Source of the DNA: Prorocentrum cordatum
Lineage: Eukaryota
NCBI GenBank assembly: GCA_963575745.1
Contig: CAUYUJ010000170.1
Location: 372,001 to 436,000, forward strand
Direction of reading: 5' to 3'
DNA: 64,000 bases
The notes beneath the pieces are model-generated. The model ran no database searches. It worked only from the letters and a program-made list of their open reading frames with translations, and was not told the origin of the DNA. A program made the translations under genes and the position numbers. The first letter of the stretch is position 1. Each line of letters starts with the position of its first letter. Shown here one piece after another: positions 1 through 64,000 of this stretch.

Positions 1-775
1 GCCGCCATGCGGACCCTGCCACTGGGGCCTTCGGTGGAGCTCCCTATGGGGCCACGAACCGTGTGAGGGGTGCGCCAAAATGCGGGGCCGCCATGCGGAC
101 CCTGCCACTGGGGCCTTCGGTGGAGCTCCCTATGGGGCCACGAACCGTGTGAGGGGTGCGCCAAAATGCGGGGCCGCCATGCGGACCCTGCCACTGGGGC
201 CTTCGGTGGAGCTCCCTATGGGGCCACGAACCGTGTGAGGGGTGCGCCAAAATGCGGGGCCGCCATGCGGACCCTGCACTGGGGCCTTCGGTGGAGCTCC
301 CTATGGGGCCACGAACCGTGTGAGGGGTGCGCCCCAATGCGGGGCCGCCATGCGGACCCTGCCACTGGGGCCTTCGGTGGAGCTCCTTATGGGGCCACGA
401 ACCGTGTGAGGGGCGGGCCACAATGCGGGGCCGCCATGCGGACCCTGCCACTGGGGCCTTCGGTGGAGCTCCCTATGGGGCCACGAACCGTGTGAGGGGT
501 GCGCCCCAATGCGGTGCCGCCATGCGGACCCTGCTACTGGGACCGTCGGTGGAGCTCCCTATGGGGCCACGAACCGTGTGAGCGGTGCGCCAAAATGCGG
601 TGCCGCCATGCGGACCCTGCCACTGGGGCCTTCGGTGGAGCTCCTTATGGGCCACGAACCGTGTGAGGGATGCGCCAAAATGCGGGGCCGCCATGCGGAC
701 CCTGCCACTGGGGCCTTCGGTGGAGCTCCCTATGGGGCCACGGAACGCGTGAGGGATGTGCCGAAACAGAGACAT
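1..775 (+). repeat. Tandem satellite array, 86-bp unit (runs off the window start)
   Basis: Unit gccgccatgcggaccctgccactggggccttcggtggagctccctatggggccacgaaccgtgtgaggggtgcgccaaaatgcggg repeats at 1, 87, 173 and onward. Same family as 49595-51585 and 59757-61178. Confidence 0.95.
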
Positions 776-832
776 GCGGAGGGCAGAGGCAAGGGGGAGG
801 GAGGAGAGGGAAGGGGCAGCGGGAGGAAGGAA

Positions 833-892
833 GAGGAACGCGGGGCACCGTCTCTTCAAAACGAGGACCCAACACCACAGGATGGTTGGGAA
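833..892 (+). repeat. ~60-bp dispersed terminal motif with 3' stem-loop (copy 1)
   Basis: gaggaacgcggggcaccgtctcttcaaaacgaggacccaacaccacaggatggttgggaa. Near-identical copy at 54150-54209 and a reverse-complement copy at 57997-58056. CCCAAC/GTTGGG can pair. Confidence 0.9.
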
Positions 893-904
893 CAAATGTT
901 TTTC

Positions 905-1278
905 CTGGCCAGGCACAGCTATCACAGCATTTTTAATTCAAAATGTTAAGAAAATCATGACCAGGCACAGTTACCACCGCTTTTTGAATGATGTTCCAGC
1001 TATGGGAATGAATTTCAAGAAAAAAGCTGTAAAACACAGGGTTCACAAATATTTGTCATTCGATAATCAAAGAAAACCATGTGTTTTAACAGCGGATCAT
1101 TGAAATTAACTTCCATAATTGGAATACATATATATATATATATAAATTGTGATAGCTGTGCCTGGCCATGGTTTCCCAATATTTTTAATTAAAACTGCTG
1201 TGATAGCTGTGCCTGGCTATGGTTTTCTTAATGTTGTTTAATAAAAATGCTGTGATAGCTGTGCCTGACCATGGTTTT
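905..1278. repeat. AT-rich element with multiple inverted sub-repeats (foldback/MITE-like)
   Basis: ccaggcacagctatcacagc (two copies, ~909 and ~961) faces (gct)gtgatagctgtgcctg(g/a) (three copies, ~1148-1270). Confidence 0.7.
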
Positions 1279-1299
1279 CATTTACTATAATAATGTCAA

Positions 1300-1660
1300 T
1301 AGGATCCCCTTTGTGGTGGAATACAAAGGAATTCCTTTTGTAGTGGAATACAAAGGGATTCCTTACGCGGCGGAATGCAAAAGAATTCCTTTTTGCGGCG
1401 GAATACAAAAAGATTTTCATTGTGACGGAAAACAAAAGGATTTCCTTTGTGGCCGAATACAAAGGAATTTCTTTTGTAGCGGAATACAAAGGGATTCCTT
1501 GTGTGGCGGAATACAAAAGAATTCCTTATGGCGGAATACAAAAGGATTTCCGTTATGGCGGAATACAAAAGGATCCCCTGCGTGGCCGAATACAAAGGGA
1601 TTCCTTTTGTAGCGGAATGCAAAGAGGATTTCCTTTGTAGCGGAATATAAAAGAATTCCG
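1300..1660 (+). repeat. Tandem minisatellite, ~30-bp unit
   Basis: Repeated gcggaatacaaa(a/g)ggattcctttgt variants. Confidence 0.9.
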
Positions 1661-1699
1661 AATTACAAATAAATGCATAGGGAGGGTGCCAAAAAAAAC

Positions 1700-4600
1700 G
1701 CCAGGCTTATTTGGCACCCTCTATGGAATTGCACTTCTCTCAACGCTCCTGACTGTGCGACTGAGGCGAGCGCCGCCGCAAACATCACCCAGACTCGGGC
1801 CCTGGAAAACGCGAACAGAACACGCACGCGACGATGTTGGATTCGCCTCGCACAGAGATGAGGGACCAACCTTTAGACAATGGCATTTGGACACCAACCC
1901 CATCCAGACGCTTAGACGCATTCGCCCGGCAAACGAAAACCCGGCTGCAATGGGCGCGCGCTTGTAGGCGCGAACAATCGACATAGGTTTCGGCCCCCAT
2001 GAACTATTCGAAAATAGCGGTGCGCAAACTCGACATGGGTCTCGACCTAGGTTCCCGAACAGGCGGTTCACGGGACCTCGCCTGTTCAGAAAGAAAATAC
2101 GCGCCGCCCGATTCGGCGTCGCGAGCGTCGGAAAAGAACCAAAACGTCCACGGAAGGGTTGGCGCATCAGTCTCGATCTCGGCCATGCGCCGTTGTGGCG
2201 ACCCGGCCTGACCAGCTGCAGACCGCGGCGGGATCGCCGCGGCAAGGTGCCCTGATCTGCACACGGCAACACCGATGGCAGCGAAGAAACAAGGAGTTCG
2301 TCGCACTCTCGGGGGCGGCCAAGAGGGGGGCGCCCAAAGGGGGGGAGGGGGGCAAATCATGGTAAGCGGCGCGCGCGCGGCCCAAGGGGGGCCATGGACT
2401 ACTGAAATAAGAAGAGGCGCCATGACATCTGGGGAGGTGTCATGCCCCCCGCCATGACACCCCCCCCCCGGGCACCACCCCCCTCTGCCGCCCCCGAAAA
2501 CAGGGTCGCATTCAGCAGAGGCCGGAAGCCACGAACAAGATCGGCTAAGAAAAACCGGTCGATCTTCTCCAAGACCTCAAGAAGGTCGCCTCGCAGCTGA
2601 GGGGGCCAGGGACGCGCAGAGGGCGAAGGGAATCCTGTCGACGCGAGCGGACCCCCTGCCTCAAAAGATGACAGCCCGAGCAGCGAACACAACTTGCCCG
2701 CGGTGATTGGGTCGCGCGGCCAAGCTCAAAACTATTCAGAGTCGTCGGACACGGAGCCTTACTTCAGGGCTCGGGAGCTTCCGATGGTCCGAGGAAGGCC
2801 TTGCCCGACATCGCGTGCAAACGCGCCCCGTTCCAGCCCGCGGCCTCGCCAGCCATCGCAATTCCACAGAAACGCGCCAGGGTAGCTCCCAGACTGACGT
2901 ATTCTGCAGGCCCCAAGACAAACGCTTCCAGACCACTTGAGAGCGCACTGGCCAGGAACCCCCAGAGCAGGAGCCGCTTGAACTTCGAGGGGGCGCCCAA
3001 TCTCCAGACCGAGCCCGGGGGGCAGAGAAATGCCCGAGCAGCCGAGACCCCGCGCGCAACCTCGCGGCGGGCGCCGTCTCGCAGCGCAGGACGGGGCCCC
3101 AGGTAACGAACTTGATCCCGCATGTTGCACTCCAGTGATACCTCGCCCCTCTTCAAGACCTGCTTCGAGAAATTGCGAGAGCCGGCAAAAAACAAACATG
3201 AATTCCTGTTTCGCCATATTCTGCCCGATTTCCATGGGCGACAACTCGGCGTTCAACTGGTGGCCGCGCTATTTCAGTTTCTCTAAAAACTGCGGGGGCG
3301 TTGCGCGGTTATCTGCCCATGCGGTCGCGCGCGAATCATCAGCACACTCGTTGCGACTAATATCCGACGGCGGGCTCTCCGACTTGGCCGCGAGCTCTGC
3401 ACAGCACGCGCCGGCCCGGTCAACGCCCCGTCGCCAGTCCGCCACCGGCGCGGGGAAGGTGCCGCTGAAAACTTGCAAGATGAAAAGGCTCGCCCAGGAG
3501 CCCACGCTGGTGCGTTTCCACGACCACCTGGCCGCCCTCCCCAGCTGATTGAGCAACGGCCGCCTCTCGATAGCGGAGTCGACACAACGATTGGTTGTCC
3601 TCAGCCGCATACTGCTGCGCAGCCTGATCCATGCGCGGCCAGTTGCCGATCGCAAGCGCAGTGCTCATATCCCCGCAACTCAGCCCGTGGGTTCGACTTG
3701 ATTTTCGGAGCCGATGGGAAACAGTGTTCGGGGCCAGAATAGCTAGCCCCCCCCCGCACCATCACGAACCCACTGTCGGAATCCACTGGCGCATCATACA
3801 ACGGCTTCCTGGCGAACAAAAAACCTTGCGTGAACAGGACGGATGTGGACCGCGCGCTTGCCTCTGGGGACCAGCTCGTGGCCCTCGTGCAAGGGCGCCC
3901 TCAACTGCAATCCCCACACCCGTGGACGACGTCGTGAAGCCTCATGTCCACGAGGCCTATCTGGAGGGGAAACCAATCTTGTTTAGAGGACGGCCTTGGG
4001 GGGTCCCGCCACCACGGTTGCGCCTGCATCGCCAACTCGTGACCAGAACCCTTGCCAGAGCTCAAGCGGTGCGCAAAAAACAAAAGAGCACGGCGTTTGG
4101 GCGAATCTGTGATGCACCTCCTCATCTCACCGACGTCCTCCCTCACCTTTCCCTGAACGCCCTGGCCCTCACTGAAGTCGTAGTCCCCACCATGCTTTCC
4201 TCCAGGAGTCCCAGCCCAATGGTACTTCACACCTGCCCCCATCCTTAGTTGCAAAACGCCGTGTGTCGATCCACGCCATTGAAGACAGCATACGAGCGCA
4301 GGCGAGACGCCTGTCTCGCTTCTTGGGCCTGCAGCTGCAGGGCGCCGCCTTTCGGGAAGCCGCCATCGCCTTTGCGCCACGATTGCGATGCCAGTGGTCG
4401 GTCGCCTACTCAACTAGACGAGCGCGCCGGCGCCGAAAAACTTGGCGGCGCATCTTGCGTAGCCTGGCGGAAGCGTCGCGCAACTGCAATTCGAACTCCT
4501 CCGCCCTTGCCTGATTCACGACTAGCGTATGCGATCTGATTTGGACACGTTCGCGAAGTAGTCGTCGTCCCCATTCAGAATACAAGCTATACTCGGCATC

Positions 4601-5590
4601 CTTGGCTTGTTCTTTCGCGAAGATGTCCAGACCAGCGTTCCAGAGGACACTTCCCTGCATCTCGAACATCTCGTGGGGCGAAACGTGGTCGCAGAGCCAT
4701 ACGGGATTGGTTTGATTGAGGTTGGCCTCGAACTCAAGAAGTCTGTTCGACTCGAGACGGTAAGTGGCGCCAGCCGAGCCTTCGTAGCACACTGCATAAA
4801 TGGAAAAGATGTTGCATACCGACGGGGCATCCAATGACATCTATGCGGGAGCAACCCTGAGGGTTGCAGGAAGGTCGGCGTAGCGTATGTTTTCCCCGTT
4901 TGGGGCTTCCCACATATGATGTAACCCAAGCAACTCACGAAGAGACTGGCAGCCTCCGCGTTGTAGTCGTTTACGGTTGCAGACGCCAATCACCTCGCCC
5001 TCAATGCCACTCCCAATTTTGATCACGACTCAGTATTTCCATTCCATCATTCAAATCCGTGTAGAACAACGGGGTGCATCTTTCAGGGAGAACGTCAATG
5101 ATGTTTAATGCAGTGCATGACGACGGCCACCGTTCGAAAACAGGCTCCTCTCTGGACGCGCAGGACGGGTCTTGGTGGGCGATAGGCACAAATCACACAA
5201 AGATACATGACAACCTTCTTGATGCGTACCGCAACTCTTCGCCCACGGACAGCCTGGACTGCCCTGTACCCTTGAAAAATGTGTTCGACACGCCCTTCGG
5301 CAAAATTATTGCGCACCCGCGCGCCCCCTTGGAAATTGAAGCTCAATTGAGGCAGTGGGGGGCTTCGACCACGACTCGCCCAAGAACTCTCCTCTTGAGG
5401 ACCTCCGCGCCGTACAATTGGTTGCCGTTCTTCGTGTCCGCCAGGGAGGTGAAGTCGAAGTTCCCCGTCTCCATGACAATTTCTTCTAGCCTGGTGTGGC
5501 CAGCAGACATCGGGTTGCATCCAAGAAAAAACAGCATGGCCCGCGCGCTACCTCGCCGCTGGCGAAAACGCGGGGGGGTAGCACTCAACT
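1700..5590 (-). mobile_element. Heavily decayed non-LTR retrotransposon (LINE) ORF2 relic: APE endonuclease + reverse transcriptase
   Basis: Collinear minus-strand fragments across frames. APE-like: NPMSAGHTRLEEIV..FDFTSLADTK, GARGCAIIL, LPERCTPLFYTDLNDG. RT-like: DSGFV, ISRNECADD (YADD-like), IGQNMAKQE, VRYLGP. Post-RT: KRLLLWGFLASALSSGLE. Many stops and frameshifts. Confidence 0.75.
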
Positions 5591-6385
5591 GGCCTACACA
5601 TCTGATGCGTGTCTCGCCTGAAACTCCTTGCTTGGGCCACGGGGGCTGGATGGAAGAGGAGGAAGAACGGAGGAGGAGGAACGGAGGAGGAACGGAGGAG
5701 GGGTGGGGAAGAACGGAGGAGGAAGACGAAGGAGACTGCTAGTGGGCATTCTGACACGGACGCTCACATCCAGACACTCATTGACAGAGACCCAGAGCCC
5801 AGTTATTAGTGGCATGAAATGCACATGGGGATTCCGGCGTCGAGTGCTGCTGTACCCAGAGCCTCCTGGCAACCACCCCGCCGCCTTCCCTGATGGCCTA
5901 GTATATGTTTCGTTTTTAGTAGCCGGCCCACCCCCTATCTCACGATTTGTTCAGCCATCCATTATTTCCCATACCCCTTCGAAAGGGTTGCGCACTCCTG
6001 ACGTCCACCGGACTCTGCCGGCCTTCCGCCGCCCGCTTCCGCCAGCGGAACCACACTCGTCTTGCTCCCGCCGCCTTCCGCCGAGGAAAAGGTGTCAACC
6101 GTCTCGATGCCTCGAGGGCGCAGCCCTCTCTGGAGCACCCCGTCTGGCCTTCCAAAGACGTAGGAACAGAAATACCTTTGGCAGAGAAGCCGACTTCTGA
6201 TCGACAAGCTGTCCCGAGAAGTGCATGGCTCTGGAGGGCCATTTGGGACATCTCTGGTCTTGCAATGCTTGATCTGGGTTCACATCGAGTTGCAATGATC
6301 TGCGTCGATCTCCGCGAGTCGATCAGTGGATACCCCTCCTCGTTGCCTTTCTCCTGCTCCCCCTCCTCATCCAACTCCCTCTCCG

Positions 6386-6890
<505 letters not shown>

Positions 6891-9003
6891 TTTGCATAAT
6901 CAGCACCCCTTTTCCAGGTGGCCTGGGCATGGCTCTCAGCAGCGGGCCACCCATAGGGATAGCCACTCGCCGTGTCGCCTGTGATGAGCAGACTCCCTCC
7001 TCGAACGAGCCCGAATTTGGAGCCACCTGGCTCCCTCCTGATGTTGGCTGCCCACTTCCGACGCACACGCTTGCTGTGCCAAAATCGACCTCTCCAGGCT
7101 GGTTCTGGTCGAACGGACAGGCTATGGCGCCGGAGGCTTATTTAAGAGGCCCAGGGACACACAAAGATTACACACAAGTCCTAGGATTCCCCTATTTTCT
7201 CATATCTTCTGGATGTTCGTCTTCCCCTTCACTTCCAATATTTCCCACTATTTTCCTCGGGATCGACGGTTAAGTGTGTCTGTGTGTGTGTTTTTCGCTC
7301 CTGACCTATCACGCATCCAGGAGGTGCCCGGCGGGGGGGGCGAAAGCTGCTGCACGCCACAGATCTCGACCCCCCCTGGGGGCCTCAGTCCTGGCCGAGG
7401 GGTGCTTAGGCCTAGCGAAACCGACCTCCTCCAACGAGCCGCGCTGACAGCCTCCGACTCTTCCCCCGACGCCTCCTCCTCCTCCTCCTCCTCCTCCTCC
7501 TCCTCCTCCTCCTCCTCCTCCTCCTCCTCCTCCTCCTCCTCCTCCTCCTCCTCCTCCTCCCCCCCTGTCGTCCGCGCCGACCTTGGGCTGTCCGCCTCTG
7601 CTCCTGCTGGGCCACCGCCGGCCTCCGCCGAGGGCGGCACCTCAGCGCCTCGGCCCCCGCGGAGGCGAGGCCATCCCAGGGAGCAGCTCACACGTCTGGC
7701 GTCTCGAGGAAACCAAAAAGAAGGTACTCCAGATTTCGTAATAAAAGGGAGGGGGTCTGGACCCTCCAAGACAAGCCATTTCAGACCTCCCCCGTGGGAG
7801 AACCCTCCAAAACATCGTCCCCAGATCCCCCAGGCCCTCCAAGATAGCCTGGAAGAGACCCCCCCCGAAATGAGACCCCCCTCCCTTCATTACGAAATCT
7901 CGTACTCCATCGTGTTCGGCATCTTGGGGCCCTCACTGGGCCTCGGGGCCGTCAACAAACGACCGGGGATGAGAAAGCGGTTCTGGGAACGTGGTCGCCC
8001 GTGCATCGAACAAATCGAAACGCCGGGTGTCAGGGTTGGCCCCATCGAAGGCGACGCCCTTGCAGGGAGCGAGCCACACCACCATGCTGGCTGCCCGCCG
8101 ATGGCCTTGGGCGTGTGGGGCGCCCGAACGCCCACGCAGGCGCCGCGGGCGCCGCGGGCGCCGCGGGCGCGCTTGGGGAGACGTAAGATTCGGGTTCGGG
8201 GGACGCAAGCTCCCGCTGCAAACACCCCACGAAAACTGGACCGTCAAAACCCAGGACAGGCTTGCCCCCTCAGATCTGACGCTGCAAAAGCATGCAACAT
8301 CTCAAGAACCATCACTGGAGCCGGGGCTCCCCCTCCTACCCCTCCTCCTCCTCCTCCTCCTCCTCCTCCTCCTCCTCCTCCTCCTCCTCATGCCCCTTTC
8401 TGAATCACCTTTCCGAGCCGCATCGATCTGTGAGGGCCCCGTGGGGCCCGACACCGTGCGAGCACACCCGGTGTGAAAGCATTGCCACGCCATGGCCCCA
8501 GTTGCCCCATCCACGCCCCGCACGCGCAGGGCATGGGTGACGGGGAGGCGCCAGGGTGCGGCGCAGGGCGTCGCTACCCGCAAACGTAACCCCACAAATG
8601 ATATGAAGCGCTGCGCAGCGCCATGGTGATGCTAACGCTGATGCTGCTGCTGACGGTGGTAGTGATGGTGATGCTGGGGTCAACCAGCGTCGGCACACCC
8701 GAGTTCCGGCGAGCTCGAGCCTTGCGTTCGGTCGGGCATGCCTCCCTACGGGCGGATTCTGGAGGAGAGGAGAGAGAGAGAGAGAGAGAGAGTCAGAAAA
8801 GATATTCGGAAAAATAGCAGGAAGTCATACGAGGGACGTGCCCGACGTAAGCCTTGCGATCCCTCGACGTGTGTGCGCGCCGTGGGCGCGTTGCGGGCGC
8901 GGCGCCGCGCGCCGCGGCCGCCCGGCGCAGCGCGCCGCGCGCGCCGCGGCCGCAGCGGGCGCCTGGCCTCATGCCGCTGCAGCCTGGCCCAGCCCCTCTC
9001 AGC

Positions 9004-9200
9004 TAGGGGAGCAAAAATGGCATAAACAGAAACACTCGGAGGTCCGCGCGGATTTCTCGGATCCGCGCTGGGCCCCCCGGCGGCGCCTCCGGCGCCGCCC
9101 CTGGCGCGCTCCGCGCGCCAGGGAGGGGGGTCCAGCGCCGATCCGAGAAATCCGCGCGGACCTCCGGGTTTTTATGTTTATGCCACTTTGTGTTCCCCTA
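9004..9200. mobile_element. 197-bp MITE with ~70-bp terminal inverted repeats and 5-bp TSD (TCAGC)
   Basis: Left arm TAGGGGAGCAAAAATGGCATAAACAGAAACACTCGGAGGTCCGCGCGGATTTCTCGGATC versus right arm GATCCGAGAAATCCGCGCGGACCTCCGGGTTTTTATGTTTATGCCACTTTGTGTTCCCCTA. TCAGC at 8999-9003 and 9201-9205. Confidence 0.85.
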
Positions 9201-9594
9201 TCAGCGCGGCATGCCGGCATCGCCATCCCCAGTCCCGGCACCAGGCTCGGGCTCCTCGCACTGCTCAGGACGCAAGGGGACGTACAGTGAAGGCCCGACC
9301 ACAAGAAGCCTTACACAGGAAGCCCAAGCCTGAGACCCCAGGACGTCCATTGACTTTTGGTGTAGGAGCGTCACTCTGTCCATAGAAAAACATCGAAACC
9401 CAAGAAAGCCAGGGAACCCTGGAGGCAAGCAGGGTGTTTCTCGGCATGGGCTTCCACTGTATCCCACCAGCCCTGTGGGCTCGGGTGATCTAGCGATGTC
9501 TTTCTTCCCTCTTCCAAGACCCTCTTCCGTTCGGGGAGGGGTACCCTCCCCTTCCCCTCCCTGAGGTTTTTGGGGCGGGTCGCGAGATGTCAGG

Positions 9595-10125
9595 GCGCCC
9601 AAGACGGCCCAAAATGGCTCCAAGAGGGCCTCCGTGGCTGAAAGATGGCCTCCAAAGCGGCTCGAGATAGCTGGAAATGGTTCAAGATAGCTTCCGAAAT
9701 AGACCCAAGAAGCCCGACGAGGGCCACAAAACGGGTCCAAATGCTCTCGGAGCCCCCTCAGGACCCCCCAAGACGGCAAAATCCGCCGAAAACGGGAAGG
9801 GAATTCATGGTTCTTGCCTTCTCGCCTTTTCGCTTCCGATGCGCTTTCGCCAAGAGAGGCCCAAGAGGCCACCCAGAGGGCCCCAAGAGCGGGCCAATAG
9901 CGCCCGAGGAGTACCCCTAGGAGGCGACGTTGGTGGCCCCAGGGGGGGGCAAGGCAAATCGGGGACCTCCCCCTCTTTTTTACGATGGTCTCCAAGATGG
10001 CCCAAGACCTCCAAAGCTCCCAAGGGACCCCCAAGAGGGCTCCAAGAGGGCCCACAGATTTACAAAAAAAAACCCAAGAGGACCCCAAGATCCCACTAAA
10101 GAGTTCCAAGGTGGCTCCAAGAGGC
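9595..10125 (+). repeat. Degenerate short-period repeat (ccaagag/ccaagatgg-like)
   Basis: Recurrent ccaagagggc, ccaagatggc and ctccaag motifs. Confidence 0.7.
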
Positions 10126-12318
10126 GATTTGAGTGGATCAGCCCTCGTCCTCGTTGTCCTCGTCTTTGTCCTCATCGTGTTCCTCTTCCTTTTTCCGCCT
10201 CTTTGTCGTCGTTATCGTCGTTATCGTCGTCATCATGGTCGTCGTGGTCGTCGACGTGGTCGTCGTCGTCGTCGTCACCGTGGCTGCCCGCTTTGTTTTA
10301 CGACAGATGTCTATTCGCACCTTTCCCCATCAACTCTCATAGGCAGGGTTTTTGAATGGGCTGATGGGGATATTTTTTCGGTCGCGTCCGCAAGCGAAAG
10401 CGCAGGCGGACACAGAAGCTGTCCAGGGCACGGAAACAGACCTAATTAGCTACAGGGCGCGCAACGGGCCGGCCGGGCCAGCTCACAAGGCAGCTGCTGA
10501 GCTGCGGGGCGAGGGCGGACTGGCTGAGGGCACCCACGGAAGCTCAGGCATCGTGCAGCCCTGACCAAAATGCCAGGGAATTCGAAGTACGCCCTGTGGC
10601 GTGGACCACTCTGTGAGTGAGAACGCAAGCAAGCTGATGCCCACACCCCTCTCACGCCTGGTGGTTGCGAAGGCGAGGCTGATGTGGATACTTTTTTGGT
10701 CGACGGCTGCGCGACGACGGCCTGGCGGTAACAGGCAATGTCGGGGGCGGGCGGCACAAAGCTAATTGCACACAGAGCGTGCAGTTGCACATGCACTGAA
10801 CAAAATGCTCAGCATTCACCAGCAAACGCACCTGGGCGCCGCCAGTAAACCAAAGTGCACAAGCGGCCACGAGTGCGAGTGCAACAAAGTGAGTCGCCCT
10901 TGCGGCGCCAAGCTCCGAGCAGCCGACCCGGCAAGCAACGATGCACGAGCCCGGGTAACAGGCTGCTGGCGGTGGAAAACAAGGGGCCGAAGGCGCGGAA
11001 GGCTGAACCACTCAGCGCGCAGCCCTCGAACTCCACCGCAGAGTTGGGGGGGCCGGCGGCACCCTTCGCATTGAGTCCGGCGCCTGCGGGGAAGGCCCGG
11101 GGATGGTGCGACGATGCGTAAAACGCGGGCTGTACCAGGCAGCAACACTCAGCTGATGGGGATACTTTTTTTGATTCGCGGCCCGCAAGGAAAAGTCCAG
11201 AGGGCGGTGTGAACGAGGCTGGGGCACAGCGCACGGGAAAGCAGATAATGAACGCCGGACAAGTGCCGGCCGAAGAGGCAACCGCGAAGGCGCCAGCTGA
11301 AGCCCGGGCGCCACCACGCGACCACAAAAGCCGTTGAGCGCGTGCCAGCAGAAGGGGGTCAAAATTAATGCAGACAATTAGCGACGCTGGCACTGTGCCA
11401 GCAGAACAGGCAGCCGAGAAGGCACCAGCAGATAATTAACGACGCTGGACATGCGCCAGCAAAAGAGGCAACTGTGAAGAAACCAGCTGAAGCCCTGGCG
11501 CCACCACGCGGACCCCAAAAGCCGCTGGGCGCGTGCCAGCGAAAGTGGGGAGGGCGGAAAGGCCGGACACGCAGGTGGGGTCAGCCTGCCAGGCGGAACG
11601 TGCCAAAACCACTCACTTCCCACTTGGAACGTGGGCCAGTTGGCACGCCGCTGAGGGGGGTCGGGTCAATGCCTGAAGAAAGCCGACCACAGGAGAGCGC
11701 CCGCGATGGCCTCTGGCACCAAGGCGGCGCGCGGCCTGCGCACCCAGAAGGCCTACCTGTGGCAGTAGCCAACGTCTGGCACAAGCGTCAGAACGGTGCC
11801 TTGACCGACGTCCATGTCCGCCGATGCCGGCAAGCAGCCGACCGCACTGTCAACGCGCCCATGTGAAGGGGGTCAGAAGTCGCCGCCCCTACGGGCGACG
11901 AAGTGGAAGCCAGTGCACGTTGCCGACTCCAAAGGATGGGCACCCGGAATGTCTGAGGCCAGCGTCCGATGTGTCCGAGCCCGCATACGGCGCGGGCAAA
12001 ATGAATGAGCGTAGCAAGCCGAGAGCGGGCGAAGCGCCTTGAGCGAGCCCTCTCAGAGCACCACAGGCCGCCACTGCGGCCAAACCGACGACGGGATTAT
12101 TTCAGCCGGCCGAACGGGCTAAAGGCCCACGAGAACGCAGGGACTATCGCGGTGGTAGGGGGGCACCTCAACCCCAGGAGGTAACAACAGTCCGCCCCAG
12201 TGGCCCACTGCATCGGTGAAACATGTCCTGTCGCTGTCTGCCGACAGGCGTGGCCGCCTGGTGGGAACCCAGTGTCCTGGGGCCACCGCGCCTCATCCTC
12301 CATTGGAAATCGCTTCCC

Positions 12319-12470
12319 TGTGGCGACGAGAAAGGGGGGGGTGGCAGCCGATAGCCGCAGTCATGAGTGTAGAAGTAATGGCGACGAGAAAGGGGGTCAG
12401 CAGCCGATAGCCGCAGAATGACAGACAGCACGTGGCGACGAGGGAAGGGGAGCGCAGCCGAAAGCCGCGG
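12319..12470 (+). repeat. Three tandem ~55-60-bp repeats at the 3' end of the helicase-bearing relic
   Basis: tggcgacgag(a/g)...gcagccga(t/a)agccgc at ~12319, ~12379 and ~12432. Confidence 0.75.
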
Positions 12471-12599
12471 AACTGGAGAGCGTGGCGAAGGGTCGGGGCG
12501 AGCGGCCTGAGCCGCAGGACATCGTCTGGGGTGGGAACGCCCAAGAGGGAGCCCCACGGCACACGTGCGCGGCAAGTCTACCGCGAAGGGGGTCACGCG

Positions 12600-15500
12600 T
12601 TGCCCCGGCAGCCCAACGCCGTACGCCTTGGCGGCTTTTGTAGGACCGGCCTCGCCCTAGTCGGGTGGCCCCTGCCAGGCCCGCTGCCGGTCTACCAGCG
12701 CGCGAGCTCCCATCCTGGCTGTCGCTTGTCGGCGTATTGCTCGTCACTTTTCGGGGCGGTCCTTTTCTCCCTGTTCCCCCACGAAGCTCCCCTCCAGGAG
12801 CTATCCTGGTGGCCCCACCTTTCCCATCGCGGCCTTGGGCGCCATCGGGCTCCAGAGCTGGATGCTCCCGACCAGGTGGTCCCCCTGTCGGTGTACGCTG
12901 TCGGGGCGGCTGCGCCGTCTCTGGTCCTGCTCCATGGGTGCTGCTGCGCAGCCCCGCTGCATGTGCTGGAGGGTTGGGTCTGCTCATGGTGGCTTGCCCT
13001 TTCGTGTGGGACAGGGGGGGGTGGGCGCTGTCCTGCTGTCGGACCAGGGGCACGGGTTGCCCTTGCTGTCTTGTCCCTTGGATGCGCTGGCCTTTGCGCC
13101 GCGATGTAGTAGGCTACGATATTTCTCAGCGACCTTCTGCCATTCCACACGGAGATGGTGGTGTCTCACCAACTTAAAGGCGTCGTAGCCCGCGGCCCCC
13201 CACGCCCGCAGGAATTCTTCGCGCCGCCCCCTTGTGTTCCTCCTGGGATCCGAGTGGACGTCGACCCACGGTAGACCCTGCAGGCTGCCTGCCCTGCGAA
13301 CCCATCCTATCCAGGCCCCGTTGAATGCGCCTCCGAGTGTCTTCTGTAATCTGGTGACTTTCTCTTGGGCTGGCTCGTCCCTCTGGATGTCGGCCTCGTC
13401 GATGGACCTCATGTACATGGGGGGCCCTCCTAGGGGGTCGTCTTGATGTGGAGGTGGGAGTGGATCAGCCTGTGGTCGCGGCCGTCTCACTGGGCTGCTG
13501 TCCTGCCGGGGGCTGGGCGCCGGGCGGGTCTCGTGCGCTGGGGCTGCGAGTTCCTGGATGGTCTCCTGACTGCAGTCTGGCCTGCTCCCTTTCCCTCCTA
13601 GTTTCCTTTCGTCAGCCCTTTTGTCACGGATTTCTTCCATGTCCTCTCGGAAGCGGGCCGTCGCGCAAGGCGCCCAAGTGGCAGCTTCCTCCTTGTCGGG
13701 GGGGACTGTCCACAGCACTGTCCGCTTGTGGGGGCCGTCTCTGCCGCTGGGGCCGCTGATTTCGGCTTCCTCGTCCTGCTGCGGGGGGCTGTCGACCATG
13801 GAGACCGCCCTTTCTGGATTGTCCCCATCCCAGTCTACCCCGAACGGATAAGAAGCGGTGCAGCGTTTCCAACGGCTGCCGCCAAGGGTCTCGCCCTCTT
13901 TGGCAGTCGAGCGCGGCCGAGAAGGTGCGCCAGTCCTCCTGGAACTTTCCATAGCTCCCAACCAGCTGCGCAATGGCGTTGGCTGCTGCAGCTCTATGGC
14001 CGTCCCAAGGGATGCGAGGGGGGTGCCCATTCTTGGGGATCTGGCCACCGTAGATGGAGTGGAGGAAGCGCAGCAGCTGGCTGCGCGGCCAGTCCGATAC
14101 CTCGCTGTCTTCACCCACTTTGTCTCCAACCCTTTCCCCACCGAGAGTTGACCAACGAATGTATACCTCGTGGTTCCATTCCAGCAGGAACTTCACAAGT
14201 TTGCGCACTGGCCCGTACGACTGCTCTCCTTCCAGGCGGAGGGTCGCGTGCGCGGGCAGCTGGGGAGCGCTGGGGGGGGCGAGCGCAGGCAGAGCGCACC
14301 CGAGCGTAGCATTGCCATTGAGGACCCTCACCGACCGCGCCCCGAGCTCGGGGGGGCTGCTCGCGGAGGAGCCCAGCTTTGCGGATGTGGTGGCAGGAGA
14401 CAGGTGTGCACACATGTCGTAAATGCCCCCCTCCTCAGCACCTTCGCTAGCCACCATGAGGACAGGGCTGGGGAGTAGATCACGTTGGAGTATGCGTCCA
14501 GCACCTCGTTGAGAGCGCTGGGTGCGACGTCCCAAATGTGCACCAAGCATCAACTGCAGGCCCAGCTGGCGTTCCATTGCCTTTTGGTCCACAGCGTTAG
14601 CATTGTTTCCCGTGCTGGGAGGCCTGTGCGGTCGCAGCACTCTGCGCCTTCTTCGGGGCGCCAAATGAAGCACCCCAGGGCGGGTGTGCCTGCCGACCAT
14701 TCGAGCCCTGGGGTGCGCGTGGGGCAAAAGTCACACGCTGCCGAGTAGCATTTGCTACGGTGCGCCTCCGCACCGAACCTGCCATCTGAAAGCCTTTGCG
14801 GTGGCAGAGCGGCGCGTGGACAGGTGGGGCGGTAGTGGCGCGCCGTACGAAGTAGGAGCTCCTTGAGGGAGACCTCGGCTGCAGCGTCCTTTGGCTTCTG
14901 CAACCCCAGTGGGAGCCCGTCCAGGGGTGGGAGGGTTCTTGCCCTCTTCTGCTCCCGGTTGTCCAGTAGCCTGCGCTTGTGCCCCTGCAGTAACCATTGC
15001 ATGGACTTCTTGCTGAAGCGCTCCTCGGGGTCCGGCTCAGGGAGAGAAATGCCCTTCTTTTCCAATGATGCTACCCAACAGCGTTCGCAGGGCCCTCTGC
15101 AGTTTTCCCCCTTCGTGCGCGCCTGCAGGCGGTTCTGAGCGAGTAGCTCGCGGGCGCAGTCGCCCTCCCAGGTGCCTGCGGAGACTTGGAGCCCCCCACT
15201 GTGGCATCCATCGCAGCGGTACGCGGCCTCCATCTGAGGCCTGCTGAAGCGCCCGTCGAAGCGCCCGTCGCGCACAACGGGGGGAATCAGCGCAGCACCT
15301 GGGGCGGGTGAGGCGGGGATGTCTTCGTCGAGGCGGCGGTTGGAGATGGCAGCCCCCCCGCCAATGCACTGCAGGTCCCCCATGATACGCGGGCGCCCCA
15401 GCCCGACCCCCGACCCTGCCAGCGCGGTGTGAAGAAGGCAGGTGGAACACTCTCCGTGGCGCAGCCGGTTCACGTCGGCTGGCTGCACAATGTCTTCTAG

Positions 15501-16472
15501 TACGCGTAGGGGAGCTTCCGACGTGAAGTCGCGCGCCTCCATCCCAGCCCAAGTCTTTGGACAGCCGTGCTCGTCAGCAATCTTGTGGTGGTGGGCGAAG
15601 GTTGCCAAGGTACCCTTGTGACGGATGACCTTGGCGAGCTTAGCGTGGAGGTTCTCGAGGTCCGCCAGCTGGCAACCCCACGTCGTGGCGAACTGCGCGC
15701 GAAGCTCTCTGTGCGCTTCCTGCCACGGGAGGCATAGGCCCATCATTGCCTCGAAGATGTCGCCAAAGACCTCGGGGTTTGGGAAAGGCCATAGCGTGGC
15801 CCGGGGCTCACGTAACTGCAGCATCATGACCACCAGAAGCTCTTTAAGTGCGTGTGGGGAGAGCGGCTGTCCGCCGGCACTGATAAGCGCGTCTGTGAGC
15901 TCTGCATCAATCCCCTCGTGCTTGAACAAGGCGCTCAGGTTCTCCATACCTGGGTGAAACCTGTGCCGACGGCACTTGCAGGTCGTAAAGCTCCACGCCG
16001 CTGGAAACTGATGGAGCGTGCCCTGGGGGGTGCAGTGACTTTTCTTCTTGGGGCCCCTGTGACTTTTCTTCTTGGGGGCCCTGTTTGAGCCCACCATGTG
16101 AGGTAGGGGTGGGAGCGACTCGTACGCGACCCCAAACTGCTTGTCGTTCCATGGCGTGCCAAGCCCGAGGAACCAGACGATGGCCGCCCACGTGAGGTTG
16201 TATACCCGGTTGCTCGCGTCGATCCCGACCTCCGGGTCAAAGCACTAGCCCAAATGGCTCCATGCCTTCCTGTCAAGACTGCCTGGCTGCCTGGGCGTGG
16301 CCCCCATTTGCCCTTGGTGGGGGTGTAGTCCAGAGATGGTGTACAGCAGGATGCCCATGAGTGGGTCGTCGACTAGCGCCTGGATGCTGTCCGAGAGGGC
16401 GGCCCCGAGCTTTTCCCACGAGAACTGCTCATCCAATGGTGCTGCGATGCGGTATGTGGATGAGCTCTCCAA
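12600..16472 (-). pseudogene. Decayed C-terminal continuation of the helicase reading frame: possible RNase III-like region, Cys-rich motifs, W/G-rich tail
   Basis: ORF 16245-16472 and ORF 14550-16097 are in the same frame, split by one TAG. Motifs SNRVYNLTWAAIVWFLGLG and VFGDIFEAMMG resemble RNase III SN..LA...LGL and D.FEA..G. Cys pairs CSTC, CDGC, CERC, CDFC follow. Frameshifted protein-like segments continue to ~12.6 kb. Confidence 0.45.
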
Positions 16473-16510
16473 TTTGGCCTTGGCCTTCCTGATGGCGTCG
16501 CCCAGGCCTT

Positions 16511-17927
16511 TTACACTGACGTCCCCGTCATGTGTGGGAGCAGCTGGGATCCACGACTCCAGGTTCTTGATGGGGTGAATCCCTCGTCACAGCGTAGGGA
16601 GGTCCGGTTGCCCAGGCTGTCCTCTTGGAAGCGGATCCATAGCCCAGCCAACCTCCCATATTCCGAGAGCTCCCTGAGGTGCGATCTCGTGGCCGTGCTG
16701 AACATTCCATCCCCGATTATGACAACGTGTGACCTGGCACGCGTGATAGCGACATTGACCCTGTTGGGATTGTCCATGAAACCCCAGTCGTGGAAGTAGT
16801 TGGACCGCGTAGTCAGGTAGATCACGATGTCAGCCGCACCGCCCTGGCTGGAGTCGATGGTGGAGATGCTGCGCCTGCCGTTGGCCACGTGTTTCCCAGC
16901 TACCTGGCATATCCCTGGGAATTGTAGCCCGATCCCATTGGACTGGGAGCTCCATTGCTCAAAGTCCTGTTCGTGTCCTCGCTGGTCCCTGGGGTGGGGA
17001 GGGGGGTCGCCTGGCCCTTTGAACTCGCCTTTGCCATCACCTTTATCCCTGCTCCTAGCCTGCCCGAGGGAGCCGATGATGATGCGACCCGACTGGGGCC
17101 AGCCCCTCTCGAGCACCGCGCACTGAAGCTGGTAACCTACCACGACCAGGACTATGGTCCCTTCTTCCATGGCAGGCATGAGGGCCCTCACCACGTCCAC
17201 CGTTTTTGCGGCCTCTGGGATGTTCGCGTAGCCAGAATGAAGATTGGAGGTGACCACGACTGAGGGGTCTGTCGACCAGGAGAAACCGGTGCCTTTCTAC
17301 AGAGGGTTGCGGTGGGGGTTGAAGGTCCCGTAGTAACGTCTCCATGTCGTCTGTGGTGGTATTGGCCGACTCTGCTAGCGACCGGAGCCTCCCTTCGTCC
17401 CAGGGTCGTACCTGCTGCCACGGTATTCCTTCCACGATAGGCTTCTGCGCTAGAGCATTGGTGAGCCCAGTCCGAATAGCCTTGTTGTAGAAGGCCACGC
17501 TCGGCCACGAGAGGAGGAGAGGATGCATACGGTAGCAAAGGTTCAGCTGTACCACAGCTGGGCTGTCCCCGCCTAGTGCATTGTACAGCTTGTCAAATAT
17601 GGAGAGGCAAAGTCCCCTGTCAGCCGCCTTCCTGGAGAGAACCGTGGGGGGTAGCTGCCTGGGGTCGCCAACCAGTAGTAGGTGCCCACCTGACCGTATG
17701 ACATTGACGAGGGACATTGCCGCCATGAGTTCGTGGGCATGTCCCGCCTCGTCGATGATGAACAAAGCTGTTGGTACTAGCTTGAGCGACTCAGCCGCCT
17801 CGTGGGTAGCGATAACCAGCTTGGCGTCGCTTAGTAGCTCAGAGCGGAAGGACTGGAGCTCCTTGGATGGTCCGATCTGTTTGGGCGGGCGATCATGGGT
17901 CCTCTGAAAGTGTCCCATTGGGGTCAA
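16511..17927 (-). pseudogene. Upf1/DNA2-like superfamily 1 helicase (AAA_11/AAA_12-type), N-terminally truncated and frameshifted
   Basis: Motifs in canonical order: LVIAT, IIDEAG, LLLVGDPRQLPPTV, SIFDKL, QLNLCYRMHP..LSWPSVAFY, YAN..EA, ISTIDSSQG, GFMDNPNRVNVAITRAR..VVIIGD. No Walker A motif; frameshift near 17260. Confidence 0.9.
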
Positions 17928-18793
17928 GGACGCAATCTCCGGGGATACTTTTTTTTACAGCCGCAGGCGAAAGCGCCGACGGCGGGCGGTCACGGTCGGG
18001 CTGCGGCCGCGACCAGATTCCCGGGCGCGCGCGGGGGCCGCGGATCAGGCGGCGGGGGGGGGCAGCGACCCAGGGCGTCTGAGAAGCCAGGCGAGCGTGC
18101 AATCCAGGGAGTCTGCAAGGAACGCCCAGGAAACGTGCAAGTGGCAAACCCAGGGCTGTCTACCACCGAGAAATTAAAACGCCGCCAAAATGGCGCGTGG
18201 ACGCTCCCGTCGTGATCGTAACAAAACGACAGTTGGTAGGGAACGAAATCCAAGCAGGAAAGCCAATCCAGGGAGTCTGACGGGTATGAGCAGACAAAGC
18301 TGGAGACGCGGTCCTGCAGGAAGGTACTCTGACAGCGCCAGCGAACCGTCGCAGCATCAGAGGCACATCCGTGGAAGGAGCTGCAGCCCCGCGGGCAGGT
18401 AAAGATCTTCCACTGGGGTGCGCCTGAGCCCAGTGGCCCAACGGTCAGGACTGGACCCAGCAGGAGCGGCGGCCACTCGGTGGGGACAAGTCGCTCAGAG
18501 CGTGCCGTTCAATGTGGCTCGCGCCAAAGCCCACACGCCCAATCGTGGAGGCGCGCGAAGGACGAGCGCCGTATACCCAAAGAGCAATCTCCGGGGATAT
18601 GCGAAGCGTGAAGAATTAGTACTATGTGCCTCTGTTGGAGACGCACGCGACCGGCCAAAACATATAGCACGACACGTTGTAGTATATTGACTCCCGAGCG
18701 CTAGGGCCAGAAAGCGCCCGCCCCTCAGCTGACAGTGTCAGACTTGCGAGCGTGCGCATCGCCCTCGCGAGGCCAACGCACAGAATTTCAGCC

Positions 18794-18823
18794 TCAGTCG
18801 TTTGGGCGGTGACGACCGCTCTC
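18794..18823 (-). CDS. Putative terminal exon/remainder of the membrane-protein gene (ESGRHRPND-stop)
   Basis: Removing the TSD-flanked insertion joins ...VPDE (21010) in frame to GAG AGC GGT CGT CAC CGC CCA AAC GAC TGA. Confidence 0.65.
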   Translation of the reverse strand, partial: ESGRHRPND

Positions 18824-18831
18824 CTCGCCGG

Positions 18832-19357
18832 CGGGTGGCGCCCCGTCGCCCGCGGCAGCGCCGCCGTGGCGCAAAGGGGCGTCACGGGCTGAGGGGGAGG
18901 GGCGAGGGGGCAGAACGTGACGCCCCCCGGCGCCCCCCCCCCGCCGTGTGGCTCCGGCACCACAGACTGTGGTACCGGACGCACTGCGGCAGTGCCGTGG
19001 ATGCACTGGGGGGGCGGGGGGGCGCTGGTTGCGTTATGGAGAGGGGGAGGGAGGGGGAGGAGCGTTGCTATGAGGGTGGCGAGCGTCACGGTAATGGGGG
19101 GGCGTTACGTTAGGGGGTGGGGCCTAACGCGCGTTATGGCCAGGGGGGCGGAACACTTACTCAGACGGTAGGACCTCAAGAATATGTTTAACTTGCCTGG
19201 GGATGTCCTCCTGCCCCCTCCCTTCTCCCACCTACTCCTGCCTCCTCCTTCTCCTCCCGCCTGCTCCTCCTCCTCCTGCCTCCTCTTCCTCTTGCCTCCT
19301 CCATCACCTCCTTCTCCTCCTCCTCCTCCTCCTTCTCCTCCTCCTCCTCCTCCTCCT

Positions 19358-19388
<31 letters not shown>

Positions 19389-20629
19389 TCCTCCTCCTCC
19401 TCCTCCACCACCACCTCCTCTCCTCCTCCTCCCCCTCCCTCCTCCCCCTCCCCCTCCCCCTCCCCTCCCCCTCCCCCTCCCCCTCCCCCTCCCCCCCCCC
19501 TCCCCCTCCTCCTCCTCCTCCCCTCCTCCTCCTTCTCCTCCTCCTCCTCCGCCTCCTCCTCCTGCCTCCTCCTCCTCCTCCTCCCCTCGCCCTCATCCTC
19601 CTCTCCCTCACACTCCTCCGCCTCCTCCTCCTCATCCTCCTCGTCCTCCTCCTCGTCTCCATCTTCCTCCCCCCTCCCTCCTCCTTCTTCTCCTCCTCCT
19701 CCTCCTTCTCCTCCTGCCTCCTCCTGGCGCCGCCTGGGGACTCTTGCGGCCTCCTGGAGCCTTCTCGGCCTCCCGGGACCTGGTGGGGCCTCCTAGGGCA
19801 TTCCTCCTCCTCCTCCTACACCACCTCCTCGTCCTCCTCCTCCTCCTCCTCATCGTCATGTTTCCCCTCTGCCTCTCCTCCTCCTCCTCCTCCTCCTCCT
19901 CCTCCTCCTCCTCCTCCTCCTCCTCCTCCTCCTCCTCCTCCTCCTCCTCCTCCTCCTCCCGTGAGGTGCGGGAGGCCGATGACCCGCCTCGGATTCGAAC
20001 ATGAAGTGCGGGCCCTATAGAGAGGGGGCTCCCGCCGGAGACTTCCTCGCACTTCACTCACAGACGAGGCTCCCGCCTCATATTTCCTCCATATTCAGGC
20101 CTCGGGAGCCGAAAAATGACGACGGTTACAGGAGGCCGATGACCCGCCTCGAATTCGAACATGAAGTGCGGGCCCTATAGGGAGAGGGGGCTCCCGCCTG
20201 AGACTTCCTCGCAATCCACTCGCAGAAGAGGCTCCCGCCATATGCTTCCTCCGTATTCAGGCTTCCGGAGTCCAAAAGTGACGACGGTTACAGGAGGCCG
20301 ATGACCCGCCTCGAATTCGAACACGAAGTGCGGGCCCCATAGGGAGGGGGCTCCCGCCGGAGACTTCCTCGCAATTCACTCACAGACGAGCCTCCCGCCT
20401 GAGACTTCCTCCGATGATGAGGACGATGGTGATGGGTGGTGGTGATGATGGTGATGGTGACGATGGTGATGGTGACGATGGTGGCGGGTGATGGTGACGA
20501 TGGTGATTGGTGATAGTGATGGTGTTCACTCACAGACGAGGCTCCCGCCCGAGACCTCCTCAAGCTGAGTATGCGGTGTGTGAGTGAGTGTGTGCGATAA
20601 TGACGACGGTGACGGTGGTGATGTGATAA

Positions 20630-20701
<72 letters not shown>

Positions 20702-20954
20702 GTGATGATGCGTAGTAGTTGTGAATGAGTGAGTGAGCCACTCAAGATAAGTGAGTGAGTGTGAGTGAGTGAATGAGAGTGGTCGGGCTAATGCGACTGA
20801 GTGTGTAAGTGATGCGGTGCTGATGCTGTGATGATGATGTGAGTGGGAAAGTGTGCAAGCGAGAAGAAAGAGGGTGTTCCCTCCATCCTGCTCCTGCGCG
20901 GGGTGTCCAGAGAAAACAAGAACCCCATTGGGGATGTGGAAAAAAGCAAAAAAA

Positions 20955-21002
<48 letters not shown>
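18832..21002 (+). mobile_element. Non-autonomous composite retroelement with poly(A) tail and 15-bp TSD
   Basis: ~60-nt poly(A) at 20940-21002. TSD cgctctcctcg(c/t)cgg at 18817-18831 and 21003-21017. Body is a GC-rich head, (CCT)n, ~161-bp tandem repeats, (GAT)n/(GAGT)n and a 3' motif cgcggggtgtccagagaaaacaagaaccccattggggatgtgg. No coding capacity seen. Confidence 0.85.
19968..20560 (+). repeat. ~161-bp tandem repeat (about 3 units) inside the composite retroelement
   Basis: ggaggccgatgacccgcctcg at 19971, 20131 and 20293. Confidence 0.9.
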
Positions 21003-21003
<1 letters not shown>

Positions 21004-21009
21004 GCTCTC

Positions 21010-21837
21010 CTCGTCGGGCACGCCGTCGCCGGCGCGGGCCTGCTGCCCGGCGCGAGGCTTGCGGAGCAGCTGGCTGCGAAGCTGGCTCTTCACGCTGCCC
21101 ACGGCGCCGGCGACGTGGCTGCTCGCGGCCGCGGCGCCCGCAGACACGGCTCCACCCGCCACCGCCGCGCCCCTGCCGACCTGGGTCGCGACCGCGCCGC
21201 TCGCGCTAGCAACGGCCGAGCCGCTCGCGCTGGCCACAGCGTCGAAGGACGCCTGCGGTGGGGTCGGCGGCTTCTTCGTGGTCTTCGACTTGGCGGCCGC
21301 CTCACTCTCGCCACTGGCCTTCAGGCCGGCCATCCCTCTTGGGGCCGCCGCGTACTCGTCCGGGCTGTCGAGCGCTTTTAGCGCCTTCTTGTCTCCCGTG
21401 AGACGGTACCATTGCCTCAGGAGATCTGTCGTCGTTGTGATCTCGCCGTGGCACTTCACCTGTAACTTGTCATCCGCTGAGTCGAAGAGGGCAACGAGCA
21501 CGAAATCTGTGAAGGTGATTTTGGAAAGCTCTCTCACATAGATAAACTTTGCGATCATAGCGGCGATGCTGGTTGGATTCGCCATCGCCTTGTAGTCGAA
21601 GCTCTTTATCAGGCTCGACGCAGAACCCGCAGAGATCAAGAAAAATACAACGACGCTAGCACAGCACGCCACGCTCGCTACCAGGAGCAAGGTCTGGTGC
21701 AACTGTACGTTGTCCTTCTTCGCCATGAGCTTCTTCGCCTTCTCGCTCTCCGACATGTTGGCTCCATGCTGTATGTCCATGATCTTGCTGGCACAGAAGA
21801 GGACGACTCCGAAATTGACGACAGGGTTGGCAACTAC
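21010..21837 (-). CDS. Large 3' exon of a multi-pass membrane protein gene
   Basis: Acceptor tcgtctcgtcgctcag|GTA at 21838/21837. 276 open codons with hydrophobic helices (VVANPVVNFGVVLFC; TLLLVASVACCASVVVFFLISA; SIAAMIAKFIYV) and an Ala-rich tail. Confidence 0.75.
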
Positions 21838-21995
21838 CTGAGCGACGAGACGAAGCGGGCCCTGCGCGAGCAGGGACAGCGACCCCGCGCCACGGCTGAC
21901 GCGGGCAACGGGGCGCGGCACGTCGCGTGGAGAAGGGGGCCTCCACGCGCGACCTGGCGCGGGAAGCCTGCGCACCAGTGTTGGCGCAGCCGACG

Positions 21996-22095
21996 NNNNN
22001 NNNNNNNNNNNNNNNNNNNNNNNNNNNNNNNNNNNNNNNNNNNNNNNNNNNNNNNNNNNNNNNNNNNNNNNNNNNNNNNNNNNNNNNNNNNNNNN
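21996..22095. other. Assembly gap (100 N)
   Basis: Run of N. May hide further exons and makes contiguity across it uncertain. Confidence 1.
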
Positions 22096-23974
22096 CCGCC
22101 AGGCCAGCTCCAGCTCCGGCCTGGGCACGGCTGCGGCCAGCAGGAAGGAAGACGGGTCCTGAAGGAAGCAGCGGCCCCTGGCAACTCTCCGCCGATCGGT
22201 GGCGCATGTCGCGCTGTGCATTGTGACCTAAGGCCGAGCATCCGGATTCGACAGGAGGAGGAGGAGGAGTGAGTGAGTGAGGCAACCCAGAAGCGGACGA
22301 GTCAATGCCCCCGCCGCCCAAGGCCAACCGCGAGGACCATCACGGCCGGGGTCGGCGCGAGCTCGCATAGGAGGCTTACCGCGGCGAAGCGCACAAAAGG
22401 CGACGCGCGCCACTAAAGGCAGCAGCGCCGCGAAGCGCGGCAGACGCGCGGAAAAGGCGAGAGACGTACCCGACACGCGCGCCAGGGGACAGCGGGCAAC
22501 GACGCAAAACCGCTCGACAAGCGCGTAGGCGAAAGACGGGCCGCGCGCGCCACGCACGCCAGGAGGCAGCAGCTAAGCCGGCAAACCACTCCACAAGCCC
22601 GTTCTGACATTTCGAGGCCTCACATAACGACACGCCGCGCGTGCCGTTCCGATCAGCCACCCGAGGGGCACCACTCCCTCGGGGACAGCCCGCCCCCACG
22701 CACGCCACGGCGGGGGACTGTGAACGTGGGAAGAATGGACGGGGATCCTCCGATGAGCCCCTCCCGCATAGGGGACCCGCGACACCACCAATGCCCCAGC
22801 GGAGCACTGGGAGGGTCATCCAAGGGTGTCGCAGCAAAACGTGGCAGACCCACAACCCAGGCACGGAACACGGAAGGAAAAGCCGCGCACTGAAGCCCTG
22901 GACTGCCCCCGCCCGCCTCAAGGACGAGCCGGGCACAGCCCCGAAACCCCAGGCGCGACCCTTCCCCCGTGGCGCAGGCTTGGACGGCCTACGACTACAT
23001 GTTCTCTCTCCCCCAAGGTCCCGAAGGAGCACCTGGGGTGACGAACGGGAGGCTACCCGCCTGTTTTCCTGGGGAGGGATCCCAGTGGCACAGGTGCCAG
23101 GAGGAGGAGGAGGAGAAGGAGGAGGAGGAGGAGGAGGAGGAGGAGAAGGAGGAGGAGGAGGGGGGTCGACCAAGGGCCGCGCGTCAGGAGCCCTCGCGGC
23201 AGATCGGGGCTGAGTCCCCGAAGCCAACCACCGTGGGGCCAGAGAACGTCGGCCCCCCCGACCTCCCCTCTGGGGGTGCGCTCTGACCATAGCTTGAGGT
23301 CGGGAATGTCCCCTGCAGGCAGATGTTGAAGGAAACATCACAAGAAGTACCCCAAAAAATGCTCCAACATAGTCGAAACATAATCAAAACATGTTATTTG
23401 TTGACTATTTTGGATATTCCTCCTGTAGAGGGACACGCCCAATTCAACCATAGTTTCGAAGCGAAACCGGCCGTGGCGACGAGAAGCCCCCCCCCGCGGC
23501 CCGAAAGGGTTAAAACGACGCAAGTGTACTGGTGTCGGTGCCTCGCCCCTCTGTGATTCATCCGCGGCCCAGATGTCCCAGCCCCCTCTCCTGGGGCAGT
23601 TTCTGCGGCACGCCTTCCCTGTTCGCACCGGTGGTCCGGGCGGCGGTGCAAACCGCAGTCTTGAGGGCCTTGCTCGTCTTGCTCGACTCCTTCGGGGGCT
23701 CCCCGGCGGGGTCTTCCTCGGCGGGGTCTTCCTCGGCCTTGCTCCGCTTCTCCGGGCGCTCCCCGGCGGATTGTTCCTTCTTAGGAGAATAAAAATCAGC
23801 ATAAAAACGGACGACCCAAACCCAAGACTCCCCCCCCCCCTCGCGTCGTATAAAAACACGACTGGCGGGTGTTTGCTGTTTTCAGACGGCAAAAGCCTCG
23901 CTGGGCCCCGAGACTGTCAACAAAAACGACTCGAGATAAAAAGCTCGTTCCGGGGAGTAAGCAGGAGAGCCCAG

Positions 23975-24400
23975 AATCGAATCGATAAGTCGGATCGGCG
24001 ATCGAAATGAATCGGATCGGCGGAAATCGGCAGCCGAGTCGGGAAAAGTCGAATCGGCAGACATCGGCAGGCTAGTAGGCCTCCAATAAGAAATCGGAGC
24101 CCAAGTCGGAATCTCAAGTCGAATCGAATCGGAATCGGAAGCCATCGAAATCGAATCGAATCGAATCGAATCGGAGGAATCGAAACGAGCCCTGAGTAAG
24201 ACGATAGCTCCAGGGGTCCACGCTGTGAAAAAAACTATGATTTGGCGGCTTGTCTGTTGCATCTTCGGGGGTCCTTTGTCCCGTCGCGGCCCTATCCGCG
24301 TCGAATCTGTGTCGAATCTGTGTCGGGCTCGTCGGGTCCGCTGCGAATCCGTGCCGAATCCGCGTCGAATCCACGCCAAATCCGCGTCGAGTCCGTATCG
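23975..24400 (+). repeat. Degenerate (GAATC)n and 11-bp cgaatccgcgt repeats
   Basis: Direct inspection. Confidence 0.8.
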
Positions 24401-25736
24401 AGACCGCGCCGGGCACAAAAGAAGTACCAATTCGGGGGGACAGGCGAGGTCTCCCGAAGTTGCAACGTAAGAGCTTGGGTCGGGACTCTTTACTCAGCCG
24501 CGGCGGCGGCGCTGGCGACACGCTGCGCCATGCAAGCGGACAGCGTGTCGCTCCGATCCGCGGGGTGGGAGGTTAGGACAAGCTGGGACGTTGATGATTG
24601 GCTGGCTGCTCATTCTGGAGACCTTCCTGGAACCACTCGCTCCACTCATGCGTCGAAGCTGCGTCGAACGTCCGTCGATTCGAGTCGACCTTGACTCGAA
24701 CCTGAGTCGAACCTCAGTCACATTTGGGTCGAACTTGAGTCGAGGTGGGGTCGACCTGGAATTTGAGCCGAACAGATCCGTTAGGAGGGCCACAGGAAGG
24801 TCCCCAAAACGAGCATCTAAGCTTGGGGCTCGGACGTGGATGCGAGTCGCGCCGAAGGGCGGTGGGCTAGAACCGGCGGTGCGACACGCGAAGCAAAAGA
24901 TGTCATGGGTCGCCGCCCCTGTCGCGGGGGGGGGGCGGGGGGCAGCGCCTACGCGGAGCTCCGAAAGTGTACGTGCATGCCTCGGCGGTTCAAAGATAGG
25001 GGCCACGAGGGATAGGGCCGCAAGATTAGGATTTGGTTGTCTGTCTGTTGCCTGCTTCTGCCAAAACGAGAACGCTCAGAGGACAGGAAGTGGCTCACGA
25101 ACTGAACCCTGACTTGGTGGGGCTCTCTCGCCCTCGGGGCCCCATCCCTCAGGGCCCCAGACCCCGAACCGTCGAGCTGGGACAACCAAACGGCAGCAGC
25201 AGACGGTGGCGGAAAAATCCATCCGACCGATAAACCGATACACCGATAAAAACGAATCGCTTCATCGGTAGATCGGCAGATCGACCGACAAACCGATATG
25301 ATTATGTCAGTTCATCGGTGGATCTGCCGATATACTGATAAACCGATAAACCGTCTCATCGCAATCGTGTACGAATCTCAGCGCAGGATGGCTTTTATCG
25401 GTTGATTGGTTTATCGGTTGATCGGTTTACCGGCTCATCGGATCACTGGTCTGAGACCGCTGGGGGCATTCTTGAGGACCCGCAGGCCGCGACGCCCACG
25501 TCGGCGCGCCACTCACGAGGATCGCTCATGCTTTCTTCCGGTCCTTCCCTCGCCCTTTGCCCGCGCACTCCGCAGTCCGAGGCTGCGGGCGCAGCGCAAC
25601 GCGGAGTCCCCGCGGCGCGCGCCGGGGCGCCCTGGAGGGGTCCCCAGCGGCGCGCGCGGGTCGTCCGCTGCGCGGGGCAAAGAGAGCTGGCTGGCAGGCT
25701 GACGACGGGCAAAGGACTAAGGGCGATCACAACCAC

Positions 25737-25859
25737 TTCGGATTGTTCACGAACTACTTCGGTCGGATTGCAACCACTGGAAACGGACTGGTCGCAACCT
25801 GAAGGATTCCTATACATACGTGTCAGGAGAGCACCGGATCGCAACCGATCCAAGAGCTC
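25737..25859 (-). CDS. Candidate internal exon of the membrane-protein gene (ELLDRLRSG...VREQSE)
   Basis: Phase-0 acceptor cagcag|GAG. Unique, non-repetitive open frame. The donor position is uncertain. Confidence 0.35.
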
Positions 25860-25864
25860 CTGCT

Positions 25865-26335
25865 GAGGCCTCTGAAAGGCTTTTCTGAGGCCTCTGAAAG
25901 GCTACTATGAGGCCTCTGGAAGGCTTCTCTGAAGCATCTGAAGACTTCTCTGAGGCCTCGGGGGGGGGGGGAAACTCTGAGGCCTCTGAAAGGCTTCTCT
26001 GAGGGCTCTGAAAAGCTTCTCTGAGGCCTCTGCGAGGCTTGTGGGAGGCTTCTGAAAGGCTTGTGGGAAACTTATGAGAGGCTTGTGGGAGGCTTCCGAA
26101 AGGCTTCTGAGAGCTTTGTGGCTTATGAAAGGCTTACGAGAAGCTTCTGCGAGGGTTCTGAGAGGCTTCTGAAAGGCTTCTGAAAGGCCTCTGAGAGGCT
26201 TGCGAGAGGTTTCTGAGAGGCTTCTGAGAGGCTTCGAAGAGGCTTCTCGGAGAGGCTTCTGAAAGGCTTCTGAAAGGCCTCTGCGAGGCTTCCGAGAGGC
26301 TTCTGGGAGGCTTCCGAGAGGCTTCTGAGAGGCCT
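25865..26335 (+). repeat. 11-bp minisatellite (gaggcttctga-like)
   Basis: Tandem degenerate copies. Confidence 0.9.
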
Positions 26336-26523
26336 GCCCCGCAGGCCCCACAGGTCCCACAGGTCCTGCGTGTCGCACGGGCGCCAGAGGTCTCGCAGGC
26401 CGCGCAAGGCGCACACGTCCCCCAGCCATAGTTCCCACAACCACCACAGGCCCAGACCGCCTGGCGGCGTGACAACATCTGTTTTTGTTTCGGGCTCGCG
26501 GCGCCATCGCCGGGCCCACGGGC

Positions 26524-26763
26524 CGTCAAAAAGTGACTCAGTATGCAATGCTGGTCTGCTGTAGGTTCATGCGGCGTTGGCGCGCCGGCGACGTTGGCGA
26601 AGGCGTTCAAGGCTGCATGTTGCGACGCGGAAGCACCGACGGACACGTTGGGCCCAGCGTGCCCGACGAGGTTCAAAACTGAACGATCGGGGCCGCAGGC
26701 GGTGCCAAAAGCCTTGCGAGTGCCGACGCCGCGCGAACCGACCGTAGTGTAATTAGTCCACAC
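26524..26763 (-). CDS. Candidate internal exon of the membrane-protein gene (VWTNYTT...LSHFLT)
   Basis: ccccgcag|GTG acceptor and ACG|GC donor. 240 nt, phase 0/0; only this frame is open. Confidence 0.45.
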
Positions 26764-27442
26764 CTGCGGGGGTCGACATTCCGGAATAGTCATGATGTTG
26801 GGTGTCTAGGCCGCCGCCTCCTTCCGCCTTGCCATCCTGCCCTCTTCCGTTTCCCCCTGTTCCTCCTCCTCCTCCTCCTCCTCCTCCTCCTCCTCCTCCT
26901 CCTCCTCCTCCTTCTCCTCCTCCTCAGCCTCCTCCTCCTCCTCCTCTTCCTGCTCCTGCTCCTCCTGCTTCTGTCGTTTCTTCCTCCCCTCCTGCTTCTC
27001 CCTTCCTCCTCCCCCCCTTCCACCTTTTCCACCTTTTTCCTCCTCCTCTTTTCCTCCTCCTCCTCCTCCTCCTCCTCCTCCTCCTCTTCCGTCTCCTCCT
27101 CCTCCGTCCTCCTCCTCCTCCTCCTCCTCCTCCTCCTCCTGCCTCCTCCTCCTCCTCCTTCCGCCTCCTCCTCCTCCCCTCCTCCTCCTCCTCCTCCTCC
27201 CCCCTCCTCCTCCTCTCCTCCTCCTCCTCCTCCTCCTCCCTCCTCCTCCTCCCCCTCCTCCTCCTCCTCCTCCTCCTCTCTCCTCCTCCTCCTCCTCCTC
27301 CTCCTCCTCCTCCTCCTCCTCCTCCTCCCCTCCTCCTCTCCTCCTCCTCCTCCTCCTCCTCCTCCTCCTCCTCCTCCTCCTCCTCCTCCTCCTCCTCCTC
27401 CTCCTCTTCCTCCTCCCCCCCATCCTCCTCATCCTCCTCCTC

Positions 27443-28797
27443 CCCGCATTTGCTGCAGACTGTTGGCCGTGCTGAGAGGTACGCGATCAGGGAGGGGCTC
27501 GACGCTGTCCCTGACCACCAGTGCTTCGTCACTGACCTGCTGGCGCTCGCCCAGGAAGGAGAGCGTTTGTGCCCGGAGCTCGAGCAGGGTCGTGCCAAGC
27601 ATGCCAGAGCGTGGCGGGACATCTTCGTGGCCAACCGCAGACGCACCCTGCGGGACCCTCCCAAGTTCCGATGGACGCCTGCGCACAGGTCCTCGGTGGA
27701 GCTTGTGGGCACAGAGCCGCAGGAGTTGCGTGACTGGCTAGGCAACGGCCGGGCAGACTACTTCGCGCGCTGCGGTGCGGCCTCTCACGCACTGGTTGGG
27801 TCGGTTGCCGAGGCGGTAACTGCTGCGCTGAAACAGCACCGCAAGGTCCTGCAGTTCATTTCGTGGGCGGCACTGCAGGTGGCGGCTCGCGAACCATGGG
27901 GATGCGACGCGGAGGCCCCCAGGCCACCTTGCGTGCAGGCCAGGCCCATCGTGGTGGCACGAAGCACGGACCATGCCCCTGCTTACTGTGCCAGCCTCGG
28001 GCGGTACCGATGTACCAAATGCGGAGTCACGGCCACAACAGGCCCCTCCCTCGATTCGCTGCAAGCTGGCTCTCATCGTGCATGTCGGCCTTCGCGCGTT
28101 GCCAAAGCTTCCAACGCCGAGTACTTCCGCACCTTCGGCGCGGGTTGGGCCCTCTGCAGCGACCAAAGGGCTGACATGGCCCTGGGCGCGGCCTTGGCGC
28201 TCGAAGGGAGCTCGCAGTCCTCGACTCCCGCGGCCTTGGTGCCACCTGCCCTGGCCGAGGAGGTAGGGGGCGCCTTCGCCGCGCTTGGGCACGACGCGTT
28301 CAGGGGCAACGATGTCCACTGTCGCAGACGCTGCGGGTCCCACTGTGCTGCGAGCGATGTCCGCACAGGGCGGAAGCTCGGCTTGAGGTGCGAAGGGTTC
28401 TCGCCCAACGAGTCCACGCGCCGCAACCAGCAAGGTGCGATCAGGCGCGTCGAGAAGGGACTGGCGCCTCGTGCCCGACGTACCCCAGCGGCGCAGCTCC
28501 CGCAGGGTTGCCCCTCTCGCAGCCACGCGGCGCGATGATCGACCATGTCGTGATTCGCTGCCGTTCCGTGGTCGGCTGGTGGCACGGCGTCTTCTTCGGC
28601 GGCGACGCCTCTTTCGTCGACGGCAAGTTGGCCTGCGCCGGCGCGCCCCTGACTCTCTTCCTCTGCGATTGGGACTTCCTCCACACTTTCTTCAACCTTG
28701 CCCTCTCCGCCATCGCGGCGCGGGGGCGCCTCGGCGTAGTCCGTCGGGCGCGCGCCAGCGCGGCCGGCGGGAGACGCTCGAGAGGCGCTGCGCTCCT
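27443..28797 (+). mobile_element. 5'-truncated non-LTR retrotransposon 3' fragment: RNase H1 domain + Cys/His zinc-finger motifs, embedded in (CCT)n
   Basis: RNase H motifs QTVGRAERYAI, FVTD, AKHARAW, RWTPAH, WLGNGRADYFARCGA. Then H..YC....YRCTKCG and GH......VHCRRRCG. (CCT)n on both sides (26860-27442 and 28798-28860). Confidence 0.85.
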
Positions 28798-29565
28798 CTT
28801 TCTCCTCCTCCTCCTCCTCCTCCTCCTCCTCCTCCTCCTCCTCCTCCTCCTCCTCCTCGCCCTCCTCCGTTTTTGTCTCCCCCCCACTTCCCATATTTTC
28901 CCATGTTTTCTGGGGAATCGACGATTAATTGTGTCTGTGTGTTTTTCCCTCCTGAATAGTGTAGGGTTGGCGCCCCTCCGACCACTGGTCACGTCACGCG
29001 TCGCGCCGGCGCCGTTCCCAGACGGCGCCAGCGCGAGTCGTGACGTGGACGGCCCCCTCCCCCCCTTCCTCCTCTTCCTCTCCTGCTCCGCCGCCCCCCC
29101 TCCTCCTCCTCCCCCTCCCCCTCCTCCTCCTCCTCCTCCTCCTCCTCCTCCTCCTCCTCCTCCCTCCTCCTCCTCCTCCTCCTCCTCCTCCTCCTCCTCC
29201 TCCTCCTGATGCTCCGCCCTCCCCCTCCTCCTCGCTCCCCCTCCCCTCCTCCTCCTCCTCCTCCTCCTCCTCCTCCTCCTCCTCCTCCTCCTCCTCCTCC
29301 TCCTCCTCCTCCTCCTCCTCCTCCTCCTCCTCCTCCTCCTCCTCCTCCTCCTCCTCTGGTCACGCCCACTATCGCCAAGGGGGGCGAACTGTCTCAGAGA
29401 TAGCTATACCGCCACTTCGTGGACCTCTCACAGGGTGCGCTCTGACCAGAGCTTCGAGGCGAGGCCGGCGGCGGCGACGGGAGCCTCCCAGGAGGCCCAA
29501 CGACCCCCAGCAGAGCAGCCGAGTAGCAGCAAAGGTGAAGAGGCGGGCCGAGGAGCATTTGGCGG

Positions 29566-29719
29566 CGCGCACAAGGGTGGAGGGAGGGGGGGGCTTCTTA
29601 GAAGGAGGCTGCTTCTTAGAAGGCGCCGGCCTTACATCTATACATAAGGCCCGCGCCTTCTAAGAAGCAGGGGTGCTTCTAAGAAGCCCTCCCCCCTCCC
29701 CCCACCCCCCTTTGCGCGT
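29566..29719. repeat. ~150-bp near-perfect hairpin/inverted repeat
   Basis: gcttcttagaag.....gcttcttagaaggcgccggccttac / taaggcccgcgccttctaagaagc.....cttctaagaagc, with G-rich and C-rich outer arms. Confidence 0.85.
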
Positions 29720-30318
29720 GGCTGAAGCAGGAGAAGCACTGCCGGGAAATCTTGCCTTGAGAAAGAGAAGATGCAGCCGGTGCGTGGCCGTCGGGGCCAC
29801 AAAAAAGAGCCCGCGTTACGGCGAGAGCACGACCCCTGAGGAGATCGTGAGGACGTCTCCGGCGAGACAGCTTCCGGACCAGGCGGTCCGGGGCTCCCCG
29901 TCCCCCCTGTGGGGCCCTTCCCTGGTCCCTTCGAACATCGATGAGAGCCAGCGAGCACGCCATGAGGGAGAAAGGGTATCGGCACTTTTTCCTACTCGGG
30001 GCAACGATGCGGGGGGACTGGGCTCAAGGGGGAAGCATCGACCTGGAATCGGCGATACATCGCCGATAGATCGGCGACAGGCCCCCGATAGCGGAGCCGC
30101 ACGTTCCTGGGCGGTGTCGGCGCCTCCCCCATTGAGCCGATCCCCCCTCGGTGAGCCGCCCCGAGGCGCAACGCGCAACCCGTAGCGTGTTGACATGTAG
30201 CTCAAGCCGTAGACTGAAGACATAGGCCTGGCGCGGCACGTTCGCCGACATGCGGGTGCCGAGACAACGCGCAGCGTGATAGCACGGGCGTTTTGAACAC
30301 GGTACGTCTTGCGCTTCT

Positions 30319-30512
30319 GGAAGAACAGGGAAGGCACAACAAGTTCTCGGAGCTCCGCACGGATTTCGTGGATCGGTGCTGGGCCCCCCTCCCTGGCGCG
30401 CGGAGCGCGCCAAGGGCGGCGCTGGAGGCGCCGCCGGGGGGGGGGCCAGCGCCGATCCAAGAGATCCGCACGGAGCTGCGAAAGTTTCTGCATGTGCCGT
30501 CTCTGCTCCCTC
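30319..30512. mobile_element. Diverged second copy of the 9004-9200 MITE, opposite orientation
   Basis: Central ccctccctggcgcgcggagcgcgccaagggcggcgctggaggcgccgccggggg is the reverse complement of 9073-9128. Arms ccgcacggatttcgtggatcgg / ccgatccaagagatccgcacgga. Confidence 0.8.
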
Positions 30513-30842
30513 GAGGGTCAAGACGGGCGCATCAGGGCAGCCTACGCCCCGTCACAGGATGGGCCGACCCTCCACCACCACCACTACCATGAGTAGGAGA
30601 GGGGGGAGAGGGGAGGGGGAGGAGAACAAGCTAGGTGCACTCGCGTCATATCTGACATCCTACCCCTCCCTCCCATCCCGTACCATGGCGCAGATCCCCT
30701 CTCTACTCGCTCAGTCGGATGTCGAGCAGGGCAATGATCCCGAAAGGGTACGCGATGCATTGTAGAGCACGGCATGGCATGGCGTAGAAGAGCACCGCAA
30801 AGCGTAGTATCAACCTAGCATTGCATTGCATGCCGTGGCATG

Positions 30843-31015
30843 GCACGGGAAATGACGCCAGCGCTGCAGCGGGAGCACGAGTCGAAACGAGCGGAAGCGC
30901 GGAAATGAGGCCAGCGCTGCAGCGGGAGCACGATTCGGAACGAGCGGAAGCACGGAAATGAGGCCAGCGCTGCAGCGGGAGCACGATTCGGAACGAGCGG
31001 GGCCCGAAAATGAGG
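30843..31015 (+). repeat. 53-bp tandem repeat x3
   Basis: ggaaatgaggccagcgctgcagcgggagcacgattcggaacgagcgg at 30848, 30901 and 30954. Confidence 0.9.
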
Positions 31016-32399
31016 CCGGCGTCTCAGCGAGAGCAGCATGTTGAGAAAAAATGCAGGCGAAAACCAAACTCCGGGGAAACCTGTGTTAAAAATGGTACGC
31101 GGGGGGGGGTCGGCCACTTTCAAATCGTCATCAGGGGAAGAGGGAGAGTAGTATTCATATTGAGTAATTGTGGAGGAGGAGGAGGAGGAGGAGGAGGAGG
31201 ACCACCCGGTCCTCCCTTCTCCCCCATCCTACCTGTTCTAGCGGTGGCGAAAATTTGCCCATCCACACGCACACAACGTCCTTAGAACACAAACCCAACG
31301 CGCTAGAGCAAGACATTCCAGGCCAGAAGTGTTCCAAGCACACTTGCACAAACCAAAAAAAAATGTCAGAACATTCTTTGGTGGACCCATAGGGAAGCCA
31401 GGACGCTTCGCCACTGCTTGACTCACATCCCCTCTGCGCTGGCCTCCGCCAGGCCGGACGCGCGGAGCGGCGCCGCCGCTGCGGCACCGCCCGACTCCCT
31501 GCGCAGCAGCGCCGCGGCTCGGCCGCGGCGGGCAGGGCGGCTGGCTTCGCCAGCGCGGCCGGCGTCCCCGCCTGGGGGCCTGGCGTGGGCCGAGACGTCG
31601 GCACCGACAGCCCACTCCTCCGCCTCCCCCCCCCCTCCTCCCCCAACCCCTCCCCCTCCCTCCTCACTCCTCGCTCCTCCCGTGGCCCGAGAGAGAGAGA
31701 GAGACGACGCAAAAGCGCCGATCCGTGGCACTTCGAGGCCATCCTGCGGCCCAAGTCTTTCAATACTTCCGCAGGCCGAGAGATTTTCCTCTTGAGCCCC
31801 ACATGTCATCCTCTTGCCTTTTTCCCTCATCCTTCCCCTCTTCATAAATTTATTCCCGGGAAATAAATGGATCCATCGTTTTTTTTCACACACAGGAAAT
31901 TGGATCCGCGCAACACAGAAATAGGATCCACGAAACTCTCCCACACCCGCAAAGGGATCCAATTGGATCCGTTGATGTTGTCATATATTTTTAGTCCAAG
32001 AGGAAAAAACTTTCGGCCTGGGGATGTACTGAAGATGCTGTTTGCTCCCCGGGTGAATTGGCCCCGAGGGGCCCAAACGGCTGCCCAGAACCAAAGAGCA
32101 CGACCCGGCATCATCGGCCAGCGTCTGCCGCCGCCTCCTCCTCAAACAAACCTACCTCGCTCTTGACCACCCTCGCTTCCAAGAGAGACCAAGCGATGCC
32201 AAACTACGGCCTGTACTGGTCAGGCCGCTTGACGAGGAGGCGCGTGGTATGACTTGGTTTTGCCTGGAAGCGAAAGCGGGGTAGGTAATTCACGCTCTGA
32301 ATATTAAAAACTCCTCCCTGCCGCACCCCGAGGCTGGTCGAAAGGGCGAGACGGGCGTGTCACCCGAGATTTCCTTACCACTCACGACCCTGAAGCTAG

Positions 32400-33550
32400 A
32401 AGACGGCAACAGCTTCACAAATGGACGGCGGGTGGTTTTCAAAATGTGGCTCTCGCTGTAGCGCAACGTACATTCGTCTCAAACGTATGCAAAAGCTTCA
32501 AGGATGGAGGGCGGGCCATTTTCGAAATGTGCCTCTCGCCTAAGCACCGCGCACACTCGTCCTGGAAGCTCGCAAGAGCTTCACGGAATGAAGGCGGCAC
32601 GTTTTCAAAACGTGGCTCTCGCCTTAGCGCCGTGCACCTTCGCTTGAAAATGTTGCAAGAGTTTCACGGATTGAGGGCGGGTCGTTTTCGAAATGTGGCT
32701 CGCGCCTTAGCGCCATGCACATTATTTCTAATACTTCTGCAAGAGCTTCACGGAGAGGGCTGTGGTTCTCAAAAAGCGGATCTCGCCTTATCGCCGCACA
32801 CAGTCGCCTTAAAAGTTCGCAAGAGCTTCACGACTGATGGCGGCTCGTTTTCAGAAAGTGGTTCTCGCCTGAGCGCCGTGCACATTCGTTCTGGAGCATG
32901 GCAAGAGCTTGACGGATTGAGGGCGGCTCGTTTTCAAAACATGGCTTTCGCATGAAGCCAAGCGCACATTCGTATTACAATCTTACAAGAGCTTGACGGA
33001 TTGAGGGCGGATCATATTCAAAATGTGGTCCTCGCAATGGCGAAGCGCACACTCGTCTTGAAAATCCGCAGAAACTTCACGGAATGAGGGCGGCACGTTT
33101 TCAGAACATGGTTCTCGCCTTGTCGACGCGCACACTCGTTTGAAAAGTTTGCAAGAGCTTCACGGATTGAGGGCGGCTCGTTTTCAAAATGTGGATCGCG
33201 CCCTAACGCCGCGAACCGTTGTTTGAAAAGTTTGCAAGAGCTTCACGGATTGAGGGCGGCACGTTTTCAAAACGTGGCTCGCGCCTGCGCGCCGTGCACA
33301 GCCTTTCCCAAACACTGCAAAGAGCTTCGCGGATTGAGGGCGAGTCGATTTCAAAATGTGGCCCCCGCCTGAGCGCAACGCACATCCGTATTAAAAGTGT
33401 GCAAGAGCTTCACGGATTGAGGGCGGGTGGTTTTCTAAATGTGGCTCTCGCCTGCGCGCGCAGGAGCTTCACGGACTGAGGGCGGTTCCTTTTCAACATG
33501 TGGCTCTCGCCCTGGCGCCGCGCACATTCGTTTTAAAGGTTTGCAAGAAA
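32400..33550 (+). repeat. Diverged tandem satellite, ~83-bp unit
   Basis: gcaagagcttcacggattgagggcgg....ttttcaaaatgtggctctcgcc repeated about 14 times. Confidence 0.92.
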
Positions 33551-33883
33551 GCCACTGGTTCTCATGGCCAACGCAGCAAAAAACAAAGTTCTGGACCGGC
33601 TCATGATTGCCAAGGCGCAACGATTACGTTGACTCGCGGCGTTGAAGACCCAGGAATGGCGTTTTGGTACGGTTCAGAATCGCCAAGACCTCATAATCAA
33701 GTTAACTCGTGGCGCTGGAAGTCCTGAGAGTGGTGTTTTGGCACGCTTCGCGATTTCTGCACGGTTGTTCCCTAACGGGGCACTTCCCCCCAGTGGAGAT
33801 GAACCATTGTAGGGGCCTTTGAAAAGAAACCTTGCAGGGAGGGTGTATTCCAGCATCGTTGATCACTCTTGGGTATACACTGG

Positions 33884-34266
33884 TCCTCCTTCTCCTCCTC
33901 CTCCTTCTCCTCCTCCTCCTCCTACTCCTCCCTCCTCCTCCTCCTCCTCCTCCTCCTCCTCCTCCTCCTCCTCCTCCTCCTCCTCCTCTCCTCCTCCCTC
34001 CTCCTCCCTCCTCCTCCCTCCTCCTCCCTCCTCCTCCTCCTCCTCCTCCTCCTCCTCCTCCTCCTCCTTCTCCTCCTCCTCCTCTTCATTCTCCCCCCTC
34101 GTCCTCCTTCTCCTGCCTCCCTGCTCCTTCTCCTCCCCCTTCTCCTCCTCATCATCATCCTTCCTCCTCCCCTCCTCCTCCTCCTCCTCCTCCTCCTCCT
34201 CCTCCTCTCCTCCTCCTTTTCCTCCTCATCATCATCACCATCATCACCATCATCCTTATCATATTC

Positions 34267-34315
<49 letters not shown>

Positions 34316-34656
34316 CCACTGTCATCATCATCACCATCATCATCATCAGCATCATCGTCATCATCATCGTCATCAGCATCATCATCATCATTATCATCAG
34401 CAGCATCACCAAAAGCATCATCATCCCTCCACCATCTCCTCCAACTCCTCCTCCCCCTCCTCCTCCTCCTCCTCGTCGTCCTCCTCCTCGTCCTCCTTCT
34501 CCTCGTCCTCCTCCCTCCTCCTCCTCCTCCTCCTCCTCCTCCTCCTCCTCCTCCTCCTCCTCCTCCTCCTCCTCCCTCCGCCTCCCCTCTTCCTTTCCTC
34601 TCCTCCTCCTCCTCCTCCTCCTCCTGCTCCTCCTCCTCCTCCTCCTCCTCCTCCTC

Positions 34657-34687
<31 letters not shown>

Positions 34688-35420
34688 TCCTCATCTTCCT
34701 CCTCCTTCTCCTCATCCTCTCCTCTTCCCTCCTCCCTCATCCCTCCTCCTCCCTCCTCCCTCCTCCCCCCCTCTTCCTCCTTCTTCCTTCCTCCCTCCTC
34801 CCGCCTACCTCCTCCTCTCTCCTCCCTCCTCTGACCTCTCCCCTTCTCCATCATCCCTCCTCTTTCTCATTCTCCTCCTCCTCCACTTCCTCCTCTTACT
34901 ATTACCATGATTATTAGTAGTATTAGTGTTGCTGTAATGATTCGTGTTAGTATCAGTATGGTTTTGATTAATAGTAGTATTAGTAATAACATTAGAATTA
35001 GTATTGGTAGTTAGTAGTATCCTCCTCCTCCTCCTCCCCCTCCTCCTCCTCCTCCTCCTCCTCCTCCTCCTCCTCCTCCTTCTCCTCCTCCTCCTCCTCC
35101 TCCCTCCTTCTCTCATGCTCCTCCTCCTCCTCCTCCTCCTCCTCCTCCTCTTCTTGGTTATGCTGCCCCTCCTCCTTCATTTCCTGCTCCATCTCCTCCT
35201 CCTCCCCTCCCATGTCCTGCTCACCTCTTCCTCCATCTCCTCCTCCTCCTCCATCTCCTCCTCCGTGTCCTCTCCCCTCCTCCTCCTCCTCCCTCCTCCT
35301 CCTCCTCCTCCTCCTCCTCTTCTCCTCCTCCTCCTCCTCCTCCTGATCGCCCTCCTCCTCCTCCTCCTCCTCCTCCTCCTCCTCCTTCTCGTCCTCCTCC
35401 TCCTCCGCCGCCTCCTCCTC
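33884..35420 (+). repeat. Compound (CCT)/(CAT)/(TAG) low-complexity tract
   Basis: Direct inspection. Confidence 0.95.
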
Positions 35421-35519
35421 ATCTTCCCGGTCTCCTGGCTTCGCTGTTCACTCTCGCCCCGCCTTCGGGCCTGGCGCTTCTCGCCTGACACCTCCTCACC
35501 AGTCAAGCCCTTCGGCTGA

Positions 35520-35870
35520 GAGTTTGCAACAGTTTCACGGATGGCGGGCGGGCCGTTTTCAAAACGTGACTCTCGCCTTCGAGCCGCGCACGCACGTCGT
35601 GGAAAGGTTCCAAGCGTTTCAGGGGTGGAGGGCGGGTCGTTTTCGAGATGTGGCTCTCTCGCCCCAGCGCCGCGCACAGTCGTCCCAAGAGTTTGCCAGA
35701 GCTTCACGGGTGGAGGCCGGGTGGTTTCGAACTGTGGCTCTCATCTCAGAGGCGTGCACGTTCGTCCTGACAGTTCGCAAAGAGCTTCACGGATGGAGGG
35801 CGGCACATGCTCAAGATGTGGCTCTCGCCTGCGCGCCGCGCAAACTCGTCCTACGAATGTACAAGCGGTT
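35520..35870 (+). repeat. Second block of the ~83-bp satellite
   Basis: Same unit as 32400-33550, about 4 copies. Confidence 0.85.
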
Positions 35871-36299
35871 CAAGGATTAGTACGGCTGACGTCCCAGCAT
35901 GTTTCTGGCACGATGTGAAAATTGGCAGGGCGCAGCCGATGCGTTGATTCGGGGTGCTGGGGTCCCAAGGATGGCTTCTGGCACGATCCAGGATCGTCCG
36001 GACGCAACTGCGACTTTGACTCGGGGCGCTGAGGAGGAGGAAGACGACGAGGAGGAGGGGGACGAGAAGGAGGAAGCGGAGGAGAAGAAGGCTGATGATG
36101 ATGATGATGAGGAGGAGGAGGAGGAGTAGGAGGAGGACGCAACAGTGAATTATGTTCTGGCACGGTTTAAAAATTTCAGACGTGTACCTTCCAACGGGGT
36201 CCTTCCCTCAGTGACACTGAATCTTCGTGGGGATCTCTGACGAAGGAACGTCGAGGTCGGGCATATTACAAAGTCGTGAATGGGTCTGGGGTTTACACT

Positions 36300-37425
36300 G
36301 GTCCTCTTCCCTCCACCCTCCTCCTCCTCCTCCTCCTCCTCCTCCTCCTCCTCCTATCACTCCCTCCCTCCCTCCCTCCCTCCCTACCTCCATCCCTCCC
36401 TCCCTCCCCCTCACCCCCTCCCGCACCCATCCACACTCCCTCCACTCCTCCTCGTCCTCGTTCTCCGCCTCTTCCTCCTACTCCTCCAACTCCTCTCCTA
36501 CTCCTCCTCCTACTCCCTCCTCCTCTCCTTCTCCCCTCCTCCCTCCTCCTTCCTCTCTCCTCTCCTCCTCCTCCTCCTCCTCCTCTCCTCCCTCCTCCTC
36601 CTCCTCCGCCTCCTCCTCCTCCACCGTCTCCTCCTCCCCCCTCCTCCTCCTCCTCCTCCTCCATCATCATCCTCTCTCTACTCCGCCTTCCGCCTCCTCC
36701 TCCTCATCCTCCTCCTCCTCCTCTCCCCCTCCTCCCTCCTCCTCCTCCTCTCTCTCCTTCCTCCTCCGCTCTCCGCCTCCTCCTCCTTCCTACTCTCCTC
36801 CTCATCCTCCTCCTCCTGCATCTCCTCTAAACCCTCGTCTCCTCCTCCTCCTCCTCCTACTCCTCCGTTTCCGCATCTCCTCTTTCTCCTCCTCCTCCTC
36901 CTCCTCCTCCTCCTCCTCCTCCTCCTCTATTCCTCCTCCTCCTTCTCCTCCTCGTCCCTCCTTTCTCATCCCGCTGTGGTCCCGCTTGACGCGCCATAAG
37001 GGTATGTGACCGCTCTCCTCCTCATCCTCCTCATCCTCCTCCTCCTCCTCCTCTCCTCATCTTCCTCCTCCTCCTCACATCCCCTCTCCTCCTCGTCTCT
37101 CCCTCATCCTCTCTCCTCCTCCCTCCCCCCCCCTCCTCCTCCTCCTCCTCCTCCCCCTCCTCCTCCTCCCCCTCTCCTCTCATCCTCTCCCTCTCTCCCT
37201 CTGTCCCTCCCCTCCTCCTCTCCTCCTCCATCCTCTCCCTCCTCCTCCTCCTCCTCCTCCTCTCCGTCTTCATCCTCCTCCTCCCCCTCCGTCTCCTCGC
37301 ATTTTCCTTCCCCCCTTTTTTTTCCTCCTCCTCCTCCTCCTCCTCCTCCTCATCCCCCTCAGCCTCCTCCTCCTCATCTTCTTCATCAGAATCATTATCA
37401 TGAGTATCAACATCATCATCACCAC

Positions 37426-37466
<41 letters not shown>

Positions 37467-39669
37467 GCATCATCATCATCCTCATCATCATCATCATCAG
37501 CATCATCATCATAATCAGCATCAGCATCAGCAGCGTCACCATCACCATCATCATCCCCAGGATGATGATCATCATCATCAGCAGCAGCAGCAGCGTCAGC
37601 ATCAGCATCAACATAAGCAGCAGCATCATCAGCATCAGCATCATCAGCAGCAGCAGCAGCATCAACATCGGCATCGTCATCATCATCATCATCAGCATCA
37701 TCATCAGCATCATCATCAGCATCAGCATCATCAGCAGCAGCATCATCATCATCAGCAGCAGCATCATTATCATCATCAGCCTCATTATCCACAGCATCAG
37801 TATCATCATCATCAGCAGCGGCAGCAGCATCAGCATCATCATCATCATCAGCATCATCATCATCATCAGAATCATCACCATCACAAGCAGCATCAGCATC
37901 ATCAGCATCGTCAGCATCATCATCATCATCATCAGGTTCAGTATCGCCGACAGCATCCTCAACAACATCATCACCACCAGCATCAGCATCATCAACGTCA
38001 TCATCATCATCAGCATCATCATCATCATCAGCATCATCACCATCATAAGCAGCATCAGCATCATCAGCATCGTCATCAGCATCATCATCAGCATCATCAT
38101 CATCAGCAGCATCATCACCATCATAAGCAGCATCAGCATCATCAGCATCGTCATCATCATCATCATCATCATCATCATCAGGTTCAGTATCACCGACAGC
38201 ATCCTCAGCAACATCATCACCACCAGCATCAGTATCGTCAACGTCATCATCATCATCATCATCAGCAGCAGCATCATCATCATCACCAGCAGCATCATCA
38301 GCATCATCAGTATCATCAGTATCCTCATCCTAATCCTCATCCTCGTCATCCGCACCAGCATCAGCATAAACATTATCAGCATCAGCATCAGCATCGGCAA
38401 CGTCAGCATCAGCAGAATCAGCATCATCCTCAGCAGCAGCATCATCTGCATCATCATCACCACTATCTCCATCATCCTCGTCATCATTATCAGCAGCAGC
38501 AAATATACCGTCATCAGCAGCATCATCATCAGCAACATCATCACCATCAGCCCCATCATCACCATGACCATCAATATCATCATCAGCAGCATCAGCATCA
38601 TCATCACCATGCTCAGGATGATCATCCTCATCATCAGCAGCAGTGTCAGCATCAGCATCAGCATCAGCAGCATCATCATCGTCATCATCATCATCAGCAG
38701 CATCAGCATCAGCATCAGCACCAGAATCGTCATCAGCATCATCAGCAACATCAGCATCATCATCATCATCATCATCATCAGCAGCAGCATCAGCATCAAT
38801 ATCCTCATCTTCATCCTCATCCTCATCCTCATCAGCATCAGCATCAGCATCAGCATCAGGATCAGCATCATCATCAAGAATCATCATCATCCGCAGCATC
38901 ATCAGTATCAGCATCATCCTCATCATCAGCAGCATCATCATCGTCATCATTGTCATCATCAGCAGCAGCATGATCATCATCACCATCACCATCCCCAGGA
39001 TGATCATCCTCATCATCAGCAGCAGCGTCAGCATCAGCATCAAACTCAGCAGCATCAACAGCGTCATCGTCATCATCAGCAGTATCAGCATCAGCATCAG
39101 CATCATTATCAGCATCATCATCATCAGCAGCCTCATCCTCATCCTTATCCTCATCAACATCAGCATCAGGATCAGCATCACCATCATGAATCATCATCAT
39201 CATTATCATCATCATCATCAGCATCATCATCAGCAGCATCATCATCAGCATCATCATCATCAGCAGCAGCATCAGAATTATCATGATCATCATCATCATC
39301 ATCAGCAGCATCATAAGCATCATCATCAGCAGCATCATCATCAGCATCATCATCACCATCACCATCCCCAGGATGATCATAATCATCAGCAGCAGCAGCG
39401 TCAGCATCAACATCAGCAGCATCATCATCACCGTCATCATCATCAGCAGCATCAGCATCAGCATCGGCATCATCATCAGCATGATCATCATCATCATCAT
39501 CATCATCATCAGCCCCATCATCATCAGCATCATCAGTATTATCATCCTCATCCTCATCCTCATCAGCATCAGCATTAGCATCATCATCATGAATCATCAT
39601 CAGCAGCAGCATCAGCAGCATCATCAGCATCATCATCAGCACCATCATCATCGCCATCATCAGCATAAC

Positions 39670-39706
<37 letters not shown>

Positions 39707-40050
39707 GTCATCATCATCACCATCACCATTACCATCCCCAGGATGATGATCATCATCAGCAGCAGCAGCGCCAGAATCAGCGTCAACATCATCAGCATCA
39801 TGATCACCGTCATCATCATCAGCAGCATCAGCATCAGCATCAGCATCAGCATCAGCATCAGCATCATCATCAGCATCATCAGCATCATCAGCAACATCAT
39901 TATCAGCACCATCAGCATCAGCATCATCAGTATTATCATCCTCATCCTCATCAGCATCAGCATCAGGATCAGCATCATCATCATGATTCATTATCAGCAG
40001 CATCATCATCAGCATCATCCATCTTCCTCCTCCTCCTCCTCCATCATCCT
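36300..40050 (+). repeat. (CCT)n followed by ~2.6 kb of degenerate (CAT/CAG)n with higher-order repeats
   Basis: Marker catccccaggatgat recurs at ~37551, ~38990, ~39363 and ~39733. Confidence 0.95.
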
Positions 40051-40496
40051 CCTCCCTCCTTTCCGCCGGGGGGCCTGGCGTCCAACGAACCGTCGGCGCC
40101 GACGGCCCAGCCCGCCGTCGCTCCTGCCAGGCGTTTGTCAACCCTGAGATGCGGGGGCTGCGGTTCTGTCCCAGACGTGCGAAATTTTGATTTTCCCATA
40201 TGTGGAACCCCGGACGGGACCGGTTCCAGACTCCCTGGGACCCGTTTTGCACCCTGAGTCGTTTTTTGACCGGCCTGGGACCCGGCGAAGGCCCCCAAAG
40301 GCCGAAAACGGCCAGAAACCTTCCGTCGTGACTTTTACGGCGCGAGCATGTCGGATGCCACACCTGGACCTCCAGAGGATCGAAAGCACCGAGTCTGAGG
40401 CTATTTTTCTATATATGTTCGGCCTGCGCAGGCCAGGCTCGGACCCTGGGGCTGTCAGAAAACCTCCTTGGGACGAGGAGCCACTGTCTCAAGTAT

Positions 40497-40657
40497 GGGA
40501 TCGGCTGCAGAATCGACTTACCCCAAACTTGAATTCTCGTCGAACCCATGACAAAAATGACGTAGAATAGTTGGCACCTCAACGGAGCATCGTAGGTATG
40601 TGTCGTAGGTTCGACGGGAAATCAAATCTGGGGCAAATCGATTATGTAGTCGATCCT
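40497..40657. repeat. Short diverged inverted-repeat element (MITE-like)
   Basis: gatcggctgcagaatcgacttaccccaaacttgaattctcgtcgaacc versus ggttcgacgggaaatcaaatctggggcaaatcgattatgtagtcgatc. Confidence 0.65.
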
Positions 40658-40981
40658 CTACTCGAGTCCCGGGGGAAGGGCCCCCAGGTCATCCATTACC
40701 GAGAAGCTTTTCAGTAAGGCTCTGGACGAACCGGTCGCGACCGGAACTCTGGCTCCAGTCGAGGAATGTGGGTACAAAGCGAGCCGTCGACGGCATAGAA
40801 ACCCTTCGCTTGGACCCCGACACGCCGTCGCTTCGTCACCGAAACTCGACCCCCTCCGCTCGCGACCAAAAAGCCGGCGAGCCCGAAATCCGCTACCGCA
40901 AAGTTCTGGTCGCGGATGATCTGGGCCGAGGGGTCCAGGGCCCCGAGACTCGAACACCCGCCGACCCTTCGGCGTGTGGAA

Positions 40982-41033
<52 letters not shown>

Positions 41034-41136
41034 GTCCCGAGGAAATAGAGGAGCAAGAACAGGGAGAAGGAACGTCTCAGCTAAAGTCGAAGGGAAGCCT
41101 CTCGTCCCTTTATCCTTTCCCTCCTGTCGGGAGGCA

Positions 41137-41167
<31 letters not shown>

Positions 41168-41182
41168 GAGGAGGAGGAGGAG

Positions 41183-42815
41183 CCCACGCCTCAAGGGGAG
41201 TCCCCATCCCGCCCGCGGCCCGCGCGGGGCCTGTCCTCAGGCCCTCCGCCGTGGAGACGAGCTGGTCACCGAAATCGTCGTGGTGGAAGCTGGCGACGCC
41301 GGGCGACGAGCTAGCGACGGCAGCGCCGTCATGAAGAAGAGGCCCAGCAACGGGAACAGGGCCAGCAGGAGGGTCGACGCTGTCGCCGCCCGCAGGGGGA
41401 GCATCACCAGCACCTGCAAGAACCAGGGCAGAAAGCTCCGCATGTTGGTCATCAGGATCTCCTGGGTCCTCAGGAGAAGCAGCAGATGCAATAACCACAG
41501 ACTGGGCCGCCGCGAAGTCGTTGTCCTCATCTTCTTCCACTTCCAATAGAAGAGCAAATACGTCCTCATCGTTCTCCATAGATATCGATGTGCCATTGTC
41601 TGCAGAAGCCGCAACCGCAGGCGGCGAGAAGGAAGCGGGAGCCACATCATCGAGAGGTACGTCAGCACCATGAACTGCACAGCCAGAGGGTAGGGCGTCC
41701 GCATCGACAACATCATCAGGTTGCCCGTGACAGGGGAGAGTCTGGGCAGGTAGCGGCGCTGCTCCCATAGGGTTGGTCGGCCAAGAGACGCGGACGCAAT
41801 GGGTGAGAAGCGCCCACGCGTTGCGAGAAGCGGGCGAGAAGCGCCCACCCCTTGCGCCCACGCAGTTTACACGCGGGCGAGAAGCGCCCACCCCTTGCGT
41901 CCCCAGCTGAGAAGGCTGAACAGGGCTTGACCCAGATCGGTTGTCGCCCTCGCTGTCCGACCCAGCATCTCGAGGTCAAGACCGCCGCCTTCGTCGTCAC
42001 CCAGTACACTACCAGGGTTCTGAAGCATCCAGGTAACCAGGCTCCGCTGTTCGTCCGACAAGTCGAAGTTCTCGCACAGGCAGCCCACCGCGTGCGCCAT
42101 CTGTCGGTCTGAGAGCGGCTCTGGAGGATTCCGCGGCCGAGCGAGCGACGAACAGGGCCTCACGAACAGCAGCACGCCAGCGCCGAAGACCATTGAGGGA
42201 ATGTGCACTCGCTGTAGCCGTAGCCGACGAGGTAGCAGCCGCCAAAGCCCCCGAAGGGGGGGCTCCCGAAGCACGACTTGACATCGTCCGTCTCGCAACA
42301 CCACCAACTGACCCATCTGGATAGATGACTCCAAGCCCGTGCGCCGCCATCGTCTCGTTAAAGCCGTCGTCGGAGCTGCTGGAGGAGATTGTCTCATGCG
42401 GTTCCGCAGGGGAAAGAAGAGCAGCGGGTGGTAGCCTAGAAGAGGAGGCCGTAGGGTCAGACGGCTCGCCTGTGTCCACCCTCGAGCGACGAACGGCAGC
42501 CTGCACTTGAGCTTCGAATTCCTCGCCTGTCAAGATCGGCTCAAAATGATGTGAATATTCATCCGTCGTCATCTCGGTGTCGTTGCCAGCAGTAGCCTCC
42601 ATGTGCTCCATGTCCAGGTCTGCGGGCTCAGGGTAGCCGACGGTGTCGACGCTGCGGTTGCCCTCGTCGGGCAGGTACGGAGCGTCGCCGTCGTCGCAGT
42701 CGCCCTCCACAGGCACAAGGCGCGGCAGGAGGCGCGAGTGCGTGTTGAGCGACAACGGAGGCCCAAACGGAAATACCTGGCGCATTCGAAGGAGGTCCGC
42801 CTTTTTAAGCTTCAT
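41183..42815 (-). pseudogene. Possible ORF3 or long ORF2 tail of the LINE (acidic, low complexity, frameshifted)
   Basis: ORF 42009-42815 (MKLKKADLLRMRQ...) and ORF 40893-41891 are co-oriented with the LINE and run straight into the terminal (CCT)n. No domain recognised. Confidence 0.35.
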
Positions 42816-42966
42816 TCATACGCGTTAAGTCGGCGGCCCCGCCCCGTTGCCAGGGTGCACAGCAAAGTAAACCTGATGATGAGGCCAGCCACGTATGAGT
42901 ATATGTTCGCCCGCACAATTGCCTCAATGCCAACAGCCGCGAGGATTCGACCGTGCCCCATGCTGT

Positions 42967-45900
42967 TTAGAAGTGATGGTATAGCCGAGCTCTCCCCACC
43001 GTCGAACTGTGCCACGCGGCATGGCACATGCTGGATCCAAGAATGCGCCTCTCCTGCACCGTCCCTTCAGGGGTAGCAAACAGCCCACAGAAAGCCCAGA
43101 TTGGAAACACGCGGCTGGAAAACTTAGTACCCCAGAACATCCAGTCGTCGAAACCGCTGCAGGTGACGGGTTCCAAGAAGAGCGAGGGGCCCCAGTTCCG
43201 CGCCCAAGACTCCAGCAGAACTGCAAATCGCGCCAAACGCCGAAGCATGATAGGACCGACTCCAGCCGGCGGCATAGCAGAAAACCTGACCTCGCCAATG
43301 GCATCCGGATAACGCACGCGATGTGGTAGAGTGTCGTGAAGGAAACGGCGTCCGATTGGCAACATACCGAGAAGATCATCCCACCAAGCATGCTCGATCG
43401 ATGGTAGTTCGAAACAAATGACAGGAAGCGGGTCGGATGGCTCTGGAGGGCGGCGCGTGATCCTGGCGCGCCCAGCCGAAGGCCAAGCCAGCGCACGTGT
43501 CCGCACTGCGCCTCTCAGCGCTGTGAGCAACTGATAGGGAAGCACGTGGTGCAGATGCCGAAGACCATGATATGCTATAGTGGCAAGATGCGTGTTCATC
43601 ACATCCTCGCCGAAGCTGCCGCGAAGACCCCATCGATCAAGAACGTGTGAAGGTAAGTATCGTCGCCCTCCTGACTTAACCATGGCAAGACCCCATGCGA
43701 GCCCACGACATTCCCAATAGTGTGCCATGTCATCCCGCTCGCCACAGCACCCAAACAGGCACGGCTTGACACCAGACACGGATGCAATGCGAGCCGGGGT
43801 TAACCAACCGCCACAAAACGCTCGAATAATACAGGTGGCCCAAGCTACGGGGCATGTCGTCATCTGCTTGCGCAGGGCGTCCCAATCCAGCGCGTTAATC
43901 TCGTTGCCGAGCTGCGGATACCATTTAGTCCACCGTTTGACGAAGGTGGTGGCCAAAGGCGATGCGCAGGTGGACTGCAAGGGCTGATGTGCGCTTATAT
44001 ACTCAGTTGGTGAAGCCTGGTGCGCAATCCGCTGGGCACGCTTTTCGGCTGAGTCATCCTCGAACATGGCAAGATGAACGGCAACAACACCTGATGACGC
44101 TGAGACCTTACAAGCATCGGACAGAAACTCGACGAAAGACGGTACTTGCCAGAAAGAAGGCGAAAGTCCACCACAAAGATCTGCCAAGACGCGCTGCATG
44201 ATGCAGGATGCGCTGCAATCTGCCACCTCGATGATGCCCTTTTCAGGCATGCCAGATACGATGCGTGATCAGGATGCGCTGCAATCCCAGATCGAATAAG
44301 CGCGGACTTCGCTGAGATGGCCAGGCTGCGAAGGCGAGGCCCACCACAAGCACCAAGCGCATGATAGTCGACTTGCCGCAAGGCACCACCAGGGAAGCGC
44401 AGCAGCTTCACGAGCACATGTATGTCCTGACTCTTCAGCTTCTCGGGGAGCGGTAGGAATTGTGCCACAGAGCCCATGATGGGCTCGTAGTGTAGTTGAT
44501 GCCATTCAAGCTCGCAGGCGCCGCAGAGGCGGCAAGGGCACTGACTCGAGCGCAGTATTTACCCCATGGCGTCGACCACGACTGAGGGAGCGATGCTGCT
44601 GGACCCATCCATATCCCCAGGCACAGCAAAGTGGCCTCCACTTTGAAGGATGACCAGTCCGACAGCTGTTGTTGCAGCAAGACATGCACACGCTGCTGCA
44701 GCTCGGCCGAGAATGGACCTGCCAGTGGAACAATCACACACTTAGCTGGTTTGAGCTTCAAGCTGGCCAGCTTGGCTGCCACCGCCATCGCACGCGATAA
44801 GAGTTTCAGATCGATCATATCGAACAGCACTCCCCCGATATCATCAGCACACGCTCGAAAGACTCCTCGCTGTCGGAGTTCGATCCCCTGCCTGATGCCC
44901 TCCAGAATCGGCGAGGTAGCTGCGGCGAACAAGCTCCCAGATAAGGCGCAGCCTCGAACGATGCCGCACCAGATACGGAAGAGGACCTCAGTGACGCCCG
45001 CAGTTCTGCCCAGGGCAGTGGCAATCGCATAGAGAGAGCGTATCGCCTCTAGTAGAGCTGTCGGAAGCCGAAGATGTTCAAGAATGATGAAGAGGAAACT
45101 CTGGCTGAGGCTGGGGAACGCTTGCCCCAAAGCCAGAGCCACGAGAAACGGCATCCGCTCCAGCGGGTTGGGCATCAGCGAGGCGGCTCTGGCTACCACG
45201 TCGGGCTCCAGAATGTTTGAAGCGTCGGCCCGAGATAAAACCACGCTGCGCTGCTGATGTAGAGCACTGCGCGATCGGGGAGAAGGCGGCGTTGAAGGTG
45301 GCCGAGATAACATGCATGTCCGTATTGCGTAACCCGAGCGTGCGCACCGTGTCGGGGGACCTGTTGACCCCTCTGTCATCGTCGTCACCTGTTTGACAGC
45401 CTTTGGGAAGAAAAGCTCGAGGAGTGTCGCCGCACTGTGCGAATAAACGTTGCCCGCCCATCATCCGCACACAGGAGAACCAGAGGACCTTCGCGCCCAC
45501 CTCGTGGGCGGCCCAGGCGGCGCACGGCAGCCCGCCGACGCCAGGAGAGGATCGCGACGGCGCAAATTTGATAAGCACACGCTGCAGCATCTCAAGAGAC
45601 GGAGGAGCAAGCCCATCAAACGCACAAGGGTGCACGAACCGTTCAGCCCATCGCCTTGTGCGTGCAGGAAAAGCTTGGGGAGCGGCCGAATTTGGTGCCC
45701 AATAGCGCGCGAGCGCGCCCAGCTTCTCGAAGGGGTCGGCGTAGGCGACGCCGTCGACCTCGATGAAACGCAAGGCTAGCTTCTTCGAGAAAGGAACCCA
45801 AAGCCGAGCTTTCCGTTGCACCGCAGCAACCGTGCCAGCAGATGGACGCTGACGACCTTTCCCGTGAACTGCATCATGTTGTAATCGCTCCAATTCCAGC

Positions 45901-47160
45901 TCAGCGGACCGAAGTTGAGTAGCGCCCGCCCAAGCCTGAAAAGCAGCATCGTCCGTGATGATGACCTGGGTGTCTTGCACCTGCAAACACGATCGCGCAA
46001 CTTTAGATGCATGGCATAACTTCTGAGCAAGAGTAGTGTTCTGTCGCCAGGCGCATCGCGCGGCTTGACGAACAAATACCAATTGGGCTTCCAGGGAGTC
46101 ACTTTCGTTGACCAAGATACTCTGCGTTGTGTCGAACGCTGCTGCTTGAACCAAGTCCTTATAACGGAATAATTGCCTCGGTGGTGACATGCCCAAGAAG
46201 AACTGCCCATCGTTGTCAAGGAGCACGCCTAGGCGCCGCCCAAGTTCAGGCCGTTTATAGATATGTGCAGGGGCGGGCTTGCGATAGCAGCCATCCAGAT
46301 CTCGATGCCGGATATGAACACGAATCGCCGCGCGATCCGAGAGCTCCTCGGCGTGCATCTCTTCGGGCGCGGAGACAAACGACACGGAGTGCTGGAGTTG
46401 GCATGACATCCAATTCGGTTCAGATAGCCAGAGCCGGTCGATTTGCGACATGGCCTTCGCGCCCTGGCAGTAGTGGGTCGGATCCTCAGACGCCATCTCT
46501 AACATCCGATGAAACACCGAAGACCAAAGCCTGGCATGGGAGCGAGAGTCATTCGTAACGTTGCGTGGCTTTGCTGCCGTCGGTTGCGCAAGGTGGAGCG
46601 CGTCGTGGGCCGCGAAGTTGAGGTCGCCACATACAACAACTAGTCGGGCACGATGATCGAGAGAAGCCCAATCTATATCAGCCTGAATTGCTCTGACCAC
46701 CTTCTGAACTTCTGCCGCCGAGAGCCCATGATTGCGAATATTGGAATGACGAATCTCAGCACACGCGCCCACCAAAATTGCCCGCAGGACTCTGCCCCTG
46801 ACGAGCGGCGTGGACGAAGAAGCACTTGAGGAAGGCAAAGAAAGCGGCACGATCGTAGCAACACCGCCTCGGCCACGACCTGTCTCATCATCCCCGTCAT
46901 GAACAGATGCGAAAGAACCAAAGACCGTAGCTGATGGTGCGACTCTGCGCATGCAAACTTCCAGCTCACCCTGGGTCTGGTGTACTTCTTGGAAGGCGAC
47001 GACGGAAGACGAGATGCCAATCAGGTCCAGGTAGGAGGCCTTGCTCATCGAGCGTGCGCCACGGAACTGCAGCAACGCTCGAGCATTCCACGACAAAAAC
47101 GTGAGCTCCTGACAACGCGGCGCCAAGCCGCCGTCAACCTTGTGGTAGAAGATGTCATCG
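42967..47160 (-). pseudogene. LINE ORF2: APE endonuclease + reverse transcriptase + CCHC zinc knuckle, frameshifted
   Basis: APE: FLSWNARAL, FQEVH, GGVATI, CGDLNF, SQIDR, LSDR. RT: FLPKG, RTLGLRNTD, QRGFISGR, QAFPSL, GIVRGCALSGSLF, ACADDIG, LKPAKC, LCLGIWMG. Knuckle: CLFGCCGERDDMAHYWEC. Confidence 0.92.
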
Positions 47161-47166
47161 TACTTG

Positions 47167-48349
47167 CTAAAGAGACCATTCAGGCTCCACGCTGGGCTTG
47201 AGGATGTGGCCAATCGACTTGTTGATACCAGCACGCTTCCAGCCACGAGAGGTGAGCGCGGCATCATGAAAGTAGCAGAGCGCGGGGTCGCGGCCAGGCT
47301 GAAGTTCGAATCGCAGTACAGGATTCCAGTTTTCAGATAACCAACCATTCTGCCGATCGAGGAAGAACTTGCACTGCGGGTGCTCCTCGCGGAGCGCGCT
47401 CGTGACCTTCTTGCCAGCGATCTCGAGCTTGATCTGGTACGGCGACTTATCTGGCCCAGTGTGCAGTTGCGTTGAACCGCCAGAGGCCAGCTGGCACAGG
47501 GAAACGCATCCACTGGCCCTTGCCAAGACGTAGCGCTGCCAAGGCCTGGGAGACTCGCTTGCAGGCGAAGACGACGGCGACTGTGAACTGGATGACGAAA
47601 ATGCGGTCCTGTTCATCTCCTTCGATCTTGAAGCCTTCGATCTCAGCGTCCTGGAGCCATTTCTCGACAGAAGTGACCACATCCTTCGTACAAACCATCG
47701 TGGGCGCGACGGCTTTGAGGATGGTGCCGTCAATGATGCGCTGGAAGCCAATGCCAGCGGGCTTGGGAGGCTGCGGGACTTTGTTGGCCATGGCGAACTC
47801 CTTCCGCATTTCCTCCAGAGAGCTCTGCATGTCGGCAAACTGCCTGGCGAGGGTCTCGGCGCGAGCGTCCAGATCGTCGATCTTGGCAGCCACGGTGTCC
47901 AACTGGCGCTGGATGCGCTGCTCGAGGTCGTTGAGTTCCGATCGCAGTTGAGCCTCCATTTCGTTCTTGCAGTTCCCATGGACGGCCTTGATCGCGTTCT
48001 CGAGTGTGCGGACGGCAGGCATAATTGGGTCCACAGCCTTGCCAGCAGCGTCGGCCGCGGAGGTAGCCGCGATAGCGGCCAGGTCGTCCTTGAGGGTCTT
48101 GAACTCCTGCGGGAGGCGCTTGCCGAGCTGCTCGGCAATGAGGCCATTGATGTGGGCACCCCAGTCATCGTCGGCCATGTCGTATGCTTCATCTTCAACG
48201 TCGGAGATGGTACGGCTCGACCTCGAGCGATCATCATCCACCCGACCGCCAACAGGAACAGCATCATCACCACCACCCCGCACCGCTGCTGGGCGCCCCG
48301 CTGCAAGAGTCTTCTTCTTGCGCTTGGGAGTTCCGCCATTCGGGGGCAT
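47167..48349 (-). pseudogene. LINE ORF1-like protein (basic N-terminus, coiled coil; frameshift near 47490)
   Basis: MPPNGGTPKRKKK, then the heptad-rich ELNDLEQRIQRQLDTVAAKIDDLDARAETLARQFADMQSSLEEM. C-terminus continues in another frame (GPDKSPYQIKLEIAGKK...EPEWSL-stop) immediately before ORF2. Confidence 0.75.
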
Positions 48350-48459
48350 GCGCGGGCCGCGCGCGCCGAGGGCAAAGTGGCTGCACGCGTTGCTGGATCT
48401 GGCCGCGGATCAGCGGTGTCCCTTTTGCCTGGAGGCTGAACAGCCCCCCAGGTGGACAT

Positions 48460-48481
48460 CTTGAGCCAAAATGGCTACGGA
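48460..48481 (-). other. Complete 22-nt dinoflagellate spliced leader at the LINE 5' end
   Basis: Plus strand CTTGAGCCAAAATGGCTACGGA is the reverse complement of TCCGTAGCCATTTTGGCTCAAG (DinoSL, DCCGTAGCCATTTTGGCTCAAG). Followed by ATG, not by the GT of an SL-RNA intron. Confidence 0.97.
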
Positions 48482-49594
48482 AGGAGGAGGAGGGAGAGGA
48501 GGAGGGAGAGGAGGAGGGGAGGAGGAGGAGGAGGAGGAGGGAGGAGAAGGAGGAGGAGGAGGAGGAGGAGGAGGGGAGGGGCCCTGGGTCAGAAAGCCGC
48601 CTCCCCCCCCCCCTGATCCCGGCGAGCCCCGCCGGGGGCGCCAGCGGGGGTCCTGGGGGAGCCGCCTTCCGGGTCGGCGGCGCCGGCCGGAAGGCCTCCG
48701 CCGTGGAGCGTCCGATCGGCGGCGTGGGCACCTTGAGCGCTTCTCGCCCGCTGTCGGGACCAGAGACTATCACGGATCGGTCTGGCTCGAAAGATGCACG
48801 CCTCCTCCTCCTCCTCCTCCTCCTCCTCCTCCTTCCTCCCCTCCTGATCCTGATCCCCTCCTCCTCCTCCTCCTCCTCCTCCTCCTCCTCCTCCTCCTCC
48901 TCCTCCTCCTCCTCCTCCTCCTCCTCCTCCTGCTCGAAAGATGCCGCAGAAAGTCGGGGTCTGGGGCTTCAATCGTGACTGTTCGCGGCTTCGCAATGTC
49001 GTCGCAGCGACGGATCTCAGAGTTCACGGAGGGAAGAGAAAACCTCCGCCCAATCCTGGGGAGGCCGACACGAGGGCGGGTTCTCAGGCCAGGGTCCAGA
49101 GGCGGATCTGGCCGTGGGGGCGAGGGCCCCACCAGGAGGCACAGAACGGCGAAAAGGGGGAAGGGCCCAGGTGGAGGCTTTCGCCCCAGATCCATTCCTG
49201 ATGAGAAATAAGATCATACCCTCGGAGATCTGGGGCACGGTGAGGGCATTGGATCAGGAACCATCGGATCAGGAATCCGGGGTCTGGAAGCTGGTGGAAC
49301 TCCAACCTTGGAGTGGCCATGGGTATCACAGCATCCCTCATCAGACAAGGAAGCCTCCAGGGTCTGAAGCCTCATGGACGCATTCCTTAACCAGCGCCCC
49401 AACCGTACCCTGAGATCCGACGGCGCGCAACACCACGACCGAGCCCCAGACCCCATCTTTGTGCACACTCTTTCGAGCCGGATCGGCCTGCGAGGTCCCA
49501 GGGTCAGAATTTGAGCGAAAACGCCCGCTTTGAAAATTAGCCTGGCGAAGGACCCAACCATATGCAGTTGTGAGTAATGCTGGTGTGAGTACCG

Positions 49595-51585
49595 TCTTCG
49601 GTGGATCCCCCTATGGGGCCACGAACCGTTTGAAGGGTGTGCCGAAATGGGTGTGGGGGCGGCATGCGAACGTTGCCACTGGGGCCTTCGGTGGAGCTCC
49701 TTATGGGGCCACGAAGCGTGTGAGGGGTGCACCGAAGTTGGTGTGGGGGCGGCATGCGAACGCAGCCACTGGGGCCTTCGGTGGAGCTCCCTGTGGGGCC
49801 ACGAAACGTGTGAGGGGTGTGCCGAAATTGGTGTGGGGGCGGCATGCGAACGCAGCCACTGGGGCCTTCGGTGGAGCTCCCTATGGGGCCACGAAACGTG
49901 TGAGGGGTGTGCCGAAATGGGTGTGGGGGCGCATGCGAACCCAGTCACTGGGGCCTTCAGTGGAAATCCCCATGGGGCCACGAAACGTGTGAGGGATGTG
50001 CCGAATGGGTGTTGGGGAGGCATACGAACCAGGCCACTGGGGCCTTCGGTGGAGCTCCCTATGGGGCCATGAAACGTGTGAGGGGTGTGCCGAGGGGTGT
50101 GCCGACATGGGTGGTGGGGAGGCATGCGGACCCTGCCACTGGGGCCTTCGGTGGAGCTCCCTATGGGGCCACGAAACGTGTGAGGGGTGTGCCGAAATGG
50201 GTGGTGGGGAGGCATGCGGACCCTGCCACTGGGGCCTTCGGTGGAGCTCCCTATGGGGCCACGCGTGTGAGGGGTGTGCCGAAATGGGTGGTGGGGAGGC
50301 ATGCGACCCTGCCACTGGGGCCTTCGGTGGAGCTCCCTATGGGCCACGAAACGTGTGAGGGGTGTGCCGAAATGGGTGGTGGGGAGGCATGCGAACCCTG
50401 ACACTGGGGCCTTCGGTGGAGCTCCCTATGGGGCCACGAAAACGTGCGGTGAGGGGTGTGCCGAAACGGGAGGCATGCGGACACTGGGGCCTTCACTATG
50501 GGGCCACGTGTGAGGGGTGTGCCGGTGGAGCTCCCGCCATTGGAACGAAACGTGTGAGGGGTGTGCCGAAATGGGTGGTGGGGAGGCATGCGAACCCTGC
50601 CACTGGGGCCTTCGGTGGAGCTCCCTATGGGGCCACGAAACGTGTGAGGGGTGTGCCGAAATGGGTGGTGGGGAGGCATGCGACCCTGCCACTGGGGCCT
50701 TCGGTGGAGCTCCCTATGGGGCCACGAAACGTGTGAGGGGTGTGCCGAAATGGGTGGTGGGGAGGCATGCGGACCCTGCCACTGGGGCCTTCGGTGGAGC
50801 TCCCTATGGGGCCACGAAACGTGTGAGGGGTGTGCCGAAATGGGTGGTGGGGAGGCATGCGAACCCAGCCACTGGGGCCTTCGGTGGAGCTCCCTATGGG
50901 GCCACGAAACGTGTGAGGGGTGTGCCGAAATGGGTGGTGGGAGGCATGCGAACCCTGCCACTGGGGCCTTCGGTGGAGCTCCCTATGGGGCCACGAAACG
51001 TGTGAGGGGTGTGCCGAAATGGGTGGTGGGGAGGCATGCGAACCCTGCCACTGGGGCCTTCGGTGGAGCTCCCTATGGGGCCACGAAACGTGTGAGGGGT
51101 GTGCCGAAATGGGTGGTGGGGAGGCATGCGGACCCTGCCACTGGGGCCTTCGGTGGAGCTCCCTATGGGGCCACGAAACGTGTGAGGGGTGTGCCGAAAT
51201 GTGTGAGGGGTGTGCGAAATGCGGGGGTGGGGGAGGCATGCGAACCCTGCCACTGGGGCCTTCGGTGGAGCTCCCTATGGGGCCACGAAACGTGTGAGGG
51301 GTGTGCCGAAATGGGTGGTGGGGAGGCATGCGAACGCAGCCACTGGGGCCTTCGGTGGAGCTCCCTATGGGGCCACGAAACGTGTGAGGGGTGTGCCGAA
51401 ATGGGTGGTGGGGAGGCATGCGGACCCTGCCACTGGGGCCTTCGGTGGAGCTCCCTATGGGGCCACGAAACGTGTGAGGGGTGTGCCGAAATGGGTGGTG
51501 GGGAGGCATGCGAACCCTGCCACTGGGGCCTTCGGTGGAGCTCCCTATGGGGCCACGAAACGTGTGAGGGGTGTGCCGAAATCGG
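49595..51585 (+). repeat. Tandem satellite array, 90-bp unit (same family as 1-775)
   Basis: tcggtggagc at 50701, 50791 and 50881; about 22 units, most homogeneous toward the right end. Confidence 0.95.
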
Positions 51586-51588
51586 TGG

Positions 51589-51705
<117 letters not shown>

Positions 51706-51710
51706 CGATG

Positions 51711-53982
51711 ATTTTTTTCCTGCGCGCGGGGGGCAACATGATTTGACAACGATGTCCGTAACACCCATGGTGCGCAGAACAAGGTGTGTGATCATGCGAC
51801 AATGCGCGAGCTCTAAACGAAAACGGCAGAAATTGAAACAGACCGAGGCTTGCCAAACAACTTTCTAGCGAGCAAGTCCAGAATTTGAAACAACGGGAAC
51901 CGCACCAACCGACCGCTGTCGTCACACGACTACCGTGTCGTGCCCATGCGAGCTGCGGAAGTTGAGGGCAATCATGGCAATCATTACAGTCGGACTCTCC
52001 TACCCCGGCCCGACAGCACCCGTCCCCGAGCCCTCCCCACCTCCCTGCCAACTGTGCTCTGCTCTGCCGCCGAATGCTCGCCGTGCGAGCTCTGGAGAGC
52101 GGCCGAAAGCCGGCTACACAGATTGCCACGGCGGGCGTCAGAAAAAAACTCTACCTTCCGCGGGCTGCGAGACAAAAGCGTGTCCTGAACTGTACACATA
52201 CATAGATCGCATGCTGTAAGCCGCGGTTTAAATCGAAGTCGCTTCGAACGCGCCCGAACAAGCGATCCTGATTCGAAAATCTAAAAAATGTGAAGGCACG
52301 TGCACTTACACGATACAACCGCAATAGACAACTTCACGTGCGATCAACATATTAGCCGGATGGCATTTAAACTCTTGTGCCAGCCACCGTCCCGCCCGAG
52401 GTCAAAATATGTTTCGCCTGAGGCACGGTGCATGGGCGCATGGCCAATCAAAGCCAGACCCGATCTGATTTAGAGGCACCTGCGAAGCTAGGGCCCCCTG
52501 TATCCACAATAGCGGTGACGGTGACGCTTCATACCCGACGCGCTTCGACGTATGTGGCCTCGCCATGTCCGACGGTACTCAGGTCGAGATGCCCATCCAG
52601 ACACCACACGTAAAACCCCCGCACCCCCCGACAACACCCCAGCCTATCTCCCCATATCTCCCCCTTCAGTTCCCCCGTCATATCTCGTTGTTACCTAGCA
52701 GACTGTGAGCCCATTTGGCCACCGCTTCCTGCGGAGAGGACGCTCCCATCCTGGCCTGCCGCATCAGATGGCAGGCAACACCAGACCTCTAAGAAGTGGT
52801 GCAATCTATACCATCGCAACGGCAAAGGGGATGCCGCTGCAACCTGGGCTTGAGCATTTGTGACGCCCACAGCGGCGCGCCGCTCGTTGCGCTCCACCAC
52901 ACTATCGCTACACATGTGAAATCAGCCGCTAGTTGCAAGATGTCCAGCAGACGCTGTCATCTTCTGACAGCTGGGCAGACTCGCCAGCAACTCGAATAGC
53001 AACTTGGCATGTCCGGCGAGAGATTTGGGCGGATTGAAACCCCGCTCGCAAATCGATCCCTCGATAATGTATGATACAGGGCAAGCAAAAGTACAAATGT
53101 GGTACACCTTGCACAACGGATGCGGAGGATGGGGGAGCGGAGAGGGTCCGCTAACCTCGAAGAACACCGCTGCATTCGCCTTCAAGGCAAACGCACTGGG
53201 ATGCGGAAGGCTGTGCAACGCAACCCGTGCGCATAGCCCACACGAGCTCTACGAATCCTCGACCCTGGCGGCTCCCCCCACTGCGCAGCACCGCCGGACG
53301 ATCAGTGAAATCCGACCTGCACGTGCTGCCGCGCCCAGGAACTGTACGAATCGCGCCACTGGGCAAGCAAGGCTTGCGGGTCCTTCGACAGCTCTTGTGG
53401 GGCCCGGGAGCTGGCCGAACTTGGACAAGTGCTCGAACTCGTCGACACCTGCCGCGAAAAACTCGCCGGATAATCATCATCGAATTCGCCCCTGCCGGCA
53501 CGCTTGGCGGATGATGTCTTGCCTGCATTACGGCTGGGATTGCTGGCGCAGCTGGAACACGTCCTGCTGCAGGCGCTACCAGCGCTGCTGCCGCTGAGGC
53601 GTCCGCTGGCCGCCGATTGCGTGATCCGCGCAACGCCATCTTTCGACACCCTCCACCTGGTGTCCACGGTGACGGACAAGCCCCGTCGGCTTGCGAGGCT
53701 GGGGTTCGCAGTGCGCCCACACGACTCGCACAAGCGGCCATGCAGCATCGTGAGGCGCGTCTCCATCTGTCCCGTGATGTCTGTGCTGAAATCTCTGGCG
53801 AGTGGGGTCACGTCGGATGACTCTTTCACGAAATTCGCCATTCTTCCAAGCCGCGGTACCAGGAGCCCGAGCTCAGCTGTGGACTTGAAACTGAAGCGCC
53901 GGCACGGCTGCGAAGTCGGCATATCGGAGATCCTCTGCGAAAAAGTGCGCCAGGCCGAAACTTGAGCCAAAATGGCTACGGA
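51711..53982 (-). mobile_element. SL-capped retrocopy (~2.27 kb) of an unidentified transcript, inserted in (CAT)n
   Basis: Complete SL at 53961-53982, short A7 at the 3' end (51712-51718), and plus-strand (GAT)n on both sides (51587-51710 and 53981-54115). Only broken ORFs (MPTSQPCRRF.../MANFVKESSD...). Confidence 0.8.
53961..53982 (-). other. Complete 22-nt dinoflagellate spliced leader (second copy)
   Basis: CTTGAGCCAAAATGGCTACGGA on the plus strand. Followed on the minus strand by TTTCGG, not GT. Confidence 0.97.
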
Positions 53983-53989
53983 TGATGAA

Positions 53990-54062
<73 letters not shown>

Positions 54063-54072
54063 CTGATGATGC

Positions 54073-54116
<44 letters not shown>

Positions 54117-54149
54117 GGAGGAGGGAGGGGGGGAAGAGGAGGAGGAGGT

Positions 54150-54209
54150 GAGGAACGCGGGGCGCCGTCTCTTCAAAACGAGGACCCAACACCACAGGAT
54201 GGTTGGGAA
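54150..54209 (+). repeat. ~60-bp dispersed terminal motif (copy 2)
   Basis: One mismatch to 833-892. Confidence 0.9.
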
Positions 54210-54423
54210 AAGTGCCAGGATCTCACGGAATCGGTGTCTCCAGATCCCGACGTCGTGAAAGTCTGGACCCTTTCCTGGGGACCGGTTTCTCGTCCTGAGT
54301 CGCTTTCTGACGGTCCAGGGGACCGGGAAGGGCCCGGAGGCCGAAAATAGCGAAAAACCTCCCGCCGCGATTTGTTCGCAACGCGAGGGGGTCTGGGTCT
54401 TCTGCTCCCCTGATTCGGTTGAT

Positions 54424-54920
54424 CCAAAAGGGGGTCCAGCTGAACGGGGTGCTGCAATAGATTTGGGGCGATGGTATTGCACATGTATTGCGCCCGAGAA
54501 TTACATGGCATCGTATTGCAACTAATGCGTTGCACGCGAAGACCCAACAGTACCTCTGCGCACCAGAGCGTATTGCACGCCCCAACTCTGTTGCAACCCC
54601 ACAAATCGATTGCCCCAAATCTATTGCTAGAGGCCTCCTCGATGGGGTCGGAGTAGATGGGGTCGAAGGATCGCGCCGCATCGGCGATACATCGGCGATG
54701 CATCGGCCATGCATCGGCGATGCATCGGCGATGCACTGGCGATGCATCCGCGACGTCGGCGACTCATCGGCGACGTCTGCGTGAAGCAAGTCGAGCTCCG
54801 CATCGAGCCGCATCGGCGATGCATCGGCGATGCGGCGCAATCCTCCGACCCCATCCACTCGGACCCCATCTAGGAGGCCTAGAATTGCAACACCCCCTTT
54901 TCGCTGGACCCCCTCTTGGG
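54424..54920. mobile_element. Nested inverted-repeat (MITE-like) element with an internal 11-bp catcggcgatg array
   Basis: Outer arms ccaaaagggggtccagc / gctggaccccctcttgg. Inner arms aggcctcctcgatggggtcggagtagatggggtcg / cgaccccatccactcggaccccatctaggaggcct. Confidence 0.7.
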
Positions 54921-54930
54921 TCATACAGGC

Positions 54931-55127
54931 CTGAGCTCCAGGCCCGACGCCGTGTCGCTCCAGGCCGGGGTTCGCCGTACCCGCGGCCCCGGCGGCCCCG
55001 GCGGCGGCGCCGCCGTCGACCCCGGGCAGAGACGCGGCCTCCAGCATCGCCAGGGGGGCCGAGGGTGCTTCTGTGCACCGGGAGTCGGTGAGGCCCTCCA
55101 TGTAGTGCACGGCCGTCGGGAGGATGC
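54931..55127 (-). CDS. Probable exon 2 of the membrane-protein gene (GILPTAVHYMEG...GPGAQ)
   Basis: cccagag|GC acceptor is phase-compatible with the exon 1 phase-1 donor (GAT G|gcgag). CAG|gc donor, phase 0. Confidence 0.55.
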
Positions 55128-56287
55128 CTCTGGGCTGCTCTCGGGGGGATCCCAAAACCGTATGGTGACAGGCCGTGCGGCGACCTCGGAACCCCAGGAG
55201 ACCTCACCGCACGGTCCGTCTCCGCACGGTCTTGGGAGCCTGGAGGCCCCTCTCGCCCGAGGCATCCTCGAAGAACGACCCAAGTCCCAAAACCGTGCGG
55301 TGACCCCGAATCCCCACAGACTCACCACACAGTGTGGTCACCACCCCGTTTGGGGGCCCCCACGTAAGACTCGGGCACGGGGGACCCGGGTTGGCCTGAC
55401 GGGACCACCATAAAAATGACGAGACCCCATCTGTAATTTGGCGCGAGCTCTCGCTGCAAACATCCCACGAAAACTGGACCGTCAAAATCCAGGGCGGGCT
55501 CGTCAAAAAGCGATGGTGAACCCGAGTTCCAGCATACTCGAGTCTTACGGTTCCCCGATACTCTGCGCTTGGTAACAGGAATGGGGGGGTCACCCTCCGA
55601 CGGGGGTCACTGTCAACCTGGCCGCGCACGTGGGCCAGGGGGTTTGGCTTTTGCGGCGGGTGGCGTGGGCCGACTGGGGTCCACGTCGCGCGGCAGCACC
55701 TGCCCGCGACGGGGGTCGATTTGGGGCTGTCGGCGGGGGTGGCGCCCCGCCAACGCTCATTACCAAACGCAGAAAACGCACAAGAGCAGCCCTGGATCAG
55801 AGCGACCCTTGGTGCGCGGCTTCAGGGGGCCGCGGGGGGCCCAAGCCAAGCGCGCGGGCCAGTGCCGCGGGGGGGCCCTGTGGTCCCGTGCCAGATGTCA
55901 TTCAGGCGAAGAGTCACCCTTACTAAAACAGGGCTAAGATCGGGATAAATCGCTCCAGAGCGTTCCGGAGCGCTCTCAGAGCGTTCCGGAACGCTCTGGA
56001 GCGGCCGCGGCGCCCAATACATCCTCCAAACCCGCCGATTCTCAGAGATTTCGAATTATCCCGATCCGATTTTGTCCCGATCTTCGCGTCGTTTTACGAA
56101 GAGTCACCCTTACACCCAGCCGAGCCTTGCGACGGAACTTCGAAGCCAAGGGCCATCGGCATGGACGGCGGGGTCCCGAAGAGCAGCACGGACCAGTCGC
56201 GCCGGGTGCACCAGGCCGCGCCCTGCCAGCCCTCCAGCTCAGTCTCATGTCGCGGGGGTGCCGCCGTTCCCACTTGGGCCAGCTCGC

Positions 56288-56855
56288 CATCTCCGGCGTG
56301 ATTGGCCGCCATCACAAGCGCGTCCCTCGCGTAAGGCCCGCTGCGGACGTAGCTGGCCAAGGCCGTGGTGCAAATCTTCTGATCCATCAGAGTCTTGTTG
56401 AATAGTAAGGCAAACGGGAAACCCAAGTAAATAACAAATGGGAAACCAAAATTGATCACCCAAGACCTCCGTAACAGCGTAACGCTGTGCCCGAATTGAA
56501 CTGGTCGCGAGTGCTGGTAGCTCTCGAAACAATAGTAGAGCGCGATCAATGATACGCCCACTCCAGCAAATTCTGCGATCTGCTGAGCGAGAACCATGCG
56601 TCCCATGACTTGTTTCAGATCCTCTGGAATCCCATCCATCATGGTCTTCATGCCGAGGGCGGCGTCTATCAGTTCCAGGATGCCAGCTACCACCCAGCAG
56701 CCAAGGCAAAGCAAAAGGTGGGTGCCGCGCCAATACAGGAACCGGTCCGTAAAGGTCTCGCGGCCTCTCTCGATGCCCGGAACATAGTCCACATCTGCGA
56801 TGGATTTTGTCGTAGTCTTGCACCTGTGGATGCACCCGCGGCAGCAACCGCACAT
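56288..56855 (-). CDS. Probable exon 1 of a multi-pass membrane protein gene
   Basis: ATG at 56855 with an upstream in-frame stop. Three hydrophobic segments (HLLLCLGCWVVAGIL; FAGVGVSLIALYYCF; WVINFGFPFVIYLGFPFALLF). GC donor G|gcgag at 56287. Confidence 0.75.
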
Positions 56856-57996
56856 GACGGGACTGGCCCGAGACAGTCACGTCGGGGCAGGAGCTAGGGA
56901 CCCCCGCAGGGGCGAATATTTACGAAGACTCCGGCGAGAGGATGAGGAACGCAGGCTCCCGCGTGGTAGCCATGACGAAAGAACTGCTGCGAGCGCCTCG
57001 TCGTCCTCCCTGTGCCCACAGTCCCCACTGGTCATCCTCCTCCACCCCCTTGTCCTGCTGCTCCCTCGCTCGTCTCTCTGCTCATCACCCTCTTCAGCAT
57101 CCTGATCGTCCTCCTCCTCCTCCATCTCCTCAGCTTGCCCCTCCTCCTCCACCTCCTCATTCATGTTCCAGCTACGCCCTTCGTTTCCACACGTCGTAAT
57201 CGTAATCCTCCTTTTTCTGCTCCTCCATAGCATCGATTTCCTCCGCTCGCCCCCTATGCATCTCCATCGCCAACATCTTGACATTCCGGATCCTCATCGT
57301 CGTCACGGTCACTGTAACTGAACATCACCACCATTACAATCATACGCCATCGTAATCGCCATCGCTATCGGCATGGGCACCAACATCATCACCAACACCC
57401 AACTCCACTTGCATCAGTACCACCAACATCACCATCAACATAATCAGCAACACCATCAGCAATAGCAGCAGCATCACCGCCGCCACCACCACCACCAACA
57501 ACACCATACGAACCAGGCTTGTGCTGCCCTCGCGCTCTCCGCTCCCTTGGTGGGCAAATGTTCCACCACCACTACCATATGTAGGACGGGGGATGAAGGG
57601 GGATGAGGAGCTCCTCCTCCTCCTGTTCTTAGTATTATGATTATTCTTAGTATACTCAGTATTCGCATCATTCTTATTAGCATTAGTAACTTTATTATTA
57701 TTATTCCTCTTATAACGATTCGTATTCTTCTCCTCCTCCTCCTCCTCCTCATCCTCCTCCTCCTCCCTCTTCCTCCTCCTCCTCCTCTCCCACCTCCCCC
57801 TCCTCCTCCTCCTCCTCCTCCTCCGCCTCCTCCCTCTCCTACCTGTGGTAGTGGTGGTGGAAAAGCGCGCACCTGCTGCATCGGACTCGGCTGCCAGCCG
57901 CCCCATGCCGGGCACCACGGCACACGCACCGTGGAGCTCGACGTCGGCCCTCGGCCGGTTCGAACCACTCCCGCGCAGAATTTGTTCTATGTGTTT

Positions 57997-58056
57997 TTCC
58001 GAACCATCCTGCGGGGTTGGGTCCTCGTTTTGAGGAGACAGCGCCCCGCGGTCCTT
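57997..58056 (-). repeat. ~60-bp dispersed terminal motif (copy 3, diverged)
   Basis: Reverse complement reads aaggaccgcggggcgctgtctcctcaaaacgaggacccaaccccgcaggatggttcggaa, followed by A-rich sequence. Confidence 0.85.
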
Positions 58057-58119
58057 CCTTCCTTCCTTCCTCCATCCTCCGCCTCCTCCCTCCTCGAAGG
58101 CGTTTCTTCATGTTCGGCG

Positions 58120-59495
58120 ATGACGGGCGTCATGGGGGGGGGAAGGGCGGGAGGGGGGTATGACGTGACGCCCCCCCCCCGCCGTGTGGCTCCAGCACCA
58201 CAGCCGCGCCCGCGCGCGCGACGCGACGAGCGACGAGCGACGAGCGACGGCGACGACGCGAGCAGCATGTAAGTGGCGATCTGCCATTGCGCCTGTGTCC
58301 ACCACAACGCTCGCGTAGCGTGCACCACACCGCGCGCGTGCACCACAGCGCCTGCGTACACTGCAACAGCCGTGTGCAACGCACCGCCCGTGTATACCAC
58401 AATACTTGGGAGCACCACAGCGCCGGTGTACATACACCGCAGCAGCCATGTGCAACACAACGCTTGTGTACACCACAGTGCGTGCGTGCACCGCAGCGCC
58501 TGTGCACGCCACAGCGCCTGTCTACACCACAGCATGCGCGTGCAACGCAACGCTGGTGTACACTACAGTGCCTGCGTGCATAGGACAGGTAGAAGGAGCA
58601 TGTACGTCAGGATGTGATGCGGGCAACTAAACGCCACGCCAGGAAAAAAACTGAGAATCGAATGCGACATGTTTACCTCCCCCCTCCTCCTCCACCTCCT
58701 CCTCCTCCTCCTCGTCCTCTTTTTCCTCCTTCTTACCCCCTGTCGTGCGGCTTCGCGTTGCAACGCACGTGCGCATCTCAGCGTGCACCGCAGAATGGTC
58801 GATTGAATCGGTCCACTTGGTTCTCGGACGGCCAGTTTAGCTGGAGCCTCCTGGACGCAAATGGGAGTTAGCGTGATGCGGGCAGACTCGGGGGGACTCG
58901 TAGATTCCAGCGGCGCTCCTTTTTCCATGAGAATTTGTTTTCCATTGTTTTCTCTGGAATCCACACGCGCTCCATTTTGTCACAAGGATTCCTTCTGAAA
59001 TTCTATGCACAACAATGGTGCTGTGATGTACACGGCTGATGTGGTGCACACAGGCGCCGTGGCGTACACAGGCACTGCAATGCACGCAGGCATTGTGGTG
59101 TACACTGGTGCTGTGTTGCGCACGGCTGATATGGTGTACGGAGGCGCTGTGGTGTACACAGGAGCTGCTGTGCCCGCAGGCACGGTGGCACAAACTGACG
59201 CTGTGTTGCACGCGGCTGCTGTGGTGTACATCGGCGGCGTGGTGTGCACAAGCGCTGTGGTGCACGCGGGCACTGTGATGTACACAGGCGTTGTGGTGCA
59301 TATCGCCACCTACATGTACGTGTTACCCGTCCTCCGTCATTCCTAACCATTCCCAAACGCCGCCGGCGCGAAACGTGACGTCATCGACCCCCTCCCCCCC
59401 CAGATGATTGCCGTCATCGGCCCGGACTTAACAGCCGCGTCCGCGCGCACGACGACGATGAGCAACGAGCGACGAAACACGAGCGACGACGACGA

Positions 59496-59532
<37 letters not shown>

Positions 59533-59683
59533 CGCCTGCGGACCAGACACCTATGCGGACTCCTACGCGGACACCTGCGCGGATCCCAATGCGCACGGCG
59601 GCAGTGGCCGGAGCGCACTGGGGGGGGGGGAGCGTTACGTCATAGGGGGGGGGAGGGGGGGCGGGGGCCATGACGCCCGTCAT
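58120..59683. mobile_element. Foldback-like element: outer inverted repeats and inverted arrays of an 18-bp unit
   Basis: atgacgggcgtcatgg (58120) is inverted at 59668-59683. The array of tgcaccacagcgcctgtg-like units (58265-58580) faces its reverse complement (59010-59318), including the end catgtaagtggcgat / atcgccacctacatg. Confidence 0.75.
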
Positions 59684-59756
59684 GCCCCAAGCCATAAAGA
59701 AATGGCCTCCTCCCATCCCTGCTTCTGCCCTACACATGCCCTCATCTCATCACCAT

Positions 59757-61178
59757 CATGCGCACCCGCACCCGATTCGGCACAAATTTCACACGCTTCG
59801 TGGCCCCGACAGGCTCCACCGAAGACCCCAGCGGCAAGTTTCGCATGGCGTACCCGCACCCGACTCGGCACACCCTTCCCGCGCATCGTGGCCCCATAAG
59901 GAGCCCCACCGAAGGTCCCAGCGGCCAGATCCGCATGGCGAACCCACATCCGATCCGCACACGTTTCGTTGCCCCATTGGGAGCTTCACCGAAGGCCCCA
60001 GCGGAAGGGTCGCACCTTATTCGGCACACCTCGCATTCGCTTCGTGGCCCCGAAAGGAGCTCCACCGAAGTCCCCAGCGGCAAGGTCCGCACGGCGTACC
60101 CGCACAAGATTCGGCACACCTCTCACACGCATCGCGGCCCCACACAGAGCTCGATCGAAGGCCCCAACGGCACGGTCCGCATGGCGCACCTGCACCTGCA
60201 CCCGATTCGGCACACCCCTCCCACGCACCGTGGCCCCATAGGGAGCACCACCGAAGGTCCCAGCGGCCGGGTCTGAATGGTGTACCCGCGCTCGATTTGG
60301 CACACCCCTCCTACGCATCATGGCCCCATAGGAGCTCCTCCGAAGGCCCCAGCGGCAAGGTCCGCATGGCGCAACCGCGCCCGATTCGGAACACCCCGGA
60401 CACGTTCCGTGGCCCCAGAGAGAGCTTTACCGAAGGCCCCAGCGGCAGGAGCCGCATGGCGCACCCGCACCCGATGCGGCACAACCCTCACACGTTTCAG
60501 GGAGCTCCACGGAAAGCCCCAACGGAACGGTCCGCATGGCGCACCCGCACCCGATTCGGAACACCCCTCACACCTTTCGCAACCCCACCCGCACCCGACT
60601 CGGCACACCCCTCATACGCTTCGTGACCCCACACGGAGCTCCACCGAAAGCCCCAACGGCAGGGTCCGCATGGCGCACCCGCATCCAAGTCGGCACATCC
60701 CTCACACGCATCGTGGCCCCGAAGGAAGCTCCACCGAAGGCCCCAGCCGCGAGGTCCGCATGGCGCACCCGCGCCCGCTTTGGCACACCTCTCATTCACC
60801 AAGTGGTCCCGAAGGGAGCACCACCGAAGTCCCCAACGTCACGTTCCGCATGGCGTACGCGCGCACGATGCAGCACAACCCTCACACGCATCGCGGCCCC
60901 ATAGGAACCCCACCGAAAGCCCATGCGGCAGGGCCCGCACGGCGCACCCGCACCCGACTCGGAACACCCCTCACAAGCTCCGTGGCCCCATAGAGAGCTG
61001 CACCGAAGGCCTCAGCGAAAGGGTCCGCATGGCGCACCCGCACCCTGTGCGGCACAACCCTCACACGTTTCGCGGCCCTGGCGGAAGTTCCACCGAAGGC
61101 CCCAGCGGCAGGGTGCGCATGGCGCACACGCACCTGACCCGGCACACCCCTCACACGTGCCGTGGCACCATAGGGCGC
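59757..61178 (-). repeat. Old, diverged array of the ~90-bp satellite in reverse orientation
   Basis: gtggccccatagggagctccaccgaaggccccagcggcagggtccgcatggcg variants at ~90-bp period. Confidence 0.9.
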
Positions 61179-61179
61179 A

Positions 61180-62902
<1,723 letters not shown>

Positions 62903-63014
62903 TCCTTATTAGAGTATACTCTTACTCCCCCCTCTGGCCGGCCGATAGCGACCCCATCCGGGCCCTCCCATCCAAATTTGTAAAGAAAAAATGCAAAGTC
63001 TGAGTTTTTCTCTC

Positions 63015-63505
63015 AACATGGCTTTTCTTGTCGCTGACGATGCGAAATGCGTAGCAGGAATTAGACGCGCACACAACGCGCGCGGCCGTCAATCCGGGCC
63101 GTCCAATCCGAACTGTCAAAAACCAATACGAAGTCATTATTTATCTCTCGGCATAGCCTGTTTTGTCGCCGACGATGCGAAATACGTGGCGGGAACGGGA
63201 CGCGGCGCACATCGCGCGCGGACATCAATCTGGGCCCACCCATCCTGACTGATATAAATCAATACAGCGTCTCCGTCGTTCCTCTCAAAATGGCCTGTCT
63301 TGTCGTCGACGATGCGAAATTCATAGCAGGAGCGGGGCGCGGCGCACATCGCGCGCGGACGTGTGGGCCAACCCCAAACGGGAGCGGCCAGCCTACCTAT
63401 CAAACACTAATACAAAGTCGACATGTTTCTTCTCAGCGAGGACTTCCTTGTCGTCGGCTTTGCGAAATGCGTGGCAAGAACGGGGCGCGGTGCACATCGC
63501 GCGAG
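63015..63505 (+). repeat. Four diverged ~135-150-bp tandem repeats
   Basis: ttgtcg(c/t)(t/c)gacgatgcgaaat....g(c/t)aggaac.gg.cgcggcgcacatcgcgcg recurring at ~63028, ~63163, ~63300 and ~63448. Confidence 0.8.
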
Positions 63506-63617
63506 ACAGGGCAAAATGTCGCTCCCGCTTCGGCGCCGCGCGCATGTTTTCTGAAAGCTGCGCTCCCGCCAAGGTGCGGCGCACATTTTTCGCTCGCCAA
63601 TTCGTCGAATGCCTACG

Positions 63618-63905
63618 GACCCCTGGGCCCCCCAGGGTCTCCTGGAACATCCTGGAGTTTCCCGGGGCTTCCCCGGGGCCTCGTGGATCCTCCGGGGGCC
63701 TCCTGAGGCATCCTTGGGGTTCCTTTGAGTCATCGGGGCTTCCTGACACCTCCGAGGGTTTCCTGGAGCCTCTTGGAACCTCCTGGAGTTTCCTGGGCCC
63801 TCCTGAAGCCTCCTGGGGCTTCCTGGGGTTCGCTAGGGTTTCCTGCAACCTCCTAGGGCCTCCTGAGGCCTCCTAGGGCCTCCTGAGGCTTCCTGGGGCC
63901 TCCTC
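63618..63905 (+). repeat. Degenerate 10-bp repeat (gggcctcctg-like)
   Basis: Direct inspection. Confidence 0.8.
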
Positions 63906-64000
63906 GGCTCGTGCCGAAATGCCAGCGCAGTCTTTGAGACGCGACAGGGAATTCCCATCGGTAACCGCCAACGCGGCTGATCTGTGCCGATCTGACTTCG

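What the first reader, a model, noticed from the sequence alone, without database searches (positions are those of the whole stretch)
12600..17927. Intronless decayed polyprotein: Upf1-like helicase + RNase III-like motifs + Cys motifs + W/G-rich tail
Seen: a clear SF1 Upf1-family helicase followed on the same strand by ~4 kb of protein-like frames containing SN(x)nLGL and GDIFEAMMG, several CxxC pairs, a segment VTRLQK....FNGAWIGW.......DPRRN....EEFL and a tail with WG/GW dipeptides (WERWGHQDSSWRGASWGN). Established: Dicers pair RNase III with SF2, not SF1, helicases; the Upf1-like silencing helicase SDE3 has a GW tail; some insect LINEs carry virus-like SF1 helicases. Inference: an unusual RNA-processing or silencing-related architecture. 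Lack of introns and abrupt loss of the N-terminus (no Walker A) suggest a 5'-truncated retroposed copy or the cargo of a mobile element. The RNase III call is weak, because the first catalytic motif (E..GD) is not visible and a stop falls at LG*.
Basis: partly seen in the sequence, partly recalled or inferred. Interest (0 to 1): 0.7.

Follow-up and report, generated by a model that had tools for sequence, protein, structure and literature searches.

The report
Dead copy of helicase–RNase III-like gene
This is a broken, front-truncated copy of a many-copy dinoflagellate gene for a giant protein that joins an Upf1-type RNA helicase to a domain that folds like RNase III, a pairing not seen in the named families and papers searched here.

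Summary
Window 17945-16658 encodes the C-terminal two thirds of an Upf1/NAM7-type SF1 helicase with no Walker A. About 4 kb of related coding sequence follows in three frames.

An exhaustive protein search found 141 relatives. One is an intact 2945-aa ORF (P0122) that carries the helicase and the downstream modules in one chain, collinear with the window from residue 698 to 2920. Helicase and "tail" are therefore one protein, not two elements.

The window copy is dead:
- It lacks the first ~690 residues.
- It has two nonsense codons at conserved residues.
- It has at least five frame changes.

Short contigs of one DNA run show many 90-99% identical variants, so the family is multi-copy. Exact DinoSL 21-mers elsewhere in the window mark the host as a dinoflagellate.

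RNase III reading:
- No Pfam, PDB-sequence or significant profile-profile match.
- The conserved GD(I/V)xEA motif aligns to the E. coli RNase III stretch that I recall holds D114/E117.

RNase III-like fold is probable, membership unproven. How the copies spread is unknown.

The parts
17370..17945 (-). Helicase block 1 (frame A): end of domain 1A with motif II DEAG (17742-17753) and motif III GDPRQLPP (17646-17669). Matches P0122 residues 698-892. Walker A is absent.
   Evidence: Pfam AAA_11 50.7 bits, profile 183-257. tblastn of 120 helicases and of P0122. Motif coordinates.
16658..17266 (-). Helicase block 2 (frame B, so a frameshift lies between 17370 and 17266): domain 2A with motif V TIDSSQG (16841-16861) and motif VI VAITRAR (16733-16753). 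Matches P0122 residues 926-1132.
   Evidence: Pfam AAA_12 66.9 bits. tblastn. GC3 switches to frame B at about 17300.
15582..16430 (-). RNase III-like all-helical domain (frame A again; the shift lies in 16511-16586). Conserved GLHPHQ, DRKAWSHLG, VGIDASN (16200-16229), LREPR, GDIFEAMMG (15738-15764) and AHHH. It is interrupted by a TAG at 16245-16247 (Tyr or Phe in relatives). A ~90-residue Cys/His-bearing insertion holds a 24-nt tandem duplication at 16035-16084.
   Evidence: Alignment A1. AlphaFold model of the P0122 equivalent, pLDDT 76.4. VIA-align wide search. hhalign. TRF.
14472..15575 (-). Cys-rich region (frame A) with five CxxC pairs. The last pair is broken by a TGA at 14550-14552 (Arg in close relatives, Glu or Asp in distant ones). 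Two confidently folded small modules, fold not identified.
   Evidence: AlphaFold model pLDDT 66, pTM 0.38. Fold searches without a clear match.
13816..14421 (-). Conserved module in frame C (…YGGQIPKNGHPPRIPWDGHRAAAANA…). Matches P0122 2137-2364 and P0123 756-1054. It is reached by a frame change near 14469.
   Evidence: tblastn. GC3. P0211 reads across the junction in one frame. One contig of run X1 has 2 extra bases behind 14469 (table 4).
13056..13376 (-). C-terminal module (frame A): VTRLQK…FNGAWIGW…DPRRN…EEFL. Matches P0122 2815-2920 and is 71% identical to fragment P0124.
12692..13014 (-). W/G-rich tail in frame B (WERWGHQDSSWRGASWGN at 12773-12826). It is probably the real C-terminal extension of this subfamily, reached here by one more frameshift near 13014.
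   Evidence: P0195 runs from frame-A text into frame-B text in one frame. P0279 is 78% identical over 37% of the frame. One X1 contig lacks a base at 13014. GC3 is highest in frame B below 12840.
17948..18583 (-). 636-bp insertion at the 5' edge of the helicase fragment. It ends in A8 and is flanked by an exact 16-nt direct repeat (17932-17947 and 18584-18599). Probably a retroposon with a target-site duplication. It is not part of the helicase gene.
   Evidence: Read-contig depth spike at 17836-18022 and loose ends at 17941.

Best explanation
Window 12692-17945 (minus strand) is a dead, 5'-truncated copy of a multi-copy dinoflagellate gene family.

Intact members encode one giant protein of about 2900 aa. 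From front to back it holds:
- an N-terminal CxxC…H…H zinc finger;
- an Upf1/NAM7-type SF1 helicase;
- an all-helical domain with an RNase III-like fold that keeps the second catalytic motif (D-x-x-E-A-x-x-G) and an Asp in the place of the first;
- a run of CxxC zinc modules;
- two further conserved modules;
- a Trp/Gly-rich end.

Inferred mechanism for intact members: the helicase loads on RNA and moves 5' to 3', the RNase III-like domain cuts structured or double-stranded RNA, and the zinc modules hold the RNA. This works like a Dicer, but it is built on a different helicase class.

Shown: the architecture, the collinearity, the decay of this copy and the high copy number. Inferred: the nuclease activity, the RNA substrate and any link to silencing. 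How the copies spread is not shown. I think RNA-mediated retroposition by the LINE machinery seen in the same window is the most likely route.
For: Helicase:
- Pfam AAA_11 and AAA_12 are over cut-off.
- P0122's helicase is closest to Upf1/NAM7 in the PDB, E 3e-21.

One protein:
- phmmer of the read-through P0121 against 1.84 billion representatives gave 141 hits at E <= 0.001, 80 of them at <= 1e-10.
- P0122 (2945 aa) has the helicase at 612-1114. It aligns to the window at residues 698-892, 926-1132, 1189-1840, 2137-2364 and 2815-2920, in that order.
- P0132 and P0123 lie on one 12.4-kb contig and show the same order.

Decay of this copy:
- The TAG at 16245 is Tyr or Phe in relatives.
- The TGA at 14550 is Arg, Glu or Asp in relatives.
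- Frame changes occur at five places.
- No match to P0122 residues 1-697 anywhere in the window.

Multi-copy:
- 1074 short contigs of DNA run X1 lie on 12600-18200: 117 at >=99%, 351 at 95-99% and 606 at 90-95% identity. Up to 13 contigs sit at one variant site.
- Several partial models sit on five different Prorocentrum cordatum contigs.

Host:
- Two exact DinoSL 21-mers against 0 expected.
- DinoSL relics mark dinoflagellate retrogenes (PMC6050394 and PMC5585692; I saw only the abstracts in the listing).

RNase III-like domain:
- The model has pLDDT 76.4 and pTM 0.75.
- In the VIA-align search of 48161 chains, 20 of the first 32 rows are titled RNase III, Mini-III, Dicer, Drosha, R3B2 or RTL4. 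They align 82-133 residues spanning model residues ~11-281 and nearly the whole nuclease domain of the targets.
- hhalign places GLGDVLEAVLGIA on E. coli ILADTVEALIGGV, residues 111-123.
- Over 10 members, G32, E36 and G40 are invariant and D33 and A37 are in 90% or more.
Against: RNase III:
- No Pfam hit at E <= 10 for the window read-through or for any of 51 family members.
- No PDB sequence-profile hit to RNase III.
- Foldseek found nothing better than E 1.3.
- hhalign covers only 13-15 columns, probability 0.14% and 2.1%.
- The canonical first signature (E..E..LGD) is not kept. Only the Asp and, in some members, a Glu four residues before it are kept.
- Only one such domain was seen, and RNase III needs two.

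Family and copies:
- Only two stretches of the protein were folded.
- The close fragments come from ORFs called on very short contigs, in any frame, so they say little about expression or selection.
- Contigs from other copies cannot prove that this copy's stops and shifts are not assembly errors.
- No poly(A), target duplication or DinoSL relic belonging to this copy was found.
Confidence: 0.62

Rival explanations
1. The family is itself an autonomous mobile element of an undescribed kind. The giant ORF would be its replication or transposition protein (nuclease-like domain plus SF1B helicase, as in Helitron RepHel), and the window holds a truncated dead copy of the element.
For: - Many 90-99% identical variants in one genome.
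- 141 clusters that differ by more than 50%.
- An intronless giant ORF that fills most of 12-19 kb contigs.
- A truncated and decayed copy here.
- More than 80% of the protein has no known domain, so an unrecognised recombinase could hide there.
Against: - No terminal inverted or long terminal repeats around the copy. Only simple repeats were found.
- No second copy in 64 kb.
- No RT, transposase, integrase or HUH Rep by Pfam even at E <= 10.
- The helicase is nearest to cellular Upf1/NAM7 RNA helicases.
- The nuclease-like fold is that of a dsRNA enzyme.
- Dinoflagellate host genes also reach high copy number by retroposition (abstracts).
Confidence: 0.2
2. The stops and frame changes are assembly or polishing errors in a repeat-rich region. 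The 3' part is then a working gene, perhaps with its 5' exons beyond the insertion and the gap.
For: - The family is multi-copy, so a consensus assembly could mix copies.
- Two of the frame changes coincide with indel differences seen in read contigs (table 4).
- A run of 100 N lies at 21996-22095.
Against: - Nine separate defects fall within 5.3 kb.
- The nonsense codons are single-base changes of conserved Tyr and Arg codons.
- No helicase N-terminal half anywhere in the window at E <= 10 for the 10 helicases listed, or E <= 0.1 for P0122.
- A 636-bp insertion with a 16-nt duplication sits at the 5' edge.
Confidence: 0.08
3. The run is an endogenous viral element: a remnant of a polyprotein from an RNA virus or a giant virus.
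For: - A polyprotein-sized single ORF with an SF1 helicase.
- A weak Viral_helicase1 match in P0122, E 0.014, below cut-off.
Against: - No RdRp, capsid, protease or methyltransferase domain.
- No relative in 2.9 million IMG/VR contigs.
- No viral structure match; best Foldseek E is 1.6.
- GC and GC3 are like the host's.
- The helicase is far closer to Upf1/NAM7 than to viral helicases.
Confidence: 0.04

Closest known systems
Dicer / Dicer-like proteins (helicase + RNase III)
   Same: One chain joins an RNA helicase with an RNase III-type fold. Giardia Dicer, Dicer-2, DCL1, human and mouse Dicer and Drosha are among the fold-search rows.
   Different: - The helicase is SF1 Upf1-like, not the SF2 RIG-I-like type.
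- Only one RNase III-like domain was seen, not a tandem pair.
- No PAZ or dsRBD by Pfam.
- The first catalytic signature is not kept.
- No sequence-profile match.
Class 1 RNase III, Mini-III, Entamoeba RNase III, and (recalled) the kinetoplastid editosome RNase III-type subunits
   Same: - The D-x-x-E-A-x-x-G motif is in register with the E. coli stretch ILADTVEALIGGV, where I recall D114/E117 lie.
- From memory, the editosome endonucleases also pair a U1-like zinc finger with the RNase III domain, and P0122 has such a finger at its N-terminus.
   Different: - A ~90-residue Cys/His insertion splits the domain.
- The E-x-x-E part of the first motif is missing.
- The domain is fused behind a helicase.
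- I did not check which protein chain B of the top row 9dei is.
Upf1-like silencing helicases SDE3 / MOV10 / Armitage
   Same: An Upf1-like SF1 helicase core. Trp/Gly-rich, apparently disordered C-terminal stretches: 5 GW/WG in P0122 2700-2820 and 3 in the window's tail. That SDE3 has GW motifs is recalled, not tested here.
   Different: - Those proteins have no RNase III-like or Cys-rich modules and are about a third of the size.
- The WG dipeptides of the window's tail are not kept in the one close relative.
Dinoflagellate retrogenes and processed pseudogenes
   Same: - Intronless, truncated, decayed and multi-copy.
- The same window holds DinoSL relics, a LINE with endonuclease and RT, and a short A-tailed insertion with a 16-nt duplication.
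   Different: This copy has no DinoSL relic, poly(A) tail or target duplication of its own that I could find.

Membership tests
Upf1/NAM7-like SF1B helicase (Pfam AAA_11 + AAA_12) | Profile match over the curated cut-off | tested here: met
   AAA_11 scores 50.7 bits and AAA_12 scores 66.9 bits, against a cut-off of 27. The intact relative P0122 matches Upf1/NAM7 chains at E 3e-21.
Upf1/NAM7-like SF1B helicase (Pfam AAA_11 + AAA_12) | Motif I (Walker A, GxxxxGK[ST]) and the rest of domain 1A | tested here: not met
   No such motif in any minus-strand frame from 16500 to 21990. Only profile positions 183-257 of AAA_11 are matched. P0122 has GPPGTGKS. The window copy is therefore a fragment of a family member, not a working helicase.
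Upf1/NAM7-like SF1B helicase (Pfam AAA_11 + AAA_12) | Motifs II, III, V and VI | tested here: met
   DEAG, GDPRQLPP, TIDSSQG and VAITRAR, at the coordinates given. That these strings are helicase motifs II, III, V and VI is my own labelling from recall.
RNase III (Pfam PF00636 / PF14622) | Sequence-profile match | tested here: not met
   - No Pfam hit at E <= 10 for P0121 or for any of the 51 members of A1.
- No RNase III chain in the PDB profile search at E <= 10.
- hhalign against 29 bacterial RNase III domains: 15 columns, probability 2.1%.
RNase III (Pfam PF00636 / PF14622) | First signature motif (E-x-L-E-x-L-G-D) | tested here: not met
   The family has [FY]x[DS]xx[LV]G[ILM]D[AG][SG]N. 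The Asp is kept. A Glu four residues before it occurs only in the window's subfamily, and the upstream Glu is absent.
RNase III (Pfam PF00636 / PF14622) | Second catalytic motif (D-x-x-E, E. coli D114/E117) | tested here: met
   GD(I/V)(I/L/F/V)EA…G. Over 10 members, E36, G32 and G40 are invariant and D33 and A37 are in 90% or more. hhalign aligns it to E. coli residues 111-123. The numbering of D114/E117 as catalytic is recalled.
RNase III (Pfam PF00636 / PF14622) | RNase III endonuclease-domain fold | tested here: inconclusive
   [not shown]
RNase III (Pfam PF00636 / PF14622) | Dimer of two nuclease domains; dsRNA cleavage | not testable with these tools
   Needs purified protein or a solved structure. 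No second RNase III-like domain was looked for beyond the two stretches folded.
Dicer | SF2 DExD/H helicase, PAZ, and two tandem RNase III domains | tested here: not met
   The helicase is SF1. Pfam finds no PAZ, dsRBD or RNase III domain in the 2945-aa relative at E <= 10.
Dinoflagellate retrogene (processed copy) | DinoSL relic at the 5' end, poly(A) at the 3' end, target-site duplication | tested here: not met
   Only an 11-nt DinoSL core at 18184-18194, and it lies inside the foreign 636-bp insertion. No A-run after the ORF end. No flanking repeat. A 5'-truncated copy could not keep the relic, so this does not exclude retroposition.
Helitron (RepHel) | HUH Rep nuclease plus Pif1-like helicase | tested here: not met
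   No Rep or Pif1 family in P0122 at E <= 10. The helicase is Upf1-like.

The most novel reading that the evidence does not exclude
Dinoflagellates carry a large, fast-diversifying family of giant enzymes in which a divergent but active RNase III domain is driven by an Upf1-type SF1 helicase. This would be a second, independent invention of a 'helicase + RNase III' dsRNA-processing machine, possibly feeding Argonautes through its Trp/Gly-rich end. It would spread through the genome as retrocopies.
Probability: 0.25. Interest if true: 0.8.

Novelty: new variant of a known kind. Interest (0 to 1): 0.55.

Why it matters
Every helicase-bearing RNase III enzyme named in the fold-search rows (Dicers, DCL1) uses, from what I recall of these proteins, an SF2 helicase. 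A family that couples an RNase III-type fold to an Upf1-type SF1 helicase would be a new way to build an RNA-cutting motor.

It would also matter for dinoflagellate biology. In these organisms gene control is thought to be largely post-transcriptional, and the RNA-processing machinery is poorly known.

The family (141 clusters, more than 80% of the protein without any named domain) is also a sizeable piece of unannotated dinoflagellate sequence space. The copy in this window is itself only a pseudogene. Its value is as the pointer to the family.

Tried and rejected
Searches that found nothing:
- Word-indexed protein search with the 564-aa frame, near lengths only: no hit. The relatives are either far longer or short fragments, which the exhaustive search then found.
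- ESM Atlas on the 564-aa frame: best score 0.77, uninformative.
- Earlier findings of the scan: none by place, sequence or relatives.
- Rfam on the whole window: no family.
- Repeat search over 6-26 kb: only simple-sequence repeats, no terminal repeats around the copy.
- No second copy in the window.
- IMG/VR and JGI metagenome contigs with alignment A2: pattern matches, but no relative by tblastn. Two earlier tries with A1 were not conserved enough to run.

Structure work that gave no answer:
- Homodimer test of the RNase III-like domain: no verdict, score 0.00. The alignment was not used, and the tool's own fold was uncertain.
- Cys-rich region: AlphaFold pLDDT 66. The fold searches were dominated by one long helix or sat at E > 1. 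No fold assigned.
- BFVD viral structures for the RNase III-like model: nothing at E <= 1.

Reads:
- No RNA holder was listed for this stretch, so expression is untested.
- The best DNA holder has only 0.20 of the sampled words.

Other:
- The 636-bp insertion has no similarity to the 3' flank.
- The 11-nt DinoSL core at 18184 is not a relic belonging to the helicase copy.
- I first read a ~300-aa deficit against P0122 and P0123 near 14470 as a deletion. I rejected this because close relatives (P0211, P0221, P0209) share the short form.

Literature: three searches listed 12-15 papers each. Judged from titles and abstract starts only, none describes an Upf1-like helicase fused to an RNase III domain. 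The remaining papers that held the terms were not inspected.

Full report
**What is there**

The feature lies on the minus strand.

Pfam finds the end of AAA_11 (profile 183-257 of 257, 50.7 bits) and AAA_12 (25.6 and 66.9 bits) in two frames. tblastn with 120 helicases from a protein search places homology at about 17927-17316 (frame A) and 16903-16625 (frame B), and nowhere upstream. No Walker A-like motif exists in any minus-strand frame from 16500 to 21990.

Behind the helicase, frame A runs from 16586 to 12987 with four stops: TAG at 16245, TGA at 14550, 14328 and 14193. The 564-aa frame is longer than the longest frame in all 500 shuffles of 12-18 kb, whose largest is 446. The 402-aa frame alone would not be remarkable in this 64% GC DNA, since 4 of 500 shuffles reach it. 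Third-position GC picks the path A (to ~17300), B (to ~16560), A (to ~14400), C (to ~13850), A, then B below ~12840.

**Relatives**

The 564-aa frame has no Pfam, PDB-sequence, Atlas or near-length relative. An exhaustive phmmer of the X-read-through P0121 (1199 aa) against 1.84 billion representatives found 141 proteins at E <= 0.001, 80 of them at <= 1e-10.

The best hit, P0122, is a complete 2945-aa ORF seen on unnamed contigs of 12.6 and 19.2 kb. It begins with a CxxC…H…H finger. Its Upf1-type helicase lies at 612-1114, with GPPGTGKS present. It aligns to the window at residues 698-892, 926-1132, 1189-1840, 2137-2364 (frame C) and 2815-2920, strictly in order.

P0132 (helicase end plus the next module) and P0123 (the rest) lie on one 12.4-kb contig and repeat the order. 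That test is answered: they are one protein.

Other relatives fall in three groups:
- Partial gene models on five Prorocentrum cordatum contigs.
- Short metagenome fragments.
- 53-83% identical peptides of 60-150 aa from one EukProt set labelled Pyramimonas sp..

One of the EukProt peptides ends in a string that I recall as a translated sequencing adapter, and several are in frames that cannot be the coding one. They are ORFs on very short contigs. Neither the label nor 'expression' should be leaned on.

**The host**

The window holds two exact copies of the 21-nt dinoflagellate spliced leader, at 48460-48480 and 53961-53981 on the minus strand, against 0 expected in 100 shuffles. The first sits at the 5' end of a LINE-like run of frames with an Exo_endo_phos endonuclease and an RVT_1 reverse transcriptase.

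DNA-encoded DinoSL relics are the accepted mark of retroposed mRNAs in dinoflagellates (PMC6050394 and PMC5585692; I saw only the abstracts in the listing). No whole genome is held for the window.

**State of this copy**

Compared with relatives it has these defects:
1. No equivalent of P0122 residues 1-697 anywhere in the window.
2. A frame change A>B between 17370 and 17266, and B>A between 16586 and 16511. P0122 is collinear across both, so these are not introns.
3. A TAG at 16245-16247 where close relatives have Tyr and distant ones Phe.
4. A TGA at 14550-14552, inside a CxxC pair, where close relatives have Arg and distant ones Glu or Asp.
5. A frame change A>C near 14469. Relative P0211 reads across it in one frame, and one read contig has two extra bases there.
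6. A frame change C>A near 13850.
7. A frame change A>B near 13014. P0195 reads across it, and one read contig lacks a base there.

The two frame-A stops at 14328 and 14193 lie where frame C is the coding one, so they do not count.

At the 5' edge sits a 636-bp insertion (17948-18583). It ends in A8 and is flanked by an exact 16-nt direct repeat. Read contigs pile up on its 3' end, with depth 644 against ~100 nearby, and break away at 17941. It looks like a separate, more abundant retroposon with a target duplication. Upstream of it there is no helicase homology, so the truncation is real and lies within a few codons of the duplicated site.

**Copy number**

Of four runs offered, the best DNA holder has 0.20 of the sampled words. 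Laid on 12600-18200, its contigs give 1074 short pieces: 117 at >=99%, 351 at 95-99% and 606 at 90-95% identity. They cover all 30 bins, with up to 13 different contigs at a variant site.

These are contigs, so this shows many diverged copies, not a copy number. No second copy lies in the 64-kb window, so this is not a close tandem array.

**Is the middle domain RNase III?**

Sequence methods say no:
- No Pfam hit at E <= 10 for the read-through or for any of 51 aligned family members.
- No RNase III chain in a PDB profile search at E <= 10.

Profile-profile comparison finds only the second motif. Against E. coli RNase III, and then against an alignment of 29 proteobacterial RNase III domains that I fetched for this purpose, GLGDVLEAVLGIA aligns with ILADTVEALIGGV (E. 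coli 111-123). That is where, from memory, the catalytic D114 and E117 lie. The match covers 13 and 15 columns, with probability 0.14% and 2.1%.

That motif is the best-kept part of the family. Over 10 members, G32, E36 and G40 are invariant and D33 and A37 are in 90% or more.

The first RNase III signature is not kept. The family has [FY]x[DS]xx[LV]G[ILM]D[AG][SG]N, with the Asp conserved and a Glu at -4 only in the window's subfamily.

Structure says probably yes. An AlphaFold model of P0122 1215-1500 with the 51-row alignment has pLDDT 76.4 and pTM 0.75 and is all-helical, with a poorly predicted ~90-residue insertion. Foldseek finds nothing better than E 1.3.

I put the chance of true RNase III ancestry near 0.55, and of catalytic activity lower.

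**The rest of the protein**

The Cys-rich stretch (window 15575-14472) folds into two confident small modules, but no fold match stands out. The frame-C module and the C-terminal module are conserved in P0122 and P0123 and have no named family.

Its WG dipeptides are not kept in the one relative that covers it. P0122 has its own W/G-rich stretch, with 5 GW/WG in 120 residues, at a different place. An Argonaute-hook reading stays speculation.

**What it most likely is**

It is a pseudogene copy of a dinoflagellate-specific, multi-copy family of giant helicase plus RNase III-like proteins. I favour a host-type gene family spread by retroposition over an autonomous element, for three reasons:
- The only recognisable enzyme parts are RNA-handling ones.
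- No replication or integration enzyme or termini were found.
- The same window shows active-looking retroposition machinery and products.

The high copy number, the deep diversity and the 80% of the protein without annotation keep the mobile-element reading alive (0.2). A viral origin is unlikely.

**Limits**

- I could not fetch the DNA of any intact relative.
- I could not see where the repeat ends on the 3' side. Reads were laid only down to 12600, where depth is still high.
- Expression could not be tested, because no RNA holder was listed.
- The front 610 residues of the family were not folded.

**Comparison and novelty**

Three literature searches listed no paper, among the 12-15 shown each, that describes an Upf1-like helicase fused to an RNase III domain. 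I judged this from titles and abstract starts only. Two listed papers, by term counts and abstract starts only, deal with Dicer and Argonaute in dinoflagellates (PMC3853145, PMC5245829).

The architecture is best called a new variant of a known kind. It works, if it works, like a Dicer. It fails the Dicer and RNase III membership tests on sequence profile, first signature motif, helicase class and domain count.

Noticed in passing
window 48460-48480 (-) and 53961-53981 (-): Two exact 21-nt dinoflagellate spliced-leader sequences are encoded in the DNA, against 0 expected. They mark the host as a dinoflagellate and mark retroposed transcripts.
   Followed up: partly
window 42012-48474 (-): A LINE-like run of long frames, with an Exo_endo_phos endonuclease (45081-47612) and RVT_1 (44438-45460). 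Its 5' end abuts the DinoSL at 48460-48480, as if an SL-capped LINE transcript had been re-inserted.
   Followed up: partly
window 17948-18583 (-), repeats at 17932-17947 and 18584-18599: A 636-bp insertion that ends in A8 and is flanked by an exact 16-nt direct repeat, TATCCCCGGAGATTGC. Read contigs are about 6-fold deeper on its 3' end and diverge at 17941. It holds an 11-nt DinoSL core at 18184-18194. Probably a short, abundant retroposon.
   Followed up: partly
window 10678-10698, 11152-11176 and 17940-17955 (-): An A-run of 6-8 followed by GTATCC(C/A)C recurs three times on the minus strand. Two of the three share 20 nt at 95%. It may be a preferred insertion site or a shared 3' end of retroposons. 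By count alone it is not significant: 5 matches against 3 expected.
   Followed up: partly
window 16035-16084: A 24-nt tandem duplication (2.1 copies) gives APKKKSHRGPKKKSH inside the insertion of the RNase III-like domain.
   Followed up: no
window 6300-7600, 19200-20000, 26800-29400, 33800-40200, 60900-61900: Very long trinucleotide and low-complexity tracts (TCC/CTC, CAT, GAT and others). They create open frames of 200-750 codons in several frames at once. They are a trap for any ORF-based reading of this window.
   Followed up: no
window 19971-20412: A 162-nt tandem repeat, 2.8 copies at 89%, directly upstream (minus-strand sense) of the region studied.
   Followed up: no
protein P0279 (EukProt set labelled Pyramimonas sp.): The peptide ends in …VSYTHLRAHET, which I recall as a translated Nextera adapter. 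The set that supplies the closest relatives appears to be made of ORFs on raw short contigs, so its organism label may not hold for these sequences.
   Followed up: no

What the first reader, a model, noticed from the sequence alone, without database searches (positions are those of the whole stretch)
18794..21017. Poly(A) retro-insertion inside the last codons of a gene could be spliced out perfectly as a new GA-AG intron
Seen: the exon ORF runs without a stop into poly(T). The 15-mer after the poly(A) (cgctctcctcgtcgg, 21003-21017) recurs with one mismatch at 18817-18831. Deleting 2186 bp restores ...VPDEESGRHRPND-stop. Because the TSD duplicates an AG|GA site, the gene strand reads GAC GAG|GAGAGCGTTTT.......GGCGAG|GAG AGC GGT, an exact in-frame GA-AG intron (21009-18824). 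Established: dinoflagellates use GA and GC donors and favour AG|G junctions. Inference: possible intron gain caught in the act through TPRT target-site duplication, distinct from DNA-transposon introners. The alternative is that the insertion replaced the C-terminus with a poly-Phe read-through ending at 20788.
Basis: partly seen in the sequence, partly recalled or inferred. Interest (0 to 1): 0.8.

Follow-up and report, generated by a model that had tools for sequence, protein, structure and literature searches.

The report
Young retro-insertion in a gene's tail
A recently copied-and-pasted repeat element with a long poly(A) tail landed eight codons before the end of an expressed dinoflagellate gene; on paper it could be spliced out exactly, but the RNA data at hand do not show this, so it is best read as an ordinary gene-tail insertion.

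Summary
The sequence facts hold. A 2,171-bp repeat-rich element ending in 47 A's (18832-21002, + strand) is bracketed by a 15-bp direct repeat (14 of 15 identical). It lies antisense in the open frame of a minus-strand exon, 8 codons before a stop.

The exon is real. It encodes the conserved C-terminal domain of an uncharacterised protein family, and spliced RNA contigs of three runs cover it without a mismatch.

The splicing idea is not supported:
- No listed contig of the four runs laid joins 21010 to 18823.
- Two contigs run unspliced across the proposed acceptor into the insert.
- The exon contigs carry 30-54 further letters that the tool's repeat mask hides and that produced no listed joint.

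AGG[A/C/T] occurs in 138 of 821 15-mers of this exon, so splice sites carried by such a duplication are a one-in-six coincidence.

Both halves of the idea are already published: both splice sites taken from an AGGH duplication (Polarella introner-like elements), and introners derived from non-LTR retrotransposons (Amoebophrya).

Verdict: a young target-primed retro-insertion in a gene's 3' end. Intron birth is possible on paper but not shown.

The parts
18832..21002 (+). Inserted element, 2,171 bp. It has a G-rich head, microsatellites, a 162-bp tandem repeat, a unique tail and a poly(A). It is antisense to the gene.
   Evidence: Bounded by the 15-bp direct repeat and ending in poly(A). No second copy in the window.
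18817..18831 (+). Left copy of the target-site duplication (C at 18828).
21003..21017 (+). Right copy of the target-site duplication (T at 21014), directly after the poly(A).
20940..21002 (+). A-rich 3' tail; pure A47 at 20956-21002.
20782..20939 (+). Unique 3' tail of the element. The part 20889-20937 belongs to a repeat family seen in many contigs.
   Evidence: pieces at 20889-20927 and 20892-20937 with 3-4 other letters lie inside other expressed contigs of X1, X2 and X8. Summed depth in the 20888-21074 bin of DNA run X5 is 5782.
19206..19959 (+). (TCC)n microsatellite, about 248 units; reads (GGA)n on the gene strand.
19971..20412 (+). 162-bp tandem repeat, 2.8 copies, 89 % matches.
   Evidence: Very many contigs of DNA run X5 lie on it (table 2).
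20415..20781 (+). (GATGGT)n, (ATG)n and (AGTG)n simple repeats, with one extra partial repeat unit at 20525-20561.
21004..21837 (-). Coding exon of the host gene: the conserved C-terminal domain followed by a low-complexity Ala/Ser/Gly tail. The acceptor AG is at 21839-21838.
   Evidence: RNA contigs 21014-21840 without a mismatch in X1, X2 and X8 leave the genome at 21840; the same onward letters are shown for X2 and X8. DNA piece X5 21786-21936 runs on. 21 homologs at E<=1e-3; alignment A1.
18794..18816 (-). Presumed original last codons (GRHRPND) and stop (18794-18796), now cut off from the exon.
   Evidence: Inference from the duplication; not confirmed by orthologs.
18824..21009 (-).
   Evidence: The only exact-excision register with G[A/C/T]...AG. 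No RNA joint listed.
20788..21003 (-). Read-through extension of the ORF (poly-Phe and onward), with its stop at 20788-20790.
18667..18965 (.). Stretch covered by low-depth contigs that follow the genome across the left junction 18831/18832. Both contigs start at 18667, which may be a transcript end.
   Evidence: table 8: X1 record 3 (18667-18942) and X2 record 11 (18667-18965), no other letters. X2's contig then goes on for 30 letters unlike the window.

Best explanation
This is a young insertion made by target-primed reverse transcription, the non-LTR or LINE-driven kind. A 2.17-kb, 5'-incomplete-looking, repeat-rich RNA with a long poly(A) tail was copied into the antisense strand of the last coding stretch of a dinoflagellate gene, 8 codons before its stop. 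Staggered nicks left a 15-bp target-site duplication.

The host gene is real and expressed. It encodes the conserved C-terminal domain of an uncharacterised protein family followed by a non-conserved low-complexity tail.

The AG|GA inside the duplication, which would allow an exact GA-AG excision, is most likely a by-product of a Glu-Glu-Ser coding stretch (GAG GAG AGC), not a working splice pair. The main mRNA seen in public RNA runs does not join 21010 to 18823. It leaves the visible sequence inside the duplication or U-tract zone and continues into something that is not on the unmasked 16400-21013. So the insertion has cut off or replaced the extreme C-terminus and 3' UTR of this copy, or the mRNA comes from another copy. 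A low-level RNA still runs unspliced over the left junction and begins or ends near 18667.

Shown: the insertion anatomy, the significance of the duplication, the exon's expression and its 5' splice boundary, and the unspliced left junction. Inferred: the mechanism (target-primed reverse transcription), the young age, and that the exact intron is not the main fate.
For: Anatomy:
- A47 tail, a 14/15 direct repeat of 15 bp spaced 2186 bp apart, and the only such homopolymer in the window.
- The repeat is not chance: 0.03 expected, and 0 of 100 shuffles gave 2 or more.

Retro-element activity in the same window:
- A LINE-like element with an AP-endonuclease ORF (45081-47612, PF03372, E 3.6e-07).
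- A reverse-transcriptase ORF (44438-45460, PF00078, E 1.3e-06, 28.8 bits against a cut-off of 29.6).
- That element is headed by a perfect spliced-leader relic at 48460-48480.
- The element's tail (20889-20937) and its 162-bp repeat match very many contigs of DNA run X5 and several expressed contigs.

Host gene:
- 21 homologs at E<=1e-3, best 4.1e-15. Residues 2-165 of the query align to the C-terminal part of 600-840-aa proteins.
- Six invariant columns fall in a shared C-terminal motif.
- RNA contigs 21014-21840 carry no mismatch in X1, X2 and X8 (two studies). They leave the genome at a CAG|G acceptor where DNA run X5 runs on.

Against exact splicing as the main fate:
- No joint between 18823 and 21010 appears among the 15 listed joints. 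The tool keeps the best supported, and 0 joints were dropped at masks.
- Contigs X1 18667-18942 and X2 18667-18965 bridge the proposed acceptor and the left junction with more than 100 letters on each side.
- Base rate: 138 of 821 15-mers of this exon contain AGG[A/C/T].
Against: - The decisive letters were not seen. The exon contigs carry 30 (X1), 54 (X2) and 30 (X8) letters beyond 21014. The tool masks repeats; by arithmetic, 971 masked letters minus 672, 63 and 160 leaves 76, which equals 20938-21013. It also dropped 20 loose ends at the masks.
- Exactly 30 letters beyond the mismatched base 21014 in two runs is what a de Bruijn contig at k=31 would show if a spliced or empty form shared its preceding 30-mer with the left-junction form. 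The k value for Logan is recalled, not from a call.
- All runs were contigs, which drop rare variants, so a minor spliced isoform is not excluded.
- 18 further joints were not shown.
- X1 and X2 are of unrecorded kind. I take them as RNA because their contigs are spliced at 21840.
- The one mismatch in the duplication sits oddly with a perfectly pure A47 tail.
- No whole genome was available, so the copy number of the gene and of the element family is unknown.
Confidence: 0.62

Rival explanations
1. The insertion is removed from the pre-mRNA as an exact 2,186-nt GA-AG intron (21009-18824), with both splice sites supplied by the AG|GA in the two copies of the duplication. This restores ...VPDEESGRHRPND*: a new intron born from a single retro-insertion.
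For: - Exactly one of 16 exact-excision registers has GA...AG followed by G.
- Dinoflagellates use GA and GC donors, GA is enriched among recently gained introns, and GH after the 3' site is conserved (10.1101/2020.10.14.339549, passages).
- The exon contigs of X1 and X8 stop exactly 30 letters beyond the mismatched base 21014. A k=31 graph (recalled) would do this if the spliced form and the left-junction form shared the preceding 30-mer.
- The gene is well expressed although it carries the insertion.
Against: - No joint between 18823 and 21010 is listed in any of the four runs, although joints with sides of only 20-27 letters and depth of about 4 are listed. X2's 54 letters should have been placed easily.
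- X1 and X2 each have one unbroken contig from 18667 through 18828 into the insert. That contig would be split at the shared 30-mer if a spliced form were present. Their mean word depth is 4.5-4.9, against 47-65 for the exon contig of the same run. The tool warns that depth is a poor measure.
- AGG[A/C/T] in a 15-mer of this exon is a 17 % event.
- Contigs show presence, not absence, so a minor isoform stays possible.
Confidence: 0.1
2. The exon never ended at the stop 18794. The old gene had a donor at the edge of the duplication (AGCG|GT, G at 18817 = 21003 and GT at 18816-18815) and a further 3' exon outside 16400-21995. The element landed at the exon-intron boundary. It now simply lengthens an existing intron, and a nearby donor is used instead, for example the new AGC|GT at 21004/21003 or one of the GA sites.
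For: - The exon contigs continue for 30-54 letters, and no listed joint places these on the unmasked stretch.
- The pre-insertion sequence reads ...GAGAGCG|GTCGTC, and the insertion creates ...GAGAGC|GTTTTT.
- Everything from 21002 down to 16400 looks like repeat DNA in run X5.
Against: - The frame closes naturally 8 codons after the duplication.
- A low-depth RNA contig follows the genome from 18965 to 18667 and starts at the same base in two runs, as an old 3' UTR end would.
- The new GT donor would shift the frame by one base.
- No downstream exon was identified. Homolog tails are not conserved, so they cannot guide the search.
Confidence: 0.15
3. The mRNA reads through into the element, or is spliced into its (GGA)n tract, so this copy makes a protein with a new junk C-terminus: poly-Phe ending at 20788, or a Glu/Gly/Arg-rich tail.
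For: - The ORF is open through the poly(T) to 20788.
- The hidden letters lie in or next to masked simple sequence. On the gene strand, (GGA)n at 19206-19959 offers many AG|G acceptors.
Against: - A k=31 contig (recalled k) running into U47 should carry 41 letters beyond 21014, not 30 or 54. This is inference.
- The unique tail 20782-20888 received no locus-specific contig in X1, X2 or X8.
Confidence: 0.1
4. Assembly artefact: the scaffold was wrongly joined at a homopolymer, so the gene and the element are not really adjacent.
For: - A 100-N gap lies 1 kb away at 21996-22095.
- The right junction is hidden by the mask.
- X2's contig leaves the window sequence after 18965.
Against: - A 14/15 direct repeat flanking exactly the poly(A) end is not expected from a misjoin.
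- The left junction is confirmed by independent contigs of X1 and X2 without a mismatch.
Confidence: 0.03

Closest known systems
Introner-like elements of Polarella glacialis, classes 13 and 14 (Roy et al., bioRxiv 10.1101/2020.10.14.339549; passages read)
   Same: Both splice sites can be recruited from a target-site duplication containing AGGH, so excision is exact. GA donors are enriched among young introns. A G follows the 3' splice site.
   Different: Those are short DNA-transposon-like elements with 3-8-nt duplications, present in hundreds of copies and known to be spliced. Here there is one 2.2-kb poly(A) element with a 15-bp duplication and no evidence of splicing.
Introners derived from non-LTR retrotransposons, e.g. 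in Amoebophrya sp. A120 (Gozashti et al. 2025, PMC12130899; section 6 read; Dataset S2 not seen)
   Same: A retro-element of the non-LTR kind inside a dinoflagellate gene, proposed to act as an intron.
   Different: Those are families defined by many intron copies in annotated genes. Family membership, copy number in introns and splicing could not be shown here. The paper's text as read gives no detail on where their splice sites come from.
LINE-driven insertions of L1, SINE or processed RNAs into exons (general knowledge, recalled)
   Same: A 3' poly(A), a 7-20-bp target-site duplication, either orientation, and truncation or alteration of the host mRNA.
   Different: The nick site here (...GAGAGCG|G on the bottom strand) is not T-rich as for L1. 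The inserted RNA is mostly satellite and microsatellite sequence, and its source element is unknown.
Retroposed, spliced-leader-bearing cDNAs of dinoflagellates (Slamovits and Keeling 2008; recalled, not read)
   Same: Evidence of rampant retroposition in dinoflagellate genomes. Two perfect leader relics lie in this same window.
   Different: The insert in question has no leader relic at its 5' end (18832 onward) but does have a long poly(A). The two leader-bearing copies have no A or T run of 12 or more anywhere in the window.

Membership tests
Retro-insertion by target-primed reverse transcription (non-LTR / LINE-mobilised) | 3' poly(A) or A-rich tail at one end of the insert | tested here: met
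   A47 at 20956-21002, A-rich from 20940.
Retro-insertion by target-primed reverse transcription (non-LTR / LINE-mobilised) | Direct target-site duplication of about 7-20 bp flanking the insert exactly | tested here: met
   15 bp, 14 of 15 identical, abutting the poly(A). 0.03 expected by chance in the window.
Retro-insertion by target-primed reverse transcription (non-LTR / LINE-mobilised) | Belongs to a multi-copy family with a shared 3' end | tested here: inconclusive
   Tail piece 20889-20937 and the 162-bp repeat match many contigs in runs X1, X2, X5 and X8. There is no second copy in the window and no genome to search.
Retro-insertion by target-primed reverse transcription (non-LTR / LINE-mobilised) | An autonomous partner encoding endonuclease and reverse transcriptase in the genome | tested here: inconclusive
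   A LINE-like element with AP-endonuclease and RT ORFs lies at 44438-47612 on the minus strand. It shares no 3' sequence with the insert.
Introner / introner-like element | The element is removed from mRNA as a spliceosomal intron | tested here: inconclusive
   No joint between 21010 and 18823 is listed in four runs, and contigs bridge the acceptor unspliced. The data are contigs only, and the junction zone 20938-21013 is masked.
Introner / introner-like element | Many near-identical copies that each form an intron in different genes | not testable with these tools
   No whole genome or annotation is held.
Introner / introner-like element | Splice sites supplied by the element ends and/or the duplication so that excision is exact | tested here: met
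   Met on sequence only: register 8 of 16 gives GA...AG|G. The base rate is 138 of 821 15-mers.
Host gene: uncharacterised protein family (no Pfam entry) | Conserved C-terminal domain with the shared F-T-D ... F-D-x-A-D-D ... W motif | tested here: met
   Invariant T110, D111, F118, D122, D123 and W143 in 9 aligned sequences. Best E-value 4.1e-15. No Pfam family for the exon product or for 7 homologs.

The most novel reading that the evidence does not exclude
A minority of transcripts do excise the element exactly as a GA-AG intron, using both splice sites from the 15-bp duplication made by target-primed reverse transcription. That would be a single-event snapshot of intron birth from a LINE-mobilised RNA in a free-living dinoflagellate. 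The unexplained stop of two contigs exactly 30 letters past the mismatched base would be its trace.
Probability: 0.1. Interest if true: 0.6.

Novelty: new member of a known kind. Interest (0 to 1): 0.25.

Why it matters
If the exact excision were real, it would show at a single locus how a retro-element insertion becomes an intron with no sequence evolution at all. That would extend the duplication-borne AGGH mechanism known for DNA-type introner-like elements to LINE-driven insertions.

As things stand, it is one more transposable-element insertion in a gene tail of a repeat-rich dinoflagellate genome. It is useful mainly in two ways:
- as a well-defined, datable example of target-primed retroposition (A47 tail, 15-bp duplication) in this lineage;
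- as a concrete locus where a cheap RT-PCR could test nascent intronisation.

Tried and rejected
**Searches that found nothing**
- Whole genome: none is held, so there was no family census and no paralog or empty-site search.
- Protein word searches of the exon product: near lengths over the whole protein, near lengths over residues 1-165, and shorter lengths over residues 120-278. All found nothing, so no near-identical product or ortholog was available to test the ESGRHRPND ending. The distant homologs have unrelated tails.
- A 28-mer from the exon end searched in metagenome, genome and viral contigs: 0 hits each.
- Protein-guided locus search in metagenomes: 469 pattern matches, none confirmed.
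- Rfam on the whole window: 0.
- Earlier findings of this scan: nothing on this genome or element.
- Loose-end letters beyond 21840 and 18866 are not in the window. The upstream exon must lie in the N gap or off the window.

**Run search**
- My query included the simple repeats. Every listed run that held any of the stretch (X1-X20) had only 0.10-0.21 of the words, and no run held half. Most rows may owe their share to microsatellite words.

- 20701-20887 has depth 0 in X1, X2 and X8.
- 18644-18830 has depth 0 in X8.
- 16400-17895 has depth 0 in X1, X2 and X8.

**No listed joint**
- The absence of a listed 18823/21010 joint is absence in contigs, not proof.

**Ideas about the hidden 30/54/30 letters, rejected on arithmetic alone (k=31 for Logan is recalled)**
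- An mRNA poly(A) tail added at 21015-21013 would give 29 or 31 letters, and never 54.
- Unbroken read-through into U47 would give 41.
- The sequence 18774/18798-18827 would give a listed joint and would split contigs X1 record 3 and X2 record 11.

**Other**
- The X8 contig ending at 18866 and the X1 joint 18071-19038 look like GC-rich or GA-rich chance pieces.
Full report
**1. Observation**

The stretch 18600-21300 was read directly.
- On the + strand an A-rich tail starts at 20940 and is pure A47 from 20956 to 21002. This is the only A or T run of 12 or more in the whole window.
- The 15 bases that follow (21003-21017) recur at 18817-18831 with one mismatch (T at 21014, C at 18828), 2186 bp upstream on the same strand (family D12).
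- With up to one mismatch these are the only two matches in 64 kb on both strands. Shuffles expect 0.03, and 0 of 100 shuffles reached two. With up to two mismatches the expectation is 0.46.
- On the minus strand an ORF runs from 22227 through ...GVPDEES into poly-Phe and stops at 20788. The frame that ends at the stop 18794-18796 reads ...GEESGRHRPND* in the same phase relative to the repeat.
- I listed all 16 exact-excision registers. Only one has G[A/C/T] at the start and AG at the end: the exon ends at 21010, the intron is 21009->18824 (GA...AG), and the next exon starts with G at 18823.

**2. What the insert is**

The 2,171 bp between the repeats (18832-21002) consist of these parts:
- a G-rich head, parts of which resemble 58125-58203 and 59592-59661 at 74-76 %;
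- a (TCC)n tract of about 750 bp;
- 2.8 copies of a 162-bp unit;
- (GATGGT)n, (ATG)n and (AGTG)n tracts;
- a unique 158-bp tail;
- the poly(A).

There is no second copy in the window and no spliced-leader relic at its 5' end.

When contigs of four public runs were laid on 16400-21995:
- The 162-bp repeat and the tail piece 20889-20937 attracted very large numbers of contigs of run X5 (recorded as "DNA?").
- The same tail piece, with 3-4 differences and degenerate A-rich continuations, sits inside several expressed contigs of X1, X2 and X8.

This fits a multi-copy family of poly(A)-tailed retroposons in which the window's copy, with its long pure tail, is a young member.

The window is dinoflagellate and shows other retroposition:
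- Two perfect spliced-leader relics lie at 48460-48480 and 53961-53981 on the minus strand.
- The first heads a LINE-like element with an AP-endonuclease ORF and a reverse-transcriptase ORF just under Pfam's cut-off.

A poly(A) tail plus a 15-bp duplication is the signature of target-primed reverse transcription. I infer that mechanism; it is not shown.

**3. The host gene**

- The exon product has no Pfam family and no close relative in three word-based searches.
- A full HMMER scan of 1.84 billion representatives gave 21 proteins at E<=1e-3 (best 4.1e-15). Most are 600-840 aa, and residues 2-165 of the query align to their C-terminal parts.
- An alignment of nine sequences has six invariant columns in a shared motif. 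Seven homologs have no Pfam family.
- After the conserved domain the homologs carry unrelated low-complexity tails. They therefore cannot test whether ...ESGRHRPND is the ancestral ending.
- The exon is expressed. Contigs of X1 (1112 letters), X2 (1132) and X8 (172 and 1221; a poly(A) RNA library of another study) lie on 21014-21840 without a single difference.
- The contigs leave the genome at 21840; the 251-255 onward letters shown for X2 and X8 are the same. There the gene strand reads ...CAG|G. A 151-letter piece of DNA run X5 runs on unbroken over 21786-21936.
- The upstream exon is not in the window and may lie in the N gap at 21996-22095.

**4. The splicing test**

Only one run search and one read-laying run were allowed, and all four runs were Logan contigs.

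- (a) No joint between 18823 and 21010 is among the 15 listed joints. 18 more were not shown, but the tool keeps the best supported, and the listed ones go down to depth of about 4 with sides of 20-27 letters. The tool states that 0 joints were dropped at repeats.
- (b) X1 record 3 (18667-18942) and X2 record 11 (18667-18965) follow the genome without a difference across the proposed acceptor and the left junction, with more than 100 letters on each side. The unspliced left junction therefore exists in those samples.
- (c) The exon contigs carry 30, 54 and 30 letters beyond 21014, and no listed joint places them on the unmasked stretch.

Results that blunt this:
- The tool masks repeats. It names three masked regions and "1 more", and reports 971 masked letters in all. 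Subtracting the three named regions (672, 63 and 160) leaves 76, which equals 20938-21013. That interval is exactly where neighbouring records end (20937) and begin (21014). The apparent cut at 21014 is therefore an artefact, and the loose ends there were dropped.
- Contigs miss rare isoforms.
In two runs the contig stops exactly 30 letters beyond the mismatched base. A k=31 graph (recalled value) would do this if a spliced or empty form shared the preceding 30-mer with the left-junction form. I could not reconcile that with (a) and (b), and I leave it unexplained.

Simple arithmetic also argues against two other readings: an mRNA poly(A) tail added there (29 or 31 letters, never 54), and plain read-through into U47 (41 letters).

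**5. Base rate and prior work**

- AGG[A/C/T] occurs in 138 of 821 15-mers of this exon on the gene strand. About one random 15-bp duplication in six would offer an exact G[A/C/T]-AG excision, so the motif alone is weak evidence.
- Recruitment of both splice sites from an AGGH duplication, enrichment of GA donors among young introns, and a conserved GH after the 3' site are described for Polarella and Symbiodinium introner-like elements (10.1101/2020.10.14.339549, passages read).
- Introners derived from non-LTR retrotransposons, about 5 % of classified families, are reported, including in the dinoflagellate Amoebophrya (PMC12130899, abstract and section 6 read; its datasets were not seen).
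- A search for papers combining intron gain, non-LTR retrotransposon, target-site duplication and splice site returned 3 papers, none describing this exact case.

**6. Verdict**

The best reading (confidence about 0.6) is a young target-primed retro-insertion that cut off the last eight codons and the 3' UTR of this gene copy. The exact GA-AG intron is a coincidental possibility, not the main fate.

Rivals:
- exact splicing (0.10);
- insertion at an old exon-intron boundary, with a 3' exon elsewhere (0.15);
- read-through or splicing into the element's (GGA)n tract (0.10);
- misassembly (0.03).

Printing the hidden contig letters, or one RT-PCR, would decide between them.

Noticed in passing
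window 48460-48480 (-) and 53961-53981 (-): Two perfect dinoflagellate spliced-leader relics lie inside genomic DNA. Each is directly preceded on its strand by a long microsatellite, (CCT)n and (CAT)n respectively. The first is followed directly by an ATG and the second by an ATG about 40 nt downstream. They look like retroposed, leader-capped transcripts whose 5' ends abut simple repeats.
   Followed up: partly
window 42000-48480 (-): A LINE-like element headed by the first leader relic. It has an AP-endonuclease ORF at 45081-47612 (PF03372, E 3.6e-07) and a reverse-transcriptase ORF at 44438-45460 (PF00078, E 1.3e-06, just under the curated cut-off). It has no long poly(A) at its 3' end.
   Followed up: partly
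window 16514-17954 (-): The C-terminal half of an Upf1/DNA2-like helicase (AAA_11 and AAA_12 domains) in two overlapping frames. No Walker A motif was found between 12 and 26 kb. DNA run X5 covers it with many contigs at 90-95 % identity, so it may be a fragment of a repeated, perhaps transposon-borne, helicase gene.
   Followed up: partly
window 19971-20412: In run X5 the 162-bp tandem repeat unit inside the insert draws summed contig depths of 16,000-69,000, against about 0-2 on the neighbouring exon. That points to a satellite-like, very high-copy family.
   Followed up: no
window 21137-21155: In the poly(A) RNA run X8 the exon is split into two contigs here, with depth 42 upstream and 8.8 downstream. 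Most transcripts of that sample seem to have a different 3' tail from about 21137 on. This could be allelic or paralogous variation in the Ala/Ser/Gly-rich tail, which also holds a 24-nt tandem duplication at 21189-21236.
   Followed up: no
window 21996-22095: A 100-N assembly gap lies just upstream of the exon. The upstream exon sequence carried by the RNA contigs (at least 517 letters in X8) is nowhere in the window.
   Followed up: partly
window 18965/18966: X2's contig, which is otherwise identical to the window, and five X5 contigs leave the window sequence exactly after 18965. The head of the insert (about 18877-18965, also similar to 58125-58203) is therefore a repeat module with a sharp boundary.
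   Followed up: no
window 26.8-29.6 kb, 33.8-40.3 kb, 57.6-58.3 kb, 60.9-63 kb: Kilobase-scale trinucleotide and other simple-repeat tracts with extreme strand skew. They produce long spurious ORFs of poly-Ser, poly-Leu, poly-Pro, poly-Glu and poly-Arg.
   Followed up: no

What the first reader, a model, noticed from the sequence alone, without database searches (positions are those of the whole stretch)
41183..48481. A LINE whose 5' end is a complete trans-spliced leader: candidate promoter-less, SL-defined retrotransposon cycle
Seen: an exact 22-nt DinoSL sits directly at the start of an ORF1/ORF2 LINE, with no SL-RNA intron (no GT) after it and only (CCT)n upstream on the sense strand. Established: dinoflagellate mRNAs receive this SL by trans-splicing, and relict SLs mark host retrogenes. 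Inference: the element's own RNA was trans-spliced, then fully reverse-transcribed and inserted, so the host spliceosome rather than an internal promoter or ribozyme defines its 5' end. The inserted SL carries two AG dinucleotides (CCGTAG and CAAG) just downstream of a pyrimidine-only (CCT)n tract. That could regenerate a trans-splice acceptor at every insertion and let the element be expressed from read-through transcription; here it is co-oriented inside a probable host intron.
Basis: partly seen in the sequence, partly recalled or inferred. Interest (0 to 1): 0.88.

Follow-up and report, generated by a model that had tools for sequence, protein, structure and literature searches.

The report
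LINE copy capped by spliced leader
A broken copy of a jumping gene (a LINE) in a dinoflagellate genome starts with the exact 22-base leader that the cell adds to its own messenger RNAs, so the element's RNA was processed like a host message before being copied back into DNA; whether the whole family depends on this is not shown.

Summary
An exact 22-nt DinoSL lies at 48460-48481 (-), is not followed by GT, and abuts a 7.3-kb APE+RT LINE. The same (CCT)n repeat flanks the SL+LINE unit on both sides, so the SL belongs to the inserted unit. This was a cDNA of a trans-spliced LINE RNA.

Three corrections:
- The ATG after the SL is not the homology-supported ORF1 start; a 110-nt 5' UTR follows the SL.
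- The copy is degenerate, with one frameshift in ORF1 and at least three frame changes in ORF2.
- The (CCT)n is target DNA rather than a purpose-built pyrimidine tract. A second exact-SL retrocopy 5.5 kb away (SL...A7) sits in (CAT)n.

The family is multi-copy: 494 contigs of one DNA run lie on it. Its nearest named proteins are from Prorocentrum cordatum. No genome, RNA run or other full-length copy could be reached, so the "promoter-less, SL-defined cycle" is untested. The absence of an SL relict argues mildly against it.

I found no paper describing an SL-capped LINE. I rate it a new variant of the known DinoSL retrocopy phenomenon, of moderate interest.

Seen in passing: giant-virus MAGs that carry dozens of DNA-encoded DinoSLs in front of their genes.

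The parts
48482..48579 (-). 5' flank: (CCT)n microsatellite, read as the upstream half of the insertion target
   Evidence: TRF row 48482-48579, period 3
48460..48481 (-). DNA-encoded dinoflagellate spliced leader, 22/22, first base T; followed by AT, not GT
48350..48459 (-). 5' UTR of the LINE (110 nt); begins with an ATG that is out of frame with the homology-supported ORF1
47167..48349 (-). ORF1 (basic N-terminus, coiled coil, C-terminal domain), broken by a 1-nt insertion near 47487 (frame -1 to 47486, frame -2 from 47487); stop at 47167-47169
   Evidence: table 4 (1 nt left out at 47487 in 4 contigs of X1)
46413..47093 (-). ORF2 apurinic-type endonuclease domain (starts at SWNARAL, 47093); candidate ORF2 start codons at 47267 and 47348 overlap ORF1
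44729..45700 (-). ORF2 reverse transcriptase; active-site motif CADD at 44848; N-terminal part in the endonuclease frame, core in another frame (frameshift between about 45078 and 45460); upper bound approximate
43708..43761 (-). CCHC-type cysteine motif (CLFGCCGERDDMAHYWEC) of the ORF2 C-terminal region, in yet another frame
41183..43707 (-). Rest of the ORF2 C-terminal region (pieces matching P0002 at 43239-42919 and 42677-42507, in different frames) and the 3' UTR; no poly(A) at the end
   Evidence: (X1 contigs cover all 30 bins down to 41160)
41130..41182 (-). 3' flank: (CCT)n, same repeat and phase as the 5' flank (either the downstream half of the target or the element's own repeat tail)
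51712..53982 (-). Second SL-tagged retrocopy, supporting evidence for the process. SL 53961-53982; 38-nt 5' UTR; intact 206-codon ORF 53305-53922; 3' UTR; A7 at 51712-51718. Flanked by (CAT)n 53983-54116 and (TCA)n 51589-51711 in continuous phase.

Best explanation
This is a full-length (relative to the mature RNA) but now degenerate copy of an APE+RT LINE. Its template RNA had received the dinoflagellate spliced leader by trans-splicing.

Shown: the SL+LINE unit is one insertion inside a (CCT)n microsatellite, and the SL is the exon only.

Inferred: a LINE transcript was trans-spliced at an AG lying directly before ATGTCC. This removed everything upstream, including any upstream promoter. The capped RNA was then reverse-transcribed to its 5' end by target-primed reverse transcription at a nick in the repeat.

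This is the process that makes DinoSL-tagged retrogenes, applied to the retrotransposon's own mRNA. The copy has since acquired, or was assembled with, frameshifts and is not itself a source element. Whether SL-capped copies can be re-expressed is not shown.
For: - Exact 22-nt SL with 0.00 chance matches in 100 shuffles, followed by AT rather than the GT of SL RNA genes (PMC12584245 passage).
- No Rfam family at gathering score in the window, and no ribozyme or SL RNA at the 5' end.
- The same (CCT)n lies on both sides, in phase, so the SL sits inside the inserted unit.
- LINE identity rests on endonuclease and RT domains, an ORF1 homolog 86% identical and an ORF2 homolog 52% identical, both named Prorocentrum cordatum by NCBI, 718 relatives at E<=1e-3, and a family profile that hits LINE-1 ORF2p at E 4.7e-40.
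- The family is multi-copy. 494 contigs of DNA run X1 lie on it (34 at >=99%, 57 at 95-99%, 151 at 90-95%, 252 under 90% identity), covering 30 of 30 bins.
- In the same window a second exact SL heads a retrocopy with an intact ORF (98% identical to a 206-aa database protein) and an A7 tail, inserted in (CAT)n. So 2 of 2 DNA-encoded SLs in the window mark retro-insertions in trinucleotide repeats.
- Suggestive only: two X1 contigs align from 48444 towards the SL and then continue into a diverged but homologous 5' UTR (table 7). Only 16 LINE bases lie between 48444 and the SL, so their laid part probably includes the SL. That would make them other copies with the same junction. The table does not show their extent.
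Against: - Only one copy's junction was actually read.
- There is no poly(A) or recognisable target-site duplication at the LINE's 3' end. A duplication would be invisible inside a repeat.
- The frameshifts could be assembly errors; the one at 47487 is a G to GG change.
- The junction has no independent read support. Read laying skipped 48479-48505 as repeat.
- A reverse-transcriptase template switch onto another SL-bearing RNA cannot be strictly excluded.
Confidence: 0.82

Rival explanations
1. Master-copy model (compatible with the best explanation; it concerns the family). Source elements have their own upstream sequence, or sit behind a natural acceptor in a transcribed gene array. Trans-splicing strips that sequence, so every SL-capped daughter is promoter-less and a dead end.
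For: This copy has exactly one SL and no CCATTTTGGCTCAAG relict. That is what a first-generation daughter of a source without a DNA-encoded SL would look like. The copy is degenerate. Most X1 contigs are diverged: 403 of 494 are under 95% identical.
Against: No source copy with a longer 5' end was seen, and none could be looked for. The depth of X1 contigs does not fall towards the 5' end (table 2), although contig depth is a poor measure.
Confidence: 0.45
2. One reading: a promoter-less, SL-defined cycle. SL-capped copies are transcribed by read-through from upstream host transcription and re-trans-spliced at an AG inside the DNA-encoded SL. Use of the last AG (CAAG|) would regenerate exactly one SL each round.
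For: It is logically required that a trans-spliced LINE RNA cannot carry an upstream promoter. Retrogenes in dinoflagellates are known to be re-expressed this way, leaving relict SLs (passages in PMC12014239, PMC7245778 and PMC6050394). The LINE, the second retrocopy and the only other recognised gene (a helicase at 16.5-18 kb) are all on the minus strand, 3 of 3. Possibly two further X1 contigs share the same junction.
Against: There is no relict, although the acceptor that leaves the commonest relict (CCATTTTGGCTCAAG; passage in PMC12014239) is the first AG (CCGTAG|), which would leave one. The (CCT)n is also present at the 3' end, and the neighbouring retrocopy has (CAT)n upstream, so the tract looks like the target, not an evolved acceptor. 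No RNA evidence could be obtained. No host gene was identified around the element.
Confidence: 0.25
3. The DNA-encoded SL itself drives or defines expression, either as a promoter (TTT(G) motif) or as a ready-made 5' leader, so that no trans-splicing is needed for the next round.
For: The hypothesis was published for retrogenes (PMC6050394, passage seen). Giant-virus MAGs place DNA-encoded DinoSLs directly before genes, which suggests a DNA-encoded SL can serve as a leader when a promoter sits just upstream.
Against: Here the upstream sequence is (CCT)n, not a promoter-like element. A promoter inside the SL would start transcripts downstream of it and lose the SL. Nothing was tested.
Confidence: 0.1
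4. The reverse transcriptase switched template from the 5' end of LINE RNA to SL RNA or another SL-capped mRNA, as in U6/L1 chimeras of mammals (recalled). The SL would then not show that the LINE RNA itself was trans-spliced.
For: SL-bearing RNAs are abundant in the nucleus, and template switching is a known LINE reverse-transcriptase property (recalled, not tested).
Against: A switch onto SL RNA would copy from its 3' part and include intron sequence. A switch onto an mRNA would bring that mRNA's 5' UTR. Here the join is exactly at the SL exon's last base.
Confidence: 0.04
5. The LINE inserted next to a pre-existing SL (an SL RNA gene or pseudogene, or an older retrogene), like the SL-gene-specific elements SLACS, CZAR and CRE of trypanosomatids (recalled).
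For: None beyond adjacency.
Against: There is no SL intron or other SL-gene sequence on either side. The same (CCT)n brackets SL+LINE, so the SL is inside the insert. The endonuclease is APE-type, whereas the SL-gene-specific elements are recalled to use a restriction-like endonuclease. Rfam finds no SL RNA.
Confidence: 0.02
6. Assembly artefact: a chimeric join of a retrogene 5' end and a LINE within repeat-rich sequence.
For: The window is repeat-rich and contains a 100-N gap at 21996-22095. The junction abuts a microsatellite.
Against: The join is exact to the base at the SL exon end. The 5' UTR beyond it is part of the repeated family (loose-end consensus at 48444 homologous to the UTR).
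Confidence: 0.03

Closest known systems
DinoSL-tagged retrogenes / recycled processed cDNAs of dinoflagellates (Slamovits & Keeling 2008, recalled; described in passages of PMC6050394, PMC12014239, PMC7245778)
   Same: There is a DNA-encoded spliced leader at the 5' end of an inserted, intron-less unit. It is not followed by the SL intron and is explained by reverse transcription of a trans-spliced RNA.
   Different: The cargo is the retrotransposon's own bicistronic RNA rather than a host mRNA. There is no poly(A) remnant. The SL is full and unrelicted. The papers I read treat retroposition and retrotransposition separately (bioRxiv 10.1101/783902 calls them independent processes, passage seen) or call the reverse-transcriptase source unknown (PMC6050394).
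SLACS / CZAR / CRE1-2, site-specific non-LTR elements in spliced-leader RNA genes of trypanosomatids (recalled)
   Same: A LINE whose 5' end abuts spliced-leader sequence in a trans-splicing organism.
   Different: Those elements insert into SL RNA genes at a fixed internal position, use a restriction-like endonuclease, and keep the rest of the SL gene downstream. Here the SL is the complete exon, the flanks are a microsatellite, and the endonuclease is APE-type.
L1Tc / ingi of trypanosomes with the Pr77 internal promoter (PMC1874656; title and abstract start seen in the listing)
   Same: An APE-type LINE living in a genome where mRNAs are SL trans-spliced, facing the problem of keeping a promoter.
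   Different: By its title, L1Tc solves the problem with an internal promoter that yields unspliced transcripts. The template of the present copy was SL-spliced.
Human LINE-1 (ORF2p structures 8uw3, 8sxt, 8c8j) and L1-made processed pseudogenes
   Same: It has the ORF1 + ORF2 (APE, RT, CCHC) architecture. The family profile's best solved match is L1 ORF2p at E 4.7e-40. A neighbouring mRNA retrocopy has an A-tail.
   Different: A single-sequence search finds no PDB match, so the relationship is distant. There is no poly(A) tail on the LINE. Both insertions are in trinucleotide repeats. The clade was not determined.

Membership tests
DinoSL-tagged retrocopy | Full or relict DinoSL encoded in DNA directly 5' of the unit | tested here: met
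   22/22 match at 48460-48481(-); 0.00 expected by chance
DinoSL-tagged retrocopy | The SL is the exon only, with no SL RNA intron (GT...) or SL-gene context | tested here: met
   Followed by ATGTCC; no Rfam hit; the flanks are (CCT)n
DinoSL-tagged retrocopy | 3' poly(A) remnant | tested here: not met
   The LINE ends ...GGCGTGGGCT and is followed by (CCT)n. The neighbouring retrocopy does have A7.
DinoSL-tagged retrocopy | A discrete insertion with target DNA on both sides | tested here: met
   The same (CCT)n repeat lies on both sides, in phase. A target-site duplication cannot be resolved inside a repeat.
APE-type non-LTR retrotransposon (LINE) | Apurinic-type endonuclease domain | tested here: met
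   Exo_endo_phos E 3.6e-7, 30.6 bits, over the 24.5 cut-off
APE-type non-LTR retrotransposon (LINE) | Reverse transcriptase domain | tested here: met
   RVT_1 E 1.3e-6, 28.8 bits, just under the 29.6 cut-off. CADD motif. The profile of 21 sequences (this ORF2 piece and 20 relatives) hits L1 ORF2p at 4.7e-40 and R2 at about 1e-29.
APE-type non-LTR retrotransposon (LINE) | Dispersed multi-copy family | tested here: met
   494 contigs of run X1 lie on it at 80-100% identity, across all 30 bins. There is no second copy in the window.
APE-type non-LTR retrotransposon (LINE) | Intact ORFs (an active element) | tested here: not met
   Frameshift in ORF1 at about 47487; ORF2 pieces lie in frames -3, -1, -2 and -3. 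Assembly error is not excluded.
SL-gene-specific LINEs (SLACS/CZAR/CRE) | Insertion inside an SL RNA gene, with the rest of the gene downstream | tested here: not met
   The complete exon is present, and there is no SL-gene sequence on either flank
SL RNA gene | SL exon followed by a GT donor and the intron | tested here: not met
   AT follows the exon. The reference junction CAAG-GTACAC comes from PMC12584245.
   No genome is held. No RNA run was listed. There were no relatives in the metagenome, viral or prokaryote-genome collections. The only hint is two X1 contigs (table 7).

The most novel reading that the evidence does not exclude
This LINE family, and perhaps dinoflagellate LINEs in general, has no promoter of its own. 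Its 5' end would be set by the host's spliced-leader trans-splicing. Each new copy would carry the leader in DNA and be re-expressed only through read-through transcription of the unidirectional gene arrays and re-splicing at an AG of the inherited leader. The same elements would supply the reverse transcriptase that makes the thousands of SL-tagged retrogenes, with trinucleotide repeats as preferred landing sites.
Probability: 0.25. Interest if true: 0.8.

Novelty: new variant of a known kind. Interest (0 to 1): 0.55.

Why it matters
Retroposition has produced a fifth or more of dinoflagellate genes. Yet the passages I read call the responsible reverse transcriptase unknown and lean towards LTR elements (PMC6050394). 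One preprint calls retroposition and retrotransposition independent processes (10.1101/783902).

A LINE that itself carries the spliced-leader tag, lying 5.5 kb from an SL...poly(A) retrocopy with both in trinucleotide repeats, physically links the two processes. It points to LINE-type target-primed reverse transcription as a source of retrocopies.

It also poses a sharp question that can be answered from existing assemblies and Iso-Seq data. Trans-splicing removes any upstream promoter from the RNA that a LINE copies. So do dinoflagellate LINEs survive by riding host transcription and the leader, or does trans-splicing sterilise their offspring?

Tried and rejected
- Whole-genome search: no genome is held for this window.
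- Self-BLASTN of the element against the window found only itself.
- Earlier notes of this scan: nothing by sequence, place or words for the LINE.
- The look-up of sequencing runs listed no RNA holder. It listed one DNA run with a 0.13 share of words (X1) and two sister runs.
- Read laying: X2 gave 1 contig and X3 gave 0. The 5' junction could not be read because 48479-48505 was skipped as repeat.
- The search for related loci with ORF1 alone and with the two-sequence ORF1 alignment in metagenome contigs found no relatives.
- The same in viral contigs with ORF1 and ORF2, and in prokaryote genome contigs, found none.
- phmmer of the two ORF2 pieces against PDB gave 0 hits. Only the family profile worked.
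- ESM Atlas gave generic endonuclease/RT clusters, and the clade was not resolved. No RT phylogeny was built, for want of reference LINE sequences.
- Rfam gave nothing at gathering score. The 13 sub-threshold hits at E<=1 were 12 microRNA-type matches on a G/C hairpin at 48547-48621 and one snoRNA-type match inside ORF1. I treat these as chance.
- tblastn of the LINE proteins against the 119 IMG/VR loci gave no hits.
- The ORF1 homolog search covered only proteins of 165-525 aa.
- Literature: full-text searches (plus for the virus side-note), and passages from 12 papers. None describes a LINE headed by DinoSL. Subscription papers were not readable, and no supplements were opened (for example the dinoSL transcript table of PMC10666404).
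- Searches failed on term syntax. One search was re-sent in changed form. One search was not repeated.


Full report
**Observation.** On the minus strand the window reads ...(CCT)n-TCCGTAGCCATTTTGGCTCAAG-ATGTCCACC... The 22-nt stretch lies at 48481-48460. The 21-nt DinoSL core occurs exactly twice in the 64-kb window, and 100 dinucleotide-preserving shuffles gave none. The leader is followed by AT. The SL RNA gene junction quoted in PMC12584245 is CAAG-GTACAC (passage seen), so this is not an SL RNA gene. Rfam finds no RNA family at gathering score anywhere in the window, and nothing meaningful in 47900-48700 at E<=1.

**The element.** Downstream lies a non-LTR retrotransposon.
- Pfam finds Exo_endo_phos (E 3.6e-7, above its cut-off) in frame 45081-47612(-).
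- Pfam finds RVT_1 (E 1.3e-6, 28.8 bits against a 29.6 cut-off) in frame 44438-45460(-).
- An exhaustive HMMER search with the 750-aa endonuclease/RT piece found 718 relatives at E<=1e-3 and 250 at E<=1e-10.
- A profile of this ORF2 piece and 20 relatives hits human LINE-1 ORF2p at E 4.7e-40 and R2 proteins at about 1e-29. The single sequence finds nothing in PDB.
- The RT motif is CADD (44848), and a CCHC-type motif lies at 43708-43761.
- ORF1 is a basic, coiled-coil protein. Its only close database relative is an NCBI protein named Prorocentrum cordatum, at 86% identity. The closest ORF2 relatives carry the same name.

The window therefore probably comes from that species or a near relative. 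I could not place the clade.

**Corrections to the description.**
- The ATG directly after the leader opens a frame whose first ~320 codons are serine/arginine/proline-rich and have no homolog. The frame supported by the P. cordatum protein has its first Met at 48349. The leader is thus followed by a 110-nt 5' UTR that happens to begin with an out-of-frame ATG.
- ORF1 is broken by one extra G near 47487. Four related contigs of run X1 lack that base (table 4).
- The ORF2 pieces matching relatives lie in frames -3, -1, -2 and -3.
- This copy is therefore degenerate, unless these are assembly errors.

**The leader belongs to the inserted unit.** The 3' end of the element (...GGCGTGGGCT, 41183) is followed by (CCT)n at 41130-41182. 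This is the same repeat, strand and phase as the (CCT)n at 48482-48579 before the leader. One (CCT)n array was split by a single insertion that begins with the leader and ends with the LINE 3' UTR.
- This excludes a LINE that landed beside an older leader.
- It makes an SL-gene-targeting element (SLACS/CZAR-like, recalled) untenable. No SL-gene sequence is on either side, and the endonuclease is APE-type.
- A template switch of the reverse transcriptase onto SL RNA or another mRNA would be expected to bring intron or foreign UTR sequence. The join is exact at the exon end.

**A second case in the same window.** The other exact leader (53961-53982, minus strand) heads a 2.27-kb unit. It has a 38-nt 5' UTR, an intact 206-codon ORF, a 3' UTR and A7 (51712-51718). 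It lies between (CAT)n and (TCA)n arrays that join in phase if the unit is removed. The ORF is 98% identical over its full length to a 206-aa database protein and has paralogs, one of them named P. cordatum. This is a textbook SL...poly(A) retrocopy.

So 2 of 2 DNA-encoded leaders in the window mark retro-insertions, both on the minus strand and both inside trinucleotide repeats. Period-3 arrays make up between about 6% of the window (perfect tracts >=30 nt, a figure that includes a 100-N gap and an A-run) and about 16% (TRF period-3 rows, summed by hand). Two independent hits would then be expected 0.4-2.7% of the time. That suggests a target preference or fragile sites, on n=2.

The LINE has no A-tail while the retrocopy does. 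I therefore cannot say that this LINE family made the retrocopy.

**Family level.** No genome is held, and only one DNA run holds related sequence. Laid on the element, 494 of its contigs match (34 at >=99%, 57 at 95-99%, 151 at 90-95%, 252 below 90% identity) and cover all 30 bins. The family is therefore dispersed and diverse.

The junction itself was skipped as repeat. Two contigs align from 48444 towards the leader and then run into a diverged but clearly homologous 5' UTR (table 7). Only 16 LINE bases lie between 48444 and the leader, so their laid part probably contains the leader. That would mean other copies share the junction. This is inference, not shown.

Scans of the metagenome, viral and prokaryote-genome collections for ORF1/ORF2 relatives found none. 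Short fragments about 80% identical to ORF2 carry a EukProt label of a green alga. I did not verify what kind of data they are.

**Mechanism.**
- Shown: the template of this copy carried the leader at its 5' end.
- Established (passages in PMC7245778, PMC12014239, PMC6050394): dinoflagellate mRNAs receive this leader by trans-splicing. Re-inserted cDNAs carry it. Re-expression of such copies usually leaves a truncated relict, CCATTTTGGCTCAAG.
- Inferred: the LINE transcript was trans-spliced at an AG directly before ATGTCC, which removes any upstream promoter. It was then copied in full by target-primed reverse transcription at a nick in the repeat.

This is coherent but untested. Against it:
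- This copy has no relict.
- The pyrimidine tract is simply the target repeat.
- No host gene or intron could be recognised around the element. Pfam on 146 other ORFs found only an SF1 helicase at 16.5-18 kb on the minus strand.

A master-copy model, in which SL-capped daughters are sterile, fits the single unrelicted leader at least as well.

**Comparison and novelty.** The closest known phenomenon is the DinoSL-tagged retrogene. The difference is that the cargo is the retrotransposon itself.
- In the passages I read, the reverse-transcriptase source for retroposition is called unknown, with LTR elements favoured (PMC6050394).
- LINEs are suspected for viral insertions (PMC10235124).
- In trypanosomes, L1Tc uses an internal promoter giving unspliced transcripts (PMC1874656, title and abstract start only).
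- Six searches and passages of 12 papers gave no description of a LINE headed by DinoSL. Subscription literature and supplements were not seen.

I rate it a new variant of a known kind. It is real, tidy and bears on an open question. It rests on one degenerate copy, and it is an expected consequence of known biology.

**Seen in passing.** A scan of IMG/VR for the leader, made to look for other SL-capped elements, returned 119 stretches, almost all in giant-virus MAG bins.
- The loci have a median GC of 21%.
- In 127 of 134 distinct contexts the leader is preceded by A and by a roughly 90% A+T stretch with recurring motifs. In only 3 is it followed by GT.
- The first ATG lies a median of 49 nt downstream, and in 93 of 133 cases it opens an ORF of >=100 aa.
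- One bin (951 kb, 94% complete) has NCLDV capsid genes (E 8.2e-40) and 67 exact leaders, against 0 for the reversed control.

These viruses appear to encode the host's spliced leader in DNA in front of many genes. I found no paper on this by title or abstract. It deserves its own follow-up.

Noticed in passing
IMG/VR loci L001-L119 (e.g. L012 3001-3021, L024 3001-3121); handle G001: Giant-virus MAG bins carry many exact DNA-encoded DinoSL copies directly before genes. There are 119 stretches and 134 distinct contexts. The base before the core is A in 127 of the 134, and only 3 are followed by GT. The 40 nt upstream are about 90% A+T with recurring motifs. The first ATG lies a median of 49 nt downstream. 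One 951-kb bin (94% complete, NCLDV capsid E 8.2e-40) has 67 copies against 0 for the reversed control. This reads as viral mimicry of the host spliced leader without trans-splicing. No paper was found by title or abstract. An earlier scan note (e1-5533202) on a shared promoter/leader module in an AT-rich marine giant virus may concern the same thing; I did not check it.
   Followed up: partly
window 51712-53982 (-): A second exact DinoSL heads a retrocopy with an intact 206-codon ORF (98% identical to a database protein; paralogs include one named P. cordatum) and an A7 tail. It is possibly a functional retrogene of unknown function.
   Followed up: yes
window 41130-41182 / 48482-48579 and 51589-51711 / 53983-54116: Both SL-tagged insertions sit inside trinucleotide microsatellites, (CCT)n and (CAT)n, with phase continuity across the empty site. 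Period-3 arrays are 6-16% of the window, so this hints at a target preference of the retroposition machinery or at fragile repeats. n=2.
   Followed up: partly
window 1-766, 49596-51590, 60011-61174: A ~90-bp satellite (unit GGGGCCTTCGGTGGAGCTCCCTATGGGGCCACGAA...) occurs in three arrays. By the TRF consensus units the third looks inverted relative to the first two. One array lies between the LINE and the second retrocopy.
   Followed up: no
window 33884-40019 and 61291-62902: Very long imperfect trinucleotide arrays: (TCC)n about 1.5 kb, (CCT)n about 1.1 kb abutting (TCA)n about 2.6 kb, and (ACT)n about 1.6 kb.
   Followed up: no
window 12987-17954 (-): Long minus-strand ORFs with SF1 helicase domains (AAA_11 E 2.8e-13, AAA_12 E 2.3e-18). 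This is the only other recognisable coding region among the 146 ORFs scanned. No SL relict is nearby.
   Followed up: no
proteins P0014, P0045, P0101: Short fragments about 80% identical to this LINE's ORF2 are labelled by EukProt as Pyramimonas sp. CCMP1952, a green alga. This suggests dinoflagellate sequence in that data set, and possibly that the LINE family is transcribed. The data type was not verified.
   Followed up: no
locus L067 631-3021 (-): A GC 48% IMG/VR contig has a DinoSL followed by an ORF with a viral RdRP_1 domain (E 4.5e-7). It resembles the SL-bearing dinoflagellate RNA virus transcripts mentioned in PMC10235124.
   Followed up: no
window 21996-22095: Assembly gap of 100 N.
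   Followed up: no
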